Source: Patescibacteria group bacterium
GTDB taxonomy: Bacteria > Patescibacteriota > Microgenomatia > UM-FILTER-40-11
Direction: 5' to 3'
Length of the DNA: 64,000 bases
Assembly (NCBI GenBank): GCA_035530075.1
Contig: DATKVM010000002.1
Location: 24,818 to 88,817 of the forward strand
Shown: one piece after another, positions 1 to 64,000 of the stretch
Numbering within the stretch: the first letter of the stretch is position 1
How the letters are laid out: every line of letters starts with the position of its first letter
Made by a program: the position numbers and the translations under genes
The notes under the pieces: model-generated
What the model saw: only the letters and a program-made list of their open reading frames with translations
The model's database searches: none
What the model was told of the DNA's origin: nothing

Positions 1-598
1 AGGGAAAAGTTTCACCAGTAGAGAAGGTAGAACAATTGCGACTGGCGGGAGTAAAATTAGTTTCGCTCCTAGCTCGACTCTCGTTAGCGTCAAAAGCCCC
101 GCGTTTGAACTGGAAATTGCCGAGACTATCTTTATAAAGGAGGGTCATCTCGATTGCCGGTTTATTGTCTCCTTCCGCCCAATGGAGAGAAACCTGACGG
201 GGGCCTTGATAGGCGGCCGCGCTCACTGGAGGCTCAATCACTCCGGTACCTTCATTGTGGGGAATAAGCCAAAGAGTAACGGCTTCATTAGCGCTAACTT
301 TTCCCGGAAAAATAAAATCTACCCCCTCAAGCGGCCTCTTAACGACCGAATAATCCACACTTAACCCCGTATCACTGGTCAAAGGAATGTCGGCATTCGC
401 CTTAATCGCGTTTTCCAGGCCTGATTGAGCCACCCAAAGAGCGCGAGCAGCTTCTTGTGATTGTTGGGAAATTTTAATATCAGTCACAGAGCGAGAAACA
501 ATCGAAAGCCCAACAATTAACAAAACCGAAATGACCAGAAGAACAATTAGAAGGACTTGGCCCTCTGAATTTTTTAACTTAGGCAGGCCGCTATTCAT
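1..598 (-). CDS. PilX-like minor pilin / pseudopilin-type membrane protein. Only the N-terminal part is in the window; the gene runs off the window start.
   Basis: ATG at 596-598 (reverse strand). Translation begins MNSGLPKLKNSEGQVLLIVLLVISVLLIVGLSIVSRSV, a PilX_N-like hydrophobic N-terminus after Gly. The frame stays open towards position 1. It sits directly upstream of the pilin array. This feature is absent from the ORF track because the ORF is incomplete. Confidence 0.45.
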   Translation of the reverse strand, partial: MNSGLPKLKNSEGQVLLIVLLVISVLLIVGLSIVSRSVTDIKISQQSQEAARALWVAQSGLENAIKANADIPLTSDTGLSVDYSVVKRPLEGVDFIFPGKVSANEAVTLWLIPHNEGTGVIEPPVSAAAYQGPRQVSLHWAEGDNKPAIEMTLLYKDSLGNFQFKRGAFDANESRARSETNFTPASRNCSTFSTGETFP

Positions 599-632
599 AC
601 TAAAAAAAGTGTAACGAAAAAAGCCAGACAAG

Positions 633-1151
633 TCAATTAAGATTTCGCGGCATCACCTCGGTTTGGAATTCTAAGCTGGCTTTTTCGCCCGGACGGTCAG
701 TATCGCCGCCTTTTTGGACCGTAAATCCCAAGTGAACTTTGACCGGCAAGCCCGGGTTATCTTCACACCAAAAATCACACCCGAAAACAGTCACGCTGCT
801 GGAAGTCAAATCAACTGTCTGTGCCGAAACAGAAGATATCTTCTTTAGGTCCTCATCACAAACAAAATTAGTAACGATACCATTGGCGTCAGTCACCTGA
901 ACTTTTTGCATATCGCCCACCGAAGTACAGCCCACCCCCCGCGAATTAAGAATCATCCCTTCCATGACCGACAGGGCGTAATTACCATTTTGGCGAACTT
1001 CTTTAACTACCTCGGCTTTACCGGCGGCGGTCAAGGAGACTATCAAAAAACCGGAAGTCATCACCGCCACTAAACCCAAGATGGAAACCACCACAATCAT
1101 TTCAATCATCGTAAAACCTGACTGCGTCTGTTTTAAATTTTCAGCTCTCAT
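633..1151 (-). CDS. type IV pilin / prepilin-type N-terminal cleavage-methylation domain protein
   Basis: N-terminus QSGFTMIEMIVVVSILGLV: Gly, then F-T-M-I-E with Glu at +5, then a hydrophobic helix. Confidence 0.75.
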   Translation of the reverse strand: MRAENLKQTQSGFTMIEMIVVVSILGLVAVMTSGFLIVSLTAAGKAEVVKEVRQNGNYALSVMEGMILNSRGVGCTSVGDMQKVQVTDANGIVTNFVCDEDLKKISSVSAQTVDLTSSSVTVFGCDFWCEDNPGLPVKVHLGFTVQKGGDTDRPGEKASLEFQTEVMPRNLN

Positions 1152-1612
1152 TTATTGGTCACCGTCGTCTCAAATTTCAACTTATGATTAAAATCAGCTT
1201 CTCTGCATTCAGGATTGGAGCTTTTACTCTCCCAGAAAACATCAACACTAATTTTGACCATTTTTGCCTGGCCCCAATTGGGTGTTTCGGTAGGAAGATT
1301 ATTCGAATCTTCCAAAAGTCTAGTGAGTATGCAATAATCTTCCTCTTCGTTGTGCTCCGTGCCTGAAATATCTGGGGGGAGGGTCAAATACTCAGTTTCC
1401 CAAAACTTTTTGTAATTCTTGTTCTTATAATCAATAATCTGGGCAATTTTTTCTTGGGCCAAAGCAGTTAATCGACTTTGGTCGCTGGAGAAACGGGTGC
1501 TTTTGACCGAGGAACCGGTGGCCCGTACTAAACCTAAGGCAATTAAGCCCGCAATGCTTAAGGCAATAATTACTTCCCAAAGAGATTGGCCAGCCGAATT
1601 TTTTTGCGACAT
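1148..1612 (-). CDS. minor pilin-like protein (prepilin-type leader)
   Basis: AGQSLWEVIIALSIAGLIALGL: Gly-Gln cleavage-type site with Glu at +5 and a hydrophobic helix. It overlaps its neighbours by 4 nt. Confidence 0.6.
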   Translation of the reverse strand: MSQKNSAGQSLWEVIIALSIAGLIALGLVRATGSSVKSTRFSSDQSRLTALAQEKIAQIIDYKNKNYKKFWETEYLTLPPDISGTEHNEEEDYCILTRLLEDSNNLPTETPNWGQAKMVKISVDVFWESKSSNPECREADFNHKLKFETTVTNK

Positions 1613-2103
1613 TATCTTACTTCCTCCTCGCCTCGAATATTAATCGCTCCACCAGCATTAATATCAATAAGTTTACTTTTCCCAAAACCAAAAACAGTAA
1701 TCGTTGTCACCAAATCATTAGTAGGAAGTGAAGTAACTAAGCCCTGGCGTAAAACTTTGAATTTTATCCAATCGGGGCCACTAACAATTAGATTGCTTGA
1801 GACAAAATCAGCTTTAACTTGATAATCAGAACCACAATTGGCTTTAATAACATAGTTGGTACCATTAAGGTAAAAAGTATAGCCGGTTAGGGGAGTTGCT
1901 TGGCAATTAGGATGTTTCTGATTATTGCTCGCTAAGCTTTGGGCCAGTCTCAAATCTTGAGCGATTTTCCGAGCCGCCTGAGACACGAGTTGGTTCCGGC
2001 TGAAATTAATATAGGTGGCCAGACCGGTCACCGAGAGAATACCAATAATGGAAATAACTATTAAAAGCTCAATTAAAGTGAACCCCGCCGTTTGTCTTTT
2101 CAT
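1612..2103 (-). CDS. type IV pilin
   Basis: MKRQTAGFTLIELLIVISIIGILS, the canonical GFTLIELL class-III signal. Confidence 0.8.
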   Translation of the reverse strand: MKRQTAGFTLIELLIVISIIGILSVTGLATYINFSRNQLVSQAARKIAQDLRLAQSLASNNQKHPNCQATPLTGYTFYLNGTNYVIKANCGSDYQVKADFVSSNLIVSGPDWIKFKVLRQGLVTSLPTNDLVTTITVFGFGKSKLIDINAGGAINIRGEEEVR

Positions 2104-2129
2104 TCATTTAAGCATAGCTTGATTTTCAA

Positions 2130-2600
2130 TTAAGGATTAGCCGTTTCATAATTGCAAGCACTACTACCACCACAATTATTGGTGCAACTGGTAGGTTTTG
2201 CGGCCGCCCCTTCCAAATAGGCGCAAAGGAAATAGCTGTTTTTGGAGACTAAGCGATACTGATAATTATAAGTTGGCACCAGCGGGTCAGCCGGAACCTG
2301 CTGCATATAGACCACGCCTACACAGGGAGATCCGGCGGGCCCAGTGAGGGAACTACCCGAGATGACCGCGCTAGGATAAGTTTTACAGTCGTTGCGGTAA
2401 AGCTCCAGAGCCGAACGAATTTGTTCCAAATCGGCTTTCCTTTTGCTGTCCCGAGCGCTTTTTCTCGCCTGGGCAAAGCCCAAGAAGGAAAGTGAGACCA
2501 AAATCCCAATAATAGAAATTACCACTAATAACTCAATCAAGGTAAAACCGCACTTATTTTGGTCTTTCTTATTATTTTTATAATTTGGCAATTCAGGCAT
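2130..2600 (-). CDS. type IV pilin with a Cys-rich C-terminus
   Basis: KCGFTLIELLVVISIIGIL. The C-terminus reads TSCTNNCGGSSACNYETANP. Confidence 0.8.
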   Translation of the reverse strand: MPELPNYKNNKKDQNKCGFTLIELLVVISIIGILVSLSFLGFAQARKSARDSKRKADLEQIRSALELYRNDCKTYPSAVISGSSLTGPAGSPCVGVVYMQQVPADPLVPTYNYQYRLVSKNSYFLCAYLEGAAAKPTSCTNNCGGSSACNYETANP

Positions 2601-2606
2601 TTTTAC

Positions 2607-3245
2607 TTAGGGGCAGGTATTAGGCATTAAACTACAGACACCAGTACTTAAACAGGCGCTCTGGGTCATCCATGGCGGTAAACACGAAGAAACTCCAGAC
2701 AAAAAGACCCCCTTACAGGCTCCACTTTCACAACAATAACAAGTTGTTCCACTAGGTGGCGATGATGGAGCCACTGTTGGTTCAGATGAACCAGAAGAAC
2801 TCCCCACCGTGCAAGTACTACTTCCCGGGGTAGCTCCCTCACCACTCAAACCGTTGGAACAAACGATAAAATCCGATTCACTTCTCTCCAAATTTGCTGC
2901 CAAAACATAATCTATTCCGTCAGAAGAAGAATAGTACAGATAATCAGAATAAACTCCTTCTTCTGCCAAAACATCATTAAGGCAAGCGCCGCTTAAATAG
3001 TCAACCATCAGGGTACAAAGGTTATCAATATCACCGCTAGCCACCGGGTACATGGAACTATGAGCGGAAGCATAATTTTCCAGGGCGGTCCGATATTGAT
3101 TTAAATCGGATTTTCGCTGAGCGTCCCGAGCTCCTTTCTCGGCAGTTAAATAGCGAGCAGTGCCAAAAGCGGCCAAAATCCCAATGATAGAAATGACCAC
3201 CAATAATTCGATCAAGGTGAAGCCGATTTTTGTTTTTTCTCTCAT
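2607..3245 (-). CDS. type IV pilin with a Cys/Ser-rich C-terminal region
   Basis: KIGFTLIELLVVISIIGILAA. The C-terminal 60 aa contain about 10 Cys (TTCYCCESGACKG...). Confidence 0.8.
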   Translation of the reverse strand: MREKTKIGFTLIELLVVISIIGILAAFGTARYLTAEKGARDAQRKSDLNQYRTALENYASAHSSMYPVASGDIDNLCTLMVDYLSGACLNDVLAEEGVYSDYLYYSSSDGIDYVLAANLERSESDFIVCSNGLSGEGATPGSSTCTVGSSSGSSEPTVAPSSPPSGTTCYCCESGACKGVFLSGVSSCLPPWMTQSACLSTGVCSLMPNTCP

Positions 3246-3721
3246 GGCGCGTGAACCTCAAATTTTTTGCCGGAACTACAACCCCCATCCGCTTCTCCCT
3301 GAGGGTCGGAAGCGTTTTCCAAACAAGCCTTCAGAGTATAATCCAGAGGGTCAGTGTCATTCCGATCATAGTGATAAGCATACTCGCCGATATTAGCCGG
3401 GTCTGTCGGCACCGCCCTCATATAAACCGTGCCTCCCGTGCCCTCTAGGGCCGTGGCCATGGTATCCCAATCCGTGTCCGGAGGATAAGCCGGTTTTGGC
3501 TGGTCATGTTTATACATTTCCAAGGCTTTTTGAATCTCAATAAAATCACTTTTCCGTTGGGCATCCCGGGCTCTCTCTCTTACCCCCGTCATATTGCTAA
3601 TAAGCAGGGTGGCCAGAACCCCAATGATGGAAATGACCACCAATAATTCGATTAAGGTAAATCCCTTCTTTATCTCCTTAATACTTAATGCTTGATACTT
3701 GCTACTTAATACCCTTCTCAT
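3242..3721 (-). CDS. type IV pilin
   Basis: KKGFTLIELLVVISIIGVLATLL. Confidence 0.8.
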   Translation of the reverse strand: MRRVLSSKYQALSIKEIKKGFTLIELLVVISIIGVLATLLISNMTGVRERARDAQRKSDFIEIQKALEMYKHDQPKPAYPPDTDWDTMATALEGTGGTVYMRAVPTDPANIGEYAYHYDRNDTDPLDYTLKACLENASDPQGEADGGCSSGKKFEVHAP

Positions 3722-4305
3722 GGTGACAGATTAGAGCTGGCTACCCCATAATTATAACTTTTGTCGGTTACGCTCCCGCAATCTGCTTGGAGAGTCGCTT
3801 TTGGATCCTGTTTATTTTCCAGTTTAGCATAAAGTTTATAACCAGAAGGTAAGTCATTTTTAGAATAACAATATTCAGGATTGCCGGTAGGATCTTTGGG
3901 AAGCTCTTTCATATAAAGTGTGTTGCTATCCTTCATTTCTGCGCTTCCCCAAGTTAAGGCAACCTCAATCTTAATTTTTCCTCCTTCTGACCCCGGATAG
4001 TTACCATAGTCGTTGTAGTACATTTCTAAGGCCCGCTGCACCTGTTCCAAATCCGATTTTCTTTTAGCATCTCTGGATTTAAGCTGGCTACTACGGAAAC
4101 TATTTAAACCCACGGTTGCCAAAATGCCCAAAATCGCCATAACAATCAAAAGCTCAATCAAGGTAAAACCTTGACAAGCTTTGCTTATTAAAGTGAAGCC
4201 GCGTCGCGGCTGAACTTTATCAAGGTTCTTGCGAAGCAAGGTTCTTATAAGGGTGAAACCCTTGAAAGCTTTGCTTATCAAGGTGAAACCCGAACAATTT
4301 TTCAT
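3718..4305 (-). CDS. type IV pilin with a tandemly repeated GFTLI N-terminal motif. The start is reassigned to the ATG at 4305.
   Basis: The ORF-track entry 3718..4563 overlaps pilin 4310..4972, so its 5' end is unlikely to be real. The internal Met gives MKNCSGFTLISKAFKGFTLIRTLLRKNLDKVQPRRGFTLISKACQGFTLIELLIVMAILGILATVG. Confidence 0.6.
   Translation of the reverse strand: MKNCSGFTLISKAFKGFTLIRTLLRKNLDKVQPRRGFTLISKACQGFTLIELLIVMAILGILATVGLNSFRSSQLKSRDAKRKSDLEQVQRALEMYYNDYGNYPGSEGGKIKIEVALTWGSAEMKDSNTLYMKELPKDPTGNPEYCYSKNDLPSGYKLYAKLENKQDPKATLQADCGSVTDKSYNYGVASSNLSP
4141..4305 (-). repeat. imperfect tandem repeat of roughly 30-60 nt encoding repeated GFTLI(S/R) motifs at the pilin N-terminus
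   Basis: The reverse strand has four copies: ggtttcaccttgataagcaaagctttcaag, ggtttcacccttataagaacc..., ggcttcactttaataagcaaagcttgtcaa, ggttttaccttgattgag. Differences sit mainly at synonymous positions. Confidence 0.7.
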
Positions 4306-4309
4306 TTTC

Positions 4310-4972
4310 TTAATTGCACTCACGTAAAGGCTCCTCCGGCGTCCCGCACTTATTTTGACAACAAGCTTCGTCAATACAAGAACCAATATAAATATAATTG
4401 GGAGAACATTGCTCTGAGCCCGAAAGTTGCTGGCAAACCCCGCTAAAGCAGCCATAGAAGTCGGCGGGAGGGCTCGTTCCTCCACCGGGAGTAGTCCCGG
4501 GAGTAATGGTCGTCGTCTCCAGTCGGATATTGGAAACCACATAATTGCCTTTATCGGCGCCATAGGTGATAACCTTCTCTAATTCTAAGGTAGCATAAAT
4601 AGCGTATTGCTTACAATTGGGGTCAAGACGCTGATAAACATAAGGCTTTTTAGTCAGGGGATCACAAGGAACCGGATTTAAGTAAGCGGTAAAATCGGCG
4701 GCTGGCCGGCAAGTATTCGCGTCTTGGTAAACTTGCACCGGATAACAGGGATGGTCGCCCCCGTAATCTTCCACCGCCGTGACAATCTTTTTTAAATCGG
4801 ATTTCCGCCGACCATCACGAGCCTTAGCGATTTGATAACTAGGCTTAACGGCAAAAACCGTCAGTAAAATTAAAACTCCTAACGCAGCTACTACCACTAA
4901 GATTTCCGTTAAGGTCATTCCCGCCTTTAAAGAAAGAGTTTTTGACTGAAAGAGAGGATTTTTTCTCCCCAT
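4310..4972 (-). CDS. type IV pilin-like protein (G-MTLTEIL variant) with a Cys-rich C-terminus
   Basis: LSLKAGMTLTEILVVVAALGVLILL. The C-terminus is GCFSGVCQQLSGSEQCSPNYIYIGSCIDEACCQNKCG. It overlaps pilD by about 46 nt. Confidence 0.65.
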   Translation of the reverse strand: MGRKNPLFQSKTLSLKAGMTLTEILVVVAALGVLILLTVFAVKPSYQIAKARDGRRKSDLKKIVTAVEDYGGDHPCYPVQVYQDANTCRPAADFTAYLNPVPCDPLTKKPYVYQRLDPNCKQYAIYATLELEKVITYGADKGNYVVSNIRLETTTITPGTTPGGGTSPPADFYGCFSGVCQQLSGSEQCSPNYIYIGSCIDEACCQNKCGTPEEPLRECN

Positions 4973-5715
4973 AAAACGGTAATAATGATCGCGGCGGCCA
5001 AAAACGGGCCAAAAGCAATTTTTTGGCCAAACCTGGCTTTTTTAACTAAAATTAGTATGACCCCGACTATTGCCCCTGTCAAGAAAGCCAAATAAAAAGC
5101 AATTATTATTTTAGGAAAACCCAAAACTAAACCCATTAAAAAGGCCAGCTTCACATCACCCAATCCCATACCCCGGCCGCGGGTAACCACCCGAATTAAA
5201 AACAAAAATAAAGCGGCGCCGACGGCGGGGAGAAGAGTAGTAAGCAGTAAGTAGTGGGTAGTCAGGTGGGGAACGAAGATTTTTGATAAAAGAAAAAGAA
5301 AAATTACCGGCAGAAGAATTTCGTCGGGAATAATTTGCTGCTCAAGGTCAATAAAAAAGATGGCAATTAGGGCAGAAAACAAAACCCAAGTTAGCCCTAC
5401 CTCCGCTATCCCTAAGTAACCTAAGTTACTTAAGTTACCTAGGCAAGTTGCTCCTAAAACAAACAAAGTTCCGGTCAAAAGCTCAACTACCGGATAGCGC
5501 CAGGAAATAGGGGAGTGACAATACCGACAATGTCCCCTTAACCAAGCAAAAGATAAAAGGGGAACATTATCAAACCAAGCAATTTTCCGGCGGCACTTTG
5601 GGCAAAATGACCGCCCCCAAACTACCGACAATCCTCGGGGGAGCCGATAAATTACCACATTCAGAAAACTCCCGATACCCAAACCCAGCAGGCCCAAAAG
5701 GAATATCGGTATCAT
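4927..5715 (-). CDS. pilD: prepilin peptidase (A24 family)
   Basis: CPKCRRKIAWFDNVPLLSFAWLRGHCRYCHSPI zinc-binding tetracysteine. Multiple TM helices and a GLGDVKLAFLMG motif. Confidence 0.9.
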   Translation of the reverse strand: MIPIFLLGLLGLGIGSFLNVVIYRLPRGLSVVWGRSFCPKCRRKIAWFDNVPLLSFAWLRGHCRYCHSPISWRYPVVELLTGTLFVLGATCLGNLSNLGYLGIAEVGLTWVLFSALIAIFFIDLEQQIIPDEILLPVIFLFLLSKIFVPHLTTHYLLLTTLLPAVGAALFLFLIRVVTRGRGMGLGDVKLAFLMGLVLGFPKIIIAFYLAFLTGAIVGVILILVKKARFGQKIAFGPFLAAAIIITVLWGEKILSFSQKLFL

Positions 5716-5718
5716 CCT

Positions 5719-6321
5719 TTACAAGCAAACATAACACTCCCCCTTAGCCTCTTTCGGAGTCGCCGCATCGGTACAATCCGCGGAACAAGCTAAGTCATCC
5801 AGGCCGGTTCCCCAAACTTGAGTCTCGCTCTTGCAGGCGTTATACGCTTCGGTGGTAAATGACAGCGAAGCCGGGATAAAACACGCATAAGCACTGTTAT
5901 CGGTTACCGAAAAATACAAATAAACCTTTTTCCTGCTCGTTAATCTGGCCTTAAATCCACCCTTAACTTCCGCCGTATTTTCCAGATTCTCCAACATGGT
6001 CGGTGGAGAATTCCCATATACTATTACGGCTGAAGCCTCTAATAGCCCCGTGTCTAAACCTACATTTTGCGTACTGCCAACTGTATCTTGCCAAGGATAA
6101 TATTGAAGGGAAGCATAAAACCGGTCAATCGCGCTTAACAGTTGCTCCGAGTCCGACCGATCCCCGGTGTCCCGACCTTTATCGATTTGCTCAATCGGGT
6201 TAATCGCCGAAAGCACCGCTATTGCTAAAACTCCCAAAACCGCAATCACAATCAAGAGCTCAATCATCGTAAACCCCTGCCTTAATTTGGAAATTTGGAA
6301 TTTGAAATTAGAAATTTTCAT
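5719..6321 (-). CDS. type IV pilin. The start is moved to the second ATG, which has a strong RBS.
   Basis: RQGFTMIELLIVIAVLGVLAI. The upstream sequence gaaggggggtgaaATGaaa gives a GGGGGGTGA Shine-Dalgarno before MKISNFKF. The C-terminus has 5 Cys. Confidence 0.75.
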   Translation of the reverse strand: MKISNFKFQISKLRQGFTMIELLIVIAVLGVLAIAVLSAINPIEQIDKGRDTGDRSDSEQLLSAIDRFYASLQYYPWQDTVGSTQNVGLDTGLLEASAVIVYGNSPPTMLENLENTAEVKGGFKARLTSRKKVYLYFSVTDNSAYACFIPASLSFTTEAYNACKSETQVWGTGLDDLACSADCTDAATPKEAKGECYVCL

Positions 6322-6413
6322 TTCACCCCCCTTCATTTAGTAACTTTTAACACAATCTTGGTTATTTGCTAGTATGGCTTTTGGCGAACTGACTGTCAAG
6401 TCGAATTTCGGCT

Positions 6414-7619
6414 TTAAAATTGACTGGTCAAATTATAAATCGGCATAATAATCGCGATAACCAAAAAACCCACGCCCACACCCAGTAATATCATTATTAA
6501 GGGCTCGATAGCAGTTGTCAAGCCCTTTAAGGACTCTTCCGATTCGGACTGAAAGTAGTGGGAAACTTTTAACATCACCTCATCAACTTTACCCGTTTCT
6601 TCGCCCACCGAAAGCATTTGCGAGAGGATTTGAGGGAAAAAACGATTTTCCGAAAGTGCGCTTGAAAGAGGGAAACCTTTCTCTACCTGTTTGCGGGCCG
6701 ATAAAACTCCCTCTTCGATAATCGCGTTATCCGCGGTCTTGGAAGAAATTTCCAAAGCCTCAACAATGGAAATACCGGCGCCAACTAAAAGCCCCAAAGT
6801 CCGGGTTAGCTCGGCCAGGGCAATTTGAATTTGGAGTTTCCCGAAAATGGGGATTTTAAACTTTATTTCATCAATTCTCTTTTTACCTTCTTTGTCTCGA
6901 TTAATAGCTCGGTAAAGATAGGCCAAGCCGATTAAAAGGAAAATCAAAAGCCACCAGAAAGAAACCATAAACCGCGAGATGGAAATTAAAATTTTAGTCG
7001 CTTGAGGTAATTGAGCGTCAAACTCGGTATAAAGGGCGGTTAACTTGGGGATAACAAAGACCATCATCATAAACATCACCCCTCCCATTCCCACCACAAT
7101 GATAATCGGGTAAAGTAAGGCGCCTTTTATTTTTGCCTGAAATTCTCGTTGCATTTCCAGATTGTCCGCCAGCCGACCCAAGATGTTGTCCAAAACCCCG
7201 GCTGATTCACCCGCCTTGACTAAAGAGACATAAACGGTCGAAAAAATCTTCGGGTGTTTCTGCAGGGCATCGGCGAGACTGGCGCCACCTTCAACATCAC
7301 GCAAGATTGCGCCGACCGCCTCCGTCAACTGACTCTCCCGTTGAGATTTCAAAATCGTGAGTGCTTCAGTCAGGGGAAGGCCGGCGTTAATCATCGTCGA
7401 AAGCTGGCGAGTAAAGGTGGAAACCTCAGTTAAAGAAACTTTTTTGAATAGCCGCTTGTAAAGGCCAACAAAAAGCCCTTCGCTTTGCTGCCGAATGAAG
7501 TAGGGGAAATAGCGCTTTTCTCTTAAAATCGAGATTGCCTGTTTGCGGTCTTGAGCCTCCACCGTCCCTTTAATATCTCGGCCTTCATTATCCTTAACTT
7601 TATAGACGAAAGTTGGCAT
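6414..7619 (-). CDS. pilC: type IV pilus assembly platform protein PilC (GspF family)
   Basis: 401 aa with two T2SS-F repeats, three TM segments and a GspF-like layout. It lies between pilD and pilT. Confidence 0.85.
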   Translation of the reverse strand: MPTFVYKVKDNEGRDIKGTVEAQDRKQAISILREKRYFPYFIRQQSEGLFVGLYKRLFKKVSLTEVSTFTRQLSTMINAGLPLTEALTILKSQRESQLTEAVGAILRDVEGGASLADALQKHPKIFSTVYVSLVKAGESAGVLDNILGRLADNLEMQREFQAKIKGALLYPIIIVVGMGGVMFMMMVFVIPKLTALYTEFDAQLPQATKILISISRFMVSFWWLLIFLLIGLAYLYRAINRDKEGKKRIDEIKFKIPIFGKLQIQIALAELTRTLGLLVGAGISIVEALEISSKTADNAIIEEGVLSARKQVEKGFPLSSALSENRFFPQILSQMLSVGEETGKVDEVMLKVSHYFQSESEESLKGLTTAIEPLIMILLGVGVGFLVIAIIMPIYNLTSQF

Positions 7620-7633
7620 TTTTTTGGTTTTCC

Positions 7634-8695
7634 TTAAAATTGTTTCATCAGCCGGGAAACCTCTTCCGGCCGGAGGGCAAAGAGTCGAGCGGTGTCCAGG
7701 CTAATTTTACCTCCTTGAATTAATTGGACCAAAGATGTCTCCAGGGTTGACATCCCTAAACTGCCCGAGGTTTGCATAATATTATCAAGCATGTGGGTTT
7801 TTCCTTCACGGATAGCCGTTCTTACCGCCGGACTGGCAACCATTATTTCATAAGCCAAAACGCGACCGGAACTAACTCGCGGCACCAATCGCTGCGACAA
7901 GACAGCCTCTAAGGCAGTGGCCAATTGCATCCTGACCTGACTTTTAGAATCTTCGGGAAAGGCGTCAATAATCCGGTCAATTGTCTGAGAAGCGGAGTTA
8001 GTATGGAGAGTGGAAAAAACTAAGTGGCCGGTTTCAGCAATCGTCAAAGCGGCGGCAATGGTATCATAGTCCCGCATTTCCCCAATCAAGACGACATCGG
8101 GATCCTCCCGCAAAGTCGAGCGCAAGGCAGCGGTCCAGGAATGCGTATCCAAGCCTAACTCTCGTTGAGAAATCAAGGAGCGGCGACTAGTAAAAACAAA
8201 TTCAACCGGATCCTCAATCGTAATCACATTACAAGACCGCTGGCTCAGAATTTCTTTAATAATCGCAGCCAAAGTCGTTGATTTACCATGACCGGTTGGT
8301 CCAGTAACCAAAACGAATCCCTGCTTTAGCTTAGAAAATTCATAGCATATTTTTGGCAAACCCAATTCATCAATGCCTTTAATTTCCAAGGGGACAAACC
8401 GTAGAGCTCCCGCCAGTGTTCCTTTCTGATGATAAACATTGACCCGAAAACGGCCTTTGCCCGCCAATTCAAAAGAAAAATCAATTTCTTTGTTATTGGC
8501 CAGCAGTTCTTTTTGTTCTTCCTGCAAAAGAGAGAAAAGTAAAGTTTCCACCTCTTCCTTGGTCAAAAGGTTTTCGCCGCTCACTAGGGAAAGCTCGCCA
8601 TGAATTCTTAGGCAAGGTGGCATACCTACCTGTAAGTGCAAGTCCGAAGCCCCTTTATCAATCGTTAACTGTAAGAGATTCTGAATATCTGCCAT
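7634..8695 (-). CDS. pilT: twitching-motility / retraction ATPase PilT
   Basis: Walker A GPTGHGKSTT, Asp box, His box and a size of about 350 aa typical of PilT. Confidence 0.9.
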   Translation of the reverse strand: MADIQNLLQLTIDKGASDLHLQVGMPPCLRIHGELSLVSGENLLTKEEVETLLFSLLQEEQKELLANNKEIDFSFELAGKGRFRVNVYHQKGTLAGALRFVPLEIKGIDELGLPKICYEFSKLKQGFVLVTGPTGHGKSTTLAAIIKEILSQRSCNVITIEDPVEFVFTSRRSLISQRELGLDTHSWTAALRSTLREDPDVVLIGEMRDYDTIAAALTIAETGHLVFSTLHTNSASQTIDRIIDAFPEDSKSQVRMQLATALEAVLSQRLVPRVSSGRVLAYEIMVASPAVRTAIREGKTHMLDNIMQTSGSLGMSTLETSLVQLIQGGKISLDTARLFALRPEEVSRLMKQF

Positions 8696-8733
8696 ATATA
8701 CTATCTATAATACTTAATCTTGGATTTTTAATG

Positions 8734-10440
8734 CTAGTCCTGACCGACTCGCAACACTTCCTCTAAACTCGTCGTCCCCTCTATTGCTTTCAGATAACCG
8801 TCTTGCTTAAGAGTAATCATCCCTTCGGCAATGGCCGTTTTCTCAATATCGAGAGCCGCTGAATGCTCGATTACTAACCGGGCCACTTTCTCTGTCACCG
8901 GCAGGACTTCAAAAATCCCAATCCGACCGAAATAGCCCGTATTATTACACTCGGGGCAGCCCTTACCGCGGCTTAAAAGAAGCTTCCCGTCGCTTTTCAA
9001 GGGAAAGAGGGAGCCCAAAACTGTTTCGATGCCTGCCCGAACATCAGGTGGTGGTTCAAAGGTTTCCTTGCAACTAGCACAAATCCGACGGCAGATTCGC
9101 TGAGCGACAATCGCCGTTAAAGTAGAAGCGAGCAGAAAAGGTTCGGCTCCCATATCTAATAATCGGGGCATCGCCTGAGAAGCACTTTTTGTGTGAATCG
9201 TGGAAAAAACTAAGTGGCCAGTTAACGAAGCTTGAATCGCCAAATCGGTCGTCTCTCGATCGCGGATTTCCCCGACCATAATAATGTTCGGATCCTGCCG
9301 CAAAAAAGACCGCAAACCAGAAGCAAAGGTTAATCCGGCACCCGGATTAATTTGCACTTGATTGACGCCGAGAATCTGGTATTCAACCGGATCCTCAAGG
9401 GTAACAATATTGACTTTGGTCGTGTTAATCTTGGAAAGAATCGAGTAAAGAGTGGTCGTTTTCCCGCTTCCCGTCGGTCCACAGATAAGGATAATCCCAT
9501 GCGGTCGCAAGATAGCATCTTCCAGGTTTTTTAAGGCCCGGCCGCGCAAACCAAGCTCCAGCAATGTCGGCACTCCGCCACTTTTTTTCAAAAGCCGCAT
9601 CACGATTTTCTCACCGTGAACCGTAGGTAGGGTAGAAACACGCAAATCCACCTCTTGGCCGTCGGCCTTAAAATTAAAGCGGCCGTCTTGAGGAATCCGC
9701 TTTTCGTCAATTTTCATCCCCGTTAAAACCTTAATCCGAGAGACCAACGCTTCATGCACGCTTTTAGGCAAAACTAATTTTTCGTGCAAAATACCGTCAA
9801 TCCGGTAACGAATCCGGGTTTTTTCAGCTGACGGTTCAATGTGAATATCCGAGGCGCGGGAGCGGATCGCAAATTCTAAAATGGTGGAGACAATTTTAGC
9901 AATCGGCTCCCGGCGAATAACTTCAGCGTCACGAGTAATATCCAGGGTTTTCTCTTGGCCGACGGCTGTCTCTTTCAAAGCCGCCGTAACTTCCGTGGTT
10001 AAATTTTGAGAATACCGCTCATTAATCGCCCGGTTAATATCTTCCGCCAGAGCCAGATAGACTTTAATTTTCTTACCGGCTTTGGCTTCGATAAATTCAA
10101 TCGCCTCCAAATCCCAAGGGTTAGCAAAAGCGACGGATAACTCTTTACCATCGCCGGAAATAGCAAAGGGGATTAAATTAAATCTTTCGGCAACCGACTT
10201 GGGGACAAGAGCTAAAACTTCCGGAGCCGACCCGACTTCCTGCAGGCCAACAAAGGGAATATTAAAAAGTTCTCCCTTGACCTTGGCGATTTCTTTTTCC
10301 TCCACCCCTCCCAGTTTTTTTAGGATTTCCTCTTCTGGCCGGCCGGAGGCGGCAAACTCTAACTTAACCTTTTCCGCCTGTCCGGGAGTTAAAAGTTTTT
10401 TTGTGAGAAGAAGCTTTGTTATACTTAGGGAATCGGGCAT
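8734..10440 (-). CDS. pilB: type IV pilus assembly ATPase PilB (GspE family)
   Basis: 568 aa. Has an N-terminal GSPII-E_N-like region, Walker A GPTGSGKTTT, a tetracysteine CxxC...CxxC and the GspE signature. Confidence 0.9.
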   Translation of the reverse strand: MPDSLSITKLLLTKKLLTPGQAEKVKLEFAASGRPEEEILKKLGGVEEKEIAKVKGELFNIPFVGLQEVGSAPEVLALVPKSVAERFNLIPFAISGDGKELSVAFANPWDLEAIEFIEAKAGKKIKVYLALAEDINRAINERYSQNLTTEVTAALKETAVGQEKTLDITRDAEVIRREPIAKIVSTILEFAIRSRASDIHIEPSAEKTRIRYRIDGILHEKLVLPKSVHEALVSRIKVLTGMKIDEKRIPQDGRFNFKADGQEVDLRVSTLPTVHGEKIVMRLLKKSGGVPTLLELGLRGRALKNLEDAILRPHGIILICGPTGSGKTTTLYSILSKINTTKVNIVTLEDPVEYQILGVNQVQINPGAGLTFASGLRSFLRQDPNIIMVGEIRDRETTDLAIQASLTGHLVFSTIHTKSASQAMPRLLDMGAEPFLLASTLTAIVAQRICRRICASCKETFEPPPDVRAGIETVLGSLFPLKSDGKLLLSRGKGCPECNNTGYFGRIGIFEVLPVTEKVARLVIEHSAALDIEKTAIAEGMITLKQDGYLKAIEGTTSLEEVLRVGQD

Positions 10441-10477
10441 TACTCATTATTATGGTAAAAGTAAGCGGTAAAAGTCA

Positions 10478-11200
10478 ATGACAGGCAAAATGGTTTTAGC
10501 CACTCAACTTCCCAGTCTTTTAATCGCTGGCGGCCATAAGCAAGCCAGAGAGGAAAAGGTTGAAGAGATTATTGGCCAAAGTTTAATCAGCGCGGCCAAA
10601 ACCCCGGACTATCTTTTGCTTTCCTCAACCCCAAATATTGGCATTGAAGAAGTCAGAAACTTACAGCGTTTTTTACAATTTAAACCTTTTCAAGAGAAAC
10701 AAAAAATTGCCTTAATCCAAGAGTCGCAAAACTTAACTTTGGAGGCTCAAAACGCTCTCCTCAAAACCCTGGAGGAGCCACCAAGCCATTCTCTTATTAT
10801 TCTGACCGCTCCCAATGCTTCTCTACTTTTACCGACGATTGTTTCCCGCTGCGCCGTAATTCAACTCTCGCAAGCAGCGCCGGCCATCTTGGCCGATAAA
10901 GAAATGACGGCAATCAGTCAATCTTTGACAAAACTGCTGACCGCTTCCGTCGGAGAAAGATTGACGCTGGGGGAAAGTCTCAACCTTTATAAAGACCGGG
11001 AGAGCAGCCTAACTTGGCTCGACAAGCTAACCCTCGTTACTCGCCAACAAATGCTAACGGCAAGTAAAAAGGGTAAAGGTCAATTGACTTGGCTCTCCCT
11101 TCTTAAGGCCATTAACCGCGCCAAAAGATACCTTCGAGCTAACTGCAATGTCCGCCTGACCATGGAGGTTTTTTTAAGCGAGATTAGCCATTTGTTTTGA
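10478..11200 (+). CDS. holB: DNA polymerase III delta-prime-like clamp-loader subunit (short form)
   Basis: LIILTAPNASLLLPTIVSRCAVIQL carries the SRC motif in a degenerate AAA+ fold. 240 aa. Confidence 0.6.
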   Translation: MTGKMVLATQLPSLLIAGGHKQAREEKVEEIIGQSLISAAKTPDYLLLSSTPNIGIEEVRNLQRFLQFKPFQEKQKIALIQESQNLTLEAQNALLKTLEEPPSHSLIILTAPNASLLLPTIVSRCAVIQLSQAAPAILADKEMTAISQSLTKLLTASVGERLTLGESLNLYKDRESSLTWLDKLTLVTRQQMLTASKKGKGQLTWLSLLKAINRAKRYLRANCNVRLTMEVFLSEISHLF

Positions 11201-11304
11201 ACCTAAATCCGGTTGTTTTTTGCCTGCAAATTTGCTAAAATTAACTCATCTTTGATATTGTGATAAATGTTAAATAGAGAGGGGAAGAACTTCTTCCGCG
11301 ATAA

Positions 11305-13281
<1,977 letters not shown>

Positions 13282-13282
13282 C

Positions 13283-15931
13283 ATGCAAGAGAAAAACATT
13301 CATCACGATATCGGCAAAATCAAAACGGTTGAAATTACCGAAGAAATGGAAAAGTCCTACCTGGACTACGCTATGAGCGTGATTGTCCAGCGGGCCCTAC
13401 CTGATGTGCGCGACGGCTTAAAGCCGGTCCACCGCCGGATTTTGTACGCCATGAACCAGATGGGCTTGGGTCATAGCTCCAAATTCACCAAGTCGGCCAA
13501 AGTAGTCGGAGAAGTGATCGGCAAATACCATCCCCACGGCGATATGCCGATTTACCAAGCCTTGGTCAGACTGGCCCAAGATTTTGCCATGCGCTACCCC
13601 CTAATCACTGGCCAGGGGAATTTTGGCTCGATTGACGGCGACCCACCGGCGGCCATGCGTTACACCGAGGTGAAAATGGCTTCGATTGCTCAAGAAATGC
13701 TGGCCGACATTGAAAAAGAGACGGTTGATTATATTGATAATTTCGACCAGACTCTAAAAGACCCAGTTTTCCTACCTTCCGCCTTACCAAACCTCCTTTT
13801 AATGGGGGCAGAAGGTATTGCTGTCGGGATGGCCACAAAAATTCCTCCTCACAATTTAACGGAAGTGGTTGACGCCACTATCCTGCTAATCGAAAAAGGC
13901 AAGATGGGGGAATCCCATGAGGCCCGAGGCGAGGCCCAAATCGAGTTTCGGCGGATTTCTTTAGAAGAAGATGAAAAGAAAGAGGGAAAAGCCACCGACA
14001 GCCGATCACTCCGGTTTGAGAGCGAAGCGACCATTGACGAGATAATGCAGTTTATTAAAGGCCCGGATTTCCCGACCGCCGGTCAAATCTTTGACCAAAA
14101 CGAAATCCGGGAAGCTTATACCACCGGCAAGGGGAAAATCATTGTCCGGGGGAAGGCGGAAATTGAAGAGGGTAAGGCTGGCAAATTCCAAATCGTGATT
14201 ACTGAACTGCCTTATCAAGTCAATAAAGCTCAGCTGGTGGCCAAAATTGCTAATTTGGCCAAGGAAAAGAAAATTGACGGCATTGCTGATTTGCGCGATG
14301 AGTCTGACCGACACGGCATCCGAGTTGTGGTTGAACTTAAACGAGATGCCCGGCCAAAATCGACTCTTAATAATTTATTTAAGAAAACCGAGCTTCAGAC
14401 TTCTTTCCCGACTAACTTTGTCGCTCTGGTTGACGGGACCCCAATGACCTTAAACCTTAAACAAATTTTGACCGAGTATATTAATCACCGGCACTTAGTC
14501 GTGACTCGGCGAAGTGAATTTGAGCTGAAAGAAGCTCAGAATCGCGCTCATATTTTAGAAGGCTTATTGATTGCTCTGGGGAACCTAGACGCCGTAATTG
14601 AAACGATTAAGAAATCCAAAGATGCGGATGAAGCGCGAACTAACCTAATGACCAAATTCAAGCTGACCGAAATCCAGGCAACGGCGATTTTAGATATGCA
14701 ACTTCGGCGCTTGGCGGCCCTGGAAAGAAAAAAACTTGAGGATGAATATCAAGCAATTAAAGAAAAGATTGACTTTTTAACGGACCTTTTAGCTCATTCC
14801 GACAAAATCCTTAAAGTAATCAGTCAGAACCTAGCTGAAATTAAAGCCAAATACGGGGACGAGCGCCGGACAAAGATTTACAAAAAGAAAGCGGAAGAAT
14901 TTTCCGAAGAAGATTTGATCCCCAATGAAGAAGTGATTATTTCCATTACTTCTACTGGTTATATTAAAAGAGTGCCGCGAGGCACCTACCGGACTCAGCG
15001 CCGTGGCGGCAAGGGAGTTATGGGAATGAAAACTAAGGAAGAGGATGAAATTGCTCATCTGCTGAGTGCTAATACTCATGACTATCTTCTCTTTTTCACT
15101 AATAAGGGGCGGGTTTTCCGAATCAGAGTTTGGGAGCTACCTGAAAGTTCCCGCCAATCTAAAGGCCAGGCGATTGTTAACTTGATTAATGTGGCTCAAG
15201 GAGAAACTATTCAGTCAGTTCTGACCATCAGCGCTCAAGGCAATCCCAACCAAAAATATCTTTTTATGGTCACGAATAAGGGAACCGTCAAGAAAACGGA
15301 AATCTCTAAATATGATAATGTTCGCTCTTCCGGTTTAATCGCTATCAAGCTTGAAGAAGGGGATGAGCTTTGCTGGGCAAAGGTAACCTCGGGCAATGAC
15401 TATATCCTTCTGGTTTCCCACGAGGGAAAATCTATCCGTTTTAACGAAAACGATGTTCGGCCAACCGCGCGAGATACCATGGGGGTCATCGGCATCGCCC
15501 TAAAGAAAGAAGATTATGTCGTCGGAATGGAAGCTTTGTCCAGCCGCAGCAGAGATCCTAAAGATAAGAGAAAGAAAGTCTTTCGGGATATTTTGGTGGT
15601 AATGGAAAGGGGAGTGGGCAAGCGAACCGGCTTTACGGAATTCCCGGTTCAAAAACGAGGCGGAATGGGCGTTAAAGTGGCAGAAATTACCCCAAAGACC
15701 GGCAAGGTTGTTTGCTCGCAATTTGTGGACGAATCAGTGGAGCAAATTGTCCTTACCTCCAGGCAGGCCCAAATGATTAAACTGCCCCTGAAAAACATTC
15801 CCCGCTTAGGCCGGGCCACTCAAGGGGTCATCTTAATGCGCTTTGACAAAAGCACCACCGATGCCGTCTCCGCCGTCACTCATTTAGACAAAGAAGCCGA
15901 AGAAGAAGCCGCAGCGGTGGAAGAAAAATAA
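13283..15931 (+). CDS. gyrA: DNA gyrase subunit A
   Basis: Contains AMSVIVQRALPDVRDGLKPVHRRILYAM, an active-site Tyr region and a C-terminal beta-pinwheel. 882 aa. It starts 2 nt after the gyrB stop. Confidence 0.97.
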   Translation: MQEKNIHHDIGKIKTVEITEEMEKSYLDYAMSVIVQRALPDVRDGLKPVHRRILYAMNQMGLGHSSKFTKSAKVVGEVIGKYHPHGDMPIYQALVRLAQDFAMRYPLITGQGNFGSIDGDPPAAMRYTEVKMASIAQEMLADIEKETVDYIDNFDQTLKDPVFLPSALPNLLLMGAEGIAVGMATKIPPHNLTEVVDATILLIEKGKMGESHEARGEAQIEFRRISLEEDEKKEGKATDSRSLRFESEATIDEIMQFIKGPDFPTAGQIFDQNEIREAYTTGKGKIIVRGKAEIEEGKAGKFQIVITELPYQVNKAQLVAKIANLAKEKKIDGIADLRDESDRHGIRVVVELKRDARPKSTLNNLFKKTELQTSFPTNFVALVDGTPMTLNLKQILTEYINHRHLVVTRRSEFELKEAQNRAHILEGLLIALGNLDAVIETIKKSKDADEARTNLMTKFKLTEIQATAILDMQLRRLAALERKKLEDEYQAIKEKIDFLTDLLAHSDKILKVISQNLAEIKAKYGDERRTKIYKKKAEEFSEEDLIPNEEVIISITSTGYIKRVPRGTYRTQRRGGKGVMGMKTKEEDEIAHLLSANTHDYLLFFTNKGRVFRIRVWELPESSRQSKGQAIVNLINVAQGETIQSVLTISAQGNPNQKYLFMVTNKGTVKKTEISKYDNVRSSGLIAIKLEEGDELCWAKVTSGNDYILLVSHEGKSIRFNENDVRPTARDTMGVIGIALKKEDYVVGMEALSSRSRDPKDKRKKVFRDILVVMERGVGKRTGFTEFPVQKRGGMGVKVAEITPKTGKVVCSQFVDESVEQIVLTSRQAQMIKLPLKNIPRLGRATQGVILMRFDKSTTDAVSAVTHLDKEAEEEAAAVEEK

Positions 15932-15955
15932 AACTAATTTTGATATCATTGAATT

Positions 15956-17134
15956 ATGTCAGAACCGGGTCAAAGTGAATTCTCAAAATCTTTGGTTGGA
16001 GGTCTGGTCACTCCCCGCAACGACAAAGGTTTACCGTTTCTTCCCGAGACAAGCAGTCTCTATAGAAAAACTGAGCAAATATCGGCCGCTCACCACCGGT
16101 CAAATCGGCTACCGGAGAGTGGTATGACTATTTGGCAAGATGAATTTGGAAACTTATTAACCGAAAGGGGGTTTAAGGGAGTCCCCGAAAAGGACCCTTC
16201 CATACAATTGGACGATGATTACCCTGAGGGGTTTAGAATCTACGGTTTAATGGTTAAAGATTATCTTCCTAGGGTAATCAAGGCTTCACATTTTTTACGC
16301 TCTCACGGATTACCAACAGAAAGAGTAATAGAAGCAAGAAAATTAGAAAGAGTTCCTTTTGAGGGAAAACAAATTACTGTTGAAGAATGGAAGGAACCAG
16401 CCTTGGCAAGTTTTCTCCAAAAGACTGATTCAGAAGAATTAAGAAAAGAAAAGCCAAATTTTTTGGAAAAATTGAAAGAATCGTTAACCAACATGGAATT
16501 CGTAGTCGTGGAGAGAGACTACCCAATAGGAGAAAGACTTAAAGATTTGAGACAAATTCAAACATGGAAGGAGACGCCACTAACCCAAAAAAACGCAGAA
16601 ACATTTTTTAGAAAAGTTCTTAGACTTCACAATCTTAATGCAGACAAAGAAAGTTGCGAAATATTGGCCAAAAAACTTGATGCGACCAAAGAAGAAGATT
16701 GGGATTACTATCTAAGTATAGTTTTGCCGGTTAAAATGGGCCGTTATTTAGGAAGAATGCATTCGTTGGGACTTTATCACAATTTTCCAACTACTCACAA
16801 TTGGACTGTTTCCGGCGACTTAGTCGATCTTGATAGTGTAAAGGGTCTTCCAATATTTCCAACCGATTCACCAATTGGAGAGCCAGAGATTAAATTGGAT
16901 ATTGACCGCACATTTTCAACCTTAAAAGATCTTGGCTATTTAGGCCATATATGTACGGCAAAACATTTTTCTTATTTTATTGCCAGTTATATGAATACCT
17001 ACCGTAAAGGTCAATCCTGGCCGCAAAGATGGTTTCCGGGACCAATTGAAAAATTGATATATGAAAAGAACTTAAGATTTTACGCAGTTGCTCTAACTGA
17101 AGCCAAAAAATTGGCACAAACTCTAGATGTTTAG
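15956..17134 (+). CDS. hypothetical protein, 392 aa; composition looks AT-rich and Lys/Glu-rich
   Basis: Long ORF with no recognisable motif. Its codon usage and AT content look unlike gyrA next door. Confidence 0.5.
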   Translation: MSEPGQSEFSKSLVGGLVTPRNDKGLPFLPETSSLYRKTEQISAAHHRSNRLPESGMTIWQDEFGNLLTERGFKGVPEKDPSIQLDDDYPEGFRIYGLMVKDYLPRVIKASHFLRSHGLPTERVIEARKLERVPFEGKQITVEEWKEPALASFLQKTDSEELRKEKPNFLEKLKESLTNMEFVVVERDYPIGERLKDLRQIQTWKETPLTQKNAETFFRKVLRLHNLNADKESCEILAKKLDATKEEDWDYYLSIVLPVKMGRYLGRMHSLGLYHNFPTTHNWTVSGDLVDLDSVKGLPIFPTDSPIGEPEIKLDIDRTFSTLKDLGYLGHICTAKHFSYFIASYMNTYRKGQSWPQRWFPGPIEKLIYEKNLRFYAVALTEAKKLAQTLDV

Positions 17135-17193
17135 ACGCACGATCAAAGGGAGTGGACTAAATGAGAAAATTTCTGCTTTTTCAACCAAACATA

Positions 17194-17221
17194 ATGTAAC
17201 ATATATAAATATATGTTACAC
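17194..17221. other. 28-bp near-perfect palindrome arranged 11+6+11 (ATGTAACATAT ATAAAT ATATGTTACAC); candidate Xer dif-like site or operator
   Basis: Read directly from the sequence. The arms match at 10 of 11 positions. A Xer-type recombinase is 2.7 kb away. A split copy lies at 36086..36137. Confidence 0.35.
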
Positions 17222-17224
17222 AAC

Positions 17225-17251
17225 TTGCGTTGTTTAAGAGTTTGCTATAAT
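17225..17251 (+). promoter_or_regulatory. candidate sigma70-type promoter for the MazG-like gene (TTGCGT -35-like, then TGcTATAAT extended -10)
   Basis: TATAAT at 17246-17251 is preceded by TGC. The GTG start lies at 17259. Confidence 0.35.
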
Positions 17252-17258
17252 AGCTCTG

Positions 17259-17567
17259 GTGAAAGATGTCCAAAAACAAGTTGATGAGTGGGTCAGGCAA
17301 TACAAAATTGGCTATTTTAAGCCCTTGGAAATTTTGGCGAGATTGACTGAAGAGGTAGGGGAGTTAGCCCGAGAATTAAACCACCGCTTTGGCCCAAAAA
17401 AGAAAAAGCCTTCTGAAGAAACCCAGGAAATCGGTGACGAAATAGCGGATATCATTTTTACCCTTGCTTGCTTGGCCAATTCATTGAACATTGATCTGGA
17501 AACGCACTTCAAAAGAGTAATGGATAAATGTTATGGCCGCGATAATGATAGATATGAAAGAAAGTAA
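17259..17567 (+). CDS. MazG-like nucleoside triphosphate pyrophosphohydrolase, small single-domain form
   Basis: EILARLTEEVGELARELN...EIADIIFTLACLANSLNIDLE, an EExxE/D-type MazG fold. GTG start. Confidence 0.7.
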   Translation: MKDVQKQVDEWVRQYKIGYFKPLEILARLTEEVGELARELNHRFGPKKKKPSEETQEIGDEIADIIFTLACLANSLNIDLETHFKRVMDKCYGRDNDRYERK

Positions 17568-17618
17568 ACTTTCAGAAAAATCACTTGCTTTTGCTTCGAC
17601 TTTTGCTAAGATTAAGTT

Positions 17619-18125
17619 ATGAATAAAAAAGAAACCGCCCCTAAAGGAGAAAAGAAAACTACTTCCGCCTCTTCCAAACTTCCTAAGCTCCATCGGTCCG
17701 AGACCGACCGCGTCTTGGCGGGTATCGCCGGGGGTTTAGGCGAATATTTCCATCTTGATCCGGTAGTTATCCGTCTAATCTTTATTGTCCTTTTCTTACA
17801 AGGGGCGGGCTTTTTGCTTTATTTAATCCTTTGGATTGTCATCCCCACCCAGTCCAAACTGGAAAAATCTTCCCAGGAGATCTTTAGGGATAATGCTCAG
17901 GAAATTAAAGATAAAGCCGAGGCTTGGACGGCGGACTTAAGAGCTCAAGGGAGAAGGCAAAACACTCAGCTTTGGTTCGGAATTTTGGTTATCTTCTTAG
18001 GCCTTTGGCTACTTTTAGAAAATTTCGGCTTTTTCAGTTTTTTCCGTCTCGAAAAGTTTTGGCCACTGCTATTAATCCTTTTAGGGATGGCTATCTTAAA
18101 TAAAAGAGAAAATGAGCAAGGATAA
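17619..18125 (+). CDS. PspC-domain membrane protein
   Basis: RSETDRVLAGIAGGLGEYFHLDPVVIRLIFIVLFL, the PspC consensus. Confidence 0.8.
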   Translation: MNKKETAPKGEKKTTSASSKLPKLHRSETDRVLAGIAGGLGEYFHLDPVVIRLIFIVLFLQGAGFLLYLILWIVIPTQSKLEKSSQEIFRDNAQEIKDKAEAWTADLRAQGRRQNTQLWFGILVIFLGLWLLLENFGFFSFFRLEKFWPLLLILLGMAILNKRENEQG

Positions 18126-18528
18126 AGAATTGGCGAGAGCAGAAAAAGTTCCCGAGACCCCAGAATCAAAGGTAATTTATCGAGAAAAGAAAAGTGGCGG
18201 GAGCGGGGCTTGGGCGGTCTTCTTAATCGCCGGTGGAATAATTTTGCTTTTGAATAACTTAGGCTTTTTACCCTGGGAAATTTGGGCAGTTTTATGGCAA
18301 TTTTGGCCAATACTTTTAATCCTCGGCGGCATCGAAATCGCTTTAGGTCATTCTAGTTTCTCCCGCTTTCTTACTCTGCTTTTAGGGTTAGTGGTGGCCG
18401 CTTTTATTCTGGCCTTAGCGTTAGCCCCTCAGAGTCCGGCCATTGACCGCTTCCTTCAGCGATATTTTCCCCAGCTGCCGGAAAATTTCCGGATTCAGCC
18501 AAGGCAATCAGAAGAAGTCTTCACTTAG
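18112..18528 (+). CDS. membrane protein, LiaF/LiaI-like partner of the PspC proteins
   Basis: Four predicted TM helices. It sits between two PspC-domain genes and overlaps the upstream gene by 14 nt. Confidence 0.5.
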   Translation: MSKDKELARAEKVPETPESKVIYREKKSGGSGAWAVFLIAGGIILLLNNLGFLPWEIWAVLWQFWPILLILGGIEIALGHSSFSRFLTLLLGLVVAAFILALALAPQSPAIDRFLQRYFPQLPENFRIQPRQSEEVFT

Positions 18529-18588
18529 TGCCCCCAATTGTTACTAAAAACTAACCGATTTTAGACCCTCTGTTGATAGGCTGGGGCA

Positions 18589-19056
18589 ATGAGCCAAGAA
18601 TCGCTTTACCAATGCCCCAAGCCACCCCGGCTTTATCGTTCGGAAGATAACCGGGTTATGGGTGGAGTAGCGGCCGGCTTGGCGGCTTATTTTGACCTGG
18701 ACCCTAATTTTATCCGTCTGCTTTTCATCTTGTCGGCGCTTATCTTCGGAGTCGGCATTTTGGTTTATCTTTTCCTTTGGATTTTGTTGCCGACCGAATC
18801 AAAATTAAAACAACCGGAAAGTAAAAATATTAAAGAGAATGTCCAGGATATCGCTTACAAGAGTCGGGGAGCGGCTAAAGAGACAAGCTCTCTTTTTGAC
18901 GCCGAACCGCGGGTTTGGCTAGCCGTAGCTATTATTCTAATTGGCTTGCTCTTTGGCATCCTGACTGGTTTTGGGTTTTTAGACCTTTTTGGCCTAGGAC
19001 CGCTTTTGCTTTTAGCTCTAGCTTTTCTTGCCTTACTCATCCTCATCCGCCCCTAA
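18589..19056 (+). CDS. PspC-domain membrane protein
   Basis: LYRSEDNRVMGGVAAGLAAYFDLDPNFIRLLFIL. Confidence 0.8.
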   Translation: MSQESLYQCPKPPRLYRSEDNRVMGGVAAGLAAYFDLDPNFIRLLFILSALIFGVGILVYLFLWILLPTESKLKQPESKNIKENVQDIAYKSRGAAKETSSLFDAEPRVWLAVAIILIGLLFGILTGFGFLDLFGLGPLLLLALAFLALLILIRP

Positions 19057-19073
19057 ATTTAATCCAATTTTTC

Positions 19074-19102
19074 TTGACAGAAAAGTTAAAACTAGTTAAA
19101 CT
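19074..19102 (+). promoter_or_regulatory. candidate promoter TTGACA-17 nt-TAAACT, giving a leaderless or near-leaderless Nudix mRNA
   Basis: TTGACA at 19074-19079, a 17-nt spacer, then TAAACT at 19097-19102. The ATG lies at 19112. Confidence 0.4.
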
Positions 19103-19111
19103 TCTTGACAT

Positions 19112-19528
19112 ATGTCCCAAAACAAAAAAGAAGCCATTGTTGTGGGCTTAGGAATTATTGCCAAAGAGGGGAGAGTTCTTATCGGTCAAAGGAAGGACCC
19201 CGACCCTTATGTTAAAGAACTGACCTGGGTCTTCCCGGGCGGCAAATTCGAGAGCCTGGATCTTGAAAAGGAATTGATCAGGCATCTTAAAGAGGAAACC
19301 GGTCTTGACGTTAATATTAACCAGCTCGTTCATGCTCGGCTGATCCCTGACTCACCGGAAAAGAAAGTCAAAGTTATTGCCCTTTATTATCATTGCGCGG
19401 CGGTGTCAGGCCAAGAAAAGGCCGGTGGTAGCCTAGGTAAGCTAGAGTGGGTTCCGGCGATGAAGGTCTTTCACTTCTTCACCACTTCCACGGCTGATGA
19501 AGTGGTTGCCTTTCTGGGAACACTTTAG
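19112..19528 (+). CDS. Nudix hydrolase
   Basis: Nudix box GGKFESLDLEKELIRHLKEETGL (G-x5-E-x7-REuxEExGu). Confidence 0.8.
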   Translation: MSQNKKEAIVVGLGIIAKEGRVLIGQRKDPDPYVKELTWVFPGGKFESLDLEKELIRHLKEETGLDVNINQLVHARLIPDSPEKKVKVIALYYHCAAVSGQEKAGGSLGKLEWVPAMKVFHFFTTSTADEVVAFLGTL

Positions 19529-19881
19529 AAAGAGGCCTTATTTGCCTCAAATTTCTTCCACACTCTTTGAAGTGTTTCCTGGGGAACTATTTTAAGCTCA
19601 ACTTTGGTGAGCATAAAAATAATCTCAGCGGTTAAATACAACCAATCCCCAAACTCGACAACTGAATGCTCACGACAAGTACCCTTAATTTGGTCGTGCT
19701 TAGAGTACAGTTTATTTCCTTTAAACCAAAGCATTGGTATTTCAAAGAGATGTAAAAACCAAGCTTGTATCCGAGGAGATAGTCTACCATTCCAACGATC
19801 AAACTGAGGAATGAACTCTTGGTGAATTTTTTTGAGAGTTATGTTTGGCATCGATCTGTCTATTGACTTGCGTCTATGCAT
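19525..19881 (-). CDS. hypothetical protein, 118 aa
   Basis: ORF with no recognisable motif. The stop overlaps the Nudix stop region and the start abuts the xer stop. Confidence 0.4.
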   Translation of the reverse strand: MHRRKSIDRSMPNITLKKIHQEFIPQFDRWNGRLSPRIQAWFLHLFEIPMLWFKGNKLYSKHDQIKGTCREHSVVEFGDWLYLTAEIIFMLTKVELKIVPQETLQRVWKKFEANKASF

Positions 19882-20843
19882 TATTTTTTCTCTGATTCTT
19901 TTAAGGGATGGAATTTACGATGGGTTTCTTCAGCAAATTTATCGGAGGCGTGGACATACCTGGTAGTCGTATCCAAAGATTCGTGACCAAGGAGAATTTG
20001 AATCGCCGCCGGGTTAGCGCCGGATTCAGCCAAATAAGTGGCAAACCCGTGTCTTAAGGAATGGGCACTCGTCGGGACATTGATTTTCAACTTTTGCCGA
20101 TATTCTTTAATTTTCATCTGGATATAATTAGTCGAAAGCCTTTTTTTGTTTGAAGATACATTAGGACCGGCATAAGGGATAAAAAGGGCTTCTAGGCCAT
20201 CCTGGCGGGTTGCCAGGTAGCGCTCTAAGATATTTTGAGCTCGGGGAGTTAAATAAACAAACCGTTCCTTTTTGCCTTTGCCCATAATAAAGATTTTGCC
20301 GGAACCGTCAATGTCTTGCCGATTTAACTGACAAATCTCGGAAATCCTCATCCCGGTAGAAAATAAAATCTCCATAATTACCTGGTTTCTTAAAGCGATT
20401 TGCGGGTCGTTCTCGAGATATGCCGGTGACTCAATCAGCTTAACTAAGTCCGCCATCTCCGCCACCTGGCCGTGTTTCTTTTCGGTCTTGACCATCTTGA
20501 CTGCCTCCGGTGGCAAGGGACAAGGCAAATCCATTTCAATTAAATATTTAAGAAAGCTTCGCAAAGCCGACAGCATCCGATTCAAACTCTTGGAGGCCAA
20601 TTCCTCCTCCGCGACTTCATTTTTAATTGGGGTCCGGCGGTCACGCGAAGCTAAATAAGCTTTAAATTGAGCGACAATTTTTTTGTCAACCTTTTCAAGC
20701 GGGGTAGAGGAGTCAGCCAGGAATTGGGCAAAGACCTGCAGGTCCCGCTCATAGTTGTAAATAGTCTCTAAAGAATAATTGTTGGTCTTCAAGTGAAGCA
20801 GGAAATCGTCAAAATAAGGCAGCATTATTTTTAATGATACCAT
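19881..20843 (-). CDS. xerC: tyrosine site-specific recombinase, XerC/XerD-like
   Basis: C-terminal catalytic box HSLRHGFATYLAESGANPAAIQILLGHESLDTTTRYVH with R..HxxR..Y residues. An N-terminal SAM-like core-binding domain is present. Confidence 0.85.
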   Translation of the reverse strand: MVSLKIMLPYFDDFLLHLKTNNYSLETIYNYERDLQVFAQFLADSSTPLEKVDKKIVAQFKAYLASRDRRTPIKNEVAEEELASKSLNRMLSALRSFLKYLIEMDLPCPLPPEAVKMVKTEKKHGQVAEMADLVKLIESPAYLENDPQIALRNQVIMEILFSTGMRISEICQLNRQDIDGSGKIFIMGKGKKERFVYLTPRAQNILERYLATRQDGLEALFIPYAGPNVSSNKKRLSTNYIQMKIKEYRQKLKINVPTSAHSLRHGFATYLAESGANPAAIQILLGHESLDTTTRYVHASDKFAEETHRKFHPLKESEKK

Positions 20844-20896
20844 TTGCCAGAGGGGAGAAGAAGAAAAGTCCTATTAGGGTATTGGGCTACTTCTCC

Positions 20897-20929
20897 TCAA
20901 ACCCTGGACTGAGTGTAAGGGATATTATA
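20897..20929. other. perfect 9-bp-stem hairpin GGACTGAGT-(14 nt)-ACTCAGTCC in the 5' region of xer
   Basis: Read directly from the sequence. A possible minus-strand promoter (TTGACA 20966-20971 rc, TATAGA 20944-20949 rc) sits upstream of it. Confidence 0.3.
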
Positions 20930-21426
20930 CTCAGTCCTTCTTAGTCTATAACCCCACCGACTTATTTGTCAAACGACTGCCTGAAAAGCCCCAGGACGGC
21001 TCGTGAGAGAAACTAACGATTACTCAGTTATCTTTTCTCTCCTCTAAATGGAGCGTCCTCTTTTTAAAATCTGGAAATTTTTTCTAATTTCGCGTGTCCC
21101 CCGGCTAGTCTCAACTAAGCGAGGTGTCGGCTCAAAAAGTGCTCGCCAGTTATCCACAGTCGAGCGGCGGTAACTACTATCAAACTATATCATTTAAGCC
21201 TAATGCGGCTTCGGATGGGCCATATTTGCTACTGGTTTTCTTTGGCAATTCTTAACTTTCCTTGCCAAATCGTGAAAATAGCGCGAGCGTTCGTGAAAAA
21301 TAACTTTCTTGGTTATGGGATGTTCACATTATAGGCCTTTACAGCTACCCCCACTCCCCTTTTCCCTAACCTCTGTCAAAAAAATTATTTAAAACCGGGG
21401 CTCAAATAAATTAACCAATGCGCCCT

Positions 21427-22200
21427 TTAACCCCAGGCGGTATAAGCCAGAAGAACAACTAAGACTAAGAGACCGACGGTCAAGTACTCCTCTACTGTCT
21501 TTTTAAAAAGCCGGTCGTTTAATTTTGCTTGGACAATGCCTAAGGAAACGTAAACCAGTGAGGTGAGAAAAAGAGAGCCCAAAGTGATAGCCGTTGGCCA
21601 AAAGGAAAGGATGAGAGCTATCTCCCCCATTCCGAGCGCCATTAAAAGAGAATAAAGTAAAAGTTGACCAGAAATTTTTTCTTCTAAATTAACTGCCCAA
21701 GTGCCATGGAGAAATAAGAAGAAAGAAATAACGGCCACCAATAAAGCGCTTTGATAGAAGTGAAGCCGAAAGGAAAAAATCGTATCGTAAAGCAAAAAAG
21801 AGGTAATTAAAGTTAACAGAAAGCCAACGGCGGAGGCGGAGCGGAAAAGCTGAATCGTCCGAATCGCCGCCACAGCAAAAATGTTCTCGCTCAAAAAAAG
21901 AACGTACATCCCCACAAAGTAAATAAGAATAACCGGAATGGCGGTTAAAAGCGAGCCGGGTAAAAGAAAGTAAAAAAGGCCAACGCCAGCCGTGAAAAAC
22001 ATCGGCAAGATCCAAGAAACCAACCAAATCGGGCCATGCAAAGCTTCCTCTAATGACCAAAGCGTCAAAGGAATAGTTAAAAGGGAAAGTAAGAAAATCG
22101 CTTCGTAACGATTAGTGAAGCCGACCAATTGAATTAAAATAAAGCCCAAAGTAAGAAGGAGAGAGCTAAAAATGAACTTGCGACGTTTGGTTAAAAACAT
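21427..22200 (-). CDS. polytopic integral membrane protein, function unknown
   Basis: About 8 hydrophobic helices and no catalytic motif recognised. Confidence 0.6.
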   Translation of the reverse strand: MFLTKRRKFIFSSLLLTLGFILIQLVGFTNRYEAIFLLSLLTIPLTLWSLEEALHGPIWLVSWILPMFFTAGVGLFYFLLPGSLLTAIPVILIYFVGMYVLFLSENIFAVAAIRTIQLFRSASAVGFLLTLITSFLLYDTIFSFRLHFYQSALLVAVISFFLFLHGTWAVNLEEKISGQLLLYSLLMALGMGEIALILSFWPTAITLGSLFLTSLVYVSLGIVQAKLNDRLFKKTVEEYLTVGLLVLVVLLAYTAWG

Positions 22201-22220
22201 AACCTGGCGCTAAATTAACT

Positions 22221-22982
22221 TTAAGCAGCGGCCGGCTCGGGTAAAAATTCATCGGGAATATCAAAGTTAGCGTAAACCCGCTGAACATCATCTAAGGACT
22301 CCAGCTTCTCCAAAAGACCAAGCACTTGCTGAGCCGTCTTTTGGTCGGCAATAGCGACTAAGTTAACCGGCTTCATCTCAATTTCCACTGATGTCGGCTG
22401 AAGATTGGCAGCAGCGAGCTTCTCTTTAGTCGCCATTAGGTTTTCCGGACTAACATGAATTTCCAAGTTGTTATCCCCTGCTTCTTCAACATCGTCTACC
22501 CCCAAGTCAATAATCTTTAATATCGCTTCTTCTTTATTACCAGAAACATTCACAATCAGGGAACCAACTTTTTGGAAATTATAGACCACCGCTCCCGGAG
22601 AAGTTAAGCTTCCCCCATTACGGTCAAAGATATTTTTGACTTCTTGAACCGTTCTTTGCTTATTGTCGGTCGTTACCTCGACTAAAACCCCCACTCCGCC
22701 TGGGGCGTAGCCTTCATAGGTCGCCTCCATTAACGCCGCTTCTTCCCCTTTACCGCCCACTCGATCAATTGCCCGCTGAATATTATCTTTGGGCATATTG
22801 ACTGCTCGAGCCCTTTCAATCGCCAGTCGGAGCCGAAAGTTATGCTCGGGGTCAGTAATCCCTCCGCCATCGCGGACCGCTAAAGTGATAGCATTAGCGA
22901 TTTTAGTAAAAGCCTGACCGCGCTTTTGGTCGGTCGCTTCTTTCTGCCGATGAATAGTGGCCCATTTTGAGTGACCAGACAT
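22221..22982 (-). CDS. yebC: YebC/PmpR-family transcriptional regulator
   Basis: MSGHSKWATIHRQKEATDQKRG...KIANAITLAVRDGG, the canonical family N-terminus. Confidence 0.92.
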   Translation of the reverse strand: MSGHSKWATIHRQKEATDQKRGQAFTKIANAITLAVRDGGGITDPEHNFRLRLAIERARAVNMPKDNIQRAIDRVGGKGEEAALMEATYEGYAPGGVGVLVEVTTDNKQRTVQEVKNIFDRNGGSLTSPGAVVYNFQKVGSLIVNVSGNKEEAILKIIDLGVDDVEEAGDNNLEIHVSPENLMATKEKLAAANLQPTSVEIEMKPVNLVAIADQKTAQQVLGLLEKLESLDDVQRVYANFDIPDEFLPEPAAA

Positions 22983-22991
22983 GAGGGTATT

Positions 22992-23891
22992 TTACCATCT
23001 TTCGCCTCTTTTTTTCCAGTAATCCTCTCCTAAAATTAATATCAAGTCGGCGCGAGCGGTGGTTCCCTCTATCCTTTTTATCCTTCTTGTCGGGCAATCA
23101 AAGACTGTCGCTAACCAGCGGGCAGTATAACTCTCCACCGGGTTGGTAACCAAAAGATGGCAACTGCTTTCGCTCTCCTGAGCATCGCCGAAATGAACTA
23201 CTCGCCCCCCCGCTTTTTCCACAAAATAAGCTGCTTCTTGAGCTATGCCATTATGGTTGGTGGCGTTAAGAATTTCCAACGAAAGTGATTCTTCCCTCAA
23301 ACGCTGATCCGGCAAAAGAGTTTCCTCTCCCTGACGAAAGTCTCGCGTCTCACAAAGGGTTTCGTTCAAACGACTAGCGCGCCAAAAAAGTAAAGCTAAG
23401 TCGGCCCTTCTAAGATCGGTTTTTGCCTCACCCCAAAACGCTTCCCAAAAAATCCGTTTTAAAAAAGCTTTCGGTTTAGTCCAGGCCAATTGCTCAAGCG
23501 GCTGAGGATAATAAAGATAGCCAAAGATAGGGGCGAGTAAGAGCTCCCTCGTTGTCTCTTCCAAAAGCTGCCCCCCTCTCTTTTCCAGCTCACCTAAAGC
23601 ATAAACTTTTCCCAATTGATATTCTCCAAAGTCCCGCGGGACCTTGACCTTGTCCTCCGCCGGCAAGACTAAAACTTCTCCTGCCCGTCCCTCTAGCGAT
23701 AAGACCAAGAGCTGATTTTTAGCGGATAGAAGAACCAAATTTATTCGACTTAAAGCCAGTAATTTCAATTGCCGGAAACCAAGGTAAACCTTCAATGACA
23801 AACCAAAGAGAGAAAGAAATAAAATTAATCCCAGGCAAAAAACCCACTTTTTAGGGCGGTCTACTTGACGGCGATTTTTAGTCTTTCTCAT
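22992..23891 (-). CDS. membrane-anchored LytR_C-domain protein, possibly LCP-related
   Basis: An N-terminal TM anchor. The C-terminal region LEILNATNHNGIAQEAAYFVEKAGGRVVHFGDA resembles the LytR cell-envelope C-terminal domain. Confidence 0.45.
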   Translation of the reverse strand: MRKTKNRRQVDRPKKWVFCLGLILFLSLFGLSLKVYLGFRQLKLLALSRINLVLLSAKNQLLVLSLEGRAGEVLVLPAEDKVKVPRDFGEYQLGKVYALGELEKRGGQLLEETTRELLLAPIFGYLYYPQPLEQLAWTKPKAFLKRIFWEAFWGEAKTDLRRADLALLFWRASRLNETLCETRDFRQGEETLLPDQRLREESLSLEILNATNHNGIAQEAAYFVEKAGGRVVHFGDAQESESSCHLLVTNPVESYTARWLATVFDCPTRRIKRIEGTTARADLILILGEDYWKKRGERW

Positions 23892-23896
23892 CTATT

Positions 23897-25135
23897 TCAA
23901 TAACCGAGCCATTCTTCTTTTAATTGGGCAAAATTGCCCTCTTCGATCGCTTTTCGCATCTGACTAACCAATCCTTCCAAAAAACAAAGATTGTGGTAAG
24001 TGGCGAGCCGATAAGCCAAAAGTTCTTTCGCCCGGAAAAGGTGATGAACATAAGCCCGGCTATAATTATGACACACCCAACAGTCACATTGCTCATCAAG
24101 CGGCGATGAATCTCGAGCAGATTGAGATTTCATAATATCCATCATGTAGTTTTGAGTTTTGAGTTTTGAGTTTTTAACTAGTACCTGTCCCATCCGTCCG
24201 AGTCTCGTCGGCATAACGCAGTCAAAGCTGTCCACTCCTCTTTCCACTAGAGCAAAAATATCATCAATCTCCCCCACCCCTAATAGATGGCGGGGTTTAT
24301 TTTTCGGCAAAAGTGGCACTGTCCATTCCAAAACATTCGTCATTTCTTTTTTGCTCTCTCCCACGGATACTCCGCCAATGGCCAGACCATCGAAATCCAG
24401 TCCACTGATAAATCTGGCTGATTCCCGTCGTAAATCCTCAAACACTCCCCCCTGGACTACTCCGTAAAGCGCCTGATCGCTCTTTCCCAACTTTGAACTT
24501 TGCCTGCCCGACATTGCAAGTCGTTTGCAGGCGGCCACTTTGAACTTTGAACTTGCCGATAGGCATCTAGAGGCCCACCGATGAGTTCGCTCCATCGCCC
24601 GACGGGCATATTCATGGGTAGCCGGAAAGTAAAGACATTCATCAAAGGCAATCATTATATCGGCTCCTAGAATTACCTGGGCTTCAATTGATTTTTCCGG
24701 GGTAAACCCGTGTAAAGAGCCGTCCAAATGAGAGCGAAAAGTTACCCCCTCTTCGCCGATTTTCACTAAGGGCATTTCTGTTTCTGTCCCGCAAACCCGC
24801 GCCCGTTTTTGACGGTTAACCTCACCTAAAGAAAAAATCTGAAAGCCGGCGGAGTCGGTCATTAGCGGCCCTTCCCAATTCATAAATTGATGCAAACCCC
24901 CAAATTTTTCAATTACCGAAAGTCCCGGCCGAAGATACATATGGTAGGTATTGACAAAAAAAACTTGGGTGCCAATGGTGCGTAAATCCTCCATCGAGAG
25001 CGATTTAACCGTCGCCTGAGTCCCCACCGGGACAAAAGCCGGAGTTTTAATTAGACCATGTTCAGTTTGGATAATCCCGGTCCGGGCGTTGGTCTTTTTA
25101 TCCTTAGCCACAATTTGGAAACTAAAGGTGGTCAC
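23897..25135 (-). CDS. tgt: queuine tRNA-ribosyltransferase
   Basis: Contains VFFVNTYHMYLRPG, LMTDSAGFQIFSL and a C-terminal zinc site CDCWVCHNYSRAYVHHL. It carries an internal insert-like segment (see findings). Confidence 0.9.
   Translation of the reverse strand: MTTFSFQIVAKDKKTNARTGIIQTEHGLIKTPAFVPVGTQATVKSLSMEDLRTIGTQVFFVNTYHMYLRPGLSVIEKFGGLHQFMNWEGPLMTDSAGFQIFSLGEVNRQKRARVCGTETEMPLVKIGEEGVTFRSHLDGSLHGFTPEKSIEAQVILGADIMIAFDECLYFPATHEYARRAMERTHRWASRCLSASSKFKVAACKRLAMSGRQSSKLGKSDQALYGVVQGGVFEDLRRESARFISGLDFDGLAIGGVSVGESKKEMTNVLEWTVPLLPKNKPRHLLGVGEIDDIFALVERGVDSFDCVMPTRLGRMGQVLVKNSKLKTQNYMMDIMKSQSARDSSPLDEQCDCWVCHNYSRAYVHHLFRAKELLAYRLATYHNLCFLEGLVSQMRKAIEEGNFAQLKEEWLGY
24150..24175. repeat. 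(TTTTGAG)x3 tandem heptamer inside tgt
   Basis: ttttgagttttgagttttgagttttt read directly. It encodes KLKTQN on the reverse strand. Confidence 0.8.
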
Positions 25136-25156
25136 TCGCTCGCTACTCTCTCCTAA

Positions 25157-26872
25157 CTACCGACTATCGGTTTCATGCTCTTTTTTAACCTGCTTTATTT
25201 TAAGGCTAATGTCCTCTTTCTTTAAACCAAAATACTGCAAAATGCGGTGGCCCATTGATAAAGCCGCCTCGAATTCGGGCTGGATAATCTGGTCTACTCC
25301 CAAAGCTTTTAATTCCTGCCCTTCTCCTTCCAAGTGTGAACGGCAAATAACCGTCACCCGCCGATTAAGCGCCTGGCAATTGGTCATTACCATTCGCTGG
25401 GTCAAGGGATCAGGCAAGGCAATTACCACCAGTCTGGCCTTATCAACCTGGGCCAAGTCCAATACTTCCAGCTCGGTCGGGTCGCCAAAAATCACCGGTT
25501 TTTCCGCTAACTGTAAACTTCTTACTATCTCCGGATTATACTCGACGACCACATAGGGAATTTTGGCCTTATCCAAAATTGCCCCTACCCACTTGCCTAC
25601 CCGGCCGTAACCGAGAATGACCACATGTTTCTCAAAAGGAAGTTCCTCGGCCGGGGAGCGGCGGTCGAAACGGGCAAAAAACTGCTGATGTAAGACGGGC
25701 CATCGTTGAGAGAAGTGATTAGCCACCCAATAAAGCTTTTCCGCCGCGGTAAAAAACCAGGGGGTCAGAACCATCGTAAAAAGCGCCACCGAAACAATTA
25801 AAAAATAAGTTTCTTTATCAATAAAATGGCCAGAGAGAGCGGTCGCCGCCAGGACAAAAGAAAATTCCCCTACTTGAGCTAAGCCAAAAGAACAGGAAAA
25901 AATCGTCTGGGCATGATAGCCAAAACAAATTAAAAGCAGCGCCACCAAAAATAGCTTTAAAAGCAAAAAACAAAAACCGAGTAAAAGAATTTGGCCTCCA
26001 GAAGCAATAAAGAACCCAGGCTCAAGACTTAAACCCAAAGAAACAAAAAAAATGGCCAAAAAAACGTCCCGGAGTGGTCTTATCTCCGAAAAAACAGCAA
26101 AATGGGCCGAAGCTTGACTTAAGATCAGACCAGCCAAGAAAGCTCCTAAACCAAAAGAAAAGCCGAAGTTAGCGGAAAGAAGGGCAAAGAAAAAGACCAC
26201 CGCCACTGCGAATAGCAAAAGCAACTCCCGGTTCTTAAGGGAGGAAACAAAGTCCGCCAACTTAGGCACCACTTTACTGGCGGCGGCCCAAGTCAAAAGC
26301 AAAATCACCAGCGCCTTGCCCATCATCAACAAATTTGCCACCATTCCAGCACCGTTAAAAAGCGCCGGCATTAGGCTAATCATCGGCAAAACCGCTAAAT
26401 CTTGGACTAAGAGCCAGCCAACCATAATCTCGCCCGGTAAGCTTTCCAATCGGGCTTTTTCGCTCAAAATCTTGACCACAATTGCCGTTGAAGAAAGAGA
26501 AAAAGCGCTGGCCGCAATAAAAGCGGCAGGAAATGAAAAATCAAAAAATCTTTCCAAAAGCCAAGCGCCAATTAAAACCGTCAGGATAATTTGGCTTCCC
26601 CCGCCTCCAAAAGCAACTTTCTTAAGTTTGTCAACCTTCTTTAAAGAAAATTCCAATCCCAATGAAAACATCAAAAAGGCCAAACCGATTTCCGCTACCG
26701 TTCCCAAGCTTTCGCGGGCCAAACCTAACCGGCCAACCAGACTGGAAATACTCAAGCCGGCCAGGAGGTAACCAAAGATAATTGGTTGTTTTATTTGTCT
26801 GGCCAGCAAACCGCCAATGAAGGCGCCGCCTATAACTACCAGCAACCCCAAAAGCAGGGAAAAATTGAGCAT
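25157..26872 (-). CDS. monovalent cation:proton antiporter (CPA2/Kef type) with a C-terminal RCK/TrkA-N domain
   Basis: 12-13 TM helices followed by the Rossmann motif VVILGYGRVGKWVGAIL. Confidence 0.85.
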   Translation of the reverse strand: MLNFSLLLGLLVVIGGAFIGGLLARQIKQPIIFGYLLAGLSISSLVGRLGLARESLGTVAEIGLAFLMFSLGLEFSLKKVDKLKKVAFGGGGSQIILTVLIGAWLLERFFDFSFPAAFIAASAFSLSSTAIVVKILSEKARLESLPGEIMVGWLLVQDLAVLPMISLMPALFNGAGMVANLLMMGKALVILLLTWAAASKVVPKLADFVSSLKNRELLLLFAVAVVFFFALLSANFGFSFGLGAFLAGLILSQASAHFAVFSEIRPLRDVFLAIFFVSLGLSLEPGFFIASGGQILLLGFCFLLLKLFLVALLLICFGYHAQTIFSCSFGLAQVGEFSFVLAATALSGHFIDKETYFLIVSVALFTMVLTPWFFTAAEKLYWVANHFSQRWPVLHQQFFARFDRRSPAEELPFEKHVVILGYGRVGKWVGAILDKAKIPYVVVEYNPEIVRSLQLAEKPVIFGDPTELEVLDLAQVDKARLVVIALPDPLTQRMVMTNCQALNRRVTVICRSHLEGEGQELKALGVDQIIQPEFEAALSMGHRILQYFGLKKEDISLKIKQVKKEHETDSR

Positions 26873-26878
26873 ACCTTT

Positions 26879-27301
26879 TTATGATAGCTTCTTGGTTTTT
26901 AGCAAGTCAACGAGAAGAAGAAGCCCCCCGAAACCAATAGTTATATCCGCCAAATTGAAAACGGGAACGAAAGGTAAGTGGATAAAATCCACTACTCCCC
27001 CCAAAAACAGCCGGTCAATTAAGTTGGAAAGACCGCCGATAAAAATCAGGGCCAACTCAAATCTTCTTAATGGCCAAAAAAGAAATAAGAAACCACAGAA
27101 AATAAGGATTAAAAGTGAGAGAAAAATCAGAAAGGGGGTAGAAAAAGTTAAGGCTACCCCCCAAGAAAGGCCTTGATTAACAATCGCCTGAGAATTTCTT
27201 AAAAAGAAGAGTTTGCTTAAGCGGTCAGCCAACCAAATCCCTATAAGACCCCCCGGAAGCGCCTTGTTTACTGTTCTTTCTTTTTCTCGCATTTGACGCA
27301 A
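26879..27301 (-). CDS. lspA: lipoprotein signal peptidase II
   Basis: NQGLSWGV...FNLADITIGFGGLLLL. 140 aa with four TM segments. Confidence 0.8.
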   Translation of the reverse strand: MRQMREKERTVNKALPGGLIGIWLADRLSKLFFLRNSQAIVNQGLSWGVALTFSTPFLIFLSLLILIFCGFLFLFWPLRRFELALIFIGGLSNLIDRLFLGGVVDFIHLPFVPVFNLADITIGFGGLLLLVDLLKTKKLS

Positions 27302-27678
27302 AAGGTAGCTTCGGGAAAAATTGTCAGCCGATCGGTATCAATCATTTGGCCACATTTTTCGCAAATACCGTATTTGCCGACCTTAATGCGAGTAAGGGCT
27401 TTTCTAACTTGGACTAATTTGCGGTCAATTTCTTTCTTAAGTCCCTCAACATTGGCATGGCCAAATTGCTCCGCCGCATCAGCGTCAGAAGAGGCGTTGT
27501 TCATCAAGCGCTTCGGGTCTTTAAACGGATCTTGCTCCTCTAGCCTTTTTTTGCGCTCATTTAATTTTCTTTCCTCCAAGTGGAGGAATTGCTTAATCGG
27601 TTCTAGTAAGGTGGCCGGGAAAACGACTTTTGCCATTTTTATCCTCCTTGAATGAAAGGCGACCCTTAAAGAGTCCAC
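27268..27678 (-). CDS. DksA/TraR-family C4 zinc-finger protein
   Basis: C-terminal CEKCGQMIDTDRLTIFPEATFCVKCEKKK. The likely real start is the internal Met (MAKVVFP) near 27636. Confidence 0.75.
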   Translation of the reverse strand: MDSLRVAFHSRRIKMAKVVFPATLLEPIKQFLHLEERKLNERKKRLEEQDPFKDPKRLMNNASSDADAAEQFGHANVEGLKKEIDRKLVQVRKALTRIKVGKYGICEKCGQMIDTDRLTIFPEATFCVKCEKKKEQ

Positions 27679-28393
27679 CCCAATCTTTCTTAAGGTCGCG
27701 TTCGGACCGATAATAAAGAATACCTAAACAAACCAAAATTGAAAACAACCATGCCCAATTACTTAAGTATATCTTACCATTTTCTAAGAAAGCAAGCAAG
27801 AAAAGCAAAGCGAAAATCCAAGAGCCAGAGAAAGAAATTAAAAAACCGGTTTTGCCGCTTTGGTACCAGGTAAAAGAGCGGTATTTTCTTTTCAGCCAAG
27901 GAAAGGTTAAAATCCCCCAGAGACCAAGACCTAAATAGGCCAAGCTCCAATACCGACCAGTGGTCAAAAAAGTGCCGCCTCCGCCGGCCACTAGAAAAAA
28001 GAAAATGGGCAGAGTTAAAGCATCCAAAAATTCCCAGGGGTTCCGTTTTGAACGGGCATTCTGCCAATAAGCAATTAAAACGGCCCCCATAAAGGCCCCC
28101 ACCAAAGAAAAGTTTTCTCGGACCGATAAAGTCAACCAATTAACCAGGGAAAGGCCAAAGTCATTTAGATTAAAAAGAACGAAAAACAAGCGAGAAAAAA
28201 TCAAAGCCATTACCCCGACGGCGAGACTGGAACCGAAGATTATTTCCTCTGGATAATCTTCTTTCAAGTAACGCCAGATGGCAAAGGAAGAAATCACCGT
28301 CGCCCCCGCTAAACCCCAGAAAAGAGGGGTAACCATAATTGGGCCAATAGCAAAAGAAAGATCGGGAATCATTGTGTCTTTGACATTTGTCAT
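27593..28393 (-). CDS. lgt: probable prolipoprotein diacylglyceryl transferase
   Basis: N-terminus PDLSFAIGPIMVTPLFWGLAG...IFSRLFFVLFN resembles Lgt DPVAF.IGP...GARLGYVLF. 7 TM helices. Adjacent to lspA. Confidence 0.5.
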   Translation of the reverse strand: MTNVKDTMIPDLSFAIGPIMVTPLFWGLAGATVISSFAIWRYLKEDYPEEIIFGSSLAVGVMALIFSRLFFVLFNLNDFGLSLVNWLTLSVRENFSLVGAFMGAVLIAYWQNARSKRNPWEFLDALTLPIFFFLVAGGGGTFLTTGRYWSLAYLGLGLWGILTFPWLKRKYRSFTWYQSGKTGFLISFSGSWIFALLFLLAFLENGKIYLSNWAWLFSILVCLGILYYRSERDLKKDWGGLFKGRLSFKEDKNGKSRFPGHLTRTD

Positions 28394-28507
28394 TTTATCA
28401 CATTATACCCAAAACACTTTGATTTTAATTCTAACTATAACATTTTGGGTTCAAAATCACTTATGAAGAGTTGCAAACTCAAGTAAGATGAGTTTATACT
28501 TATCTTT

Positions 28508-28972
28508 ATGCTTGAGCTTGCCCACGCCTTAACCGGCGCGACTCTCGCGATTAAAATCCAAAATCCCTGGCTCTCACTCCCCTTTTCCTTTCTTTCCCAC
28601 TTCCTGATAGACCTTCTCCCTCACTGGAACCCAAACCTGAAAATGACCAAAAAAAAGGAGGGTCTTTTTTATTTACCGCCAAAAACCGTTATCCTAATTG
28701 TCATTGATTGTTTAGTTGGTCTTTTTTTGAGCCTCTTTTTGACTTTTCGAGCTTTACCTGATTTTAACCGAGCCTTAATAATTGCCGCGGGGACATTTTT
28801 GGCCATTCTACCAGATTTGGCGGAAGCACCTTACTTTTTCTTTGGCTATAAAAGTCAGTTTGTCAAACACTTAATCTTTTTTCAAAAGAAACTCCAATGG
28901 AAAGCTTCTTTCCTACCCGGAATTCTTTTCCAAATCCTTTATGTTACCCTCCTTTTAGCCTGGGTTCTTTAA
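28508..28972 (+). CDS. small integral membrane protein, unknown function
   Basis: 154 aa with four hydrophobic segments. Confidence 0.45.
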   Translation: MLELAHALTGATLAIKIQNPWLSLPFSFLSHFLIDLLPHWNPNLKMTKKKEGLFYLPPKTVILIVIDCLVGLFLSLFLTFRALPDFNRALIIAAGTFLAILPDLAEAPYFFFGYKSQFVKHLIFFQKKLQWKASFLPGILFQILYVTLLLAWVL

Positions 28973-29021
28973 GGCCAATCAGCCTATCAAAACACCCCCT
29001 AATTTGGTAAAATATAGGCAG

Positions 29022-29105
29022 GCTGCGGTGCTGGAATGGTAGACAGGCTAGTCTCAAAAACTAGTGGCTCAAAAAGCCGTGAGAGTTCGACTCTCTCCCG
29101 CAGCA
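29022..29105 (+). tRNA. tRNA-Leu (anticodon CAA), type II with a long variable arm; CCA not encoded
   Basis: Acceptor GCTGCGG pairs with CCGCAGC. Has U8, a 3-bp D stem, anticodon stem CTAGT/ACTAG with loop CTCAAAA, a long variable arm GGCTCAAAAAGCC, T arm GAGTTCGACTCTC and discriminator A. Confidence 0.85.
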
Positions 29106-29206
29106 CAAAGAGGGTTCGCCTGCCCTGAGCGAACTTGTACTGAGCAGTTCGATAAACTCACTGTAAACTTCGTCGAAGTAGTCGAAGGGACTCCCTCCCC
29201 CGGCAC

Positions 29207-30769
29207 TTACCTAACCGAAAAAATCTCTTTAGGCAACTCGTACTTCTGGATTGAAGTCTGATTCTGACTGCTTCTCTTAAGAAAGATAATTGACCAGTTA
29301 TCCACATAAACCGGCGCCCAAGCGGAGTCTTTAATCCGGCTGACCAGGAAGTTTTGGCCCCAGGGAGTTAAATCAAGACGGTAAAAAAAGATGGCGTTGA
29401 AATGATACTCCTTCTCCACCTCCTGCCACTTTTCCTCACTTTCCTGCATGGGAATATAAGTTTTTTCAAAGAATTCTTTTGGATAAGCTTCCGGCCGATT
29501 ATCAACAAAAACTCTTTCTTTTGGAAACAAATAATAAATCAAATAACCCCCATTATCATAATTATCAAAAATTGGTCCGGAAAGATGATTTTCTAGAAAA
29601 AATTCTGCCGCCTTTTCGTTCCCCTTTTCTAAACCAAACCCTAGCGAAAGTCGGGCTAGCCAATAAGAAGAATTCAGCAAAAACAATCCCAAAAGCAAAA
29701 GCCCTCCCAAAGAGGCAGCCATAAAGTCCTCTAGTTCTGGTCTTTCCCCTGTCTTCTCCCCTCGTCCGATTTCCCTTAAGTTGCCAGCAATAATCGGCCA
29801 GGCGAAATAGCCAAAAAGAGTTAAATTGCGAACAGCGGTCCAACCCATAAAAGAAAAGAATAAAGAAAACAGGAAACAACGATGAGTCACTTTCCTTTTG
29901 GCTAGAAAAGCGTAAACCCAGCTTAAAACCAAAACCCCAAAAACAATTTTGAAATAGAGGCTAGGCGGATAATTAACCAGTTTGTCTAAGAACCAAACGG
30001 TTTGATTTTCAAACAGTCGGTAGCCGTAACCTTTAAAAATTTGCAAGGGATACCAAAGGCCCTTTAATCCCGCCGGATTCAAAAAAGAAGCGACTAAACA
30101 AAGTCCTCCCGCAATACTTAAGTTTCTTAAGTAACTTAAGTCCCTTAACCCCCCAGTCTTTTTAAGAACAAAAACCAATTCCTCTAAAAAGAAAACCCCG
30201 ATTAGAAAAAATCCTAAGAAAAAATAGATATGTAAATTGACCCAGAAAAGCATAAGAAGCGGCAAGAGAAAAAGAAAACGAGAAGAAAGTCTCTTTTGCC
30301 TGAAATTATCTAAAATCCACCAAAAAACGCCGGCGAATAAATAGCTGAAGATCTCTGGGCGAATTTCAGTTCGCGAAACCAAAACCGGTAACACCAAAAT
30401 TGCGGTCAGCCAAGCAACCGAAAAGCGGGAACCTTTCCAAGCCAATCGAAAAAAAAGCCAGAAAGTGACCAAGGTAATTAAGCTAAAGAAAATTGAAAGA
30501 CCAACAAAGCCGGCAATCCGCCAAATCAGAAAAAAAATTATCCCACTTCCCCAATGATGATTAAGAAAGGGATAATCCGAATGAGTATAGGAGTAAGAAT
30601 TAGTCCGCCATATCTGCCAGGGGTCGCCTTGCAGAATAATCTCGCCGTTTTTTAGATGGCGTCCTAAGTCAGCCGTCGCTAAGTTAATTTTGCTGGACTG
30701 AAGAAAAATAAAAAGCAAAACCAAAACGGCCGTCAAGATTAAGCGCACTTTAACTAAAAAGGTCACCAT
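29207..30769 (-). CDS. large polytopic membrane protein, possibly a GT-C-fold glycosyltransferase (PMT/ArnT-like)
   Basis: 520 aa with about 12 TM helices and loops rich in aromatics. The assignment is fold-level only. Confidence 0.4.
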   Translation of the reverse strand: MVTFLVKVRLILTAVLVLLFIFLQSSKINLATADLGRHLKNGEIILQGDPWQIWRTNSYSYTHSDYPFLNHHWGSGIIFFLIWRIAGFVGLSIFFSLITLVTFWLFFRLAWKGSRFSVAWLTAILVLPVLVSRTEIRPEIFSYLFAGVFWWILDNFRQKRLSSRFLFLLPLLMLFWVNLHIYFFLGFFLIGVFFLEELVFVLKKTGGLRDLSYLRNLSIAGGLCLVASFLNPAGLKGLWYPLQIFKGYGYRLFENQTVWFLDKLVNYPPSLYFKIVFGVLVLSWVYAFLAKRKVTHRCFLFSLFFSFMGWTAVRNLTLFGYFAWPIIAGNLREIGRGEKTGERPELEDFMAASLGGLLLLGLFLLNSSYWLARLSLGFGLEKGNEKAAEFFLENHLSGPIFDNYDNGGYLIYYLFPKERVFVDNRPEAYPKEFFEKTYIPMQESEEKWQEVEKEYHFNAIFFYRLDLTPWGQNFLVSRIKDSAWAPVYVDNWSIIFLKRSSQNQTSIQKYELPKEIFSVR

Positions 30770-30799
30770 TTCAGTTTAGCAAATCTCGAAAGAAGGCGA

Positions 30800-31420
30800 C
30801 TAAACTGACAAGCTCTCAAACCTCTCCCCTGCCCCTCGCCAATTAACAATCTGCCACCAGTTATCAACATACCGACCTCTGGCGCTTTCATAATCGAGAT
30901 AGTAGGCGTGCTCCCAAACGTCCAAAACCACAATGATGGGAAGAGTCGGATAAAGATTATCTTGGTGGTTACCAATTTGAGTCAAGAGCAAACGCCCAAT
31001 CAGATGTTCGTAAGTTAGAGCCACCCACCCCGAACCCTGCAAACCTAAGGCCATTCGACCAAACTCGTCTTTAAACCGCTCCAAACTGCCAAAATCGCGG
31101 TCAATTGCTTCGGCCAAAATTCCCTCCGGGCCGGTACCGCCTGCCTCAGGCGAAGACAGAGAGGACCAAAAAAGGGAATGCAAAATATGACCCGCGACAT
31201 TAAAAGTTAAGTCCTGAACGACGGCGTTCATATTAAGTTTAGTTTTTTCATCCTTTGCCTTACTCATCCGCTGCAAAATTGAATTGGCCGCACCGATATA
31301 AGACTGATGGTGTTTTTCATAATGAATCCGCAATTGCTTTTCGGAAATAAACGGTTCTAAATCCGACAGACCATAAGGCAAAGGCGGTAAACTATAAATC
31401 TCTTTTTCCATTGGCTTCAC
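30800..31420 (-). CDS. sodA: Fe/Mn superoxide dismutase
   Basis: HHQSYIGAANS, DVWEHAYYLDY and metal-ligand His/Asp residues present. Confidence 0.92.
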   Translation of the reverse strand: MKPMEKEIYSLPPLPYGLSDLEPFISEKQLRIHYEKHHQSYIGAANSILQRMSKAKDEKTKLNMNAVVQDLTFNVAGHILHSLFWSSLSSPEAGGTGPEGILAEAIDRDFGSLERFKDEFGRMALGLQGSGWVALTYEHLIGRLLLTQIGNHQDNLYPTLPIIVVLDVWEHAYYLDYESARGRYVDNWWQIVNWRGAGERFESLSV

Positions 31421-31497
31421 CTCCTTTCAACCCCATCTTAGAAAATAAAAAAGCTTTCTTGCAAGCAAAAAGATACTTATCGTTTAGACGCTGGACG

Positions 31498-32817
31498 CTA
31501 ACCTTTTGTTTCTCTTCTAGTTTCCAGGGGATAAAAGGAGACGCGCGAAGGGACAAAACGCAAGTGAATCGCTCCAGTCGGACCATTACGATGTTTAGCG
31601 ATTTCTAGGGTAATGTTCTCTTGATTTTCCTCATCCTCTCGATATAGAAACATCACCACATCCGCATCCTGCTCAATGCTACCCGACTCCCGCAAGTCTG
31701 CTAAACGCGGCCGGGCGCCACCGCGGACTTCCACTGCCCGCGATAGCTGTGACATAGCAATAATAGGAATTTTCAACTCGCGAGCCAAATTTTTAATGCC
31801 CATTGAAATTTCGGAAACTTCTTGAACCCGGTTTTCCAAATTGCGGCCGTGAACTAATTGCAAATAATCAATAATTAAAAGCTGCAACCCTTTCTCCACT
31901 TGTAATCGCCGGGCTTTGGTCCTCATTTCCAAAAGAGAAATACCGGGAGTATCATCAATAAACAAAGGGGCGTCGGCCAGCACGCCCATTGCTTCCGAAA
32001 AACGAGTAAAGTCATCTTCCTCCAGTTTGCCGGTTTTTAGTTTCCAAGCGTCTATTTCCGATTGGCGGACCAAAAGCCGGTCGGTCAATTCCTCTTTGCT
32101 CATCTCCACCGAAAAAATACCCACGGGAATTTTATAGTCAACGGCCACACTCCGCGCAATATTTAAACCAAAAGCGCTTTTCCCTATCCCCGGCCGAGCC
32201 GCCAGAATAAGCAAGTTAGAGGGCTGCAGGCCGGCGAGAAGATTATCCAAATCCCGAAAGCTGGTGGGAACTCCCCTTAGGCCGCCGGCCCGCTTGTGAA
32301 GCTCATCCAAGCGGTCAAAGCTCTCCGCCAAAGCATCCTTAATCGGCATAAAACTTTGCTTAAGATGTTTTTGCGAGAGAGAGAAAACTTCCATCTCTGC
32401 CTGGTCCATTGCCTCACCCGCCCCTTTCCCCTCATCAAAAGCAACGTTAACAATTCGCGAAGCGGCGGAAATTAATTGTCTTTTGACATAAAGATCCTTA
32501 ACGATTTGGCCATATTTTTCGACGTTGGCGGCCGTTGGCACTTGATTAACCAATTCTACTAAGTAAGTGCTGCCGCCGATTTTGGTCAAGCCCCGGTTTT
32601 TCTTTAACTTGTCCCCCAGTGTCACCAAATCAATAGGCGAGCGCTCTTCATAAAGGTCGAGGACTGATTTAAAAATGAGGCCGCGGACATCACTGTAAAA
32701 ATGTTCCGGCCGCAAAAAGTCTGCCACATTAATAATGGCATCTTTGTCAATCAAGATTGAGCCCAAAATCGAAACTTCAGCCTCATCTGAATGGGGAGGA
32801 ATTTTAATCTCTGCCAT
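31498..32817 (-). CDS. dnaB: replicative DNA helicase DnaB
   Basis: An N-terminal DnaB domain, Walker A GIGKSAFGLNIARSVA and RecA-fold motifs. 439 aa. Confidence 0.95.
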   Translation of the reverse strand: MAEIKIPPHSDEAEVSILGSILIDKDAIINVADFLRPEHFYSDVRGLIFKSVLDLYEERSPIDLVTLGDKLKKNRGLTKIGGSTYLVELVNQVPTAANVEKYGQIVKDLYVKRQLISAASRIVNVAFDEGKGAGEAMDQAEMEVFSLSQKHLKQSFMPIKDALAESFDRLDELHKRAGGLRGVPTSFRDLDNLLAGLQPSNLLILAARPGIGKSAFGLNIARSVAVDYKIPVGIFSVEMSKEELTDRLLVRQSEIDAWKLKTGKLEEDDFTRFSEAMGVLADAPLFIDDTPGISLLEMRTKARRLQVEKGLQLLIIDYLQLVHGRNLENRVQEVSEISMGIKNLARELKIPIIAMSQLSRAVEVRGGARPRLADLRESGSIEQDADVVMFLYREDEENQENITLEIAKHRNGPTGAIHLRFVPSRVSFYPLETRRETKG

Positions 32818-32847
32818 ATCTCGGATTTAGAACTACAAGGGCAGGAC

Positions 32848-33486
32848 TTAAGATTTTTTCTCCAAAACGACCACCCTGGTTTCTTCAGGCAGCTTATCTT
32901 TAGTTAAAGAAAGTTTATCTAATCTTTCCGTCTTTTCCGCTCCCATTTCAGTCAAGAATTCGTTCAAATCAGCTAGTTCAGTTAAGCCAGGGACCCGAAA
33001 ATGCATTGGCAAAACTATCGAAGGCTCAATTTGGTTAACCGCCTCCACTGCTTCCTCCGGGCCCAAAGTGTATTTGCCACCGACCGGGACCATCAAAACA
33101 TCAACGCCGATAATTTCTTCCATTACTTCCGCTGGTGGCAAAACCCCCAAATCACCCAGGTGGCAAAGTCGCAAACCTTCCGCTTCAATGACAAAAATCG
33201 TATTTGGGCCTCTCTCTGCCCCCTTATTTTTATCATGGAACGAGGAATAACCAAAGATGGAAATACCCTTAATTTCATATTCCCCCGGCAGAGAAACGAT
33301 AAATGGCTCCCCTCCTACCGCCTCAACTTGATTGTGGTCTTGGTGCTGATGGGAAACCGTGACGATATCCGCTTCTGTTTTGGGAAATTTCCAGCCAACC
33401 ACTGCCGAAGAAAATGGGTCAGCAATAATCGTGGCAGATCTAGTCTTGATTCTAAATGAAGAATGGCCAAGGTATAAGATATCCAT
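32848..33486 (-). CDS. MBL-fold metal-dependent hydrolase (UPF0173-like)
   Basis: HQHQDHN metal-binding motif. 212 aa. Confidence 0.8.
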   Translation of the reverse strand: MDILYLGHSSFRIKTRSATIIADPFSSAVVGWKFPKTEADIVTVSHQHQDHNQVEAVGGEPFIVSLPGEYEIKGISIFGYSSFHDKNKGAERGPNTIFVIEAEGLRLCHLGDLGVLPPAEVMEEIIGVDVLMVPVGGKYTLGPEEAVEAVNQIEPSIVLPMHFRVPGLTELADLNEFLTEMGAEKTERLDKLSLTKDKLPEETRVVVLEKKS

Positions 33487-33547
33487 TTAAGCGACTATGA
33501 AATAAAGTAACAATCAATCAAGGTTATATTAACATTCCCTACTTTTC

Positions 33548-33576
33548 TTGACAAGAAGTGTCTTTTTGCTTAAGAT
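33548..33576 (+). promoter_or_regulatory. candidate promoter TTGACA-17 nt-TAAGAT
   Basis: TTGACA at 33548-33553 and TAAGAT at 33571-33576. The ATG lies at 33597. Confidence 0.4.
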
Positions 33577-33596
33577 AAGTGGCAATTGAGAAATAG

Positions 33597-34028
33597 ATGA
33601 AAAAGGAAGTTGTTTTAGCGATCGCCATCGGTTTCGGCATTGGCCTTATCGCCACCTTTGGTGTTTATAATGCTCGGAAAGCGATCGAAGAAGCCGATCA
33701 AATTCAAACTCCACTGGCTTCAAGCGAGGAAGACAAAGCAAATAATTCCGCAAGCGGGAGCCAAATCCTTTCCCTGGCATCTCCTCTGGATCAATCAATA
33801 ATTAAAGAGGGCAAAACGGCCATCAACGGGACCACCTCCCCTTCTTCCTGGGTAATTATTTTGACGGAAAAAGGGGAAAAGATGATTCAAGCAGATAAAA
33901 AAGGCAATTTTGAAACAGAAATCAACTTAATTTCTGGTGAAAACGAAATTGAGGTCCAAGCAATTAACGGTTTAGGTGAGAAAGCGAGCAAAACGATTAC
34001 GGTTGTTTACAGCACGGTTGAAATCTGA
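33597..34028 (+). CDS. secreted or membrane-anchored protein with an Ig-like beta domain
   Basis: An N-terminal TM/signal anchor and a C-terminal beta-rich region (NGTTSPSSWVIILTE...EIEVQAINGLGEKASKTITVVYS). Confidence 0.5.
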   Translation: MKKEVVLAIAIGFGIGLIATFGVYNARKAIEEADQIQTPLASSEEDKANNSASGSQILSLASPLDQSIIKEGKTAINGTTSPSSWVIILTEKGEKMIQADKKGNFETEINLISGENEIEVQAINGLGEKASKTITVVYSTVEI

Positions 34029-34765
34029 TGATAACTAAAAACTTAAAACTTAAAACTCCTGTCTGCCGACAGGCAAGATTTGCGCTTTTAACTCTAATTC
34101 TTAGCTTGGCACTTTTAGCTTTTCGCTTGCCAGCGAATGCCATTACCACTACTCCCTCACCCACCAGCTCTTCAACCCCCAGTCCCGCCAACACCGAAGA
34201 TGAAAAAGTCAAAGAAATCCGGGACGCAATAAAGGAAAAAGTAAGCGAAATTAAAGAGAAAATCGAAAAACGGGCTTATGTAGGAACGATTAATCAGATT
34301 ACCGACTCAACGATTACCGTTAGTAATTTTCGGGGGAAACAAAGAGTGAGATTAACCGAAGAGACGACGATTATCGGTCTGAGCAAGAAAGAAATAAAAC
34401 CGAATGAATTGGCCTTGGACGATAAAGTAATTGCGATGGGAAATTTGGGCGATAACGAAATCTTAGAGGCAAAGCGCGTGGTGGTCTTAACTAGTCCGAA
34501 AAACCCGCCCGCCAAAAGGTTGGTCTTCTTTGGCCAGATTACTAAAATTGACAGCAAAAACTCACTTCTTACTTTAACTGATCCTAAAAATAGCGAAATG
34601 ACACTGACGACTAAGGTGGAACAAGCCACTGGCCTTTATGCTCCCGACCAAAAGACCAACCCCAAATTTAAGGATTTGGCTGAAGGCCAAAAGGTAGTCG
34701 CCGTTTACCCCGAACCGGCTGAAGGCAAAACGGCCGTGGCTAAAAGCTTTTTTGTTCTTCAATAA
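34028..34765 (+). CDS. secreted hypothetical protein
   Basis: A signal peptide with an AxA site, then a Thr/Ser/Pro linker. The start overlaps the upstream stop, as in an operon. Confidence 0.5.
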   Translation: MITKNLKLKTPVCRQARFALLTLILSLALLAFRLPANAITTTPSPTSSSTPSPANTEDEKVKEIRDAIKEKVSEIKEKIEKRAYVGTINQITDSTITVSNFRGKQRVRLTEETTIIGLSKKEIKPNELALDDKVIAMGNLGDNEILEAKRVVVLTSPKNPPAKRLVFFGQITKIDSKNSLLTLTDPKNSEMTLTTKVEQATGLYAPDQKTNPKFKDLAEGQKVVAVYPEPAEGKTAVAKSFFVLQ

Positions 34766-34804
34766 TTTCCCTCCAAGCAATTGAGTATTCTCCCTTAAAA
34801 TTGT

Positions 34805-36082
34805 ATGATAAAAAAGATGCCAAACATAATTCCCCCCGTTAAAGGGACTCGGGATTTTTACCCAAAAGATTGGGCGTTTATTCAGTGGCTTTATGACAAA
34901 GTCAAAGAAGTTTCCCGGCTTTTTGGGTTTGAAGAATACGAAGGTCCGACTCTGGAAAGCCTGGACCTTTATGCCGCCAAATCCGGCGAAGAGCTGGTGA
35001 AAAAGCAAGCTTTTACTTTAACCGACCAGTCAGGTAAGGTCTTGGCTTTGCGGCCGGAAATGACGCCGAGCCTGGCCCGAATGGTCGCCCAAAAAGCCGG
35101 TTCCCTTACTTTTCCAGTCAAGTGGTTCACTTTTGGCCGGCGCTTTCGCTACGAAAAGCCCCAAAAAGGCCGGGGCCGAGAGTTTTTTCAATGGGACTGC
35201 GATATCTTAGGCGTAGATAATCCGGAAGCGGACACGGAAGTAATTGCTATCGCTGCTACTTTGCTTAAAAAGTTAGGACTGGAACCAACCGAGGTTAAAA
35301 TTAAAGTTAATGACCGCCAACTCTTGCAAGGAAGGCTCCAGGATTTAGGGATTACTGAGGAAAAAATTGTCCCTGCTTTTCGGTTGATTGATAAAGTTGA
35401 TAAGGTCAGCCGAAAGGATTTTTTTGAAATGGGCCAAGAGGCCGGCCTGACTGATGAGCAAACGGAAGCGATTTTGGGAGTGATTGAAGAAAAGAATGCC
35501 TACCTGGATTCATCTTGGTTATTACGGGTTTTTGAGCTTTTGAAAAAATACGGTGTTTCCGAATTTATTGAATATGACCCGCGAATTGTTCGGGGGCTGG
35601 AATATTACACCGGCGTTGTCTTTGAAGCCTGGGACGCCAAGGGCGAGTTCCGCTCCATCCTAGGCGGCGGCCGCTACGATAATTTAACCGCCGAGGTTGG
35701 CGGGCGAAAGATTATTCCCGGCACCGGCTTTGCTTCCGGCGATATGGTAGTGGCCGAGGTTCTCCGAGCTTACGACAAATATCCCAAGTTATCGGTCAAT
35801 CCAACGCAAGTTTTAGTCACCGCTTTTTCGGTTGAGCTTTTGGGGCCATCAATTGAACTGGCAAATAAACTGCGAGAAAGCGAGATTAACACCGAAGTCT
35901 TTCTGGAACCGGGAGAAAAGCTGGAAAAACAAATCAAATATGCCGACAGAAAAGGTATTCCATACGTGGCTATTCTTGGACCAGATGAGGCGGCCAAAGG
36001 AACAGTTACCCTTAAAAACCTTCGCGATGGCACTCAAGAGACTATTCCCCAATCCGAGATGGCGAAAATCTTAAAGCAGTAG
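34805..36082 (+). CDS. hisS: histidyl-tRNA synthetase
   Basis: Class II motifs including LRPEMTPSLAR, FRYEKPQKGRGREFFQWDCDI and GGGRYDNL, plus a C-terminal anticodon-binding domain. Confidence 0.95.
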   Translation: MIKKMPNIIPPVKGTRDFYPKDWAFIQWLYDKVKEVSRLFGFEEYEGPTLESLDLYAAKSGEELVKKQAFTLTDQSGKVLALRPEMTPSLARMVAQKAGSLTFPVKWFTFGRRFRYEKPQKGRGREFFQWDCDILGVDNPEADTEVIAIAATLLKKLGLEPTEVKIKVNDRQLLQGRLQDLGITEEKIVPAFRLIDKVDKVSRKDFFEMGQEAGLTDEQTEAILGVIEEKNAYLDSSWLLRVFELLKKYGVSEFIEYDPRIVRGLEYYTGVVFEAWDAKGEFRSILGGGRYDNLTAEVGGRKIIPGTGFASGDMVVAEVLRAYDKYPKLSVNPTQVLVTAFSVELLGPSIELANKLRESEINTEVFLEPGEKLEKQIKYADRKGIPYVAILGPDEAAKGTVTLKNLRDGTQETIPQSEMAKILKQ

Positions 36083-36085
36083 TCA

Positions 36086-36137
36086 ATGTAACATATATAA
36101 GCAAAGCTTGATTTTCCGAATTAAATATATATTACAT
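36086..36137. other. split inverted repeat ATGTAACATATATA-(23 nt)-AAATATATATTACAT, related to the 17194 palindrome
   Basis: Read directly from the sequence. It shares the ATGTAACATATATA arm with 17194..17207. Confidence 0.3.
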
Positions 36138-37104
36138 GGAGCCCAGGATAATGAGCGAAGAAAGAAGAAAGGCTTATTTGACCCTTCTAACAACTGCCTT
36201 TATTTGGGGACTAGCACCGCCAATTATCAAATACACCCTGCGCTATACTTCTCCCCTCACTTTCCTTTTTTACCGCTTTTTGATTGTTTCATTAATTCTA
36301 ATCGTCCCCTTAACCATTAAGTTCATAAAGCAAAGACCAAGCTTAAATCTTTGTTTTCAGTATTTAGCTTTAGGCTTTATCGGTACTCCCCTTACCCTGC
36401 TGCTGCTTTTCTTTGGGATGCAAAAAACCGCGGCCATTAACGCCTCGCTCATTTCTATTTTCACCCCGATTTTGATTATTTTGGGCGGGGTGGTTTTCTT
36501 AAGAGAAACAGTTACCCGTCAGGAAAGATTCGGTATCAGTTTCATTTTCTTGGGAGCTTTTTTAAGCATCCTTGAACCACTTTTTAAAAATGGTCTAAGC
36601 CTCAACCAAGGACTCTGGGGCAATTTACTAATATTCGGGGGGTCAGTCGCCTGGGCCAGCTTCTCCTTGCTCCGGCGAAAAGCAGGAGAGGCCCTTGATT
36701 CTTTTGTCTTATCCGCCTCTTCGTTCCTGGTCGGCCTAATCACTCTTCTCCCCTTCGTCACATTTAACTTTTCACTTTTAGCTCTTAACTCAAATGCCTG
36801 GCCGGGCATTTGCTATATGGCGATTTTGGGCTCGGTGATTGCTTATTTCACCTATATCTACGGCTTTTCTAAAATTGAGGCGTCCGAAGCAACTCTTTTT
36901 ACTTATCTGGAACCGATATTCGCGATTCCAATAGCGGTTGCCTTTTTACACGAAGAACTCAGTTTTATTTTCCTCTTGGGAGCTTTTTTTATCGTTATTG
37001 GCGTTCTGGTTAGCCAAACCAGAAAATTAAGACTTCCTCGGCAATTCCGACTGCTCATTTTTCAGCCGAAGATAAGCCGTGCCGAGAAGAGCTTCAAAAA
37101 ATAA
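36136..37104 (+). CDS. EamA/DMT-superfamily transporter
   Basis: 10 TM helices in two EamA repeats. Confidence 0.8.
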   Translation: MEPRIMSEERRKAYLTLLTTAFIWGLAPPIIKYTLRYTSPLTFLFYRFLIVSLILIVPLTIKFIKQRPSLNLCFQYLALGFIGTPLTLLLLFFGMQKTAAINASLISIFTPILIILGGVVFLRETVTRQERFGISFIFLGAFLSILEPLFKNGLSLNQGLWGNLLIFGGSVAWASFSLLRRKAGEALDSFVLSASSFLVGLITLLPFVTFNFSLLALNSNAWPGICYMAILGSVIAYFTYIYGFSKIEASEATLFTYLEPIFAIPIAVAFLHEELSFIFLLGAFFIVIGVLVSQTRKLRLPRQFRLLIFQPKISRAEKSFKK

Positions 37105-37317
37105 TATAGGTGGCCCAAAGCAACAACTATTCAATCCCCTTAACCGAGGGTCTAAAATTACTCCTGCCGTCAGAAACAGGGGCGGCAAAGCGGCTAAAAC
37201 CGCAATTGTCTTCTTCTGATTTTTGAGTAGCCGTTCCCTTTCTATTGAACTCATTCGCGCTTTACTATATAATGGTTTTAGCAATTAGCAAGATAATTTT
37301 TAATACTTTTTTGTGTT

Positions 37318-37629
37318 ATGAAGACTGATATTCATCCTAAATGGTATCCCAACGCCAAAGTAGTTTGCGCTTGCGGCCACACTTTTACTACCGGTTCCAC
37401 AAAAGAGGAAATCCGGGTTGAAGTTTGCTCCGCTTGCCATCCCTTCTTTACCGGTCAGCAAAAATTTGTTGATACTCTGGGCCGAGTAGAAAGATTTAAA
37501 AAGCGAAAAGAGGCGGCCGTTCCTGACTTAGTCAGTAAAAGAAAAAAGAAACTTCAGAAAAAGATCGCAATTGCCAAAGAAGAAGAAAAGCGGCCTAAGA
37601 CCCTGAAAGAAATGCTTTCTAAGAAATAA
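37318..37629 (+). CDS. rpmE: 50S ribosomal protein L31 with a Lys-rich C-terminal extension
   Basis: [27 protein letters not shown]...[14 protein letters not shown]. About 35 extra K/E-rich residues follow. Confidence 0.9.
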
Positions 37630-38328
37630 ATGAACCCCAATATCGTCACTCTCGAAATAAGACCTGGTCCGGGCGGTGAAGAAGCCCGGCTTTGGGCGAG
37701 TGATTTACTGCGGATGTACAGCCGCTATGCTTTTTCCCAAGGCTGGAAAGTCACCCCCATTGACGAAGGGGTGGTCAAAATTAGTGGTTCTAACGCTTAC
37801 AGCGTCCTAAAAAATGAGGCAGGAGTTCATCGGGTTCAAAGAGTGCCCCTAACCGAAAAAAGGGGTCGGATTCATACTTCGACCGCTTCGGTCGCCATTT
37901 TAGGCGAAGTGCCGGAAACTCAAGTTCAAGTTAACCCCAATGAGTTAGCTTGGGAATTTTACCGGGCTTCCTCTCATGGCGGCCAAAATGTTCAAAAAGT
38001 CTCGACAGCAGTCAGACTGCGACATTTGCCTACCGGTATCGTCGTTACTGCTCAATCGGAAAGGTTTCAGGAACAAAATCGCGCCAATGCTTTAGCAATT
38101 TTACGCTCAAAACTCTGGGAAATTGAGAAAGACAAAAAAGTCAAAGCCATTGGCGACCAGCGAGCGATTATTGGTCGAGCGATGCGCAATGAAAAAGTTC
38201 GGACCTACAACTTTTTGCAAGATCGCGTCACTGATCACCGAATAAATAAGTCTTTCCACAACATTGAGGCAATTCTTGATGGGAAAATAGACAAAATTAT
38301 CGAAGCGGTGAAGGTTATTGGTAGTTGA
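37630..38328 (+). CDS. class-I peptide chain release factor lacking domain 1 (GGQ present; PLT where RF1 has PxT)
   Basis: It begins at the RF domain-2 sequence IRPGPGGEEARLWASDLLRMYSRYA. Contains GVHRVQRVPLTEKRGRIHTS and SHGGQNVQK. The ATG immediately follows the rpmE stop. Confidence 0.8.
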   Translation: MNPNIVTLEIRPGPGGEEARLWASDLLRMYSRYAFSQGWKVTPIDEGVVKISGSNAYSVLKNEAGVHRVQRVPLTEKRGRIHTSTASVAILGEVPETQVQVNPNELAWEFYRASSHGGQNVQKVSTAVRLRHLPTGIVVTAQSERFQEQNRANALAILRSKLWEIEKDKKVKAIGDQRAIIGRAMRNEKVRTYNFLQDRVTDHRINKSFHNIEAILDGKIDKIIEAVKVIGS

Positions 38329-38331
38329 TAG

Positions 38332-39552
38332 CTAGTTTTGTTCTTTCAGACTCACGGTAACCTTTTTCTCTTCCCCATCTCGCCAAACTGTAAGATCTAC
38401 TTTATCCCCCACTTTTTTCTTCGCAATTACTTGAGCCAAGTTAGTTTTCTCGGTTAATTTTTCCCCGTCGATTTTAATAATAATATCTCCTGGTTTAAGA
38501 CCGTCTTTTTCCGCCGGGGAGCCGGCTACCACCTCGACAATCCCCGCTCCTTCCATCCAACCCTTGGCAACCGCCTCCTCACGATTAATCATCCGATAGC
38601 GAACACCCAAAAACGGCCGGGAAAATTGGCCGGTTTTATTAAAGTTGTCAAGCATTTCTTTGACCACATTAATCGGTAAGGCAAAACCGATATTCTGGGC
38701 TCCGGAAGCAACCGCGGCATTAACCCCAATTACCTGACCGGCCGAGTTAATAAGCGGCCCTCCGGAGTTACCGGGGTTAATGGCAGCATCGGTTTGAATC
38801 ACATTATCCAAGCTTTCTGAGCCCTCGAAGGGGCTACCGGCAACGATTCCCCGTCCAAGACCGGAAATAACTCCCGTTGTCACTGTATTGCGAAATTCTC
38901 CTAAGGCAGTCCCAATAGCGATCACAAACTGACCCACCTTCAGTTTAGAAGAGTCACCTAGCTCCACCGCCTTAAGCTCCCCCGCCGGCGCCGAAACCTT
39001 TAAAATTGCCAAATCATTAGTCGGATCGCGAAAGATTTTTCCTACTTCATAAAGCTTGTTATCACGGCTAAAAACTCGATAACTGGCCGAGGTATCAGCC
39101 ACTACATGTTTGTTAGTGACGATAAGGCCGTCGCTAGAAACGACAAAGCCGGTGCCGATATCCTGCTCGATTTTTTGCTCTTGCGGTTGCCGACCGTTGC
39201 GCGGAAGGTTGAAAAAACCAAAGGGGTCAAATATCCCCTCAAAAGGGTCTAAAACCTTCTCTGTTTTTTTAATCCCCACCGTGACTACTGACGGAGAGTA
39301 TTTTTCCACCACCTCAATTACTATCGACTCCTCGGTCAGGACTTTCCTTTCCAAAACCTTTTCCCCTATCAATCGTTGAGGGAAGATTTTGTCCAACCAA
39401 GTAAAATTTCTTCCTTGGCTGGCCGCCACACCACCCAAAGTAATAAACACCAGAAAAATTCCGGCCGCCAGACCAATGAAAAACCTTTTTAATTCTTTCA
39501 TTTTCGTCATCTTATTAAGAACAAATTTAAGGTTTTTGGGCTTTTCTGTCAA
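38332..39552 (-). CDS. htrA: HtrA/DegP-family serine protease with a PDZ domain
   Basis: Catalytic triad region GNSGGPLIN, a trypsin fold, a C-terminal PDZ and an N-terminal TM anchor. Confidence 0.9.
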   Translation of the reverse strand: MTEKPKNLKFVLNKMTKMKELKRFFIGLAAGIFLVFITLGGVAASQGRNFTWLDKIFPQRLIGEKVLERKVLTEESIVIEVVEKYSPSVVTVGIKKTEKVLDPFEGIFDPFGFFNLPRNGRQPQEQKIEQDIGTGFVVSSDGLIVTNKHVVADTSASYRVFSRDNKLYEVGKIFRDPTNDLAILKVSAPAGELKAVELGDSSKLKVGQFVIAIGTALGEFRNTVTTGVISGLGRGIVAGSPFEGSESLDNVIQTDAAINPGNSGGPLINSAGQVIGVNAAVASGAQNIGFALPINVVKEMLDNFNKTGQFSRPFLGVRYRMINREEAVAKGWMEGAGIVEVVAGSPAEKDGLKPGDIIIKIDGEKLTEKTNLAQVIAKKKVGDKVDLTVWRDGEEKKVTVSLKEQN

Positions 39553-39560
39553 GGATAGAC

Positions 39561-40853
39561 TCAGCGACTTAGAAGTTCAATTGCTTTTTCCAGGGGTAAA
39601 TCTTTGGTCTCGTCTTGATCTGCTTTCACTTCCAAGTCAGGCTTAACTCCCTCCTGATCAATTGACTGACCGGAAGGCAGCAGCCAACGGGCAACCGTGA
39701 TATGTAAGCCGGCCCCACCGGCTAAATCCTCTGCCTCTTGAACTGTTCCTTTACCAAAACTTTTCTCGCCCACGACCTTCGCCCGCTTAGTTTCCTGAAG
39801 AGCGCCGGCAACAATTTCCGAAGCGGAAGCAGATCCGCCATTAACTAATACCACCAACGGCTCTTTCAAGAGTTTTCCCTGACGGTTAACCGAATGAACC
39901 TCTTTGCCGTTGACCCCCCGATCTTGTTGGACCACAATTCCTGACGGTAAAAATTCGCTGCTGATAAAAACCGCTCCTTGTAAAAAGCCGCCGGGATTAT
40001 TACGCAAATCCAAAATTACCCCGGCGAAATTTTTGGCTTTAGCCTGCTCAACTTTTATTTCATCCACGGCTTCTTCCCATTCATCATAAGTCCTTTCCCC
40101 AAAGCGGGAAAGCTTTAAAACTGCCACTTCCTTATTATTGCTCTCTTCGAATTTAACCTCGACGCTCTTAATGACAATGGTACTTCTCTTCAAGCTGACC
40201 TCGAAAGGTTTCCCTTCCTCCCCCCGCAAAATTGTCAACTTAACGCTAGAACCCTTTGGCCCGCGAATTAACTTAACCGCTTCGGGCAAAGAAATACTCA
40301 TCGTTTCTCGATCAACCTTTTGCGCTTCATCCACAATTTTTAAGATTAAATCCCCGGCTTTAAGACCCGCCGCTTCGGCTGGCGTTCCGGAGAGAGGGGC
40401 CACCACCGCCAAGCGTTTTTCCTTGTCGTAGCCAATTTGAATCCCCACGCCCTCGAAATCTCCCCGCAAGTCGTCTTTCGTTTCTTTATTCTCTTCGGGA
40501 GGCAAGAAAACGGTATAAGGATCATCAAGGGAAGCAACCATTCCGGAAACAGCACCATAAACCATCTTTTTCCGGTCGATCTCTTTACGGCCCAAGAAGT
40601 TAGTTTCGAGTTTATCCCAAACTTCCCAGAAAAGGTTGAAATCAAGCCCTTCCTTACTGGCGGGAACTTTTCTTTCGAGCTTAACCTCACTTGAGGAGTG
40701 ACCAAAGTTAGAAAAAGCCTGATTTTGGCCGAGGCGGTAACTCACACCGCCGACTAAAACCAATAAACTGACGCCCAGGATAAATATCCTGATTTGTTTT
40801 AAAGTCAATCTCATACGGAGCATAAAGTCAATTTTACTTGACCCGGACGACAA
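39561..40853 (-). CDS. ctpA: carboxyl-terminal processing peptidase (S41) with a PDZ domain
   Basis: S41 core GGSASASEIVAGALQ, Lys region and PDZ. Confidence 0.88.
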   Translation of the reverse strand: MSSGSSKIDFMLRMRLTLKQIRIFILGVSLLVLVGGVSYRLGQNQAFSNFGHSSSEVKLERKVPASKEGLDFNLFWEVWDKLETNFLGRKEIDRKKMVYGAVSGMVASLDDPYTVFLPPEENKETKDDLRGDFEGVGIQIGYDKEKRLAVVAPLSGTPAEAAGLKAGDLILKIVDEAQKVDRETMSISLPEAVKLIRGPKGSSVKLTILRGEEGKPFEVSLKRSTIVIKSVEVKFEESNNKEVAVLKLSRFGERTYDEWEEAVDEIKVEQAKAKNFAGVILDLRNNPGGFLQGAVFISSEFLPSGIVVQQDRGVNGKEVHSVNRQGKLLKEPLVVLVNGGSASASEIVAGALQETKRAKVVGEKSFGKGTVQEAEDLAGGAGLHITVARWLLPSGQSIDQEGVKPDLEVKADQDETKDLPLEKAIELLSR

Positions 40854-41082
40854 ATGGAAGAAGGCCTAAAAACCGCGCTCTTTTAATTGCCACTGCCAGG
40901 TGCCGTTGATGTTTAGAACACAAACCGGAGCGGTCTTTACCCACTATCTTCCCTCTTTCAGTCAAATAATTCCTTAAGGTTTCGGGATTTTTATAATCAG
41001 GAGCCAGCTTGTTCTGACAAAAATAACAATTTTTCGGGCTAACTTTGATTCTTCTGGCTGATAATCGTTTTCTTCTTATCAT
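40834..41082 (-). CDS. rpsR: 30S ribosomal protein S18
   Basis: CYFCQ...YKNPETLRNYLTERGKI, the S18 signature. Confidence 0.9.
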   Translation of the reverse strand: MIRRKRLSARRIKVSPKNCYFCQNKLAPDYKNPETLRNYLTERGKIVGKDRSGLCSKHQRHLAVAIKRARFLGLLPFVVRVK

Positions 41083-41100
41083 TATTTTCTCCTCGCTTCG

Positions 41101-41610
41101 TTAAAAAGGAATGTCAACTTCCTGTAGCTCATCTGTTTCCGCTTTCGGCCCTGATTTAGTCTTAACCTTCTTAGGAGCCGGAGCTTCTGCGGCAGTTGGT
41201 TCTTCGGCCGGCGGGGTTTCTGGTACCGGCGGTTCAGTTGCGGCGGGAGCCATTTCCCTTTCCGCTTCCGCTTGCCGGCTATCTAAAATAATCATCTCTT
41301 CAATTACGATTTCCGTCGCTTGTCGTTGACTCCCGTCTTGAGCTGCCCAAGTGCGGGTCTGCAGTCTCCCTTCAACATAAACCTTACGGCCTTTAAATAA
41401 GAGTTGGGAACAAAGTTCGGCTAATTTGTTCCAAGCGACAATCCGGTGAAACTCAGTTTCTTCCCGCTTCTCCCCACTTTCGGTGGTCCAAGAGCGATTA
41501 GTCGCTAAACCTAAAGTGCAAACTGCTGTTCCCTGAGGCGTATATCTTAATTCGGGATCTCTCGTTAAATTACCAATCAGTTGAACTTTATTAAGTGACC
41601 TTGAAGACAT
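41101..41610 (-). CDS. ssb: single-stranded DNA-binding protein
   Basis: An OB fold, a Pro/Ala-rich linker and an acidic tail ending DIPF. Confidence 0.92.
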   Translation of the reverse strand: MSSRSLNKVQLIGNLTRDPELRYTPQGTAVCTLGLATNRSWTTESGEKREETEFHRIVAWNKLAELCSQLLFKGRKVYVEGRLQTRTWAAQDGSQRQATEIVIEEMIILDSRQAEAEREMAPAATEPPVPETPPAEEPTAAEAPAPKKVKTKSGPKAETDELQEVDIPF

Positions 41611-41624
41611 TTAATTTACCTCCT

Positions 41625-41966
41625 TTACTTTTCTTTGACCTTTTTGGTCTTTTTTTCCTTCGGAGCTTCCTCCTCTCCTCTTTCCCGACTAATAACTAAG
41701 TAACGTAAGATTTTTTCTTCCAAGAGGAGCTTTTGGCTCAAAGAAGATAAAGAAGTCACCGGAGCAGAAAATTCCATCAAATAAAAAGCTCCCTCGGTTT
41801 GTTTTTTAATCGGGGTAGCCAAGTTTTTTTTACCTAAATCCTTTGCTTGAGAAGCTTTGCCCTCGGAGTCGGTAATTTGTTTTTGGATTTTATCAAGCAG
41901 TTTCTCTTGTTCCGCCGCCGATAACTCCGGACTCAAGATAACCACCAACTCGTAATTACGGTTCAT
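41625..41966 (-). CDS. rpsF: 30S ribosomal protein S6
   Basis: MNRNYELVVILSPELS... Sits in the conserved rpsF-ssb-rpsR order. Confidence 0.9.
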   Translation of the reverse strand: MNRNYELVVILSPELSAAEQEKLLDKIQKQITDSEGKASQAKDLGKKNLATPIKKQTEGAFYLMEFSAPVTSLSSLSQKLLLEEKILRYLVISRERGEEEAPKEKKTKKVKEK

Positions 41967-42124
41967 TTCCCTTTTTCTTTGTTGAAAACCTCAAAACGTT
42001 TTTTCTTTGTCCCTTATTTTACCTTCAAGTCGATTTATTGTCAATGAGTAGCGATTGTCTCCTTGTCAAATTGTTCCATTGCTAAAATAATCAACAATGA
42101 AGCCATGAAACAATGAATCAATTT

Positions 42125-43033
42125 TTAAGCGTTGAATTTAAATTCAATAATATCTCCTTCTTTTACGAAGTAATCTCTTCCTTCAAGTCTGACTTTCCCT
42201 GTCTCCGCCGCGCCTTTCCATCCCCCACTTTCCACCAATTCCTCAAACCCCACTACTTCTGCCTTAACAAACCCTTTGGCCATATCAGTATGGACCTCTC
42301 CGGCTGCATCAAGGCTGGTTTTCCCTTTTTGCAGGCTCCAGGCGCGGACCTCCTTTCCTCCTTTAATCGTATAAAAAGTTATTAAGCCCAGGAGCTGATA
42401 TGCTTTTTTGATTAATTTGTCCAAACCGCTTTCTTCGATTCCCATTTCTTTAAGATACTGTTTTCTCTCTTCTGAAGAAAAATCTGCCAAGTCTGCCTCC
42501 AGTTTGGCGCAAACAGGCACTAGTTCAACTTCTTCCTCTCCCACCTTAATCCTAGACGGCCATTTTTGGTCTTTTAGTTGATCTTCAGAAACATTAAGAA
42601 CATAAATCGTCGGCTTTTTGATTCCCCCCAACTGAAGCTCAATATTCACTATCTCAATATCCCTTCTGGGATCAATTGTCTCATAATAATGGCTGACATC
42701 AGGATTGGTAAACATCCGGACAATATGAACAATGGCCGCTACCTCTCTTATCTTTCCCAAAAATTGATTTCCCAGTCCTTCTCCTTTATGAGCGCCTTTA
42801 ATTAAACCAGCAATATCAATAAATTCCACTGAAGCAGGAGTGGTTGTTTGGGGTTTTATTAGTTGAGAGAGTCTTTCTAATCTTTCATCAGGAACCGGAA
42901 CAATGCCCACATTTGGCTCAATGGTGGTAAAAGGAAAGCTCTCGACCTTGGCCATTTGCCGAGAAAGCAAGGCATTAAACAAGGTGGATTTCCCGGCATT
43001 AGGAAGACCGACTATCCCCAAAGAAAGACTCAT
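42125..43033 (-). CDS. ychF: ribosome-binding ATPase YchF (Obg-family GTPase/ATPase), short form
   Basis: GIVGLPNAGKSTLFNAL, a DIAGLIKGA switch, NxxD variant and a C-terminal TGS domain GDIIEFKFN. Confidence 0.88.
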   Translation of the reverse strand: MSLSLGIVGLPNAGKSTLFNALLSRQMAKVESFPFTTIEPNVGIVPVPDERLERLSQLIKPQTTTPASVEFIDIAGLIKGAHKGEGLGNQFLGKIREVAAIVHIVRMFTNPDVSHYYETIDPRRDIEIVNIELQLGGIKKPTIYVLNVSEDQLKDQKWPSRIKVGEEEVELVPVCAKLEADLADFSSEERKQYLKEMGIEESGLDKLIKKAYQLLGLITFYTIKGGKEVRAWSLQKGKTSLDAAGEVHTDMAKGFVKAEVVGFEELVESGGWKGAAETGKVRLEGRDYFVKEGDIIEFKFNA

Positions 43034-43958
43034 AATTTCCTCTCAACAATTTAGCAATTAATAGCGAAATTAGACTTAAAGCTTAAATCTAATTTCGTCT
43101 AACAAAATATACTTCACATTGATCACTCAATGAAAATCTCTCTGGTTCTGAAAAACTATTTCCCATCGATTTTAAAACGGCATCCGTCCCCTGATCAGTA
43201 TAAGTAAAATTGTCAAAAAGAACTCCGCCCCTAAACACTAACAATCTAAAATATTCTTCTAGCACTCTTGGCTCATAACGCGTTGCCCCAAAAAAATCAT
43301 AAATTAAAGAAAAACTTCCGCTTGCAAAGGGAGCCTCCCGGGCATCAAACCGGAGGTATGGAATGTTACCCCCCGACTGTAATTTTGCAATATCTCCACA
43401 AACCAACTGATAAGGATCGCCAAGAGCACTTCTAAGTCTTTTTTCAACACTCGCATTGTTTGAAGCTGGGGACAAAATGCGTATTTTATCATTACCTGAC
43501 AGAGGCAAAGAAAGTCCTTGGATAACCTTGGATAATGCTACAATTTCCTCTTCATTTAGACTGGACGACCAATTTTCCAAACTTCCCCCACGAGAATAAG
43601 TATTTACAAGATATTCTGCTAAATCATCCATAAACTAAAGTATAGCAAAATTTATATATCTTTTAAAAAAACAAAATCTTTTCTATTATAAATTTCTCCT
43701 TGCCTTTATAAAAAATGCCAATCAATTGCTTTCGATTCAATTTTGACATAAATAAAATAGTGAAATGATGTGTGGGTATATTTTGTTATTAGACAAAAAT
43801 AGTTGTTGCCTCCGGAACCTTAGCTTTAACAATTCTGCCCAAGTAATCTCTCTGAAGAATTTCCCTTGCTTTATTTTTCTTTGGAAGCACTAGTTTGAAG
43901 TAAAAATCAAAAGTAGGGGCAGTGAAAAGTGAATCCCGATAGAAAGTGACATATGAAA
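43015..43958. repeat. direct repeat copy A (about 0.95 kb): ychF 5' end, paralog A gene and about 330 bp upstream
   Basis: Three blocks are near-identical to copy B: 43015-43046, 43089-43150 (about 60/60) and 43876-43958 (about 90%). The coding middle has diverged. Confidence 0.8.
43089..43631 (-). CDS. small class-I methyltransferase-fold protein (degenerate motif I), paralog A
   Basis: FDAREAPFASGSFSLIYDFFGA...LEEYFRLLVFRGGVLFD matches methyltransferase motifs post-I, II and III. The Gly-rich motif I is not conserved (IRILSPASNNAS). About 50% identical to 46217..46810. Confidence 0.6.
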   Translation of the reverse strand: MDDLAEYLVNTYSRGGSLENWSSSLNEEEIVALSKVIQGLSLPLSGNDKIRILSPASNNASVEKRLRSALGDPYQLVCGDIAKLQSGGNIPYLRFDAREAPFASGSFSLIYDFFGATRYEPRVLEEYFRLLVFRGGVLFDNFTYTDQGTDAVLKSMGNSFSEPERFSLSDQCEVYFVRRN

Positions 43959-44021
43959 CCATTTTACTTCCTATTTAGCTTAAATTACAGCTCTTCTCTG
44001 AGATAAGAGGGAGGTTGTTAG

Positions 44022-46076
44022 CTATCCCAAATTCAAATCTCTGGTTTGCAGAATCCAAATCTGTCCTTCCTTATCTATAGCCCACTCTATATCCTGTGGG
44101 GTTTCACCAAACTCAGATCTTAAGCGTTCCGACAGCATAAACAAAGCTTTTGCCTCTGAAGGAGAAAGAATCTTTGGTCCTTTTTGTTCAATTACACGCC
44201 TCTCAGAGCGAGAAAATTTATATCGCTCAACATCCTTCGCTTCTCCCGAAACTATTCCTTCACCTAAGCCTTCATTCGCCTCTATCTCAACTATATCCAG
44301 GTTTTTGGTCTGCACATTCACACCAAAAATCACGCCCGCACACCTGGCTGGAACCATTTCTTGAACAACAACTGCCATTTTGAGTTTCGCAACAAGACTT
44401 GAGTTTTCTTTCAGATACCTCTCGATCTTTAGCGAGAATGCTGAACGGACAACTTCAAGCATTTTCAGAGAAAGAGCTTCTCCAGAAACATTCAAAAAAG
44501 TATCAAACATCCCTGCCATAGAATTCTTACTATCATCTTCTATGGTTACCGAGGAACGAACAGCAAACACCTTACCCGATTTTATGTAATCGGCTAAAAC
44601 TTTATTCACAAGGTCAATCACATCTCTATCAGGATCCTTAAGTTGTTCATAAATCTTCGGAAAATCTTCAATAGAAACAGGGCTAGAAAAACCCAGTTTC
44701 TTAATAATTTCATCAAACGACAAAGTTGTAAGAACCGCTCCATGTGGAACCTGAAAACCCAAAATTTTAAGCTTAGAAAGCCTATCTGCCTTCCCGCCAC
44801 AGAGCTCCACCCCAAGCAAAGATGCATCCCAAAGTGAAACGTATTGTTGAGATTGTGTTCGGGACAAATTGGTCACTCTAACTTTTCCATTAGTAACCAC
44901 AATCTGTGCTTCATCTCCATTCTCAAATTTTTGATTTCCAACAAGAAAAGCCTTATGACCTTTATCAGTTAACACTCTCATCGCATGCTGTGTAGCAGCA
45001 ACCCCAGGATAAAGCACATAGAGTTTATCCTTCCAAACCGCAAGAGCTCCCAAGATGTCATAATTACGATTACTGATTATTTGTTCGCTTATTTTTACAA
45101 TAACTTTCCCAGAAAGCAGATCTTCTGACGGAACCTGTGCGAGTTTGTGAAAATCCTCCACATTCTTGATTACTCTTACAATACCCTTTATCCGCAAATT
45201 CTTGTCGCTCTCTTCTTTTGCCTCTTTCCAGTAATCTGCCACTTCGTTGAAACAAATACCATTCTCGTCTGTTGAAAATTCAACTCTCTGAGAACCATAT
45301 TTTTGAGAAAGTTCATGGACGACTCTGGCTACTTCCGTAATCTCCGAATCAGAAAGCACCTGATCAAACTGCATGTCTACAGGAACTTGAAATAGCTTTG
45401 CCCCAGACTCTTTTGTGGTGCAAAGCATCAAATTCTTTTGCGGTATCTCCTTGCGAATAATGAAGCCTCGATTTTGTTTAAACTCTATCTCATATCTATC
45501 TGCCACCAAAGATTGCACGCCTTCATTAATTCCAAAAACTGCATAAATAGTTACCCTTCCATTTTCTGATATTCCATAACCACCGTAGGGAATCAAAGCA
45601 GAATGGGGATCCTTGTTAAATTTTTCAATGTCCAAAACTGTAGATGGAGGCTCTATCCACCCGCTTATCTGATTTCCATTTACTTCATGATATTTTTGTT
45701 CTATTGCAAACTGGAAAAGGTCTTTTATGGCAGTTGTAACTTTTTCTGGAGTTGTTAAACCAAGAAAGCGGGGCCCTGGAGGATTTTCAAGGCCAGGCAC
45801 TACAAAGGCCCTACGAACTAATGCTGCATGTGAAGCACTTTCTTCAATTACTTTCTTCGCAGCAGCCTCAGCCTCACTAATAAATTCTTGAGGTAATTCT
45901 CTGTGTTTTAAAAAATACTTAAATATGTCTAAGGGAAAAACATATATATTAACTATCCGAGCACGAACTTCCTCTAATTTCTTCCAGCCATCTATCCTTG
46001 GATTTGGAAGTAAATATTCTGATGGTGAGATTAAATTTTTCATAGTAAAAAATAGGTTTGGGTATGATTTCCCCAA
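44022..46076 (-). CDS. PEP-utilising phosphotransferase with permuted domains: partial ATP-grasp half, phosphohistidine swivel domain, then a complete PPDK_N ATP-grasp
   Basis: The C-terminal 260 aa match the PpsA N-terminal ATP-grasp (FAVRSSVTIEDDSKNSMAGMFDTFLNV; PQDIEWAIDKEGQIWILQTRD). The middle PGVAATQHAMRVLTDKGHKAFLVG matches the swivel domain [21 protein letters not shown]. The N-terminal third resembles a second ATP-grasp half. Confidence 0.75.
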   Translation of the reverse strand: MGKSYPNLFFTMKNLISPSEYLLPNPRIDGWKKLEEVRARIVNIYVFPLDIFKYFLKHRELPQEFISEAEAAAKKVIEESASHAALVRRAFVVPGLENPPGPRFLGLTTPEKVTTAIKDLFQFAIEQKYHEVNGNQISGWIEPPSTVLDIEKFNKDPHSALIPYGGYGISENGRVTIYAVFGINEGVQSLVADRYEIEFKQNRGFIIRKEIPQKNLMLCTTKESGAKLFQVPVDMQFDQVLSDSEITEVARVVHELSQKYGSQRVEFSTDENGICFNEVADYWKEAKEESDKNLRIKGIVRVIKNVEDFHKLAQVPSEDLLSGKVIVKISEQIISNRNYDILGALAVWKDKLYVLYPGVAATQHAMRVLTDKGHKAFLVGNQKFENGDEAQIVVTNGKVRVTNLSRTQSQQYVSLWDASLLGVELCGGKADRLSKLKILGFQVPHGAVLTTLSFDEIIKKLGFSSPVSIEDFPKIYEQLKDPDRDVIDLVNKVLADYIKSGKVFAVRSSVTIEDDSKNSMAGMFDTFLNVSGEALSLKMLEVVRSAFSLKIERYLKENSSLVAKLKMAVVVQEMVPARCAGVIFGVNVQTKNLDIVEIEANEGLGEGIVSGEAKDVERYKFSRSERRVIEQKGPKILSPSEAKALFMLSERLRSEFGETPQDIEWAIDKEGQIWILQTRDLNLG

Positions 46077-46216
46077 CTCTATGCCTCAATTTTAATCCAC
46101 GGCCTGTTAATTAGCAATTACTGGAGGCTCAGAATGAACAATCCTCCCCATCTTATCCCTCTCCATGATAATTCTCGATTTTCTTGGGCTTGGGAGGATG
46201 AAGTCAAACTTGAAGT

Positions 46217-46810
46217 CTAAGAATGAGGTTGCGTAAGTTCTATCCCCAAAGAAAGACTCATAATTTCCTCTTTACGTCTAACAAAATATACTTCACATTG
46301 ATCACTCAATGAAAATCTCTCTGGTTCTGAAAAACAATCCTCCATTGATTTCAAAACCTCATCAGTCCTCGGAGAGGTATAAGTGAAATAGTCAAGAATA
46401 ACTCCGCCACCAGGCACTAACAATCTGAAATATTCTTTTAATGCTTCTGGATCGTAATATGCTGCTCCCAAAAAATCGCAAATTAAAGAGAAACTCTTAT
46501 CAGCGAAGGGGACCTTCCTGGCATCTAAATGAATAAACGTCTCTTTATCTACAGGTTTTACTAAGGAAATATCCCCACAAACTAGTTGGTAAGGAGCTCC
46601 TAAGCACTCTGCAAGTCTTCTTTCAAACCCTGCTTTGTTTGCAGAGGGTGATAAGATTCGTATCTTGTTTTCGCCCGATAGAGGCAAAGAAAGCCTTTTA
46701 ATAAACTCAGATAATGCTTGGGTCTCTTCCTCATTTCTTAAACTTTCCCAATTTTCAAGAACTCCACCAGGAGAATATTGCCATATAATGTTTTCTGTTG
46801 CCTTGTCCAT
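46217..46810 (-). CDS. small class-I methyltransferase-fold protein, paralog B, with a captured ychF N-terminus at its C-terminus
   Basis: FADKSFSLICDFLGA...LKEYFRLLVPGGGVILD. The C-terminal IMSLSLGI repeats the YchF start MSLSLGI. Confidence 0.6.
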   Translation of the reverse strand: MDKATENIIWQYSPGGVLENWESLRNEEETQALSEFIKRLSLPLSGENKIRILSPSANKAGFERRLAECLGAPYQLVCGDISLVKPVDKETFIHLDARKVPFADKSFSLICDFLGAAYYDPEALKEYFRLLVPGGGVILDYFTYTSPRTDEVLKSMEDCFSEPERFSLSDQCEVYFVRRKEEIMSLSLGIELTQPHS

Positions 46811-46932
46811 TAATATATTATAGCAAAGTATTTAAAAACTCTTCACTCTTTTTCTTCGGAAGCACTAATTTGAAGTAAAAATCAAAAGTAGGGGCAGTGA
46901 AAAGTGTATCCCAATAGACAGTGACATATGGC
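46237..46932. repeat. direct repeat copy B (about 0.7 kb), lacking the 45-bp palindrome found in copy A
   Basis: See copy A. Here the ychF fragment (atgagtctttctttggggata, reverse strand) is fused to the paralog B reading frame. Confidence 0.8.
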
Positions 46933-46976
46933 AATTATACTTGAATTAAGGCTGAAACGGTAGTTTTCCCAAGTGC

Positions 46977-47459
46977 TTAAGGGGCATCGCTTGAAGTGCA
47001 ATGACGAATAAATTCTTCCTTTGTACTTAAAGTTGTCTTCACTAAACAATCCTTACCATCGCTAGTTGCTTGATAGAAAAAATCTGCTTTAGTGTCCGGA
47101 TCCACGGGAATCTCCTTTAAATAACCTTTTTGCTGAACTTCAATTATACTTGTTGGACACTGTCCGATATCTAAACAAAAACGTCTCGCCTGAGTAGATA
47201 TTTCTTGTACTCCCGCCCTCCTAATTGCATCCCTAGCACTTGATAACTGATTTTTAGGCGAAGTAAAAACTAACATCAAAGAAACTAAGATTCCCAAAAG
47301 GGGTACTCCCAGTCCTATCCCCGTAACCCACCACTTCGCTCTTTTACTCCAGGGGGCAATAAACCACATAACGATAAGCCCAATAAGGAAGGTCGGAACA
47401 AACAAAAGAAGAATAATAGTTACCCAACTACGCCAATCCTGGTACCACTTTTTTCCCAT
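46977..47459 (-). CDS. pseudopilin-like membrane protein (GspG/pilin-type C-terminal domain) with an atypical double-TM N-terminus
   Basis: The C-terminus GYLKEIPVDPDTKADFFYQATSDGKDCLVKTTLST resembles the PxDPWG...Y.Y..DG pseudopilin fold. Two N-terminal TM helices. Confidence 0.4.
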   Translation of the reverse strand: MGKKWYQDWRSWVTIILLLFVPTFLIGLIVMWFIAPWSKRAKWWVTGIGLGVPLLGILVSLMLVFTSPKNQLSSARDAIRRAGVQEISTQARRFCLDIGQCPTSIIEVQQKGYLKEIPVDPDTKADFFYQATSDGKDCLVKTTLSTKEEFIRHCTSSDAP

Positions 47460-47471
47460 AATTCTATTGAA

Positions 47472-47801
47472 TCACCACCAAGGGATAATTGCAAATATGT
47501 CAGGAAATAGTTCTACTAGGGTCATCCAAACGGCAACAAAAATAACCACCCAACCCGCAAGTTTATAAACTTTTAGTTTTTGCTGAAGAAAAAGCCAGGC
47601 CATGCTTAGTAGAAAAAAATTAAAAATTATCAAAAAGGGAAATTTTGACTTTATATTCCATCGTTCGATTAAATATATCACCAAAAGCAAGAGAAAAATT
47701 GTAGACCGACCTAGCAACCTTACAACAATCAAAACTGGATTTTTCGTTTTAGGCCATCTGAATTTCTGGTCTGAATTGTCTCTATTTTCCATATATCTCA
47801 A
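47472..47801 (-). CDS. small membrane protein, 109 aa
   Basis: Three hydrophobic helices. Confidence 0.45.
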   Translation of the reverse strand: MRYMENRDNSDQKFRWPKTKNPVLIVVRLLGRSTIFLLLLVIYLIERWNIKSKFPFLIIFNFFLLSMAWLFLQQKLKVYKLAGWVVIFVAVWMTLVELFPDIFAIIPWW

Positions 47802-47820
47802 CTTCCCATAATACCACTAA

Positions 47821-47850
47821 TAGCTTACTTGAGGCTAAAAGACGAGGCTC
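47821..47850. promoter_or_regulatory. 30-nt conserved motif copy 1 (TAGCTTACTTGAGGCTAAAAGACGAGGCTC), a candidate operator
   Basis: 28 of 30 positions match 48791..48820. On the minus strand it lies just upstream of a TGgTATTAT -10-like box for gene 47472..47801. Confidence 0.45.
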
Positions 47851-47852
47851 GG

Positions 47853-48032
47853 TTACTTTCGTTTATATCCCCAAGGCATTCTGCCAAAACCGTGACCCTT
47901 TTGGTCAATTCGATGGATATTGAAAGATTGGCACTTTGGACATTTCATTTCCACGACTCTTTTACCTGTCCCAAATGGCGCTTCCCAAATATGGCCGCAA
48001 TCCTCACATTTAATTTTTTTAACTCCATTCAT
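47853..48032 (-). CDS. zinc-ribbon mini-protein (59 aa, CxxC-18-CxxC), not in the ORF track
   Basis: MNGVKKIKCEDCGHIWEAPFGTGKRVVEMKCPKCQSFNIHRIDQKGHGFGRMPWGYKRK. A strong GGAGGTGA Shine-Dalgarno sits 7 nt upstream of the ATG. Confidence 0.6.
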   Translation of the reverse strand: MNGVKKIKCEDCGHIWEAPFGTGKRVVEMKCPKCQSFNIHRIDQKGHGFGRMPWGYKRK

Positions 48033-48038
48033 TAACCC

Positions 48039-48320
48039 TCACCTCCCTTTTTCAATCCTAATCGCCTTACCCAAGATAATTGCCCGGGCAATTTTTTTAT
48101 GAGCACTTTCCAAAAGCCGGGCAAAGGTCGGTTGGGAAATTTTCATTTTAGCGGCCGCCTCTTTTTGTTCCAAGCCATCAACTTCATGGAGTTTTAAGGC
48201 TTCAAGCTCATCGGGCAATAAAATCTCCTCTTCAAGTAATCGGAGAGGAACGCCTCGAGGCTTAAAGTAATAAACATTAGGCTTAAAGCGCAAACAGCGT
48301 GGTCTTCTTGGCCTGGGCAT
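48039..48320 (-). CDS. DUF134-type HTH DNA-binding protein (sigma-70 region-4-like helix)
   Basis: RFKPNVYYFKPRGVPL...LEALKLHEVDGLEQKEAAAKMKISQPTFARLLESAHKKIARAI, an HTH of family UPF0251/DUF134. Confidence 0.7.
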   Translation of the reverse strand: MPRPRRPRCLRFKPNVYYFKPRGVPLRLLEEEILLPDELEALKLHEVDGLEQKEAAAKMKISQPTFARLLESAHKKIARAIILGKAIRIEKGR

Positions 48321-48330
48321 ATTTATTAAT

Positions 48331-48573
48331 TTATTTTAATTCTTCTTCTTCCTTCTTAACATCTTCCAGCTCTTCCTCTAAAGCTTTTCGGTATTCGGAA
48401 AGAGCCTGCTTTTGGTCTTCCGTTGTTTGCGGCCAATTCCAGCCGAAATAACGGCCCAATCCTCTTCCGGCACCAAATCTTCTTCTCCAGCCTAAGCCCA
48501 AACCACAAGGCCCAAATCCTCTCCCGGTTCCTGGCCCTTGACCGAGAGGACCAGTTCCATCAAATCCTGACAT
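48331..48573 (-). CDS. Gly-rich small protein with a C-terminal acidic coiled coil, DUF5320-like
   Basis: GFDGTGPLGQGPGTGRGFGPCGLGLGWRRRFGAGRGLGRYFGW followed by EEELEDVKKEEEELK. This class is often paired with DUF134. Confidence 0.55.
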   Translation of the reverse strand: MSGFDGTGPLGQGPGTGRGFGPCGLGLGWRRRFGAGRGLGRYFGWNWPQTTEDQKQALSEYRKALEEELEDVKKEEEELK

Positions 48574-48790
48574 ATTAACCCACCTCCTTTGCTCTCAGTG
48601 TTATGAATATATATTCATTATATCAGGCAACAAAGCTTTGTCAAGCAGTCAATTAAAACTCAAATTATGGCATTATGGAGTGGGCTATCCCCCCCTTTTT
48701 CATCTCTCTTGGTTAATCTTCTGAAGTTAAAAAATATCGATTCCGACTTAAACTATCCCAATTGAAAAGCTTGACATAGTAGGCCAATCA

Positions 48791-48820
48791 TAGCTTACTT
48801 GAAGCTAAAAGACGAGGTTC
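48791..48820. promoter_or_regulatory. 30-nt conserved motif copy 2 (TAGCTTACTTGAAGCTAAAAGACGAGGTTC)
   Basis: It sits about 13 nt upstream of GATATAAT (48831-48838) and the ATG at 48847. That places it over the -35 region of a probably leaderless methyltransferase mRNA. Confidence 0.45.
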
Positions 48821-48846
48821 TCAAGCAAATAAGATATAATTATTTC

Positions 48847-49425
48847 ATGTACACGCTCGATGAATTAAGGAAGGATATTTGCTTTGAAAAAACCTTAAGA
48901 GGCCAAGAGTTTAAATTTTGCAGCACTTGGGGGCTTTTCAGTCCTGAAAGAGTTGACGAGGGAACCGAACTTTTGATAAATCACCTCGATATAAAACCAA
49001 ATGACATATCTCTAGATTTAGGTTGTGGGTATGGGGCTATTGGCTTAACCGTAGCTAAGCTTTCACCTCAAGGAAAGGTTCATTTGGTAGATAAAGATTA
49101 TGTGGCAGTTGAGTATTCAAAGAAAAATGCCCAAGCTAACAAGATTGAAAATTGTGAAATTTACTTAAGTGACGCCTTTGAGAAAGTTCCAGATATTCAA
49201 TTCGATAACATTATTTCTAATTTGCCCGCCAAAGTCAGCAAAGAGCTTTTCTGGATTATCTTCCTAGGGTCAAAAAAGTATTTAAAGCCAGACGGAAAGT
49301 TTTATGTGGTAACTATTTCCGGGCTAAAGGAATTCATTAAAAGAAACTTTAATGAAATTTTTGGCAACTACGAAAAATTAGGGCAAAGTAAAACTTATAC
49401 TGCCGCCGTGGCTATCAACGAGTAA
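48847..49425 (+). CDS. class-I SAM-dependent methyltransferase (small-domain RsmC/RlmG-like). The ATG at 48847 is preferred over the track TTG at 48799.
   Basis: Motif I LDLGCGYGAIGL. Also has an acidic residue in VHLVDKD and an NLPA site in place of NPPF/Y. Confidence 0.7.
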   Translation: MYTLDELRKDICFEKTLRGQEFKFCSTWGLFSPERVDEGTELLINHLDIKPNDISLDLGCGYGAIGLTVAKLSPQGKVHLVDKDYVAVEYSKKNAQANKIENCEIYLSDAFEKVPDIQFDNIISNLPAKVSKELFWIIFLGSKKYLKPDGKFYVVTISGLKEFIKRNFNEIFGNYEKLGQSKTYTAAVAINE

Positions 49426-49747
49426 TCGATTATAGCTTAATAAGAGGCTCACTTTTTTGGAAGAAATCAAGCCCTGGTTTATCCAGAAATTCTAAAATCA
49501 TTTACCTGATTGAGTGAATAAATCCTTCAGCTTCGCTCCACTTCGCTAAGGCAACGACGGCCGTGATTGAGAAACAAAAATCAAGCAATAAGGCTTTAGA
49601 TATTGCAAATTGGATGCTGGGTCCCTTAATTAAAAGTCTAGAACAAAACTAAAACTTTTTGCACCGGAGGCTTATGTTAGGAGCGCAACCAAAAGAAAAA
49701 GCCTCCCTTTCCTTGGGTCAAATAATCCTCGACAATAATCTGAACAA

Positions 49748-50329
49748 CTAATCATTTTTTTTTCGCTTTTTACTCCACTCTTTTATCCTTTCCTGAGGAG
49801 GGATTTTTCTTTTTTTCTGTTCTGTCCTAAATTTGGTTGATTCCATAATCTCTTCTTTCAAAACTTCTAGCGAAGGCAAACCCAAGGCAAATCTTTCTTC
49901 ATCAGTCGTATCAAGACTAACCGGATATTGAATATAACGTTGTTGTTCTTCGTTCCACCTGGATTGAGTTCCATATTTTTGCGGTTCACCAATATGCTTT
50001 AAATAACGGTCCAAGGTGTTGGCGACCATTCTTCCCGATCCAACCACGCCACTCTCAAAAGCTTTTTTGGCGTATTCATGCGCCTGCCAGTAATCTTCAG
50101 GGGTTTCTCCGTGCTGCAAAATTAATGAAAGCTGGTAATAGATCTCCCCATCAGCTTCTTTCAACAAGCCATTAGAAATTAAACCTTGAACTTTCTTTCT
50201 TCTCTCCCAGTCGTGTTGTCGCATTAACTCTTTTGCCTCTTGGTCATTCCAGTCAATATTTATTCTCTCATTCTTATCTTCGTCAAAAAGTCTCTTTAGT
50301 TTTCCTTTTAAAGTAATTCCTGTATCCAT
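49748..50329 (-). CDS. hypothetical protein, paralog of 50355..50924
   Basis: It shares the pattern ...LI.QH....PE...A...A.......G...A...DRY....G..Q.YGTQ with the divergently transcribed neighbour. Confidence 0.5.
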   Translation of the reverse strand: MDTGITLKGKLKRLFDEDKNERINIDWNDQEAKELMRQHDWERRKKVQGLISNGLLKEADGEIYYQLSLILQHGETPEDYWQAHEYAKKAFESGVVGSGRMVANTLDRYLKHIGEPQKYGTQSRWNEEQQRYIQYPVSLDTTDEERFALGLPSLEVLKEEIMESTKFRTEQKKRKIPPQERIKEWSKKRKKND

Positions 50330-50354
50330 ATTATTAGACGTAGTATACTTCGCT

Positions 50355-50924
50355 TTGATGAGGAATGGAATTCTAAAAAGACAAGAAATTGCTCAAGAAC
50401 TGGTTCAAATGGGTTTGGCTGACCAGGAAATGAGAACTAAACATTTTGAGAAAAAAATAGCTGGGTCCTGGGACGAGAATCTAGCTCTAAGAAATGTTCA
50501 AAGATTGAAAGAAATTATCCAAGAAATCGGTTGGCCAACAATCAACAAGGTTGGTTCTGAAGCTTCCTGGGCTGCTTGGTTAATTGTTCAACACGCTGAC
50601 CATGACCCTCAATTCCAAAAAGAATGTTTAAATTTAATCGAAATGGCTTTCCAAAGGAAAGACGTTCACCCCGTCAATCTTGCCTTCTTGACAGATAGAG
50701 TTGCCAAAAATTTTGGTCAAGAACAAACTTACGGAACAAACCGCAAGGCTCTGATTAAAGACCCTGATTATCTTGACGACAGGAGAAGATCAATCGGACT
50801 TCTTCCCTCCAACTTTGAGCAAAAGCTAGCTGAAGGTAAAGCAACGCCAGAAGACATTGAAAGATACCACTCAATAAAAGCTCAACCTAAAATTGGGCCT
50901 TTCTTGATTCTTACCTTCTATTAA
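50355..50924 (+). CDS. hypothetical protein, paralog of 49748..50329
   Basis: WAAWLIVQHADHDPQFQ...AFLTDRVAKNFGQEQTYGTN. It is divergent from the neighbour, with a 25-bp shared upstream region. Confidence 0.5.
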   Translation: MMRNGILKRQEIAQELVQMGLADQEMRTKHFEKKIAGSWDENLALRNVQRLKEIIQEIGWPTINKVGSEASWAAWLIVQHADHDPQFQKECLNLIEMAFQRKDVHPVNLAFLTDRVAKNFGQEQTYGTNRKALIKDPDYLDDRRRSIGLLPSNFEQKLAEGKATPEDIERYHSIKAQPKIGPFLILTFY

Positions 50925-51023
50925 TTCAAGACTTCTCGCGATCTAAAATCAATCCAACAAAATAAGAAATTGATAAAAGAAATCTGACTTCGGCCGAAAG
51001 TACTTCCCCACTCCCACTTGGTC

Positions 51024-51461
51024 TTATCTTCCCCTTGACGTCCTTGGTCCTCCTGACACTCCTCCCGGTCTTTCAGGAGTTGGGGCCGCCCCCGGCCGAC
51101 GCTCCATCGCCTGAACCTCAATATTGTTGGCAACATCTCTAACACCAGGAGTCCAATAAGCGTCAGTGTAAGCCAAAGGACTGGTTCGAGGGTTGCGGAC
51201 TGCTCCCGAAAGGGTGGCGGTCGCGCCGCTAACATGAACGTCAATGTTGTGAGCATCAGACATCGGAATTCCCGGATCAGCGACAATATTATCTTTAACC
51301 AGATCGACTATTTCGTTATCATCTAAAACATAATTATTGTTGTAGTCATACAAGTCCAGGTCGGTCCAGCCCGTCGGCGCTCCCCACCAGAATGGTCCAG
51401 TCGTTCCCCCTCCTGGGCCCATTCCTCCCCAGCCGTATCCTCCATACCCATATGGTGGCAT
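51024..51461 (-). CDS. BON-domain protein with a Gly/Tyr/Trp-rich N-terminus
   Basis: IDVHVSGATATLSGAVRNPRTSPLAYTDAYWTPGVRDVANNIEV is a BON domain. The N-terminus is MPPYGYGGYGWGGMGPGGG. Confidence 0.6.
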   Translation of the reverse strand: MPPYGYGGYGWGGMGPGGGTTGPFWWGAPTGWTDLDLYDYNNNYVLDDNEIVDLVKDNIVADPGIPMSDAHNIDVHVSGATATLSGAVRNPRTSPLAYTDAYWTPGVRDVANNIEVQAMERRPGAAPTPERPGGVSGGPRTSRGR

Positions 51462-51550
51462 ATATTATCACCCCCTTTCTTAAGATAAATTTACCCCGAC
51501 TTATTGAAGTTTAAGTTAAAAGACGGTAATCTTTCGGCAAGAAAGAGGGA

Positions 51551-52411
51551 TTACGGTCTTAGAGCCCGAGAGAGAACTTTCAAGTCGTCATTATTCAGCT
51601 GTCCAAAGGGTTTATCTAAAACTTCGGGGGGGAGATTCATTTTGGCAATGATGGCCCGAGCTTGATTCTGAGTAAGTTGATTGGCTTCGATTAATCCTTC
51701 TTTCAAGACATTCTTGATCAAAGGACTTTTTTGGGCAGTTAAGAATAGGCGACGAAAAAGAAAAAGCCTTCGGTCAGCCCGAAATTCGGGCTCCTTTCTG
51801 GGAAGCAACCGGACAATGGCCGCGTTCGTTCGGGGAACGGGGTAAAATTGCGACTTTTTGACTTCCGCCAGAAGATTAACGTCAAAAAAAGTCTGGGCCA
51901 GTAAAGTTAATTGGCCAAAATAAGGACTTTCCTCACTTTGAGCCGTAATCGCGCCGGCTGACCTATCACCAACCATTAAAGTAATACTACTAAGAGGCAG
52001 ATCAACAATTTTTTGCCAAAATGGCTCTGAAATATGAAACGGCAAACTGGCGACAACTTGGGCTTTTTGATCTGTCTTTGAGATATACCGGTGGAAATCC
52101 ACGGCTAAAGCGTCTCCGAAAACAACCTCAACATTTTGACAATCTTTAGCCACTTGGGCCAAAACGGGCTCAAAGCGCCGATCAATTTCTATCGCAATTA
52201 CTCTCCCTGCTCTGCCGGCCAAAGCTTCTGTCAGTTGCCCCACTCCGGCACCGACCTCAATAACCAGACTCCCCGGAGAAACCGTTCTGGCTAAAGTGGC
52301 AACCGTCTCATCGTCAATCAAAAAGTGCTGCCCCAAGCTTTCCCTCGGCTCAACCCCTAATTCTTCAAGGCGAGCCTTAACTTTTGGTAAAGAAGTACTG
52401 TCCCCGCTCAT
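51551..52411 (-). CDS. ksgA: 16S rRNA (adenine1518/1519-N6)-dimethyltransferase
   Basis: LGQHFLIDD, the SAM motif EVGAGVGQLTEAL and the KsgA C-terminal domain. Confidence 0.9.
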   Translation of the reverse strand: MSGDSTSLPKVKARLEELGVEPRESLGQHFLIDDETVATLARTVSPGSLVIEVGAGVGQLTEALAGRAGRVIAIEIDRRFEPVLAQVAKDCQNVEVVFGDALAVDFHRYISKTDQKAQVVASLPFHISEPFWQKIVDLPLSSITLMVGDRSAGAITAQSEESPYFGQLTLLAQTFFDVNLLAEVKKSQFYPVPRTNAAIVRLLPRKEPEFRADRRLFLFRRLFLTAQKSPLIKNVLKEGLIEANQLTQNQARAIIAKMNLPPEVLDKPFGQLNNDDLKVLSRALRP

Positions 52412-52602
52412 TTTATTACCTATGCTACCCTCTTTTCAGGCGAGCAAAAAGGATGATAAATTATACCACGCCAAAGGTCTCTCCTTTTTAGATGACTAGT
52501 CTTCAAATGCCTCAAAAAAGCTGTCTTTCACAATTCTTGCTCATTTCATATCCATTTAATACGGCGCAAATCTATCCTTCTTCATGCGAAAGGAGGTGAA
52601 TT

Positions 52603-53175
52603 ATGATGGAAGAAAAAGTAAAAATTGCCGATACGGTTTTAGGGGTTTTTCCTGACCACGATAGCGCTGACGGAGCCGTTAAAGACTTGCAGGCGGGCGG
52701 CTTTGAAACAAAGGACATTTCCGTTATTATGCGTGGCCCTAAAGAAGGAGAAATCGTCACCAAAAAACCCAAGACTTCTTTAATTAAGGGAGTGGTTACC
52801 GATGCCGGACAAGGAGCGGGAACGGGAGCAATCATCGGCGGTCTGGCCGGGCTTTTAATTGGTATTGTCGCAATTGCCGTTCCCGGTTTTGGCTTCCTGC
52901 TTTTTGCCGGACCCTTGGCAGAAGCTTTGGGACTCGGTACCGCGGTGGCCACTACCCTGACCGGCGTTCTGGCCGGAGCGGCCGGCGGTGGTTTAATCGG
53001 GGCCTTTACCGGCTTGGGTGTCCCGGGCAAAGAAGCGGCTCAATACGCCGAAAGATTACAGGCGGGAGCGGTTATTATCGGCGTTACCATTAAACCGGAA
53101 CAAGAAACCGAAGTAGCCAATATTATGACTAGAAACGGTGCCGAAGAGGTCAGAACTCTCCCGGTTAAAGGCTAA
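52603..53175 (+). CDS. general stress protein (YflT/GSP17M-like N-terminal domain plus a Gly-zipper membrane segment)
   Basis: ADTVLGVFPDHDSADGAVKDLQAGGFETKDISVIMRG, then a GxxxG-rich hydrophobic stretch. A strong AAGGAGGTGA RBS precedes it. Confidence 0.65.
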   Translation: MMEEKVKIADTVLGVFPDHDSADGAVKDLQAGGFETKDISVIMRGPKEGEIVTKKPKTSLIKGVVTDAGQGAGTGAIIGGLAGLLIGIVAIAVPGFGFLLFAGPLAEALGLGTAVATTLTGVLAGAAGGGLIGAFTGLGVPGKEAAQYAERLQAGAVIIGVTIKPEQETEVANIMTRNGAEEVRTLPVKG

Positions 53176-53212
53176 AAGACTAAAGGCCAGCAAAACTTTC
53201 TTCTTGGCAGAG

Positions 53213-54265
53213 CTAGCTCTTGAGCCAAGAAGGGAGTTTGTGCTTATTTCGAGAGATAATTTCTTCAAACACAATCTGAATTACCACCGTAATTGGGACC
53301 GCCAAAAATACCCCGCCAAAGCCAAAAAGCCGGCCAAAAAACACCACCGATAAAATGACCAGAAGTGGATCCAAACCAATGGTTCCCCCAACGACTAAAG
53401 GGACAATTAAGTGACCTTCAATTTCCTGAATAATTAAATAGGCCAAAGCCACCATCAGGGTCCGCGAAGGAGAAACCGCCAAAGCTAAAAGAACAGCGGG
53501 AGCGGCGGCCAAGAAGGGGCCAAATATCGGCACAAACTCAAAAATCGCCCCCAAAACCGCCAAAGAAGGAGCAAAGGGAATCCCTAAAACCGTTAAGGCA
53601 ATAAAATAAAGAAAGCCGACGACGACTCCTGCCAATACTTCGGCTCTCACCCAACTACCCAATCGGCTCTCAATTCGAGCGAAAATGGTCTTTTCCCAAG
53701 GTTGACCGACCAGAAAAGAGATAAAGCGCTCGTATCTTCCTCTTTCTGCCAAAAGGTAAACAGTAAAAACAATCACCGTAAAAATCAGCAAAAGATTTTG
53801 GAAAAAGCCGACAATGAGGCCGAACAAGCCGCTCGCTAAACCTCTAATCTCTCTTTCAATCAAGCTAACGTTAATAAAATCACCCAGGGTGGTTTGGCTA
53901 ATTTGGTTAATAACGGCGATAAGGCTATCAATAAAGTCTCTGAGCTGGGCCACAATTGGCAAAATTCCGACAAACAAAAAAAGGGCTAAAAACAGAATTA
54001 AACCCAATACTACTAAACCGACGGCCAAAAGATGAGGAATTTTCCGCTTGGTTAACCGCCTAACCAAGGGGCTTAAAGAGGCAAAAAAAATGTAAGAAAC
54101 AAAAAAAAGCAAAATAAGGTCCCTAACAATAAAAATAATAGCCGCAATTGAGATGAGAGCCAAAGTCAGAATAATAGTTTTGGGGGCAATCTCGATTTTC
54201 TTGGTCATCAGTCGGGAAAGTTCAATAACTCTTCCCAAGTTAAAAAACCGACGGTCTAAAATCAA
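53213..54265 (-). CDS. AI-2E (PerM/UPF0118) family transporter
   Basis: 8 TM helices with the family-typical topology. Confidence 0.8.
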   Translation of the reverse strand: MILDRRFFNLGRVIELSRLMTKKIEIAPKTIILTLALISIAAIIFIVRDLILLFFVSYIFFASLSPLVRRLTKRKIPHLLAVGLVVLGLILFLALFLFVGILPIVAQLRDFIDSLIAVINQISQTTLGDFINVSLIEREIRGLASGLFGLIVGFFQNLLLIFTVIVFTVYLLAERGRYERFISFLVGQPWEKTIFARIESRLGSWVRAEVLAGVVVGFLYFIALTVLGIPFAPSLAVLGAIFEFVPIFGPFLAAAPAVLLALAVSPSRTLMVALAYLIIQEIEGHLIVPLVVGGTIGLDPLLVILSVVFFGRLFGFGGVFLAVPITVVIQIVFEEIISRNKHKLPSWLKS

Positions 54266-54543
54266 GCAAATAGTAGCTTACTCTCTTTTTTTCTTAAAAG
54301 AGTGAATCCGGCTTAAAACCATAAAACCAATTATAATTGGCAGCCAAGAATTAAAAAAGGCACGACGGCCAAGTGCTCCAAAATTGCCTCCAGCAAAACC
54401 GGCAAAAGTTCTCTTGAGTAAATCAGAAAACTGATGACTAAAAGCCAAAGCAACCACCTAAGGACCGATAAGAAACCATTATTACCGGGTTATCACCAAA
54501 CCCCCAATGGCCTCTTAAGATAAAACTCTATTTAGATAGAGGT

Positions 54544-56004
54544 ATGTCATTGAGAAATAATGGCGAGGATTGGCTCGAAGGATTAACCAACGGCCTGGGT
54601 TTCGGGGCGCGAATTTTGGGGAGAATCGGACCGGTTCGCAAATCTTTCATTAAAGCCTATGACCAGCATATTCGGTCCACTTACGAAAATTTAGCGCGAG
54701 CCTCCGGTCAACCGACACTCGTAGAACAGCGACGGGATATGGCTTTGGCGATTTTGCACACGATGGACCGGGCTGTCACCCGAGACCTTTTAGGACCGGC
54801 GACGCTTAAAGGCACGCTTAACATTATTGCCAGAGAAATTCTCTTTCCCGAAACTAATCAACAGATTAAAGCGGACTTTATCGCTCGAAACGACTGTCTA
54901 CCCCCGGGTTTACTGGTTATTAGCCCGACTAAAGCCTGCAATTTGCATTGTTCTGGTTGCTATGCCGATTCAAATCAGCGAGGGGAAAAACTGGATTGGT
55001 TAACCTTGCAAAGAATCATTGATGAGGCCAAAAAGCTTTGGGGAACAAACTTTTTTGTCATTAGCGGCGGGGAACCTTTTCTATATCAAGACCAAAAAAA
55101 GGGCATCCTGGACTTAGTCGAACGAAATCAGGACGTTTTTTTCCAGCTATTTACTAATGGGACTTTAATTGATGAAGGTGTGGCCCAAAGGCTGGGAAAG
55201 GCTGGCAATGTTACCCCCGGCATCTCCATTGAAGGACTGAAAGAAACTACCAACCGCCGCCGAGGACCGGGAGTTTTTGACAAAGTCGTTAATACAATGG
55301 ATCTTTTAAATCAGGCCCGTGTGCCTTTCGGCGTTTCCATAACCGCTACTAGGGCTAACTTCGGAGAAATTTTATCCGACCAGACCTTGAACTTCTTTTT
55401 TGAAGAAATGGGGGCTTTATACGGCTGGCTGTTTCAATATATGCCTATCGGCCGCACTCCTGACCTTTCCTTAATGCCTACTCCCAAGCAAAGACTTTTC
55501 TTGTTTCAAAGAATGTGGGAAACGGTGAGAAACAAACAGTATTTTTTAGCTGATTTTTGGAACAGCGGAGTTTTAAGCGACGGTTGCATTGCCGCCGGCG
55601 GCCGAGGCGGTTACCTTCATGTCGATTGGAATGGCAATGTCGCTCCCTGCGTCTTTATGCCCTATTCGCCCATAAATATTAAAAATGCTTTTGCCCAAGG
55701 CAAAAACCTAAATGATATTTGGGCGGAGCCTTTTTTTGCCGCTCTCAGAAAATGGCAGCAGGATTACAACCCCGGGTTCAATTCCCCCCAGCCTCATCCT
55801 AACGGCAATCTTTTAAGGCCTTGCCCCATTCGGGACCATTACCGAGAATTTCGCCAGCTTTTGGACCAGTATCAACCTCAGCCAATTGACGAAAATGCCC
55901 GCCAAGCCCTAGAAGACCCCGATTATCAGAAAGGAATGGAAAAGTTTGACCGAAAATGGGCTTCTCTCGTGGACCCAATTTGGAAAAAAGACTATTCTTC
56001 TTAA
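54544..56004 (+). CDS. radical SAM enzyme with a C-terminal SPASM/twitch-like Cys cluster and an unusually long N-terminal extension of about 125 aa
   Basis: The CNLHCSGCY (Cx3Cx2C) motif sits at about residue 130. A SAM-binding GGEP motif (FVISGGEPFLY) is present. C-terminal Cys residues occur in CIAAGG...VAPCVF...LRPCPIRD. Confidence 0.7.
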   Translation: MSLRNNGEDWLEGLTNGLGFGARILGRIGPVRKSFIKAYDQHIRSTYENLARASGQPTLVEQRRDMALAILHTMDRAVTRDLLGPATLKGTLNIIAREILFPETNQQIKADFIARNDCLPPGLLVISPTKACNLHCSGCYADSNQRGEKLDWLTLQRIIDEAKKLWGTNFFVISGGEPFLYQDQKKGILDLVERNQDVFFQLFTNGTLIDEGVAQRLGKAGNVTPGISIEGLKETTNRRRGPGVFDKVVNTMDLLNQARVPFGVSITATRANFGEILSDQTLNFFFEEMGALYGWLFQYMPIGRTPDLSLMPTPKQRLFLFQRMWETVRNKQYFLADFWNSGVLSDGCIAAGGRGGYLHVDWNGNVAPCVFMPYSPINIKNAFAQGKNLNDIWAEPFFAALRKWQQDYNPGFNSPQPHPNGNLLRPCPIRDHYREFRQLLDQYQPQPIDENARQALEDPDYQKGMEKFDRKWASLVDPIWKKDYSS

Positions 56005-56061
56005 GAACTTCCTCCGACTTTTCCGACTCAAAAATCCGGCAAACTTCACCAACCATTTTCT

Positions 56062-57264
56062 TTATAACCCGTAATCGGCCAAGTCTTCTCGGCCGGAACG
56101 AACTTGGAGCCAAAGGATAATATCCCGCCGGCTAACTAAACCGACTAATTTTTCGTCCTTAACTACCGGCAATTGGTTAACATCTTCCCTCGCCAGGGTT
56201 TTCAGCGCCTCCGTCGCTTTATTCTCCGGAGTAACGGTGATTAGCTTTTCTCTCGGAGTCATAATTTGCTCTACCCTTGCCTTTTGCCATTGATTGCGGG
56301 GGATCTTACGAATATCATCCAAAGTCACTAGTCCCAAAAGCTTCTCGTCGGTCATTACCGGGAAAGCCCTATTCTCACTACCCATAATATGTTCGTTCAC
56401 CAGCTCCTCGACCGAAATATCCGGCCTAACCGCCGGGAATTTCTGGCGCATAATCTCGGCCACCGAGACCTTGCCTAAAACATCTTCCGCTACCACCTGT
56501 TGGTAGCCCTGAACCGCCAAACTACTTAAAAACCAGCCAATAAAAACCAGCCAAAGGCCGCCAATTAAACCGCTGCCAAAAAAAGGGACCTCAATCCCTA
56601 AAGCCATCGCCACCCCGATAGCGATAAACAGCCAGCCAAAAGCTTGACCGGCAAAAGCGGCGTACTGAGTAGCCTTTTTCAAATCATCAGTGACCGCCCA
56701 TAAAATTGAGCGGAGTAATCGACCGCCATCCAGCGGAAAACCCGGGATAAGATTAAAAACACCCAGTAAAATATTTATCGGCCCCAGCCACAAAAGTAAG
56801 GTTGAAAAAGGCCCCAAACGACCTAATGATTCCCCCAAATTAGCGCCGGTAAAGCCTTCCGTCCGCGCTAATCCCACTCCAAGAAGCAAAAAAATCACTC
56901 CCAAGATAATGCTGGTTAAGGGGCCAACAAAGGCTATCAGAAATTCTGTCCCGGGCGAAGGTGGTTCTTCTTCGATATTGGAAACCCCACCAAATAAAAA
57001 GAGAGTGATTTTGTCTACCGGTAAACCGCGACGGCGAGCAACCAAAGAATGAGCCAGCTCATGAGCTAAGACCGAACCAAAAAAAAGGAGTGAGGCCAAA
57101 AGGCCAATGCCCCAATTTAAAATTGCCCCCCACCCGGGGTGGAGGGCGGGAAAAACCCCGAGGGCTAAATTAAAAGTCACCAGCAAAAAAATTAAAAACC
57201 AGCTGGCATCAATATCAACCTCAATGCCGAAAACTCGACCGAGACGAATCCCTCCCCGGAACAT
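56062..57264 (-). CDS. site-2 protease family (M50) metalloprotease with tandem C-terminal CBS domains
   Basis: HELAHSLVARRRG is an HExxH motif in a TM helix. Has an LDG motif, multiple TM helices and two CBS domains. Confidence 0.88.
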   Translation of the reverse strand: MFRGGIRLGRVFGIEVDIDASWFLIFLLVTFNLALGVFPALHPGWGAILNWGIGLLASLLFFGSVLAHELAHSLVARRRGLPVDKITLFLFGGVSNIEEEPPSPGTEFLIAFVGPLTSIILGVIFLLLGVGLARTEGFTGANLGESLGRLGPFSTLLLWLGPINILLGVFNLIPGFPLDGGRLLRSILWAVTDDLKKATQYAAFAGQAFGWLFIAIGVAMALGIEVPFFGSGLIGGLWLVFIGWFLSSLAVQGYQQVVAEDVLGKVSVAEIMRQKFPAVRPDISVEELVNEHIMGSENRAFPVMTDEKLLGLVTLDDIRKIPRNQWQKARVEQIMTPREKLITVTPENKATEALKTLAREDVNQLPVVKDEKLVGLVSRRDIILWLQVRSGREDLADYGL

Positions 57265-57388
57265 ATTCCCCCTTTAAGGTCAGGATAGCCTCTTAATGGA
57301 TTTTTAAGATGAAAGCTAAGTAAGGATTGTGTAAATGGGTCGAAAGAAAACGTCCGGCCCAAGGGAAAAACATCTCCTGCCCGAGAGT

Positions 57389-57997
57389 TTATAAATCAAG
57401 CAAAAAATCAAGTTCCTTAATCCGTCCTAGTTCTTGTTCTATCTTTTCAACCAAAACCCCAACTGGCTCGTTCCCATCCATAACTAAGTCAGCATATTTC
57501 TTTTGAGGAAAGACAAATTTTCTTTGACTCTCAAGAAATTTCGTCTTTAGGTATTGGGAATTATCCCAGTGTTTATTTCCTTTCCTCCTGGCTATCCTCC
57601 TTTTTAAGATTTCGTCTTCCGGCAGTTCAATAAATATTCTTTTGTCAAAAAAACTTCTCGCAACGGGATGATAATAAATTAAAAAACCTTCAACGATAGT
57701 TAAGGCCTTGGGGGGAACAGTTTTTTCTTTTATTCCTTCATCATCACTCTCTCGAGAATGACTTTCAAATCTAATCTCTTGGCCCTGTTTAAGTCTGCTC
57801 AAATCATCAATGAATTTTTCATAGTCATAAAGGTTCGGGCTTTCCCAATCAGTGACCTTCTCATAATCAAGTTTATCTGCTCCCAAAAAATAATCATCAA
57901 AGGAAACAACGGCAATTTTATCCAGCAGTTTAGCCTGAAGCTCTTTTACTAAAGCGGTTTTCCCGGAGCAACTCCCGCCGCAAATCCCAACCAGCAT
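57389..57997 (-). CDS. uridine kinase / PRK-family P-loop nucleoside kinase
   Basis: Walker A GICGGSCSGKT near the N-terminus and VVSFDDYF. 202 aa. Confidence 0.65.
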   Translation of the reverse strand: MLVGICGGSCSGKTALVKELQAKLLDKIAVVSFDDYFLGADKLDYEKVTDWESPNLYDYEKFIDDLSRLKQGQEIRFESHSRESDDEGIKEKTVPPKALTIVEGFLIYYHPVARSFFDKRIFIELPEDEILKRRIARRKGNKHWDNSQYLKTKFLESQRKFVFPQKKYADLVMDGNEPVGVLVEKIEQELGRIKELDFLLDL

Positions 57998-58076
57998 TAG
58001 CTAAATATTAACATATTCCGGGTTCTGACAAAAAACTTTCCCAATTATTACCAAAATCCTAAAAATAAAAGTTATT

Positions 58077-58985
58077 GTGGTCTTCGTGAAGAAGAGAACT
58101 TGGGCGAGCATCCTCTTGGTTATCGGAACCGTGATTACTCCCCTAGCCATTATTACCCTCTGGCTTAATAGCACCCTTCTTAACACCAATCAATATGTTG
58201 CCACGATCGCCCCTTTAAGCAAAAATCAGGCGATTGCCTCCGACCTGGCCGACAGTCTGGCCAACCGAGTCTTTACTCAAGTGCCAGTTCAGCAGGAAAT
58301 CAGCGCGGCCATACCTGTCAGCTTTCAATTCCTCGCCCCAATTTTGACTCAAGCGCTAAAAAATTTCTTCACCCAGGAAACGGAGGCCCTAATCACCTCC
58401 GATCAATTCAATCAAGTTTGGATTAGCCTAAACCGCTTTGCCCACGAGCAAATCGTGGCTCTTTTAACCGGTCAAGGGGGGGCTTTGGTGACCAAGAACG
58501 GTCAAGTAACCCTCGATCTTCAGGCAATCTTTGACCAGGTTAAGACTCGCCTCTCTCAAAAAGGCATCACTCTTTTTCAAAATGTCACTTTATCTGCGGA
58601 AAACAACCAGGTGGTATTGTTTCAATCGCAATTTTTAGCCCAAGCCCAAAGTTTCATCAGTCTTATCGCCAAGCTCAGGATTATTCTCCCGATTTTGGCA
58701 CTGGCGGCTTTTATTTTCGGAATAATACTTTATTCAAATTATGCCCGAGGATTATTCTGGACAGGAATTGGCTTACTGCTCGTCGGAATTGCTTTAATAA
58801 TTATTATCGCTATCGCCCGCTCCTCTTTCCCGTCTTACACCCCAAATTTATCTCCCACTGCCTCCGCCGCTTTTTATGATACGATTGTCCGCTATCTGCA
58901 AAATGCCGCCTGGATTACAATTACCGTCGGTTTAATCCTGACCCTGGTCTTCTTCTTTATCTCCAGAAGGGAAGCTAAATCTTAA
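58077..58985 (+). CDS. membrane protein, unknown function
   Basis: An N-terminal TM, a soluble middle and two C-terminal TM helices. No motif recognised. Confidence 0.5.
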   Translation: MVFVKKRTWASILLVIGTVITPLAIITLWLNSTLLNTNQYVATIAPLSKNQAIASDLADSLANRVFTQVPVQQEISAAIPVSFQFLAPILTQALKNFFTQETEALITSDQFNQVWISLNRFAHEQIVALLTGQGGALVTKNGQVTLDLQAIFDQVKTRLSQKGITLFQNVTLSAENNQVVLFQSQFLAQAQSFISLIAKLRIILPILALAAFIFGIILYSNYARGLFWTGIGLLLVGIALIIIIAIARSSFPSYTPNLSPTASAAFYDTIVRYLQNAAWITITVGLILTLVFFFISRREAKS

Positions 58986-58996
58986 CGCGAAAAGGT

Positions 58997-59025
58997 CAGA
59001 AACTTTTGGGGAGAGAAAGCAAGGG
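58997..59025. repeat. intergenic repeat family 1, copy A (TCAGAAACTTTTGGGGAGAGAAAGCAAGGG)
   Basis: One of four near-identical 28-30-nt copies; the others are at 59753, 60218 and 60869. Confidence 0.8.
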
Positions 59026-59029
59026 CTTG

Positions 59030-59620
59030 TCAAACCCTTGGGCAGACATCGACAATATCAGAATTTTTCAAAAGAACTGTCTTGTCGGTTGTGTAAATTA
59101 ATCCTTTGTTGGGCTTAATTTCAAAACCCAAATAAACAATTTTTACTTTTCTTTTTTTAAGCTCAGTTACCGCTGGCTGTAAATCAGAATCAGAGCTACA
59201 AAGAATAGCGGTATCAATCTCCTTGCCACAAGCCAAAGAAACCAAATCAACGGCAATTTTAACATCCACTCCTTTTTCCCTAAAGATAACTTTTTTGTGC
59301 CCATTAATGGTTACTGTTTGGCCACGAACATTGCCTGCCATAATAAAAGTAAAGCCTTGTTTTTCCAAATTCGTTCTTAATCTCCGCTGGAAATTAACTA
59401 GTTCCTTTGACTTTTTAAGAGTCTCTTTGTTCTCGTGTAGCCGAGCCCCATAAAAAAACATTTTCGACAATTTATAATCTGAAAGGCGCTTCCCGAAGAG
59501 CTCTTTTAAATTAATCCGAGCAAGATCAATCTTAGCTTCACTAATTTTTCTCGCTTCTAGAACTTCTTCGACTTTGTGAAGAAAATTTTCTCCGTCAATG
59601 AAAAGAAAGGTTTTGGGCAT
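59030..59620 (-). CDS. NYN-domain (LabA/DUF88-like) protein
   Basis: FLFIDGENF...GVDVKIAVDLVSLAC...AILCSSDSDLQPAV, with NYN/PIN-like acidic residues. Confidence 0.7.
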   Translation of the reverse strand: MPKTFLFIDGENFLHKVEEVLEARKISEAKIDLARINLKELFGKRLSDYKLSKMFFYGARLHENKETLKKSKELVNFQRRLRTNLEKQGFTFIMAGNVRGQTVTINGHKKVIFREKGVDVKIAVDLVSLACGKEIDTAILCSSDSDLQPAVTELKKRKVKIVYLGFEIKPNKGLIYTTDKTVLLKNSDIVDVCPRV

Positions 59621-59752
59621 CTCGCCTATTATGCCACAAAAAACCTCGCCGAGCTAGAAGCAAAGGCGAGGCGTTGATAATCCAAATATACCCCACTAAC
59701 AGGCGCCTGTCAAGGACTGAACTGGCACAGTTTGGTATATTTGAAAAATAGG

Positions 59753-59780
59753 GAGAAATTTTTGGGAGAAAAAGCAAGGG
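59753..59780. repeat. intergenic repeat family 1, copy B
   Basis: GAGAAATTTTTGGGAGAAAAAGCAAGGG. Confidence 0.8.
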
Positions 59781-59786
59781 ATTCTT

Positions 59787-60188
59787 TTAGGTTTTGGGTT
59801 GATTTAAAAGTTCGTCGAGAATATGATTTTTTGGCTCTCTTTCGGCATAGTATTCTCGCCAGTTGGGATCAAATTCATCTAAAAGCAGCTTAATCGGTTT
59901 GCCCAATTTAATCGCGTGATGCATTTCGTTTAAAGGGCCATGAGAAACACCAAAAAGCCAAAATTCATCAGCGATTTCCACCAACCTTAAACAAAACTCC
60001 CAGGTTCTCGCTTTCCCGATCGGTCCGCCTTCATATCGGGCAAATGGCAATGCTTGAAAAGGATGAAGAGGACCTTTCCCTTCTTTGGTTACCTCGTCCA
60101 TTTGCTTCTCAACGTCTGAAGGATCCTTAATCAGTCTTGAAGGAACAGCCATGTAAACAAGGTTTGCTTTACTCTCTGGATTAAGCAT
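59787..60188 (-). CDS. DUF4406-like protein (nucleoside 2-deoxyribosyltransferase-like fold)
   Basis: KANLVYMAVPS...LFGVSHGPLNEMHHAIKLGKPI resembles the YLAGP...GT.FE.G.A.A.GKP pattern. Confidence 0.45.
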   Translation of the reverse strand: MLNPESKANLVYMAVPSRLIKDPSDVEKQMDEVTKEGKGPLHPFQALPFARYEGGPIGKARTWEFCLRLVEIADEFWLFGVSHGPLNEMHHAIKLGKPIKLLLDEFDPNWREYYAEREPKNHILDELLNQPKT

Positions 60189-60217
60189 ATTAATAAGTTA
60201 ATCTTACCACAACAAGG

Positions 60218-60247
60218 CCAGAAATTTTTGGGGAGAGAAAGCAAGAG
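60218..60247. repeat. intergenic repeat family 1, copy C
   Basis: CCAGAAATTTTTGGGGAGAGAAAGCAAGAG. Confidence 0.8.
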
Positions 60248-60296
60248 ACTCTCTAGCCTTCGCACTCGACGAGTGTGAAGGCTAACACTTTTTTAA

Positions 60297-60785
60297 TTAA
60301 TCCCGCCCTGTAAACGGAATAGTTCTCCATCCTTTGCCTGTTTCTTCTCTGGCTTGAGCCTCTTTTCCATTCAATAAAGAATGATAACTTTTAACCATAT
60401 TTCCCAGTACCCTTATTGGACTACCCTCTGTGCTGTCTTGATTAAAAGCTACTCCTTGGACAAAACGACCTAAATCCCGAGCGATATCAAACACGTGCCT
60501 TTCTAAATTCGGCGGATAACCAATACAACCAGGGCCAAAGTTTTCTCTTAGATCTACAAAAACTTGTCTTGCAACAAAGCATGAGGCCATAAGTTCATCG
60601 CTAGCTACTCCCGCTAAATCACGAATCTCTAGGCCTGTTTTCAACTTGTTTTGGGGGTCTAACAATTCTTCCATCTCAAAAAAAGCTTCCATACTCCCTT
60701 TGGCCATCTCTTGTGAAAGCCTACCCATGCTCGTGGCAAAGGACTGACTTACCTCTTGAATTTTTGCCTGTTCTATCGTTGTCAT
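60297..60785 (-). CDS. hypothetical protein. The start is reassigned to the ATG at 60785, which has GGAGGTGG 6 nt upstream.
   Basis: The upstream sequence caagagaggaggtggaaaaATG gives MTTIEQAKIQEV. No family recognised. Confidence 0.5.
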   Translation of the reverse strand: MTTIEQAKIQEVSQSFATSMGRLSQEMAKGSMEAFFEMEELLDPQNKLKTGLEIRDLAGVASDELMASCFVARQVFVDLRENFGPGCIGYPPNLERHVFDIARDLGRFVQGVAFNQDSTEGSPIRVLGNMVKSYHSLLNGKEAQAREETGKGWRTIPFTGRD

Positions 60786-60868
60786 TTTTCCACCTCCTCT
60801 CTTGATAAAAATACTGCCCCTTAAGGCAGTTTTGTTGTCATTATAGCATAATCCCACATAGCCCAAAG

Positions 60869-60896
60869 TCAGAAGTTTTTGGGGAGAGAAAACAGG
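60869..60896. repeat. intergenic repeat family 1, copy D
   Basis: TCAGAAGTTTTTGGGGAGAGAAAACAGG. Confidence 0.8.
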
Positions 60897-60953
60897 ATGC
60901 GATTCAAATATACCAAAAGCTAACTTTTTCTTAATCTCAAATTTTTCTTGAAA

Positions 60954-62069
60954 TTAACTTTTGGCAAAGGGTTTATCTTTTGTGTTTCTTGCCAAATATA
61001 CTGAAATCTTATCACAGTAACTTTTTACACACTCAGTATTTTCCAGATCTGAAACTACATAAGTTTGTACAGGTATTCTAATATCTGAAGAATAAAATTC
61101 TTTTCTCCTAATAAGTCTAGAAATAGTGTCTTCTCTCCCGTGGGAAATCCAGTCCATACCCTTTACTCCACTTACTCGAGAAACAACATCCAATGTTCCA
61201 TCAAATTTATGAGTTGTGTATAACTTTGTGGCAAAACTAACAACCGGTGTGAAAATCTTTATAAAACCCGACTCAGATATTTCGGTATTAATTTTCCTGC
61301 TATCACAAAGGTTAAAGACAACTTCTCCACCGCAACCAACTGCAACCCTGGTAAAAAAAATCTTTCCGTATCCTTTTTCTTCTGCAAGCCAATATTTTCC
61401 ACCGTATCCAAATTCCCACCCAATACCCCCAGACACTCCTAGCGGGTTCGCCGCACTAATAATTCCTATTGGTTCAAGCTTAGAATACAACTGGTCCGGA
61501 TAAGATAATTTTTCAAAAACGTCAATTTTCCTCCGCGGATATATCCCCAAGCTAATTATAATGACGTCTTCGCCAGCATCTTCAATTCCAGAAATGAACT
61601 CGTCAAATTCATTAACTATCTCAATCTGCCGCATTTGGGAGACTCTGTCTAACCCCTGCATCAATTGATTTAATTGCCCAAGCACGTAATTCTCTCTCGC
61701 CTCGTCTAAAACGTCTGTTAGCCATACTGTGGGAAACATATTTTTAGCGTTTGCTGTGTAATATGTTTTTGAGACTGAAGAGTCAATTTTTTCGTCCATC
61801 AAAACAACGATTCTTAAATCTGCCGATGACTGATGCAAATTATTAATATCGTTGAGAACCATACTTTCTGAAGCAATTAGTTCAACGTGAATTATCTTTC
61901 CATCCCAAAGGAAAGTCGCAGTATCCAATCTTCCGCTTGTGACACCGTAAGCTTCCTTGAGTGTACAAGATCCCTGGTACGCTTTGTCGAATAATTCCTT
62001 TAACCTAGCTTCGACAATTCCATGAAGTTTCTTGTCCTTCCGGAGTTGTAAAATATCCTCATTCTTCAT
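60954..62069 (-). CDS. hypothetical protein, 371 aa
   Basis: Long ORF with AT-rich composition. No family recognised. Confidence 0.5.
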   Translation of the reverse strand: MKNEDILQLRKDKKLHGIVEARLKELFDKAYQGSCTLKEAYGVTSGRLDTATFLWDGKIIHVELIASESMVLNDINNLHQSSADLRIVVLMDEKIDSSVSKTYYTANAKNMFPTVWLTDVLDEARENYVLGQLNQLMQGLDRVSQMRQIEIVNEFDEFISGIEDAGEDVIIISLGIYPRRKIDVFEKLSYPDQLYSKLEPIGIISAANPLGVSGGIGWEFGYGGKYWLAEEKGYGKIFFTRVAVGCGGEVVFNLCDSRKINTEISESGFIKIFTPVVSFATKLYTTHKFDGTLDVVSRVSGVKGMDWISHGREDTISRLIRRKEFYSSDIRIPVQTYVVSDLENTECVKSYCDKISVYLARNTKDKPFAKS

Positions 62070-62104
62070 TAACTAATTTTATCACTACAACCCAAATCCA
62101 TGCG

Positions 62105-62163
62105 TAAGAATCTTTGGGGGCTATGGTTGGGGAATTATGGGGTATGGAGTTTCTGCTTTTTCT
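62105..62163. repeat. intergenic repeat family 2, copy E
   Basis: TAAGAATCTTTGGGGGCTATGGTTGGGGAATTATGGGGTATGGAGTTTCTGCTTTTTCT. Confidence 0.8.
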
Positions 62164-63100
62164 AAATGAGGACTACTTCCTTGGGCCCAAAATCAGTGTA
62201 ACTTTTGACTGTCTTTCCCACCTGGAGTCGAGGGTCGCTTTGGTAAAGAGCTAAGATTTCGGCAAAAGAGCTGTCATCTTCTCTCGAGGTTAAAGTAGCA
62301 ATTTTGTCAATCAATTCCAGTTCACTTTTGGCCAGTACGGACAAATCTTTAAAATGTTTATCCATAAATTTCGTGTAGTCCCAAGGCAGAAGTTCAATTT
62401 TATTCAAGGCTGCTAAATCACGGAAGACGCTTCCCCTCATAAACCAAAATCCCTGAACCAAAGTCTCGTTTATGCCAAATAAGTTAGCGTCCATCTTCCC
62501 CGCCCGGCAAATGTTCCAAGCTTTTCCAGATGGCATAAATTGATCTCTCGTTAAATCTAGCGGATTAATTGTTATCCTATACGTTTCAATCTCTTCCTTA
62601 CCCACCTCCGGATCAACTAAAATCCATTGCTTTTTTATCCCATCCCAATACTCACAAACCCAATGATCCCAAAAGTAGCCAGGAAGAAAGTAAGTCGCAA
62701 AACCACTGCGAAGGCGGGCAGGAACACTTTTTTGCCTTAAAAACGAACAAAGCAGTAAAGCAAAATCGCGACAAGTGCCAACAAACCTTTTTTTCGGTGA
62801 TCGAGTCTTAGCCAACGGAGAATCATCCAGTTCGATAATTCTAGCCAAAATTTCTTCAATATACCGAGTATTTGATTCAAGGATCCTATCTCTAGACAGC
62901 TTAAAACCATAGAGATCTTCGGTATTATTTTTATGGATAATCAGCCCGTGAATCACCTTACATAAATCAGCCACTAAATTAGGTAACTGATTCAACAGCG
63001 GGGCATATCTTCCAGGGTTGGTCACCGAGCTTTGGGTTGAATAATATTTTTGGGGACTAACTGGCTTTTTCATTAATATCATTATAGCTGACAAAGCCAA
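62162..63100 (-). CDS. transglutaminase-like cysteine protease superfamily protein
   Basis: Cys in GTCRDFALLL, His in DHWVCEYW and Asp in ILVDPE form a C-H-D triad with core spacing. Confidence 0.6.
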   Translation of the reverse strand: MALSAIMILMKKPVSPQKYYSTQSSVTNPGRYAPLLNQLPNLVADLCKVIHGLIIHKNNTEDLYGFKLSRDRILESNTRYIEEILARIIELDDSPLAKTRSPKKRFVGTCRDFALLLCSFLRQKSVPARLRSGFATYFLPGYFWDHWVCEYWDGIKKQWILVDPEVGKEEIETYRITINPLDLTRDQFMPSGKAWNICRAGKMDANLFGINETLVQGFWFMRGSVFRDLAALNKIELLPWDYTKFMDKHFKDLSVLAKSELELIDKIATLTSREDDSSFAEILALYQSDPRLQVGKTVKSYTDFGPKEVVLI

Positions 63101-63168
63101 ATTTTATGTCTAAGAAAATTTTGAGGCTATGGGGAAGAAATTATGGAATGAGGTTTTTACTTTTTCTT
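63096..63168. repeat. intergenic repeat family 2, copy F
   Basis: CCAAATTTTATGTCTAAGAAAATTTTGAGGCTATGGGGAAGAAATTATGGAATGAGGTTTTTACTTTTTCTT. Confidence 0.8.
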
Positions 63169-63618
63169 GGTGAGCTTGATGTTGCCGACTTCTGTCATCC
63201 CTTCTTGCTCAAAGCCCAAGCTCTCGTAAAACTTTGTCAGCCAAGGCTCTTTGGGACTGTGGGTAACGGAAAAGTATTGATATTCCGGCGGATAATCCTG
63301 CTTTAAGGCAAACTCAACTAATCTTTCGCCTATCCCCTGCCGGCGAAACTCTTCTTTGACGAATAGTTCATCAAGAAAGATTGAATTGGGAAAGTGAGGA
63401 TGAGTTTTGTCCAACAGCCGGACCAGAAGATAGCCAACTGATTTTGAGTCAGATAAAGCCACGAAGAGAAGCTTCTCTTCCAAGGCCAACTTTAGTTTTA
63501 CCCCTTCTTCCTTGGCCTCATTTTTTGAAAGTTGTCGGCCATAGTAAGCCTGAAGCTCAAGCATCAGCTGATAAATTTCCTCTAGCTGTTCCAAAACCGC
63601 AACTTTAATCTCAACCAT
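63157..63618 (-). CDS. GNAT-family N-acetyltransferase
   Basis: EFRRQGIGERLVEFAL is an acetyl-CoA-binding motif A (Q/RxxGxG/A). Confidence 0.8.
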   Translation of the reverse strand: MVEIKVAVLEQLEEIYQLMLELQAYYGRQLSKNEAKEEGVKLKLALEEKLLFVALSDSKSVGYLLVRLLDKTHPHFPNSIFLDELFVKEEFRRQGIGERLVEFALKQDYPPEYQYFSVTHSPKEPWLTKFYESLGFEQEGMTEVGNIKLTKKK

Positions 63619-63640
63619 AAGGAAATTGTATCCTATCGAG

Positions 63641-63711
63641 CCAAATTTTGTGTAGGATTTTTGGGGGCTATGTTTGGGGAATTATGGGTTAGGAAGTTTT
63701 TGCTTTTTCTT
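63641..63711. repeat. intergenic repeat family 2, copy G
   Basis: CCAAATTTTGTGTAGGATTTTTGGGGGCTATGTTTGGGGAATTATGGGTTAGGAAGTTTTTGCTTTTTCTT. Confidence 0.8.
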
Positions 63712-63999
63712 CCTGTACTTGGCGTAAAGGAAACCAGAGAGGACGATAAAGGGAATAGCGGTAACAATATACCAAAAAGTCATGTCGCTAAGGTCTTTAA
63801 TTCTATTTGAAATGTAAAATTGCCAGATAAAAAGATATGGAAGCGGCGTAACGACTGAAACTAAAATATACGGCAAGAACTTCATTTTGGTTAAACCAAA
63901 GCCGTAAGAAATAAAGTCAAGCAGATTTCCCTGAAAAAGGCGGAGCAGGATCAGGCTTTTAATTCCGTGTTCTTTGGTAAACTCATCAACCTTATCCAT
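63682..63999 (-). CDS. membrane protein, DedA/SNARE-associated-like C-terminal region. The Met at 63999 may be internal, and the gene may continue past the window end.
   Basis: Three TM helices and a K-rich C-terminus. The ATG falls exactly at the window edge. Confidence 0.4.
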   Translation of the reverse strand: MDKVDEFTKEHGIKSLILLRLFQGNLLDFISYGFGLTKMKFLPYILVSVVTPLPYLFIWQFYISNRIKDLSDMTFWYIVTAIPFIVLSGFLYAKYRKKKQKLPNP

Positions 64000-64000
64000 A

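What the first reader, a model, noticed from the sequence alone, without database searches (positions are those of the whole stretch)
43015..46932. Direct repeats of about 0.7-0.95 kb bracket the kinase gene, and the distal copy captured the first 21 nt of ychF
Seen in sequence: three blocks of copy A (43015-43046, 43089-43150, 43876-43958) are nearly identical to blocks in copy B (46237-46268, 46266-46327, 46850-46932). The coding middle has diverged to roughly 50% amino-acid identity.

Copy B starts exactly at codon 8 of ychF. As a result, ORF 46217..46810 ends with IMSLSLGI, a fossil of the YchF N-terminus MSLSLGI.

Copy A carries a 33-nt hairpin (43060-43092, CGAAATTAGAC...ATCTAATTTCG) that copy B lacks.

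Inference: the pattern suggests either a duplication followed by insertion or replacement of the 2.3-kb kinase segment, or ongoing gene conversion that homogenises only the ends. Either way it marks recent structural plasticity immediately upstream of an essential gene.
Basis: seen in the sequence. Interest (0 to 1): 0.55.

Follow-up and report, generated by a model that had tools for sequence, protein, structure and literature searches.

The report
Gene-cassette array at the ychF start
The two repeats are real, but they are two cassettes of a three-cassette array at the start of the essential gene ychF, a layout found in dozens of related uncultivated bacteria and apparently not described before.

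Summary
Two colinear copies of a methyltransferase-like (MT) gene flank a PPDK_N kinase gene just upstream of ychF. Their interiors are old (61% aa identity, dS about 1.2). Their ends are near-identical: 82 nt at 94%, a 61-nt run at 100%, and 32 nt at 100% that include the ychF ribosome site, ATG and 22 nt of coding sequence. The same layout occurs in at least nine independent ENA and JGI assemblies, so it is not an artefact.

The ychF start occurs four times in 4 kb, not twice. Each extra copy heads a conserved "unit": the ychF promoter and first 7 codons, fused to about 130 nt that encode a roughly 55-aa small ORF in the -1 frame. This unit is a family with 35 protein clusters and 223 metagenome matches. 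It lies upstream of ychF on the same strand, singly or in arrays of 2-4 or more units. The cargo between units differs from genome to genome (methyltransferases, NUDIX, APH, GNAT and others).

The window therefore holds an array: unit-MT-B, unit-kinase, unit-MT-A, ychF. No integrase and no attC-like hairpin was found. I favour homologous recombination and gene conversion at the repeated units. A recombinase acting in trans is not excluded.

The parts
42125..43033 (-). ychF (302 aa; starts MSLSLGIVGLPNAGKST). It is the anchor gene at the proximal end of the array and is followed by rpsF-ssb-rpsR.
   Evidence: Pfam MMR_HSR1 + YchF-GTPase_C. The downstream synteny is conserved in relatives.
43012..43043 (-). 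Copy A of the 32-nt core: SD (AGAGGAAATT), ATG and 22 nt of ychF. This is the working ychF start.
   Evidence: 100% identical to 46240-46271.
43044..43097 (-). Segment present only in copy A (49 nt). It holds a 15-bp AT-rich hairpin (43065-43097) that overlaps the MT-A stop codon. Possibly a terminator or attenuator.
   Evidence: Alignment gap in copy B. Fold -21.2 kcal/mol, z = -3.1. Listed as terminator-like. Single copy in the window.
43089..43631 (-). MT-A, a 180-aa methyltransferase-like cargo gene (proximal cassette). Its last 61 nt (43096-43156) are identical to those of MT-B.
   Evidence: Family search: only the two paralogues among 5.8 billion sequences and 44 distant relatives.
43789..43974 (-). 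Unit w3: ychF-start fossil (ATG at 43952) plus an intact 57-aa small ORF (43962..43789).
   Evidence: HMM E = 3.7e-24. It is database protein P0119, a member of a 35-cluster family.
44022..46099 (-). Kinase cargo: a 673-aa protein (ATG at 46043) with a C-terminal PPDK_N ATP-grasp domain and no PEP-utilizer domain detected, plus 56 nt of its own upstream sequence.
   Evidence: Pfam PPDK_N 3e-50. Best PDB hits are the chains deposited as 'phosphoenolpyruvate synthase' 5hv6/5fbs. Nucleotide homology to L004 spans exactly 46099-44025. Homologues at 83-40% identity lie in unrelated contexts.
46107..46271 (-). Unit w2: copy B of the 32-nt core (46240-46271, ATG at 46261) plus a diverged arm of another subtype. 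The arm has no in-frame start codon, because a TAA lies directly upstream.
   Evidence: tblastn/HMM E = 6.9e-27. Its closest relatives are the L010 units at 53-54% aa.
46217..46810 (-). MT-B, a 197-aa paralogue of MT-A. It has lost its stop codon and reads through the ychF fossil (…EEIMSLSLGIELTQPHS*).
   Evidence: Weak Pfam Methyltransf_11 match.
46821..46957 (-). Unit w1, truncated: a promoter-like stretch (…AGCCTTAATTCAAGTATAAT), a ychF-start fossil (ATG at 46927) and the first half of the arm. The 82-nt block B is 46849-46930.
   Evidence: HMM E = 2.1e-07, profile positions 2-24 only. 94% identical to w3. The upstream stretch resembles that of L010a.

Best explanation
On the minus strand the region reads: p160 | unit w1 - MT-B | unit w2 - kinase | unit w3 - MT-A - hairpin | ychF.

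A unit is a copy of the ychF promoter and start (about -45 to +21) fused to a roughly 130-nt arm. The arm encodes the rest of a conserved small ORF of about 55 aa in the -1 frame.

They sit on either side of a kinase cassette of a different lineage.

Shown:
- There are four ychF starts and three units.
- The unit family is widespread and linked to ychF.
- Cargo differs between genomes.
- The arm is under coding constraint.
- The MT interiors are old and their ends are young.

Inferred:
- Cassettes are gained, lost and duplicated by recombination between these repeated segments. Routes could include unequal crossing-over, exchange with DNA from relatives using a unit and ychF as homologous flanks, and gene conversion.
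- The right edge of every event falls at ychF codon 8 because homology between a unit and ychF ends there.
- The 61-nt + 32-nt identity is a recent conversion or recombination tract that ran to that edge.
- The 49-nt hairpin indel came later, and it removed the MT-B stop codon.
- Cargo lands behind a ychF-type promoter.
For: **In the window**
- Four ychF-start motifs in 4 kb against 0.03 expected.
- Three unit copies found by HMM.
- w1 and w3 are one arm subtype; w2 is another.
- The kinase segment shared with L004 is gene-sized and ends at the unit borders.
- dS is 1.17 in codons 1-159 and 0.09 in codons 160-180.

**Elsewhere**
- 35 small-protein clusters.
- 223 metagenome stretches encode a relative; 80 loci were fetched.
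- Where ychF is present in a locus, the units lie upstream of it on the same strand.
- 15 of 19 loci with at least 5 kb of downstream sequence have ychF there.
- The distance from the last unit to ychF runs from 119 nt ('empty', L097/L099) to about 5 kb.
- 19 of 80 loci hold 2-4 units at E<=1e-6, and up to six in L153 at a looser threshold.
- Cargo differs in each genome. About 78% of cargo genes are co-oriented with ychF. They are dominated by small-molecule-modifying enzymes, with no recombinase family among those reported.

**Anatomy of the unit**
- The unit profile aligns to real ychF only from about -45 to +21/+32.
- Fossil codons vary at the third position of the ychF frame; arm codons vary at the third position of the -1 frame.
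- Some fossils copy the local YchF N-terminus. L141 has MSSTLEVGI and MSQLEVGIV beside the real MSSNLEVGIVG. On average a fossil scores 5.7 against its own ychF and 0.9 against others.

**Recombination in this population**
- Strain variant L158 is a mosaic: 100%, then 94%, then unrelated.

**Not an artefact**
-.
Against: - No direct evidence of the recombination events themselves. No excision circle or deletion variant was seen in the contigs available.
- In other arrays the nearest relative of every arm (31 of 31) lies in another genome. Within-array duplication, as proposed for w1/w3 and MT-A/MT-B, is therefore unusual.
- The one cassette shared by two genomes (L153/L144) has homology that begins after the arm and ends about 10 nt into the next fossil. 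Cassette borders are therefore not simply 'unit to unit'.
- A homology of about 37 nt is short for RecA-type exchange.
- 31 of 81 units lack any in-frame start codon for the arm. Its function, and even its translation, remain unclear.
- The origin of the first unit is unexplained.
Confidence: 0.6

Rival explanations
1. A dedicated site-specific recombinase, encoded elsewhere in the genome, inserts circular cassettes at the ychF start. This would be an integron-like or att-site system. The core ATG…GGGAT is the crossover site, and the arm is a recombinase-binding or accessory module.
For: - The junction position is sharp and constant: the arm starts right after GGGAT in 58 of 81 units.
- Arrays consist of mostly single-gene, co-oriented cassettes.
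- The cargo spectrum resembles that of integron cassettes.
- ychF is a known target of serine-recombinase pipolins in Actinobacteria (PMC11551731).
- The 5' flank of copy A would supply in-frame TTG codons to arm w2 in a hypothetical circle (read).
Against: - No integrase, resolvase or transposase was reported among 82 cargo proteins. None was reported among ten further checked cargo proteins or the recurrent flanking families. One search showed only 25 of its 53 matched families. None appears in the precomputed Pfam hits for +/-10 kb of the window locus.
- No attC-like conserved hairpin: RNAalifold gave -4.6 kcal/mol with 0 covarying pairs.
- No units in 2.9 million viral contigs.
- The arm shows protein-coding, not site-like, conservation.
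Confidence: 0.2
2. A one-off event private to this genome: a tandem duplication of the MT gene with its flanks, followed by a chance insertion of the kinase gene between the copies.
For: The two copies are colinear and gap-free over 540 nt of coding sequence. The kinase has homologues in unrelated contexts, so it was imported.
Against: - It does not explain why the 'upstream' block carries its own ychF fossil.
- It does not explain why a third unit of a different subtype precedes the kinase exactly at the fossil/arm junction.
- It does not explain why the same unit heads different genes upstream of ychF in dozens of other genomes.
Confidence: 0.1
3. The near-identical ends are kept alike by purifying selection on functional DNA (promoter, ribosome site, small ORF), not by gene conversion.
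For: The 82-nt block is part of a small ORF that is highly conserved across genomes: about 80% nt identity between w3 and the L071 unit (a by-eye comparison, not computed), with 1.2-2.0 bits per column. The 32-nt core holds the SD and the start of an essential gene in copy A.
Against: - In copy B the core is only a read-through tail of MT-B. Arm w2 has no start codon there, so nothing obvious selects for 32/32 identity.
- The 61-nt run lies in MT coding sequence, where synonymous sites elsewhere are near saturation (19/20 against 49/87 identical codons).
- No promoter-like site is predicted in that run.
- There is no general conservation upstream of -45 across units.
Confidence: 0.12
4. Assembly artefact: two strain alleles of one MT locus were chained through short shared sequences.
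For: Several contigs end in or beside the repeats: L003 at 46345, and L156-L160, L164 and L165.
Against: - The exact runs (61 and 32 nt) are shorter than the k = 141 suggested by the contig names.
- The full arrangement is recovered at 99.97-100% identity in separate ENA analyses and in a JGI contig from another pipeline.
- Junction sequences are unique.
Confidence: 0.02

Closest known systems
Chromosomal integron cassette arrays (IntI / attI / attC)
   Same: Tandem, mostly single-gene, co-oriented cassettes stacked at one fixed chromosomal point. A repeated boundary element lies between cassettes. Cargo is variable, often small-molecule-modifying or unknown, and differs between close relatives.
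   Different: No IntI or any other recombinase was found in or beside the arrays. The boundary element is not an imperfect palindrome: it is a copy of a host gene's promoter and start, fused to a protein-coding arm. The array is anchored at the 5' end of a housekeeping gene.
Integrative elements that target the end of a conserved gene and rebuild it (tRNA/tmRNA islands; SXT/R391 in the 5' end of prfC, from my own knowledge; serine-recombinase pipolins at ychF, PMC11551731)
   Same: Each insertion leaves a direct repeat of the target gene's end and keeps the gene intact. Successive insertions give tandem arrays separated by target fossils. ychF itself is a documented target.
   Different: Those elements are 10-100 kb and carry their own integrase. 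Here the modules are 0.6-3 kb, usually one gene, without an integrase, and each carries a conserved small ORF next to the fossil.
Minimal mobile elements / replacement islands exchanged by homologous recombination in conserved flanks (Neisseria MMEs; my own knowledge)
   Same: Different gene cassettes sit between the same conserved flanks in related genomes. No mobility genes are present. Exchange by host recombination after DNA uptake is plausible, since CPR bacteria are predicted to be competent and the window carries pilin-like genes.
   Different: MMEs do not build tandem arrays with a repeated copy of a flank's 5' end. Here the upstream flank is itself a partial duplicate of the downstream gene.
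Concerted evolution of paralogues by gene conversion (e.g. tufA/tufB; my own knowledge)
   Same: Paralogues with patchy identity: exact tracts beside regions with saturated synonymous divergence.
   Different: Here the tracts lie at the cassette ends and stop exactly where homology to ychF ends.

Membership tests
Integron | IntI-type tyrosine recombinase gene adjacent to the insertion site | tested here: not met
   The precomputed Pfam hits for +/-10 kb of the locus show none. No recombinase family was reported among 82 cargo proteins (only 25 of 53 matched families were shown) or among 10 further checked ones. Recurrent flanking families have no such domain.
Integron | attC sites: imperfect inverted repeats that fold as hairpins at each cassette boundary | tested here: not met
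   RNAalifold on 12 diverse units: -4.56 kcal/mol, 8 pairs, no compensatory change. Unit conservation has codon periodicity.
Integron | Array of promoterless, co-oriented single-gene cassettes with variable content | tested here: inconclusive
   Arrays are co-oriented (about 78%), mostly single-gene and variable. However, some cargo carries its own promoter-like upstream sequence: the kinase 56 nt and the L153/L144 cassette.
Site-specific integrative element at a gene end | Direct repeats of the target's end (attL/attR) flanking the insert | tested here: met
   The 32-nt exact repeat 43012-43043 / 46240-46271, plus two older fossils. The same is seen in L010, L013, L077 and L141.
Site-specific integrative element at a gene end | Element-encoded integrase | tested here: not met
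   As for the integron rows. No units in viral contigs. A recombinase acting in trans cannot be excluded.
Tandem paralogues with gene conversion | Colinear homologous copies in the same orientation | tested here: met
   180 aa aligned without gaps at 61% identity. The flanks are colinear apart from two indels.
Tandem paralogues with gene conversion | Significant heterogeneity of synonymous divergence along the copies | tested here: met
   dS 1.17 against 0.09. Identical codons at conserved residues: 49/87 against 19/20. A 61-nt exact run against a 66% background.
Recombination-exchanged replacement island (MME-like) | Same conserved flanks, different cargo in related genomes, no mobility genes | tested here: met
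   The unit upstream and ychF-rpsF-ssb-rpsR downstream are conserved, while cargo is unique to nearly every genome.
Recombination-exchanged replacement island (MME-like) | Exchange demonstrably by homologous recombination after DNA uptake | not testable with these tools
   Only indirect evidence: a mosaic strain variant, L158, and one cassette more similar than YchF between two genomes (85% against 72%).
Class I SAM-dependent methyltransferase (for MT-A/MT-B) | Rossmann-like fold with a glycine-rich SAM-binding motif I | tested here: inconclusive
   Only MT-B passes Pfam Methyltransf_11, barely (23 bits against a cut-off of 21.2, residues 91-138). MT-A has no hit. PDB profile hits have E >= 0.15. 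By eye, motif I reads KIRILSPASNNA, without GxGxG.

The most novel reading that the evidence does not exclude
Microgenomates (CPR) bacteria possess a previously undescribed gene-capture platform anchored at the start of ychF. Cassettes are inserted precisely after ychF codon 7. Each is headed by a copy of the ychF promoter and start fused to a conserved small protein of about 55 aa, which is itself part of the capture or expression machinery. The system works without an integron-type integrase, either through an unknown recombinase acting in trans or through the host's homologous recombination. It would be a functional analogue of integrons in bacteria with minimal genomes.
Probability: 0.3. 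Interest if true: 0.8.

Novelty: new variant of a known kind. Interest (0 to 1): 0.62.

Why it matters
CPR/Patescibacteria have tiny genomes and few recognisable mobile elements, so how they acquire accessory genes is poorly understood. A recurrent, precisely bounded cassette array at an essential gene would be a concrete, testable route for gene gain in this group. Each cassette sits behind a copy of that gene's promoter. The cargo looks like small-molecule-modifying or resistance-type enzymes: APH, GNAT, NUDIX, methyltransferases and an ATP-grasp kinase related to rifampicin phosphotransferase.

The locus also offers a clean natural example of a new small ORF overprinted on a duplicated gene start. 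In addition, the exact ends beside a saturated interior make a textbook case of patchy gene conversion.

For annotation, the small ORF family and the ychF fossils are currently unnamed. They cause read-through calls such as the 197-aa MT-B.

Tried and rejected
- **Known RNAs.** Rfam on the whole window and on three relatives gave only a tRNA and a TPP riboswitch elsewhere. Nothing matched in the units or in the GC-rich insert of L010.
- **Unit as a structured RNA or attC-like hairpin.** No consensus structure.
- **Arm as a frame-shifted remnant of the ychF body.** The unit profile aligns to real ychF only up to +21/+32.
- **Small ORF in known families.** No hit in Pfam, NCBIfam or PHROGs. AlphaFold gives only a confident beta-hairpin at residues 34-48, so no fold search was run.
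- **A 57-aa gene after a kinase homologue in L008.** It looked like a conserved partner of the kinase but is unrelated; only the length coincides.
- **Recombinase hunt.** None was reported among the cargo proteins, the larger cargo proteins, the recurrent flanking families or the Zn-ribbon proteins.
- **Units on phages.** None in IMG/VR.
- **Programmed -1 frameshift from the fossil ATG into the arm.** I saw no conserved slippery heptamer, and the T-run GATTTTTAC varies at synonymous positions (by eye). This is left open.
- **MT or kinase cassettes in other arrays.** None.
- **The hairpin as a repeated element.** It is single-copy in the window.
- **A promoter inside the 61-nt identical run.** None predicted.
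- **Literature.** No paper links ychF with cassettes or CPR insertion hot spots. The only link found is pipolin integration at ychF.
- **First metagenome scan.** The attempt with the broad alignment failed for lack of a conserved stretch and was repeated with the type-I subset.
Full report
**1. What is in the sequence.** All genes in 41-48.6 kb lie on the minus strand. In the direction of transcription the order is:
- a 160-aa ORF (47459..46977);
- block B of the 82-nt repeat;
- MT-B (46810..46217, 197 aa);
- a 673-aa protein with a C-terminal PPDK_N ATP-grasp domain (46043..44022);
- a 57-aa ORF (43962..43789) whose first half is block A;
- an AT-rich spacer;
- MT-A (43631..43089, 180 aa);
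- a hairpin;
- ychF (43033..42125), followed by rpsF-ssb-rpsR.

They are 82 nt at 94%, a 61-nt exact run at the 3' end of the MT genes, and 32 exact nt made of AGAGGAAATT + ATGAGTCTTTCTTTGGGGATAG. Copy A alone has about 225 nt after the 82-nt block and a 49-nt segment with a 15-bp hairpin. Amino-acid identity is 61%, not about 50%. MT-B ends …IMSLSLGIELTQPHS.

**2. More than chance, and not an artefact.** Over MT codons 1-159 nucleotide identity is 66%, dS is 1.17 and dN is 0.33. Over codons 160-180 dS is 0.09. At conserved residues, codons are identical in 49 of 87 cases in the first part and 19 of 20 in the last. Protein-level selection therefore cannot explain the exact run.

The same arrangement at 99.97-100% identity is present in contigs of several ENA analyses and in a 19-kb JGI contig. 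Some contigs break in or next to the repeats.

A tblastn search with the 57-aa ORF found a third, diverged copy at 46265-46122. This lies directly after the '21-nt ychF fossil' and in another frame. The same search found two copies upstream of ychF in the closest GTDB relative, L010 (YchF 76% identical).

Reading the sequences showed that every copy begins with its own ychF-like start:
- w1: ATGTCACTGTCTATTGGGAT;
- w3: ATGTCACTTTCTATCGGGAT;
- w2 and the real gene: ATGAGTCTTTCTTTGGGGAT.

The motif occurs four times in the window, all within this 4 kb, against 0.03 expected. Relatives show the same pattern: MSLSIGE… and MLFLIGIVGLPNA… in L010, MSPSIGIV in L013, MNLSVGIVG in L020 and MNINIGI in L011.

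**4. The unit is a family.** A profile of the arm peptides retrieves 35 clusters of 40-98-aa proteins (mostly 52-62 aa). Their consensus is …Y-E-S-F-C-(R/W)-D…F-D-F-Y-F-K..L-P-K.(R/N)-K-E-R-I-I.E-R-D.L-G-R-I-V-H-S. None matches Pfam, NCBIfam or PHROGs.

A metagenome scan found 223 stretches, of which 80 loci were fetched. In these loci:
- Units lie on the same strand as ychF and upstream of it.
- 15 of 19 loci with at least 5 kb of downstream sequence contain the ychF start.
- The gap from the last unit to ychF ranges from 119 nt (L097/L099, unit directly before ychF) to about 5 kb.
- 19 of 80 loci have 2-4 units at E<=1e-6, spaced 0.6-3 kb. Examples are L141 with four units and then ychF, and L077 with three. 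At a looser threshold L153 has up to six.

Among 61 ychF loci from GTDB species of many phyla, only L010 and loci labelled Shapiro-, Gottesman- and Curtissbacteria carry units. No unit occurs in IMG/VR.

**5. Anatomy of the unit.** An alignment of 81 distinct units shows these conserved features, in order:
- a -10-like TGnTAnAAT 6-9 nt before the fossil ATG;
- the ATG;
- GGGAT;
- about 130 conserved nt.

In the fossil the least conserved codon position is the third position of the ychF frame. From about +75 it is the third position of the -1 frame (0.59 bits against 1.29 and 1.00). Positions +21 to +75 are conserved at all three positions. The -1 frame stays open for 40-57 codons after the D codon in the 62 units whose extract reached a stop; in the other 19 no stop fell within the extract.

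A nucleotide profile of the unit aligns to real ychF genes only from about -45 to +21/+32. The unit is therefore a duplicate of the ychF promoter and first 7-10 codons joined to unrelated coding sequence.

Several fossils copy the N-terminal variant of their own genome's YchF, as in L141. On average a fossil resembles its own ychF 5' end more than those of other genomes. This suggests repeated local sampling of the ychF start.

One point is unexplained. Only 33 of 81 units have an in-frame ATG for the arm, and 31 of 81 have no canonical start at all, w2 included. By contrast the fossil ATG sits at a fixed distance from the arm. AlphaFold gives only a beta-hairpin. There is no consensus RNA or DNA structure.

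**6. Cargo.**
- Between units and ychF, 88 ORFs were collected and 82 were scanned against Pfam. About 78% are co-oriented with ychF.
- Families include methyltransferases, NUDIX, APH, GNAT, histidine phosphatase, NYN, EEP, HNH, AAA_14/DUF4143, a YcaO RiPP cluster and a GH10. No recombinase was seen among the families reported (one search listed only 25 of 53).
- Cargo is almost never shared between genomes.
- The one shared cassette (L153/L144) is 85% identical where YchF is 72%. Its homology runs from its own promoter to about 10 nt into the next fossil.

In the window, nucleotide homology of the kinase segment to its best relative covers 46099-44025 only, that is the gene plus 56 nt upstream. 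Kinase homologues elsewhere are not next to units. The ATP-grasp domain is closest to PDB chains 5hv6 and 5fbs, deposited as 'phosphoenolpyruvate synthase'. From my own knowledge these are Listeria rifampin phosphotransferases. NCBIfam also lists an RPH model among its sub-threshold hits. The MT family is tiny: two members among 5.8 billion sequences and 44 distant relatives among 1.84 billion representatives.

**7. Interpretation.** The window holds a three-cassette array. Between them sits a cassette with a different arm subtype and an imported kinase.

Because a unit and ychF share only about -45..+21, any recombination between them ends at codon 8. This accounts for the sharp right edge of copy B. 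The exact 61 + 32 nt, next to an interior with dS about 1.2, is best read as a recent conversion or recombination tract. The 49-nt hairpin indel followed it and removed the MT-B stop codon.

The 94% identity of w1 and w3 is partly ordinary conservation of the small ORF (about 80% between genomes, by eye). It still stands out, because in other arrays every arm (31 of 31) has its closest relative in another genome.

A strain variant, L158, is identical up to 47472, 94% identical up to 47847 and unrelated beyond. This shows that recombination is active in this neighbourhood.

**8. Mechanism and rivals.** I favour host recombination: unequal crossing-over, exchange with relatives' DNA using the unit and ychF as flanks, and gene conversion. 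No recombinase or hairpin site was found, and the repeated element behaves like coding DNA.

A trans-acting site-specific recombinase remains possible, given the constant junction after GGGAT and the integron-like look of the arrays. ychF is a known target for serine-recombinase pipolins (PMC11551731). A private duplication plus insertion, selection on the ends, and mis-assembly are each contradicted in part or in full, as set out under the rival explanations.

**9. Novelty.** Three full-text searches found nothing on ychF-anchored cassette arrays or on this small ORF. The architecture resembles integrons, gene-end-targeting islands and recombination-exchanged islets, but it fails the defining tests of the first two. 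I file it as a new variant of chromosomal cassette arrays or insertion hot spots, with the mechanism open.

Noticed in passing
window 1067-6276: Six copies of a 44-71-nt repeat. Its reverse complement encodes GFTLIELLVVI…, the N-terminus typical of type-IV-pilin-like proteins. This looks like a cluster of pilin-like genes, relevant to DNA uptake in CPR bacteria.
   Followed up: no
window 47814-47850 and 48784-48820; L158 1-560: A 37-nt promoter-like repeat (89% identical) resembles the stretch in front of fossil w1 and in front of L010a. A strain variant (L158) is 100% identical to the window from 45990 to 47472, 94% identical in 47473-47847 and unrelated beyond 47847. There a Ham1/ITPase-like ORF (identified by eye, no search) adjoins the repeat in place of the window's upstream genes. 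This indicates a recombination breakpoint at the repeat.
   Followed up: partly
window 58978-60897 and 62107-63710: Two further families of 34-59-nt intergenic direct repeats (3-4 copies each, 61-88% identical).
   Followed up: no
L010 6263-6410: A longer ychF fossil (MLFLIGIVGLPNA…) is followed by an 85-nt GC-rich stretch, unusual for this AT-rich genome, and then by a second fossil with its arm. There is no Rfam match.
   Followed up: partly
L008 (kinase homologue at 9665-11689): A 75%-identical homologue of the kinase sits on a contig whose neighbours look archaeal (CDC48, TFIIS-type Zn ribbon, RadA/Rad51, RNA polymerase subunit L). This suggests transfer of the gene between CPR bacteria and archaea, or a chimeric contig.
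   Followed up: no
window 43089-43631 and 46217-46810: Both MT-like proteins lack a recognisable glycine-rich SAM-binding motif I (KIRILSPASNNA / KIRILSPSANKA), and only MT-B barely passes a Pfam methyltransferase model. They may not be active methyltransferases.
   Followed up: partly
81 units from window and loci L010-L153: The small ORF's coding frame (-1 relative to the fossil ATG) lacks any canonical in-frame start codon in 31 of 81 units. The fossil ATG and a 20-21-codon ORF in the ychF frame (MSLSVGIHFSPSQLLIFTSK*) are better conserved in position. This could mean dual coding, frameshifting or many dead copies.
   Followed up: partly
window 43308: A synonymous polymorphism in MT-A between assemblies (T in the window and L001, C in L002 and L003 on the minus strand). 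The window allele equals the base at the homologous position of MT-B.
   Followed up: no
L072, L085 and about 14 similar loci: In one group of metagenome contigs the unit follows CysRS and an aminotransferase. It is followed by a conserved 192-aa protein and small Zn-ribbon proteins (103/147 aa), with no ychF in the 10 kb of downstream sequence fetched for L072 and L085. This is a second, unexplained context for the unit.
   Followed up: partly

What the first reader, a model, noticed from the sequence alone, without database searches (positions are those of the whole stretch)
47821..48820. Duplicated 30-nt motif overlapping two promoters next to a DUF134 HTH, DUF5320 and zinc-ribbon gene cluster
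Seen in sequence: TAGCTTACTTGAGGCTAAAAGACGAGGCTC at 47821 and TAGCTTACTTGAAGCTAAAAGACGAGGTTC at 48791 match at 28 of 30 positions. Both contain a short hairpin core AGCTT-ACTTG-AAGCT.

Copy 1 sits immediately upstream of a TGgTATTAT -10-like box for the 109-aa membrane gene. Copy 2 overlaps the -35 position of a GATATAAT -10 box and ATG (48847) of a probably leaderless methyltransferase mRNA.

Both copies start spurious TTG-initiated ORFs in the six-frame track.

Inference: these are operator sites for the adjacent DUF134 HTH protein (48039..48320). That would define a local regulon of zinc-ribbon, membrane, pseudopilin-like and methyltransferase genes.
Basis: partly seen in the sequence, partly recalled or inferred. 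Interest (0 to 1): 0.5.

Follow-up and report, generated by a model that had tools for sequence, protein, structure and literature searches.

The report
Duplicated ychF promoter copies, not operators
The two 30-base repeats are real, but they are leftover copies of the promoter and first codons of the nearby ychF gene that now sit in front of other genes; the neighbouring DUF134 regulator most likely binds a different, far more widely conserved palindrome.

Summary
The repeat is real: 33/37 identical at 47814-47850 and 48784-48820, the only two strong copies in 64 kb. The organism is a Patescibacteria (CPR) MAG.

Read on the minus strand, the strand of the DUF5320-DUF134-Zn-ribbon trio, the motif is CCTCGTCTTTTAGCYTCAAGTAAGC followed by a -10 box. 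Relatives carry the same element:
- L012 has four copies in 3 kb.
- L103 has two.
- L015 and L102 have one each.

The copies in L012 and L015 that lie directly upstream of the real ychF gene identify the family. Five other copies, including window copy 2, are followed by ATG and decayed ychF codons (MSSFSIGIV*, against YchF MSLSIGIVG).

So the motif is the promoter part of a serially duplicated ychF promoter plus 5'-end module. The copies mark junctions where different genes have been inserted. The invariant -35-region half suggests they still act as promoters, or as a factor-binding site.

The DUF134-operator reading is not supported. About 95 CPR DUF134 loci were examined, and only this small clade has the motif. 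In contrast, 72 of 84 loci scanned carry TTGACA-N16/17-TATAAT immediately followed by the palindrome TGAATAnnTATTCA (window 48604-48617). That palindrome is the better operator candidate. The finding is ordinary, with a useful by-product.

The parts
48784..48820 (-). Copy 2 of the motif. The 30-mer CTCGTCTTTTAGCTTCAAGTAAGCTATGAT spans 48816->48787; its -10-like TATGAT is 48792-48787.
   Evidence: Orthologous to L012 4439-4468.
48748..48777 (-). Decayed ychF 5' fragment following copy 2. The ATG lies 9 nt after the -10 and encodes MSSFSIGIV*.
   Evidence: Compare real YchF N-termini MSLSLGIVG, MALSIGIVG and MSNLSIGIVG.
47814..47850 (-). Copy 1 of the motif. The 30-mer spans 47846->47817 and begins 5 nt after the Zn-ribbon stop codon. 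Its own -10 is degraded to TATTAG.
   Evidence: The same position after the Zn-ribbon stop is seen in L012, L103 and L102.
47808..47816 (-). TGgTATTAT extended -10-like box in front of the membrane gene (ATG 47792, or TTG 47801).
   Evidence: Sequence. Homology with L012 ends at GCTAT just upstream.
48617..48644 (-). Main trio promoter P1: TTGACA, 16 nt, TGaTATAAT (12/12 consensus match).
   Evidence: Conserved in 79 aligned CPR loci.
48604..48617 (.). Palindrome TGAATATATATTCA overlapping the -10 and transcription start of P1. Candidate DUF134 autoregulatory operator.
   Evidence: Only site in the window with up to 1 mismatch.
48331..48573 (-). DUF5320 gene.
   Evidence: PF17253, E=6.6e-15.
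48039..48320 (-). DUF134 (UPF0251) HTH gene, sigma-70 region-4-like.
47853..48032 (-). 59-aa Zn-ribbon gene, specific to this lineage.
47472..47792 (-). 106-aa membrane protein gene downstream of copy 1.
48835..49425 (+). RsmC-like methyltransferase. Its TATAAT (48835-48840) lies 6 nt before ATG 48847, so the mRNA is probably leaderless.
46925..46963 (-). Degenerate third copy: CTACCGTTTCAGCCTTAATTCAAGTATAAT, 6 nt, then ATG encoding MSLSIGIHFS.
43874..43955 (-). Fourth, more degenerate copy. It is 82 nt and 94% identical to 46849-46930, with a ychF' fragment MSLSIGIHFS. It lies inside a called 57-aa ORF.
42125..43033 (-). The real ychF gene (MSLSLGIVGLPNAGKST...). Its own upstream motif is degenerate in this species.

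Best explanation
The two repeats are the promoter portion of a duplicated module. The module consists of the ychF promoter plus the first codons of ychF. Positions run from about -37 (CCTCG...) through a -10 box to roughly codon 8 of ychF.

In this small CPR clade the module has been copied several times along the stretch between the DUF5320-DUF134-Zn-ribbon trio and ychF. Different genes lie between the copies in different species. The ychF codons in the extra copies have decayed. The promoter part, especially CTCGTCTTTTAGC at the -35 region, has stayed almost invariant across species.

Inferred, not shown: the copies still work as sigma-70-type promoters, or as a factor-binding -35 element, that drive the next gene on the minus strand, often as leaderless or short-leader mRNAs.
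- Copy 1 sits at the Zn-ribbon/membrane-gene junction, where a new TGnTATTAT box has replaced the original -10.
- Copy 2 is an upstream, secondary promoter-like element about 140 nt before the trio's main promoter. It points toward the trio.

The DUF134 protein most likely autoregulates through the palindrome TGAATAnnTATTCA at the main promoter, not through this motif.
For: 1. Orientation and anatomy. Ten copies in five genomes share (C)CTCGTCTTTTAGCYTCA at a fixed distance from a -10 box. The box is a perfect TATAAT in 6 of 10. Nine of ten are co-directional with the next gene. Sequence upstream of CCTCG is unrelated in every copy.

2. Homology to ychF. In L012 and L015 the motif lies directly upstream of the real ychF ATG. 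Copy 2, the window's third and fourth copies, L012 a and c, and L011 continue with ATG and MSSFSIGIV*, MSLSIGIH, MSLSIEIV, MSSLSVGI or MSLSIGIV. Real YchF begins MSLSLGIVG, MALSIGIVG or MSNLSIGIVG.

3. Selection on the promoter part. Between the window and L012 the motif is 94% identical. The leader between the motif and P1 is about 50% identical and coding DNA 85-88% (visual estimates from the alignment). L103, whose intergenic DNA shows no comparable conservation with the window's, keeps 12-13 of 13 bases of the 5' half.

4. In L102 the next gene is convergent, and only there is the -10 half lost.

5. Leaderless architecture, with a -10 box 5-10 nt before the ATG, is common in this genome. 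Distances from -10 to ATG for motif copies are 6-15 nt.

6. The element is not an RNA. Rfam gave no relevant match at the gathering threshold or at E up to 5, and folding z-scores are near zero for the window copies.

7. The DUF134 operator is better explained by the CPR-wide palindrome.
Against: The -35 hexamer at 17-nt spacing is TCGTCT, only 3/6 to TTGACA, although canonical TTGACA promoters exist in the same genome.

Both window copies have degraded -10 boxes (TATGAT, TATTAG). Their present activity is therefore uncertain. Copy 2 would give a 200-nt leader that runs through an already perfect promoter.

Near-total invariance of the 13-nt 5' half is more than a weak -35 would need. It could mean that a dedicated DNA-binding protein is the real reason for conservation.

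No transcription data are available. The rest of the genome could not be scanned: the metagenome scan returned only the same locus.
Confidence: 0.68

Rival explanations
1. Operator sites for a locally encoded regulator, defining a small local regulon. This is the first reader's idea, with either DUF134 or the lineage-specific Zn-ribbon protein as the binder. The protein would bind CCTCGTCTTTTAGCYT at the -35 region of each promoter copy and switch the downstream genes together.
For: Copies cluster within about 5 kb of the trio in three lineages and are absent from the other roughly 60 kb of the window.

The 5' half is invariant beyond what a weak -35 needs.

The Zn-ribbon gene and the motif co-occur in all four lineages that have the gene, with the motif starting 4-6 nt after its stop codon.

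The 5' half persists in L102 even without a downstream co-directional gene.
Against: For DUF134: no motif in the other roughly 90 DUF134 loci examined, no similarity to the family-wide palindrome, and no conserved dyad.

For the Zn-ribbon protein: the co-occurrence is confounded by shared ancestry and physical adjacency. There is no evidence that the protein binds DNA.

Local clustering is equally explained by local duplication of the ychF module.
Confidence: 0.17
2. Attachment-site-like repeats. The ychF promoter and 5' end would be a target at which circular DNA carrying the same about 70-nt segment integrates, by a Campbell-type or site-specific event. Each event would duplicate the segment and restore ychF. 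The repeats would then be scars of integration rather than functional elements.
For: Direct repeats with a sharp common 5' boundary flank blocks of unrelated genes.

Four different genes follow the Zn-ribbon-adjacent copy in four lineages.

Strain variant L011 switches sequence right after a ychF' fragment.

ychF' fragments sit at the left end of inserted blocks, as expected for insertion into a gene's 5' end.
Against: No integrase or recombinase gene is present in any of the arrays.

The trio, which lies between two copies, is syntenic with BON/DUF2795/AI-2E neighbours in L014 and L103, so it is not obviously mobile.

The motif was not found in viral contigs.

Cross-species invariance of the promoter half argues for ongoing function, not neutral scars.
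Confidence: 0.1
3. A structured RNA element, such as a terminator, attenuator or small RNA, built around the AGCTT-ACTTG-AAGCT hairpin.
For: A short dyad TAGCYT-N5-ARGCTA is present in most copies. L012 copy b keeps a 5-bp stem with a different loop.
Against: Folding energies do not differ from shuffled sequences for the window copies on either strand (z -0.36 to +0.56).

The dyad is broken in L012 d, L015 e and L103 f.

There is no Rfam match to the motif. The terminator scan found no terminator-like site at either copy.
Confidence: 0.03

Closest known systems
Sigma-70-type promoters of leaderless genes
   Same: A -10 TATAAT sits at a fixed position and a co-directional start codon follows 6-15 nt downstream. 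Many other genes in the window have the same architecture.
   Different: The -35 region is a conserved non-canonical 13-mer, CTCGTCTTTTAGC, instead of TTGACA. The whole -37 to -7 stretch is repeated nearly verbatim at several neighbouring junctions.
Integration of SXT/R391 elements into the 5' end of prfC, where the element supplies a new promoter and N-terminus (recalled from my own knowledge, not checked here)
   Same: Foreign genes lie next to duplicated copies of the promoter and first codons of a conserved translation-associated GTPase/ATPase gene. The intact gene remains at the end of the array.
   Different: No integrase and no recognisable mobile element are present. The copies are old and conserved between species. 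The mechanism of duplication is unknown.
Autoregulatory palindromic operators overlapping the -10/+1 of an HTH repressor's own promoter (for example LexA or TetR-type logic)
   Same: This applies to the palindrome TGAATAnnTATTCA at 48604-48617. It has dyad symmetry, overlaps the transcription start, and co-occurs with the regulator gene across 72 of 84 loci.
   Different: This describes the neighbouring palindrome, not the 30-nt motif in the finding. Binding by DUF134 is untested, and I found no paper on DUF134 function.

Membership tests
Operator of the DUF134 HTH protein | The site co-occurs with the regulator gene across genomes that share a conserved DNA-binding domain. | tested here: not met
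   The motif is present only in the window species, L012/13, L014/L103 and L102, plus a diverged copy in L015. It is absent from the 80 GTDB-representative loci and from L096-L101.
Operator of the DUF134 HTH protein | Dyad or repeated half-sites suited to a dimeric HTH, conserved among copies. | tested here: not met
   The dyad TAGCYT-N5-ARGCTA is broken in 3 of 10 copies. The invariant part, CTCGTCTTTTAGC, is asymmetric. There is no similarity to the family-wide palindrome.
Operator of the DUF134 HTH protein | Specific binding by the protein. | not testable with these tools
   Needs EMSA or footprinting.
Sigma-70-type promoter | A -10 hexamer close to TATAAT at a fixed position. | tested here: met
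   Perfect TATAAT in 6 of 10 copies, TATATT in one. Window copies have TATGAT and TATTAG, the latter with an adjacent TGgTATTAT.
Sigma-70-type promoter | A -35 hexamer close to TTGACA, 16-18 nt upstream. | tested here: not met
   TCGTCT at 17 nt, 3/6 matches. The promoter scan did not call either copy.
Sigma-70-type promoter | A co-directional gene start at a suitable distance. | tested here: met
   Nine of ten copies. ATG lies 6-15 nt after the -10 in several, for example L103 f with 6 nt and L012 d with 8 nt.
Sigma-70-type promoter | A mapped transcription start. | not testable with these tools
   No transcriptome data were available.
Paralogous copies of the ychF promoter plus 5' end | Homology to the sequence directly upstream of the real ychF gene in relatives. 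| tested here: met
   L012 7542-7571 and L015 7294-7328 precede the ychF ATG (nhmmer E=2.7e-9 and 1.2e-3).
Paralogous copies of the ychF promoter plus 5' end | Followed by an ATG and codons matching the YchF N-terminus. | tested here: met
   Copy 2 gives MSSFSIGIV*. Third and fourth copies give MSLSIGIH. L012 a and c and L011 are similar. For copy 1 only a weak trace remains (GTTGAGATATA against ATTGAGATAGT), which is inconclusive.
att site or target duplication of a mobile element | A recombinase or transposase associated with the repeats. | tested here: not met
   No such gene between or next to the copies in the window, L012 or L103.
att site or target duplication of a mobile element | An empty site in a relative. 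| tested here: inconclusive
   L014/L103 lack the copy upstream of the trio but keep the one after the Zn-ribbon gene. No simple empty-site arrangement was found.
Structured cis-regulatory RNA or terminator | A stable or covarying secondary structure, or a match to a known family. | tested here: not met
   the terminator scan.

The most novel reading that the evidence does not exclude
The 5' end of ychF is a recurrent insertion hotspot in this CPR clade. Promoter-less genes are repeatedly captured behind a portable about 70-nt ychF promoter/5'-codon module, which acts both as the recombination target and as the expression signal. A dedicated factor, possibly the lineage-specific Zn-ribbon protein encoded right next to it, recognises the invariant CCTCGTCTTTTAGC element. 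That would be an integron-like or prfC/SXT-like gene-capture site without a recognisable integrase.
Probability: 0.12. Interest if true: 0.55.

Novelty: new member of a known kind. Interest (0 to 1): 0.3.

Why it matters
For the finding itself, the result corrects an attractive but wrong regulon assignment. The repeats are relatives of the ychF promoter, not DUF134 operators.

Two things are worth keeping:
- The trio-to-ychF stretch is a gene-turnover hotspot, punctuated by conserved promoter copies and dead ychF starts. This is a concrete case of how small CPR genomes wire newly acquired genes into expression.
- The comparison exposes a near-universal CPR cis-element, TTGACAAA-N16/17-TATAAT-GAATAnnTATTCA, in front of DUF5320-DUF134 operons. 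It gives a precise, testable binding site for two families of unknown function. These operons are often followed by metal or ion transport genes.

Tried and rejected
- Exact-motif scan of GTDB representative genomes: 0 hits.
- Metagenome scan: returned only a 1.3-kb contig of the same locus. The rest of this organism's genome could not be surveyed for further copies.
- Viral contigs: 0 hits.
- Rfam at the gathering threshold and at E up to 5: no match to the motif.
- RNA folding of eight copies: no signal for the window copies.
- Short submotif CGTCTTTTARC: not enriched in the window beyond the two copies and one site upstream of the BON gene.
- Mobile three-gene cassette bounded by direct repeats: considered and set aside. 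The trio is syntenic with BON/DUF2795/AI-2E neighbours in L014 and L103, and no recombinase is present.
- Conserved coding N-terminus: rejected.
- Zn-ribbon homologue search: only three clusters, too few for an independent co-occurrence test.
- Literature searches for DUF134, DUF5320 and UPF0251: no functional study found.
- Sequence search of DUF134 against solved structures: only marginal sigma-region-4, DeoR-type HTH and response-regulator (PhyR-like) hits.

Full report
**Observation.** The two 30-mers are at the stated positions and match 28/30. The repeat extends to 33/37 at 47814-47850 and 48784-48820, 970 nt apart. Allowing 3 mismatches there are exactly two matches in the 64-kb window and none in 100 shuffles. 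The two TTG ORFs exist.

**Local gene map.** The window comes from a Patescibacteria (CPR) MAG. Minus-strand genes:
- DUF5320, 48331-48573
- DUF134, 48039-48320
- a 59-aa Zn-ribbon protein, 47853-48032
- a 106-aa membrane protein, 47472-47792
- a 160-aa protein, 46977-47459
- two paralogous methyltransferase-like genes and a PPDK_N protein
- ychF, 42125-43033

An RsmC-like methyltransferase runs divergently on the plus strand. A 12/12 consensus promoter, TTGACA-16-TGaTATAAT at 48644-48617, precedes DUF5320. It is immediately followed by the palindrome TGAATATATATTCA at 48604-48617.

**The motif in relatives.** I fetched contigs encoding DUF134 proteins 82-93% identical to the window's. I also fetched 80 loci from GTDB representative genomes and contigs found through the Zn-ribbon protein.

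Read on the strand of the trio, the motif is CCTCGTCTTTTAGCYTCAAGTAAGC followed by a -10 box.
- L012 (DUF134 93% identical, different flanking genes) has four copies within 3.1 kb, all on the gene strand: upstream of the trio, between Zn-ribbon and a HAD hydrolase, between HAD and a 410-aa gene, and 8 nt before the ychF ATG.
- L103 has one copy right after the Zn-ribbon gene (TATAAT, 6 nt, ATG of a YbaK-like gene) and one 4 kb further on.
- L015 has a diverged copy upstream of ychF.
- L102 keeps only the 5' half after the Zn-ribbon stop, where the next gene is convergent.

A profile of the copies finds nothing in the other roughly 90 DUF134 loci.

**What the motif is.** The alignment of ten copies shows three things:
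- CTCGTCTTTTAGC is almost invariant.
- The box at the -10 position is a perfect TATAAT in six copies.
- Sequence 5' of CCTCG is unrelated in every copy.

The copies in L012 and L015 are the real ychF promoters. In six other copies the motif is followed, at the same spacing, by an ATG and codons that match the YchF N-terminus before decaying:
- MSSFSIGIV* after window copy 2
- MSLSIGIH... after the degenerate window copies at 46934-46963 and near 43952
- MSLSIEIV... and MSSLSVGI... in L012
- MSLSIGIV... in strain variant L011

Real YchF begins MSLSLGIVG, MALSIGIVG or MSNLSIGIVG. The repeat family is therefore a set of paralogous copies of the ychF promoter plus its first codons. The 30-nt motif is the promoter part.

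**Is it still functional?** In the window-L012 alignment, by visual estimate, coding DNA is 85-88% identical and the leader between the motif and P1 about 50%. The motif is 94% identical and P1 plus the palindrome about 95%. L103, whose intergenic DNA shows no comparable conservation with the window's, keeps 12-13 of the 13 bases of the 5' half. The ychF codons decay while the promoter part does not. The -10 half is lost only where no co-directional gene follows (L102). Many genes in the window have a -10 box 5-10 nt before the start codon, so leaderless transcripts are the norm here.

This supports, but does not prove, that the copies act as promoters for the next gene. Three points weaken the case:
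- The -35 hexamer TCGTCT is poor.
- Both window copies have weakened -10 boxes. Copy 1 relies on an adjacent TGgTATTAT.
- The invariance of the 5' half may instead reflect a dedicated binding protein.

**Why not a DUF134 operator.** DUF134 is 65-93% identical across the CPR loci examined, so its recognition sequence should be conserved too. The 30-nt motif is not. What is conserved is TTGACAAA-N16/17-TAT(A/T)AT-GAATAnnTATTCA:
- The palindrome, with up to 1 mismatch, lies within 2.5 kb upstream of DUF134 in 72 of 84 loci, mostly 160-500 nt upstream.
- There are only 12 hits in 1.03 Mb elsewhere in those loci.
- There is a single site in the window.

It overlaps the -10 and transcription start, the classic position for autorepression. 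The motif shares no half-site with it.

Copy 2 points away from the methyltransferase. Its orthologue in L012 has no divergent gene. The nearest methyltransferase orthologue has its own leaderless promoter and no reverse motif in the 122 nt available. The methyltransferase starts at ATG 48847, not at the TTG inside the motif.

**Other readings.**
- Mobile cassette or att site: fits the direct repeats, the sharp 5' boundary, the four different genes after the Zn-ribbon-adjacent copy in four lineages, and the L011 strain variant. However, no recombinase is present and the trio is syntenic with its upstream neighbours in L014 and L103.
- Local regulon controlled by another trio protein, for example the Zn-ribbon protein that always sits next to a copy: cannot be excluded.

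**Verdict.** The thing itself is an ordinary kind of feature, duplicated promoter copies, with an informative history. The more useful result is the by-product: a CPR-wide candidate operator for DUF134.

Noticed in passing
window 48603-48644 (minus strand); 79 related loci: Near-universal cis-element in front of CPR DUF5320-DUF134 operons: TTGACAAA-N16/17-TAT(A/T)AT immediately followed by the palindrome GAATAnnTATTC. It is found in 72 of 84 loci, against 12 hits in 1.03 Mb of flanks. It is a candidate autoregulatory operator for DUF134. I found no paper on DUF134 function.
   Followed up: partly
L015 5279-6385; L096 10648-13157; L097 1975-6877; L099 9493-10608: In other CPR genomes the DUF5320-DUF134 pair is followed by metal or ion transport genes: YibE_F, chromate transporter, ArsP permease, thioredoxin_3, a P-type cation ATPase, VIT1 and cupredoxin. 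This hints at a role in metal or ion homeostasis.
   Followed up: no
window 47853-48032; L012 5262-5441; L103 about 10080-10255; L102 315-494: The 59-aa Zn-ribbon protein exists only in this small clade (three clusters in 5.8 billion proteins). It is 97% identical between the window and L012. In all four lineages it is followed within 4-6 nt of its stop codon by the motif's 5' half.
   Followed up: partly
L011 1-60, against window about 46850-46907: A strain-level structural variant. After the ychF' fragment (TATTGGGATA), contig L011 continues with an L012-like leader (GTAGTTTTGAAATTCCACACCACTATCCG) instead of the window sequence, and the contig ends there.
   Followed up: partly
window 43874-43955 and 46849-46930 (minus strand): An 82-nt repeat, 94% identical, containing the ychF' fragment. 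The copy at 43789-43962 was called as a 57-aa gene by the source annotation and is probably not a gene. The genes downstream of the two copies (46217-46810 and 43089-43631) share a C-terminus and look like paralogues.
   Followed up: partly
window, many gene starts (for example 17259, 17619, 22982, 28393, 46810, 48847, 59620): A -10-like box (often TGCTATAAT) sits 5-10 nt before the start codon with no Shine-Dalgarno sequence. Leaderless mRNAs appear common in this genome. The trio operon is an exception, with a strong GGAGGTG.
   Followed up: no
L014 4540-4640; L103 9540-9640: In the relative that lacks the motif upstream of the trio, that intergenic region carries a different tandem repeat: ACCATTGCCG-N8-TGAGAATWA, twice.
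   Followed up: no
window 51515-51525 (minus strand), upstream of the BON-domain gene 51024-51461: A third exact CGTCTTTTA(A)C match, in CCGTCTTTTAACTTAAACTTCAATAAGTC. It may be another very degenerate copy of the motif, or it may be chance.
   Followed up: no

What the first reader, a model, noticed from the sequence alone, without database searches (positions are those of the whole stretch)
58997..63711. Co-oriented array of unrelated small genes, with a conserved repeat at every junction
Seen in sequence: seven consecutive minus-strand genes lie in a row. They are NYN, DUF4406-like, a 162-aa hypothetical, a 371-aa hypothetical, transglutaminase-like, GNAT and a DedA-like membrane protein. 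Each is separated from its neighbour by a 28-73-nt element from one of two related families sharing a TTTTTGGGG core.

Family 1 is AGAAATTTTTGGGGAGAGAAAGCAAGG and occurs four times. Family 2 is ...TTTTGGGGGCTATGGTTGGGGAATTATGG...TTTTTGCTTTTTCTT and occurs three times. The tail of family 2 overlaps and encodes the K-rich C-termini of the upstream genes (TKKK, KKKQK).

Copy A is an exception: it lies downstream of the NYN stop and faces a plus-strand gene.

Inference: unrelated AT-rich cargo punctuated by a repeated boundary element suggests one of three things. It could be a cassette-type accessory array assembled by a recombinase, a regulon with a shared promoter or leader, or a REP-like element family. 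None of these fits a named system.
Basis: partly seen in the sequence, partly recalled or inferred. Interest (0 to 1): 0.62.

Follow-up and report, generated by a model that had tools for sequence, protein, structure and literature searches.

The report
Promoter-bounded gene cassette array in Patescibacteria
A tiny-genome (candidate phyla radiation) bacterium carries a row of unrelated small genes, each preceded by the same highly conserved promoter-like junction sequence; related strains have gained, lost or swapped genes exactly at these junctions, so the locus shuffles genes like an integron but has no hairpin sites and no nearby integrase.

Summary
Four family-1 and three family-2 repeats lie at the stated junctions. 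All are in the sense orientation of the minus-strand genes, and none occurs elsewhere in the 73.6 kb of this genome examined.

The repeats are not REP-like. They have no palindrome or significant fold and are confined to one locus.

Each repeat is the upstream half of a promoter module. Family 1 is a 28-nt core, CCCTTGCTTTCTCTCCCCAAAAATTTCT, followed 9-13 nt later by an extended -10 box (TGnTAAGAT). The ATG often lies 6-7 nt after that box, which is leaderless geometry. Family 2 is a ~100-nt version ending in a -10 box 6-7 nt before the ATG.

The same modules occur in at least four related Patescibacteria genomes and several short metagenome contigs, between different genes. Homology blocks between arrays begin and end inside the core. 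Near-identical strains diverge exactly at the core's 3' end. Cassette genes have dS 0.3-0.9 against 1.4-3.1 for flanking housekeeping genes.

No recombinase lies within 10 kb of the arrays in five loci from four genomes.

Best reading: a hypervariable cassette array whose conserved promoter cores also serve as recombination points. Transcription starts and the recombination mechanism remain inferred.

The parts
58998..59025 (-). Family-1 core, copy A (CCCTTGCTTTCTCTCCCCAAAAGTTTCT). It is the terminal copy after the NYN stop. The module hit spans 58972-59034.
   Evidence: There is no downstream co-oriented gene. The promoter-like part TTAAGATTTAGCT overlaps the last codons (AKS*) of the convergent gene; those codons are also conserved in L095, where they do not adjoin the degenerate family-1 core, lying about 65 nt beyond it.
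59020..59040 (-). Terminator-like hairpin CAAGGGTTTGACAAGCCCTTG followed by CTTTCTCTCC. It uses the first bases of core A and lies at the end of the array.
   Evidence: The orthologous junction in L135 has the same NYN C-terminus but no hairpin. Terminator function is inferred.
59030..59620 (-). NYN/LabA-like gene (196 aa), the last cassette.
   Evidence: Pfam NYN, E = 1.9e-16. Orthologues at 88% aa identity in L135 and L132 are also flanked by family-1 cores.
59628..59633 (-). CATAAT -10 box (TGGCATAAT), 7 nt before the NYN ATG.
   Evidence: Read from the sequence. The unit is conserved in L132. Promoter function is inferred.
59754..59780 (-). Family-1 core, copy B (CCCTTGCTTTTTCTCCCAAAAATTTCT), the most degenerate copy. 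The module hit spans 59739-59788.
   Evidence: The orthologous core upstream of NYN is present in L135 and L132, with a degenerate, low-confidence copy in L095.
59787..60188 (-). 133-aa cassette gene (weak DUF7768 hit).
   Evidence: The orthologue in L135 is 92% identical at nucleotide level with dS 0.30.
60201..60206 (-). TAAGAT -10 box preceded by TGG (extended -10), 13 nt after core C and 12 nt before the ATG.
60220..60247 (-). Family-1 core, copy C (CTCTTGCTTTCTCTCCCCAAAAATTTCT). The module hit spans 60190-60256.
60297..60785 (-). 162-aa cassette gene with no family. It has a leader of about 50 nt with a strong Shine-Dalgarno sequence.
60840..60845 (-). TATAAT (TGCTATAAT), 25 nt after core D; the presumed promoter of the 162-aa gene.
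   Evidence: inferred.
60871..60897 (-). Family-1 core, copy D (TCCTGTTTTCTCTCCCCAAAAACTTCT). The module hit spans 60841-60906.
60954..62069 (-). 371-aa cassette gene, a rare orphan.
   Evidence: Only 8 homologues (40-46% identity) besides itself among 5.8 billion proteins. The three whose contexts were looked up lie among unrelated genes and lack the repeats.
62071..62174 (-). Family-2 module between the transglutaminase-like and 371-aa genes. Its TAAAAT -10 box at 62076-62081 lies 6 nt before the ATG.
62162..63082 (-). Transglutaminase-like cassette gene. The called start is 63082; the leaderless-geometry ATG is at 63073.
   Evidence: Pfam Transglut_core, E = 8e-6.
63080..63178 (-). Family-2 module between the GNAT and transglutaminase-like genes. 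Its TATAAT at 63081-63086 lies 7 nt before the ATG at 63073.
63157..63618 (-). GNAT acetyltransferase cassette gene.
   Evidence: The orthologue in L094 (dS 0.66) has different neighbours on both sides.
63620..63719 (-). Family-2 module between the DedA/VTT and GNAT genes. It contains TACACA-18-TACAAT (63654..63625), with the -10 box 6 nt before the ATG.
63682..64000 (-). 3' part of the DedA/VTT-domain gene (220 aa in full; it runs off the window).
58077..58985 (+). Convergent membrane-protein gene that closes the array; not a cassette.
   Evidence: A homologue also closes the array region in L095.

Best explanation
The repeats are two classes of conserved promoter module. They head the individual genes of a lineage-specific, hypervariable cassette array on the chromosome of a Patescibacteria (CPR) bacterium.

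Structure of the modules. A family-1 module is a 28-nt asymmetric core (CCCTTGCTTTCTCTCCCCAAAAATTTCT). By geometry it covers about -52 to -25. It is followed 9-13 nt later by an extended -10 box (TGnTAAGAT or TAGAAT) and a TTAGCTA discriminator. The transcript probably starts at or a few bases before the ATG, so many cassette mRNAs would be leaderless. A family-2 module is about 100 nt. It has three C-run/A-tract units spaced 14 nt apart, then a -35-like TACACA, an 18-nt spacer and a -10 box 6-7 nt before the ATG.

Role in rearrangement. Because every junction carries the same core, the cores are also the points where cassettes are deleted, inserted or exchanged between strains and related species. 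The most likely mechanism is homologous recombination on the short identical cores, for example after DNA uptake. The strict conservation of the core suggests that one trans-acting factor recognises it, giving the cassettes common regulation.

Status of each step.
- Shown: the repeats, their conservation across genomes, their fixed orientation and position, and breakpoints inside the core.
- Inferred: promoter activity, leaderless starts, the recombination mechanism and the existence of a binding factor.
For: 1. The elements are real and confined to this locus.

2. The same elements occur in relatives whose backbone proteins are only about 79% identical (L093/L135 and L094), in L132/L134, and in the short contigs L106, L108, L114, L119, L120 and L126. 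A degenerate copy of each family occurs in L095. All copies are sense-oriented and lie between co-oriented small genes. None occurs in the adjoining housekeeping DNA.

3. Most core positions are 95-100% conserved over 23 ungapped copies (range 69-100%), while synonymous sites of backbone genes are saturated.

4. Promoter anatomy. An extended -10 box lies 9-13 nt after the core in 20 of 36 copies, against 1.3% at random positions. The distance from core to ATG is 22-28 nt in 15 of 36 copies, and these ATGs match the independently called gene starts. One leadered variant keeps TGGTAAGATTTAGCTA and then adds an untranslated region with AAGGAGG (L094 4604). All three family-2 copies, and the NYN gene, have a -10 box 6-7 nt before the ATG. 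The tRNA-Leu gene uses the same TGGTAAAAT box 7 nt upstream.

5. Cassette turnover at the cores.
- L106 and L108 are 99.6% identical over 728 nt up to the 3' end of the core, then unrelated.
- L106 and L126 are 99.6% identical starting at core position +2.
- This genome and L135 share the 133-aa and NYN cassettes, each bounded by cores, but L135 has HIT and a 247-aa gene between them.
- L132 has HIT followed by NYN without the 247-aa gene. L120 has the 247-aa gene, a core, then a PfkB kinase gene.

6. Cassette genes have dS 0.30-0.89 against 1.4-3.1 for M50, PrsW and AI-2E between the same genome pairs.

7. Contigs from independent assemblies reproduce the arrays, and several end at or close to cores.

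8. Family-2 copies always precede family-1 copies with no interleaving in four genomes. This is expected if exchange needs family-specific homology.
Against: - No transcription start has been mapped.
- The core region has no TTGACA-like -35 box; the -35 position is CAAAAA. The core's contribution to transcription is therefore unknown.
- Sixteen of 36 cores lack a -10 box at the standard distance yet keep the core. The NYN-upstream copies, for example, are followed by a separate TTGACA-17-TATATT promoter.
- Three arrays end with a core that faces a convergent gene (this window, L119, L120). A pure promoter model does not predict that.
- Almost uniform conservation over 26-28 nt is unusual for an activator or UP-type site and would equally suit a recombinase site.
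- 28 nt is near the lower limit for RecA-type exchange.
- Lower dS in short cassette genes could partly reflect selection on codons or sampling noise.
Confidence: 0.58

Rival explanations
1. The 28-nt core (and its family-2 counterpart) is a dedicated site for a site-specific recombinase encoded elsewhere in the genome. Cassettes would be excised and inserted as units, as in an integron. The promoter would simply be carried along with each cassette.
For: Breakpoints fall inside the core in every comparison. Arrays end with a core after the last gene in three cases, as an integron array ends with an attC site. Open reading frames run into the family-2 element at different positions, and unrelated proteins share the tail KKKQKL(P/H)NP*. 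Conservation is almost uniform over 28 nt. Cassettes are younger than the backbone. A tyrosine recombinase gene exists in the window at 19881-20843.
Against: The element has no inverted repeats and no hairpin on either strand (fold z-scores +0.2 to -1.35). No recombinase domain lies within 10 kb of the arrays in five loci from four genomes. The one recombinase seen lies 38 kb away among housekeeping genes and looks like an ordinary Xer-type enzyme. The core keeps a fixed distance to the -10 box, which points to a transcriptional role. Families 1 and 2 never interleave.
Confidence: 0.2
2. The elements act only as a shared regulatory region (a regulon operator plus promoter). The differences in gene content between genomes would be ordinary insertions and deletions that merely appear to end at the repeats because the intergenic regions consist of little else.
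For: Promoter anatomy. Intergenic regions here consist almost entirely of the module (stop to core 0-20 nt in 24 of 35 copies), so any indel between genes will map near a core.
Against: Near-identical strain pairs (99.6%) switch to unrelated sequence exactly at the core boundary. Cassettes have dS 0.3-0.9 against a saturated backbone. Contigs from other assemblies break at or close to cores. Terminal cores have no gene to regulate.
Confidence: 0.1
3. The core works at the RNA level as a 3' element of the upstream gene. It could be a C-rich, G-poor Rho loading site or terminator tail, or a processing site, for example for the NYN nucleases encoded in the arrays.
For: The core starts 0-20 nt after the upstream stop in most copies, and terminal copies follow the last gene. 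The sense strand is extremely C-rich and G-poor (1 G in 28 nt in family 1; a G-poor stretch of about 60 nt in family 2). At the array end in this window the core forms the 3' half of a hairpin followed by CUUUCUCUCC. Some copies in relatives follow a palindrome (L094, L114). NYN genes recur in the arrays.
Against: There is no consistent structure and no Rfam match. A Rho loading site needs composition rather than a near-invariant 28-mer. The distance from stop to core varies from -30 to 557 nt, whereas the distance from core to -10 box is tight. NYN/LabA genes are widespread in CPR genomes (about 60% identity in many lineages); whether those genomes carry the core was not checked.
Confidence: 0.08
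4. The elements are a REP-, BIME- or MITE-like selfish repeat family that happens to have accumulated here.
For: They are short intergenic repeats in several copies.
Against: They have no palindrome or terminal inverted repeats. All 36 family-1 copies tabulated and the roughly 10 family-2 copies share one orientation relative to the genes. They occur at one locus within 73.6 kb of this genome and only in the array part of each relative's locus. They keep a fixed register with -10 boxes and start codons.
Confidence: 0.02

Closest known systems
Integron cassette arrays and CALINs (clusters of attC sites lacking an integron-integrase; PMC4889954)
   Same: A co-oriented row of unrelated, mostly small genes. 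Each gene is followed by a member of one repeat family, and the array ends with a repeat. Open reading frames sometimes end inside the repeat. Cassette content differs between close relatives, with breakpoints in the repeat. Like a CALIN, the array has no integrase next to it.
   Different: attC sites are imperfect palindromes that fold (R and L boxes, unpaired spacer, extrahelical bases) and are poorly conserved in sequence. These elements are asymmetric, unstructured and nearly invariant in sequence. Integron cassettes are mostly promoterless and are expressed from Pc, whereas here each junction carries its own promoter-like module. [quoted passage not shown]
Asymmetric repeated regulatory sites in mycobacteriophage genomes: stoperators of Cluster A phages (PMC9283540, PMC6550527) and start-associated sequences of Cluster K phages (PMC3203893)
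   Same: A short asymmetric sequence is repeated many times. It always has one orientation relative to transcription and sits in short intergenic gaps next to gene starts. It is thought, or shown, to be read by one trans-acting factor.
   Different: Those sites are 13 nt long, spread over a whole phage genome, and not linked to cassette turnover. The elements here are 28-100 nt, fused to a -10 box, confined to one chromosomal locus, and mark recombination breakpoints.
Hypervariable loci built from units that share one regulated promoter, such as the pneumococcal blp bacteriocin/immunity region (recalled from the literature, not checked here)
   Same: Several transcription units in a row each start with the same conserved promoter. 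The locus is mosaic between strains, with exchange in the conserved intergenic parts.
   Different: Those promoters carry recognisable direct-repeat boxes for a known response regulator encoded in the locus, and the cargo is functionally related. Here no regulator is identified, the cargo is unrelated housekeeping-type enzymes, and many units look leaderless.
pdif modules of Acinetobacter plasmids (XerC/D-site-bounded gene modules; recalled from the literature, not checked here)
   Same: Gene modules bounded by 28-nt conserved sites occur in different contexts. The recombinase is encoded elsewhere in the genome.
   Different: pdif sites are 11-6-11 imperfect palindromes in alternating orientation. 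The core here has no dyad symmetry, and all copies are direct.
Phage morons (autonomous promoter-gene-terminator insertions; recalled from the literature, not checked here)
   Same: Each inserted gene is its own transcription unit placed between neighbours.
   Different: Morons do not share a common junction sequence and do not form arrays that shuffle at that sequence.

Membership tests
Integron / CALIN (attC cassette array) | The repeat folds as an imperfect palindrome (R''-L''...L'-R' boxes with an unpaired central spacer; PMC4889954). | tested here: not met
   Single-strand DNA folds of both strands of four elements gave z-scores of +0.20 to -1.35 with no conserved stem. The inverted-repeat scan found no arm pairs within the elements.
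Integron / CALIN (attC cassette array) | An integron integrase (IntI tyrosine recombinase) adjoins the array. This applies to a complete integron and is not required for a CALIN. | tested here: not met
   No Phage_integrase hit lies within 10 kb of the arrays in L084, L094, L095, L132 or L135. The only one in the window is 38 kb away.
Integron / CALIN (attC cassette array) | Cassette content varies between relatives, with boundaries at the repeats. | tested here: met
   Homology blocks start at core position +1 to +2 and end at +28 to +30.
Integron / CALIN (attC cassette array) | A match to the IntegronFinder attC covariance model. | not testable with these tools
   The model is not available here. 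Rfam has no match in the region.
REP / BIME / MITE | A palindromic unit or terminal inverted repeats. | tested here: not met
REP / BIME / MITE | Many dispersed copies, in both orientations, across the genome. | tested here: not met
   All seven copies lie in 4.7 kb of the 73.6 kb examined. The relatives show the same confinement and a single orientation. A whole genome was not available.
Xer/dif-type module sites (pdif) | A 28-nt site made of two 11-nt inverted arms around a 6-nt spacer. | tested here: not met
   Read directly from the core sequence. The arms CTTGCTTTCTC and AAAAATTTCTG are not inverted copies of each other, and there is no TTATG/CATAA dyad.
Sigma-70 extended -10 promoter | A TGn motif directly upstream of a TAnnnT hexamer, at a fixed position in the element. 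| tested here: met
   Found in 20 of 36 family-1 copies, 9-13 nt after the core, against 1.3% background. tRNA-Leu has TGGTAAAAT.
Sigma-70 extended -10 promoter | Transcription starts 6-8 nt downstream of the -10 hexamer. | not testable with these tools
   No transcript data are available.
Leaderless mRNA genes | The -10 hexamer ends 5-8 nt before the start codon and no Shine-Dalgarno sequence lies between them. | tested here: met
   In this window this holds for GNAT, the transglutaminase-like gene (using the ATG at 63073), the 371-aa gene and NYN, and for VTT just beyond the window. Fifteen of 36 family-1 copies have the core 22-28 nt from the ATG. The 162-aa gene is an exception, with a leader and Shine-Dalgarno sequence.
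Intrinsic terminator | A GC-rich hairpin followed by a U-run at each junction. | tested here: not met
   Only copy A, and the junction upstream of core C, have a hairpin nearby. Most junctions in the relatives have none.
Known RNA families (Rfam 15) | A covariance-model match at or near the gathering score. | tested here: not met
   There were two chance-level hits (E = 0.6-0.8, about half the gathering score).

The most novel reading that the evidence does not exclude
The conserved cores are the attachment sites of a previously undescribed gene-capture system in ultra-small CPR genomes. The system would work like an integron but use an asymmetric, unstructured 28-nt site that is fused to a leaderless promoter, so every captured gene arrives ready to be expressed. 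Recombination would be carried out by an unlinked, still unidentified recombinase, or by a dedicated homology-guided pathway coupled to DNA uptake.
Probability: 0.2. Interest if true: 0.85.

Novelty: new variant of a known kind. Interest (0 to 1): 0.66.

Why it matters
CPR/Patescibacteria have very small genomes and are thought to have little room for accessory functions. [quoted passage not shown]

This locus shows a compact alternative. A single chromosomal site holds a changing set of small housekeeping-type enzymes (NUDIX, HIT, GNAT, nucleases, kinases). Each has the same ready-made promoter, and the promoter core doubles as the exchange point between strains and species.

If confirmed, this would give three things:
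- a defined promoter and probable regulator site for an uncultured lineage;
- a marker sequence for finding flexible genes in its metagenomes;
- a case where a transcription signal and a recombination substrate are the same sequence.

It also explains why assemblies of these organisms break at this locus.

Tried and rejected
- GTDB species-representative genomes, degenerate family-1 pattern: 83 hits. All seven inspected were single matches with no flanking similarity to the element, and no locus had more than one match. The source genome is not in that collection.
- Viral contigs, both families: no hits, so there is no sign of a phage origin.
- Homologues of the 371-aa orphan: only eight, at 40-46% identity. 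The three looked up lie among unrelated genes and lack the repeats. This gene is useless as a synteny anchor but is consistent with foreign cargo.
- Hairpin, attC-like or structured-RNA readings: no significant fold and no Rfam family.
- G-quadruplex reading of the G-runs on the antisense strand of family 2: rejected, because the runs are not conserved in the copy at 63113-63169.
- Defence-island reading: PADLOC gives only generic NYN/HEC-09 hits for the NYN proteins and one marginal hit (PDC-S14, E = 0.0019) for the convergent gene, which is not a cassette; nothing for the other cassette genes. NCBIfam adds nothing specific.
- Core as a sigma-70 -35 box: TTGCTT lies 32 nt from the -10 box, and the true -35 position reads CAAAAA. 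This is not supported.
- The shared 9-mer as a general genomic signal: not enriched.
- Literature searches for CPR leaderless promoters, CPR cassette arrays or integrons: nothing relevant found. The library is limited, so this is weak evidence of novelty.

Full report
**Observation**

The region was read directly and open reading frames were listed. Repeat finding recovered two families of direct repeats at the stated places. Family 1 has four copies at 58991-59024, 59746-59779, 60213-60246 and 60864-60897. Family 2 has three copies at 62107-62163, 63113-63169 and 63654-63710.

Searches with up to three mismatches found no other copy in the 64-kb window, with zero expected in shuffles. nhmmer profiles built from the copies scored them at E = 1e-7 to 1e-29. 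Nothing better than E = 0.3 occurred elsewhere in the window or in the 9.6 kb beyond its end.

Pfam supports NYN, Transglut_core, GNAT and a VTT/DedA domain. The 133-aa protein has only a sub-threshold DUF7768 hit, and the 162-aa and 371-aa proteins have none.

Copy A follows the NYN stop and abuts the stop of a convergent gene.

**Source and extent**

The GNAT protein is encoded on a 223-kb ENA contig; the window is the reverse complement of part of it. The organism is annotated as a Patescibacteria group bacterium. The rest of the window holds gyrase, DnaB, ribosomal proteins, HisRS, RF and similar genes, so the locus is chromosomal.

In sense order the array reads: NYN1, VTT, f2, GNAT, f2, transglutaminase-like, f2, 371 aa, f1, 162 aa, f1, 133 aa, f1, NYN2, f1, then a convergent 302-aa gene.

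**Not a structured or selfish repeat**

Neither strand of four tested elements folds better than shuffled controls (z from +0.2 to -1.35). There are no inverted arms within the elements and no Rfam family. Viral contigs lack both motifs.

**Relatives**

Homologues of the neighbouring site-2 protease led to related genomes at 76-80% protein identity (L093, L094, L095). The backbone there is a small gene, PrsW, a ~200-aa gene, M50 and AI-2E. In the window's genome, about 11 kb that includes the array lies between PrsW and the ~200-aa PRK-like gene.

Both repeat families are present in the relatives, again in sense orientation between co-oriented small genes. They are absent from the adjoining housekeeping DNA.

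NYN homologues gave two more loci. L135 extends L093 and holds ten or eleven family-1 copies and one family-2 copy in 12 kb. L132/L133/L134 come from a further genome with two family-2 and three family-1 copies.

One metagenome scan with TTTCTCTCCCCAAAANNTTCT returned 35 loci. Six to eight of them are true members, with up to four copies per 1-6-kb contig.

In all four genomes with both families, family-2 copies precede family-1 copies with no interleaving.

**Anatomy**

Thirty-six family-1 copies were tabulated. The core CCCTTGCTTTCTCTCCCCAAAAATTTCT is 95-100% conserved at most positions. It usually begins 0-20 nt after the upstream stop.

In 20 of 36 copies an extended -10 box (TGnTAnnnT, typically TGGTAAGAT or TGTTAGAAT) lies 9-13 nt after the core. 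The background rate at random positions of the same loci is 1.3%.

In 15 copies the core-to-ATG distance is 22-28 nt. That places the -10 box 6-7 nt before an ATG, and these ATGs coincide with the independently called gene starts. One variant keeps TGGTAAGATTTAGCTA and then has a short untranslated region with AAGGAGG (L094 4604). This is what one expects if transcription starts just after TTAGCT.

Family 2 (about ten copies) is a ~100-nt element with consensus AAGAAAAAGCAAAAACTCCATAACCCCATAATTCCCCAAACATAGCCCCCAAAAATTCTTACACA-N18-TA(C/A/T)AAT. The -10 box lies 6-7 nt before the ATG.

In the window, GNAT, the transglutaminase-like gene (using the ATG at 63073), the 371-aa gene and NYN2 show this leaderless geometry. 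VTT shows it just outside the window. The 162-aa gene has a leader and a strong Shine-Dalgarno sequence.

The tRNA-Leu gene has TGGTAAAAT 7 nt upstream, so the -10 part is the organism's ordinary promoter element and the core is the special part. By geometry the core covers about -52 to -25, and the -35 position reads CAAAAA rather than TTGACA.

**Cassette turnover**

An all-against-all blastn of the arrays shows homology blocks that start at core position +1 to +2 and end at +28 to +30.
- L106 and L108 are 99.6% identical over 728 nt up to the 3' end of a core. L106 then continues into an Exo_endo_phos gene and L108 into a NUDIX gene.
- L106 and L126 are 99.6% identical from core +2 onward but differ upstream.
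- The window's 133-aa and NYN cassettes are each bounded by cores and match L135 at 90% and 83%. L135 has HIT and a 247-aa gene between them.
- L132 has HIT followed by NYN without the 247-aa gene. L120 has the 247-aa gene, a core, then a PfkB kinase gene.
- The GNAT cassette has VTT upstream and the transglutaminase-like gene downstream here. In L094 it has a 141-aa gene upstream and a UvrD-like helicase downstream.

Independent assemblies reproduce the arrays, so these are not chimeras. Several of their contigs end at or close to cores, as expected if strains differ there.

Synonymous divergence is 0.30 (133 aa), 0.66 (GNAT), 0.87 (NYN2) and 0.89 (64 aa) for array genes. For M50, PrsW and AI-2E between the same genome pairs it is 1.4-3.1.

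**Recombinases**

Precomputed Pfam hits show no integrase, resolvase or transposase within 10 kb of the arrays in five loci from four genomes. The one tyrosine recombinase in the window lies 38 kb away among housekeeping genes.

**Interpretation**

The best-supported reading is a hypervariable cassette array whose junctions are conserved promoter modules, many of them probably driving leaderless mRNAs. The invariant cores of these modules are the crossover points for cassette loss, gain and exchange.

I favour homologous exchange on the cores for three reasons: the elements lack any recombinase-site symmetry, no recombinase is linked to them, and the two families do not interleave.

Several points keep a site-specific mechanism open:
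- the cores are uniformly conserved;
- three arrays end in a core facing a convergent gene;
- cores persist where the adjacent -10 box is displaced;
- open reading frames run into family 2.

An RNA-level 3' role is less likely. The core is in register with the -10 box and not with the stop codon. At the end of this array, however, the core does complete a terminator-like hairpin.

**Comparison with known systems**

Functionally the locus behaves like an integron or CALIN array (PMC4889954), but it fails the defining attC structure test and has no IntI. The orientation-fixed asymmetric repeats next to gene starts recall mycobacteriophage stoperators and start-associated sequences (PMC9283540, PMC3203893). 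Repeated regulated promoters in mosaic loci (the blp region) and pdif modules are further analogies, recalled from the literature and not checked here.

Literature searches found no description of such arrays in CPR bacteria. This is weak evidence, given the limits of the library.

**Verdict**

I class it as a new variant of a known kind, with interest 0.66.

Noticed in passing
window 59621-59735 (minus strand); also L135 9881-10000 and L132 9846-10003: Between core B and the NYN start lies a conserved unit. It has a canonical TTGACA-17-TATATT promoter (59713..59685), then about 45 nt ending in the hairpin CCTCGCC...GGCGAGG plus T6 (59665..59644), then TGGCATAAT 7 nt before the ATG. Most of the unit (to the TTGACA promoter, where the retrieved sequence ends) is visible in L135, the whole unit in L132, and part of it in L095. 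It could be a small RNA or a transcription attenuator.
   Followed up: partly
window 60786-60845 (minus strand): The 162-aa gene is the only cassette in the window with a long leader. The leader contains a terminator-like hairpin ACTGCC..GGCAGT plus ATTTTTAT (60830..60813) ahead of a strong GAGGAGGTGG ribosome-binding site. This may be an attenuator.
   Followed up: no
window 19881-20843 (minus strand): A 320-aa tyrosine recombinase (Phage_int_SAM_1 plus Phage_integrase) lies among housekeeping genes (YebC, TGT, gyrase). It is probably a Xer-type enzyme and is the only recombinase seen in the window.
   Followed up: no
L084 4381-15622 (window about 57997 to beyond 64000): Relative to L094 and L095, where PrsW is followed directly by a ~200-aa gene and M50, this genome has about 11 kb inserted between PrsW and that gene. 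The insert includes an RRM protein, a radical SAM gene, NYN1 and the whole repeat array.
   Followed up: partly
window 54544-56004 (plus strand); L119 769-1302: A radical SAM/SPASM gene sits between M50 and the AI-2E transporter only in this genome. In contig L119 a terminal family-1 core abuts the 3' end of a homologue of it (69% nt identity).
   Followed up: no
L084 7181-7561 (just beyond the window end); L094 494-823; L132 4347-4541; L095 2873-3067: A 64-aa coiled-coil-like gene is conserved at 81-87% nucleotide identity in four genomes, always just upstream of the family-2 sub-array. It is preceded by a degenerate family-2-like sequence in this genome and in L094. It may be the first cassette or a conserved head of the array.
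   Followed up: partly
window 63700-63713 versus 59764-59777: The 5' end of family 2 (AAGAAAAAGCAA, sense strand) is the reverse complement of the 5' half of the family-1 core (TTGCTTT(C/T)TCT). It is conserved in most family-2 copies. When an upstream gene reads through it, it encodes a KKKQKL(P/H)NP tail (VTT here, GNAT in L094). Its meaning is unknown.
   Followed up: partly
whole window: About 20 of 76 long open reading frames have a TAnnnT hexamer 5-8 nt before their first start codon, and few have a clear Shine-Dalgarno sequence. Leaderless translation may be common in this organism beyond the array. This comes from a crude ORF-based count, not a gene model.
   Followed up: partly
window 42000-50000: This stretch has low GC (0.38-0.40), as low as the array. 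It holds several small unannotated genes and a PPDK_N-domain protein. It contains no family-1 or family-2 element.
   Followed up: no
L132 versus L134, position about 3299: Two assemblies of the same relative are 99.7% identical from 3299 onward but differ completely upstream. L134 has PrsW there, while L132 has three reverse-strand genes. This is a second rearrangement point near the array that is not at a family-1 or family-2 element.
   Followed up: no
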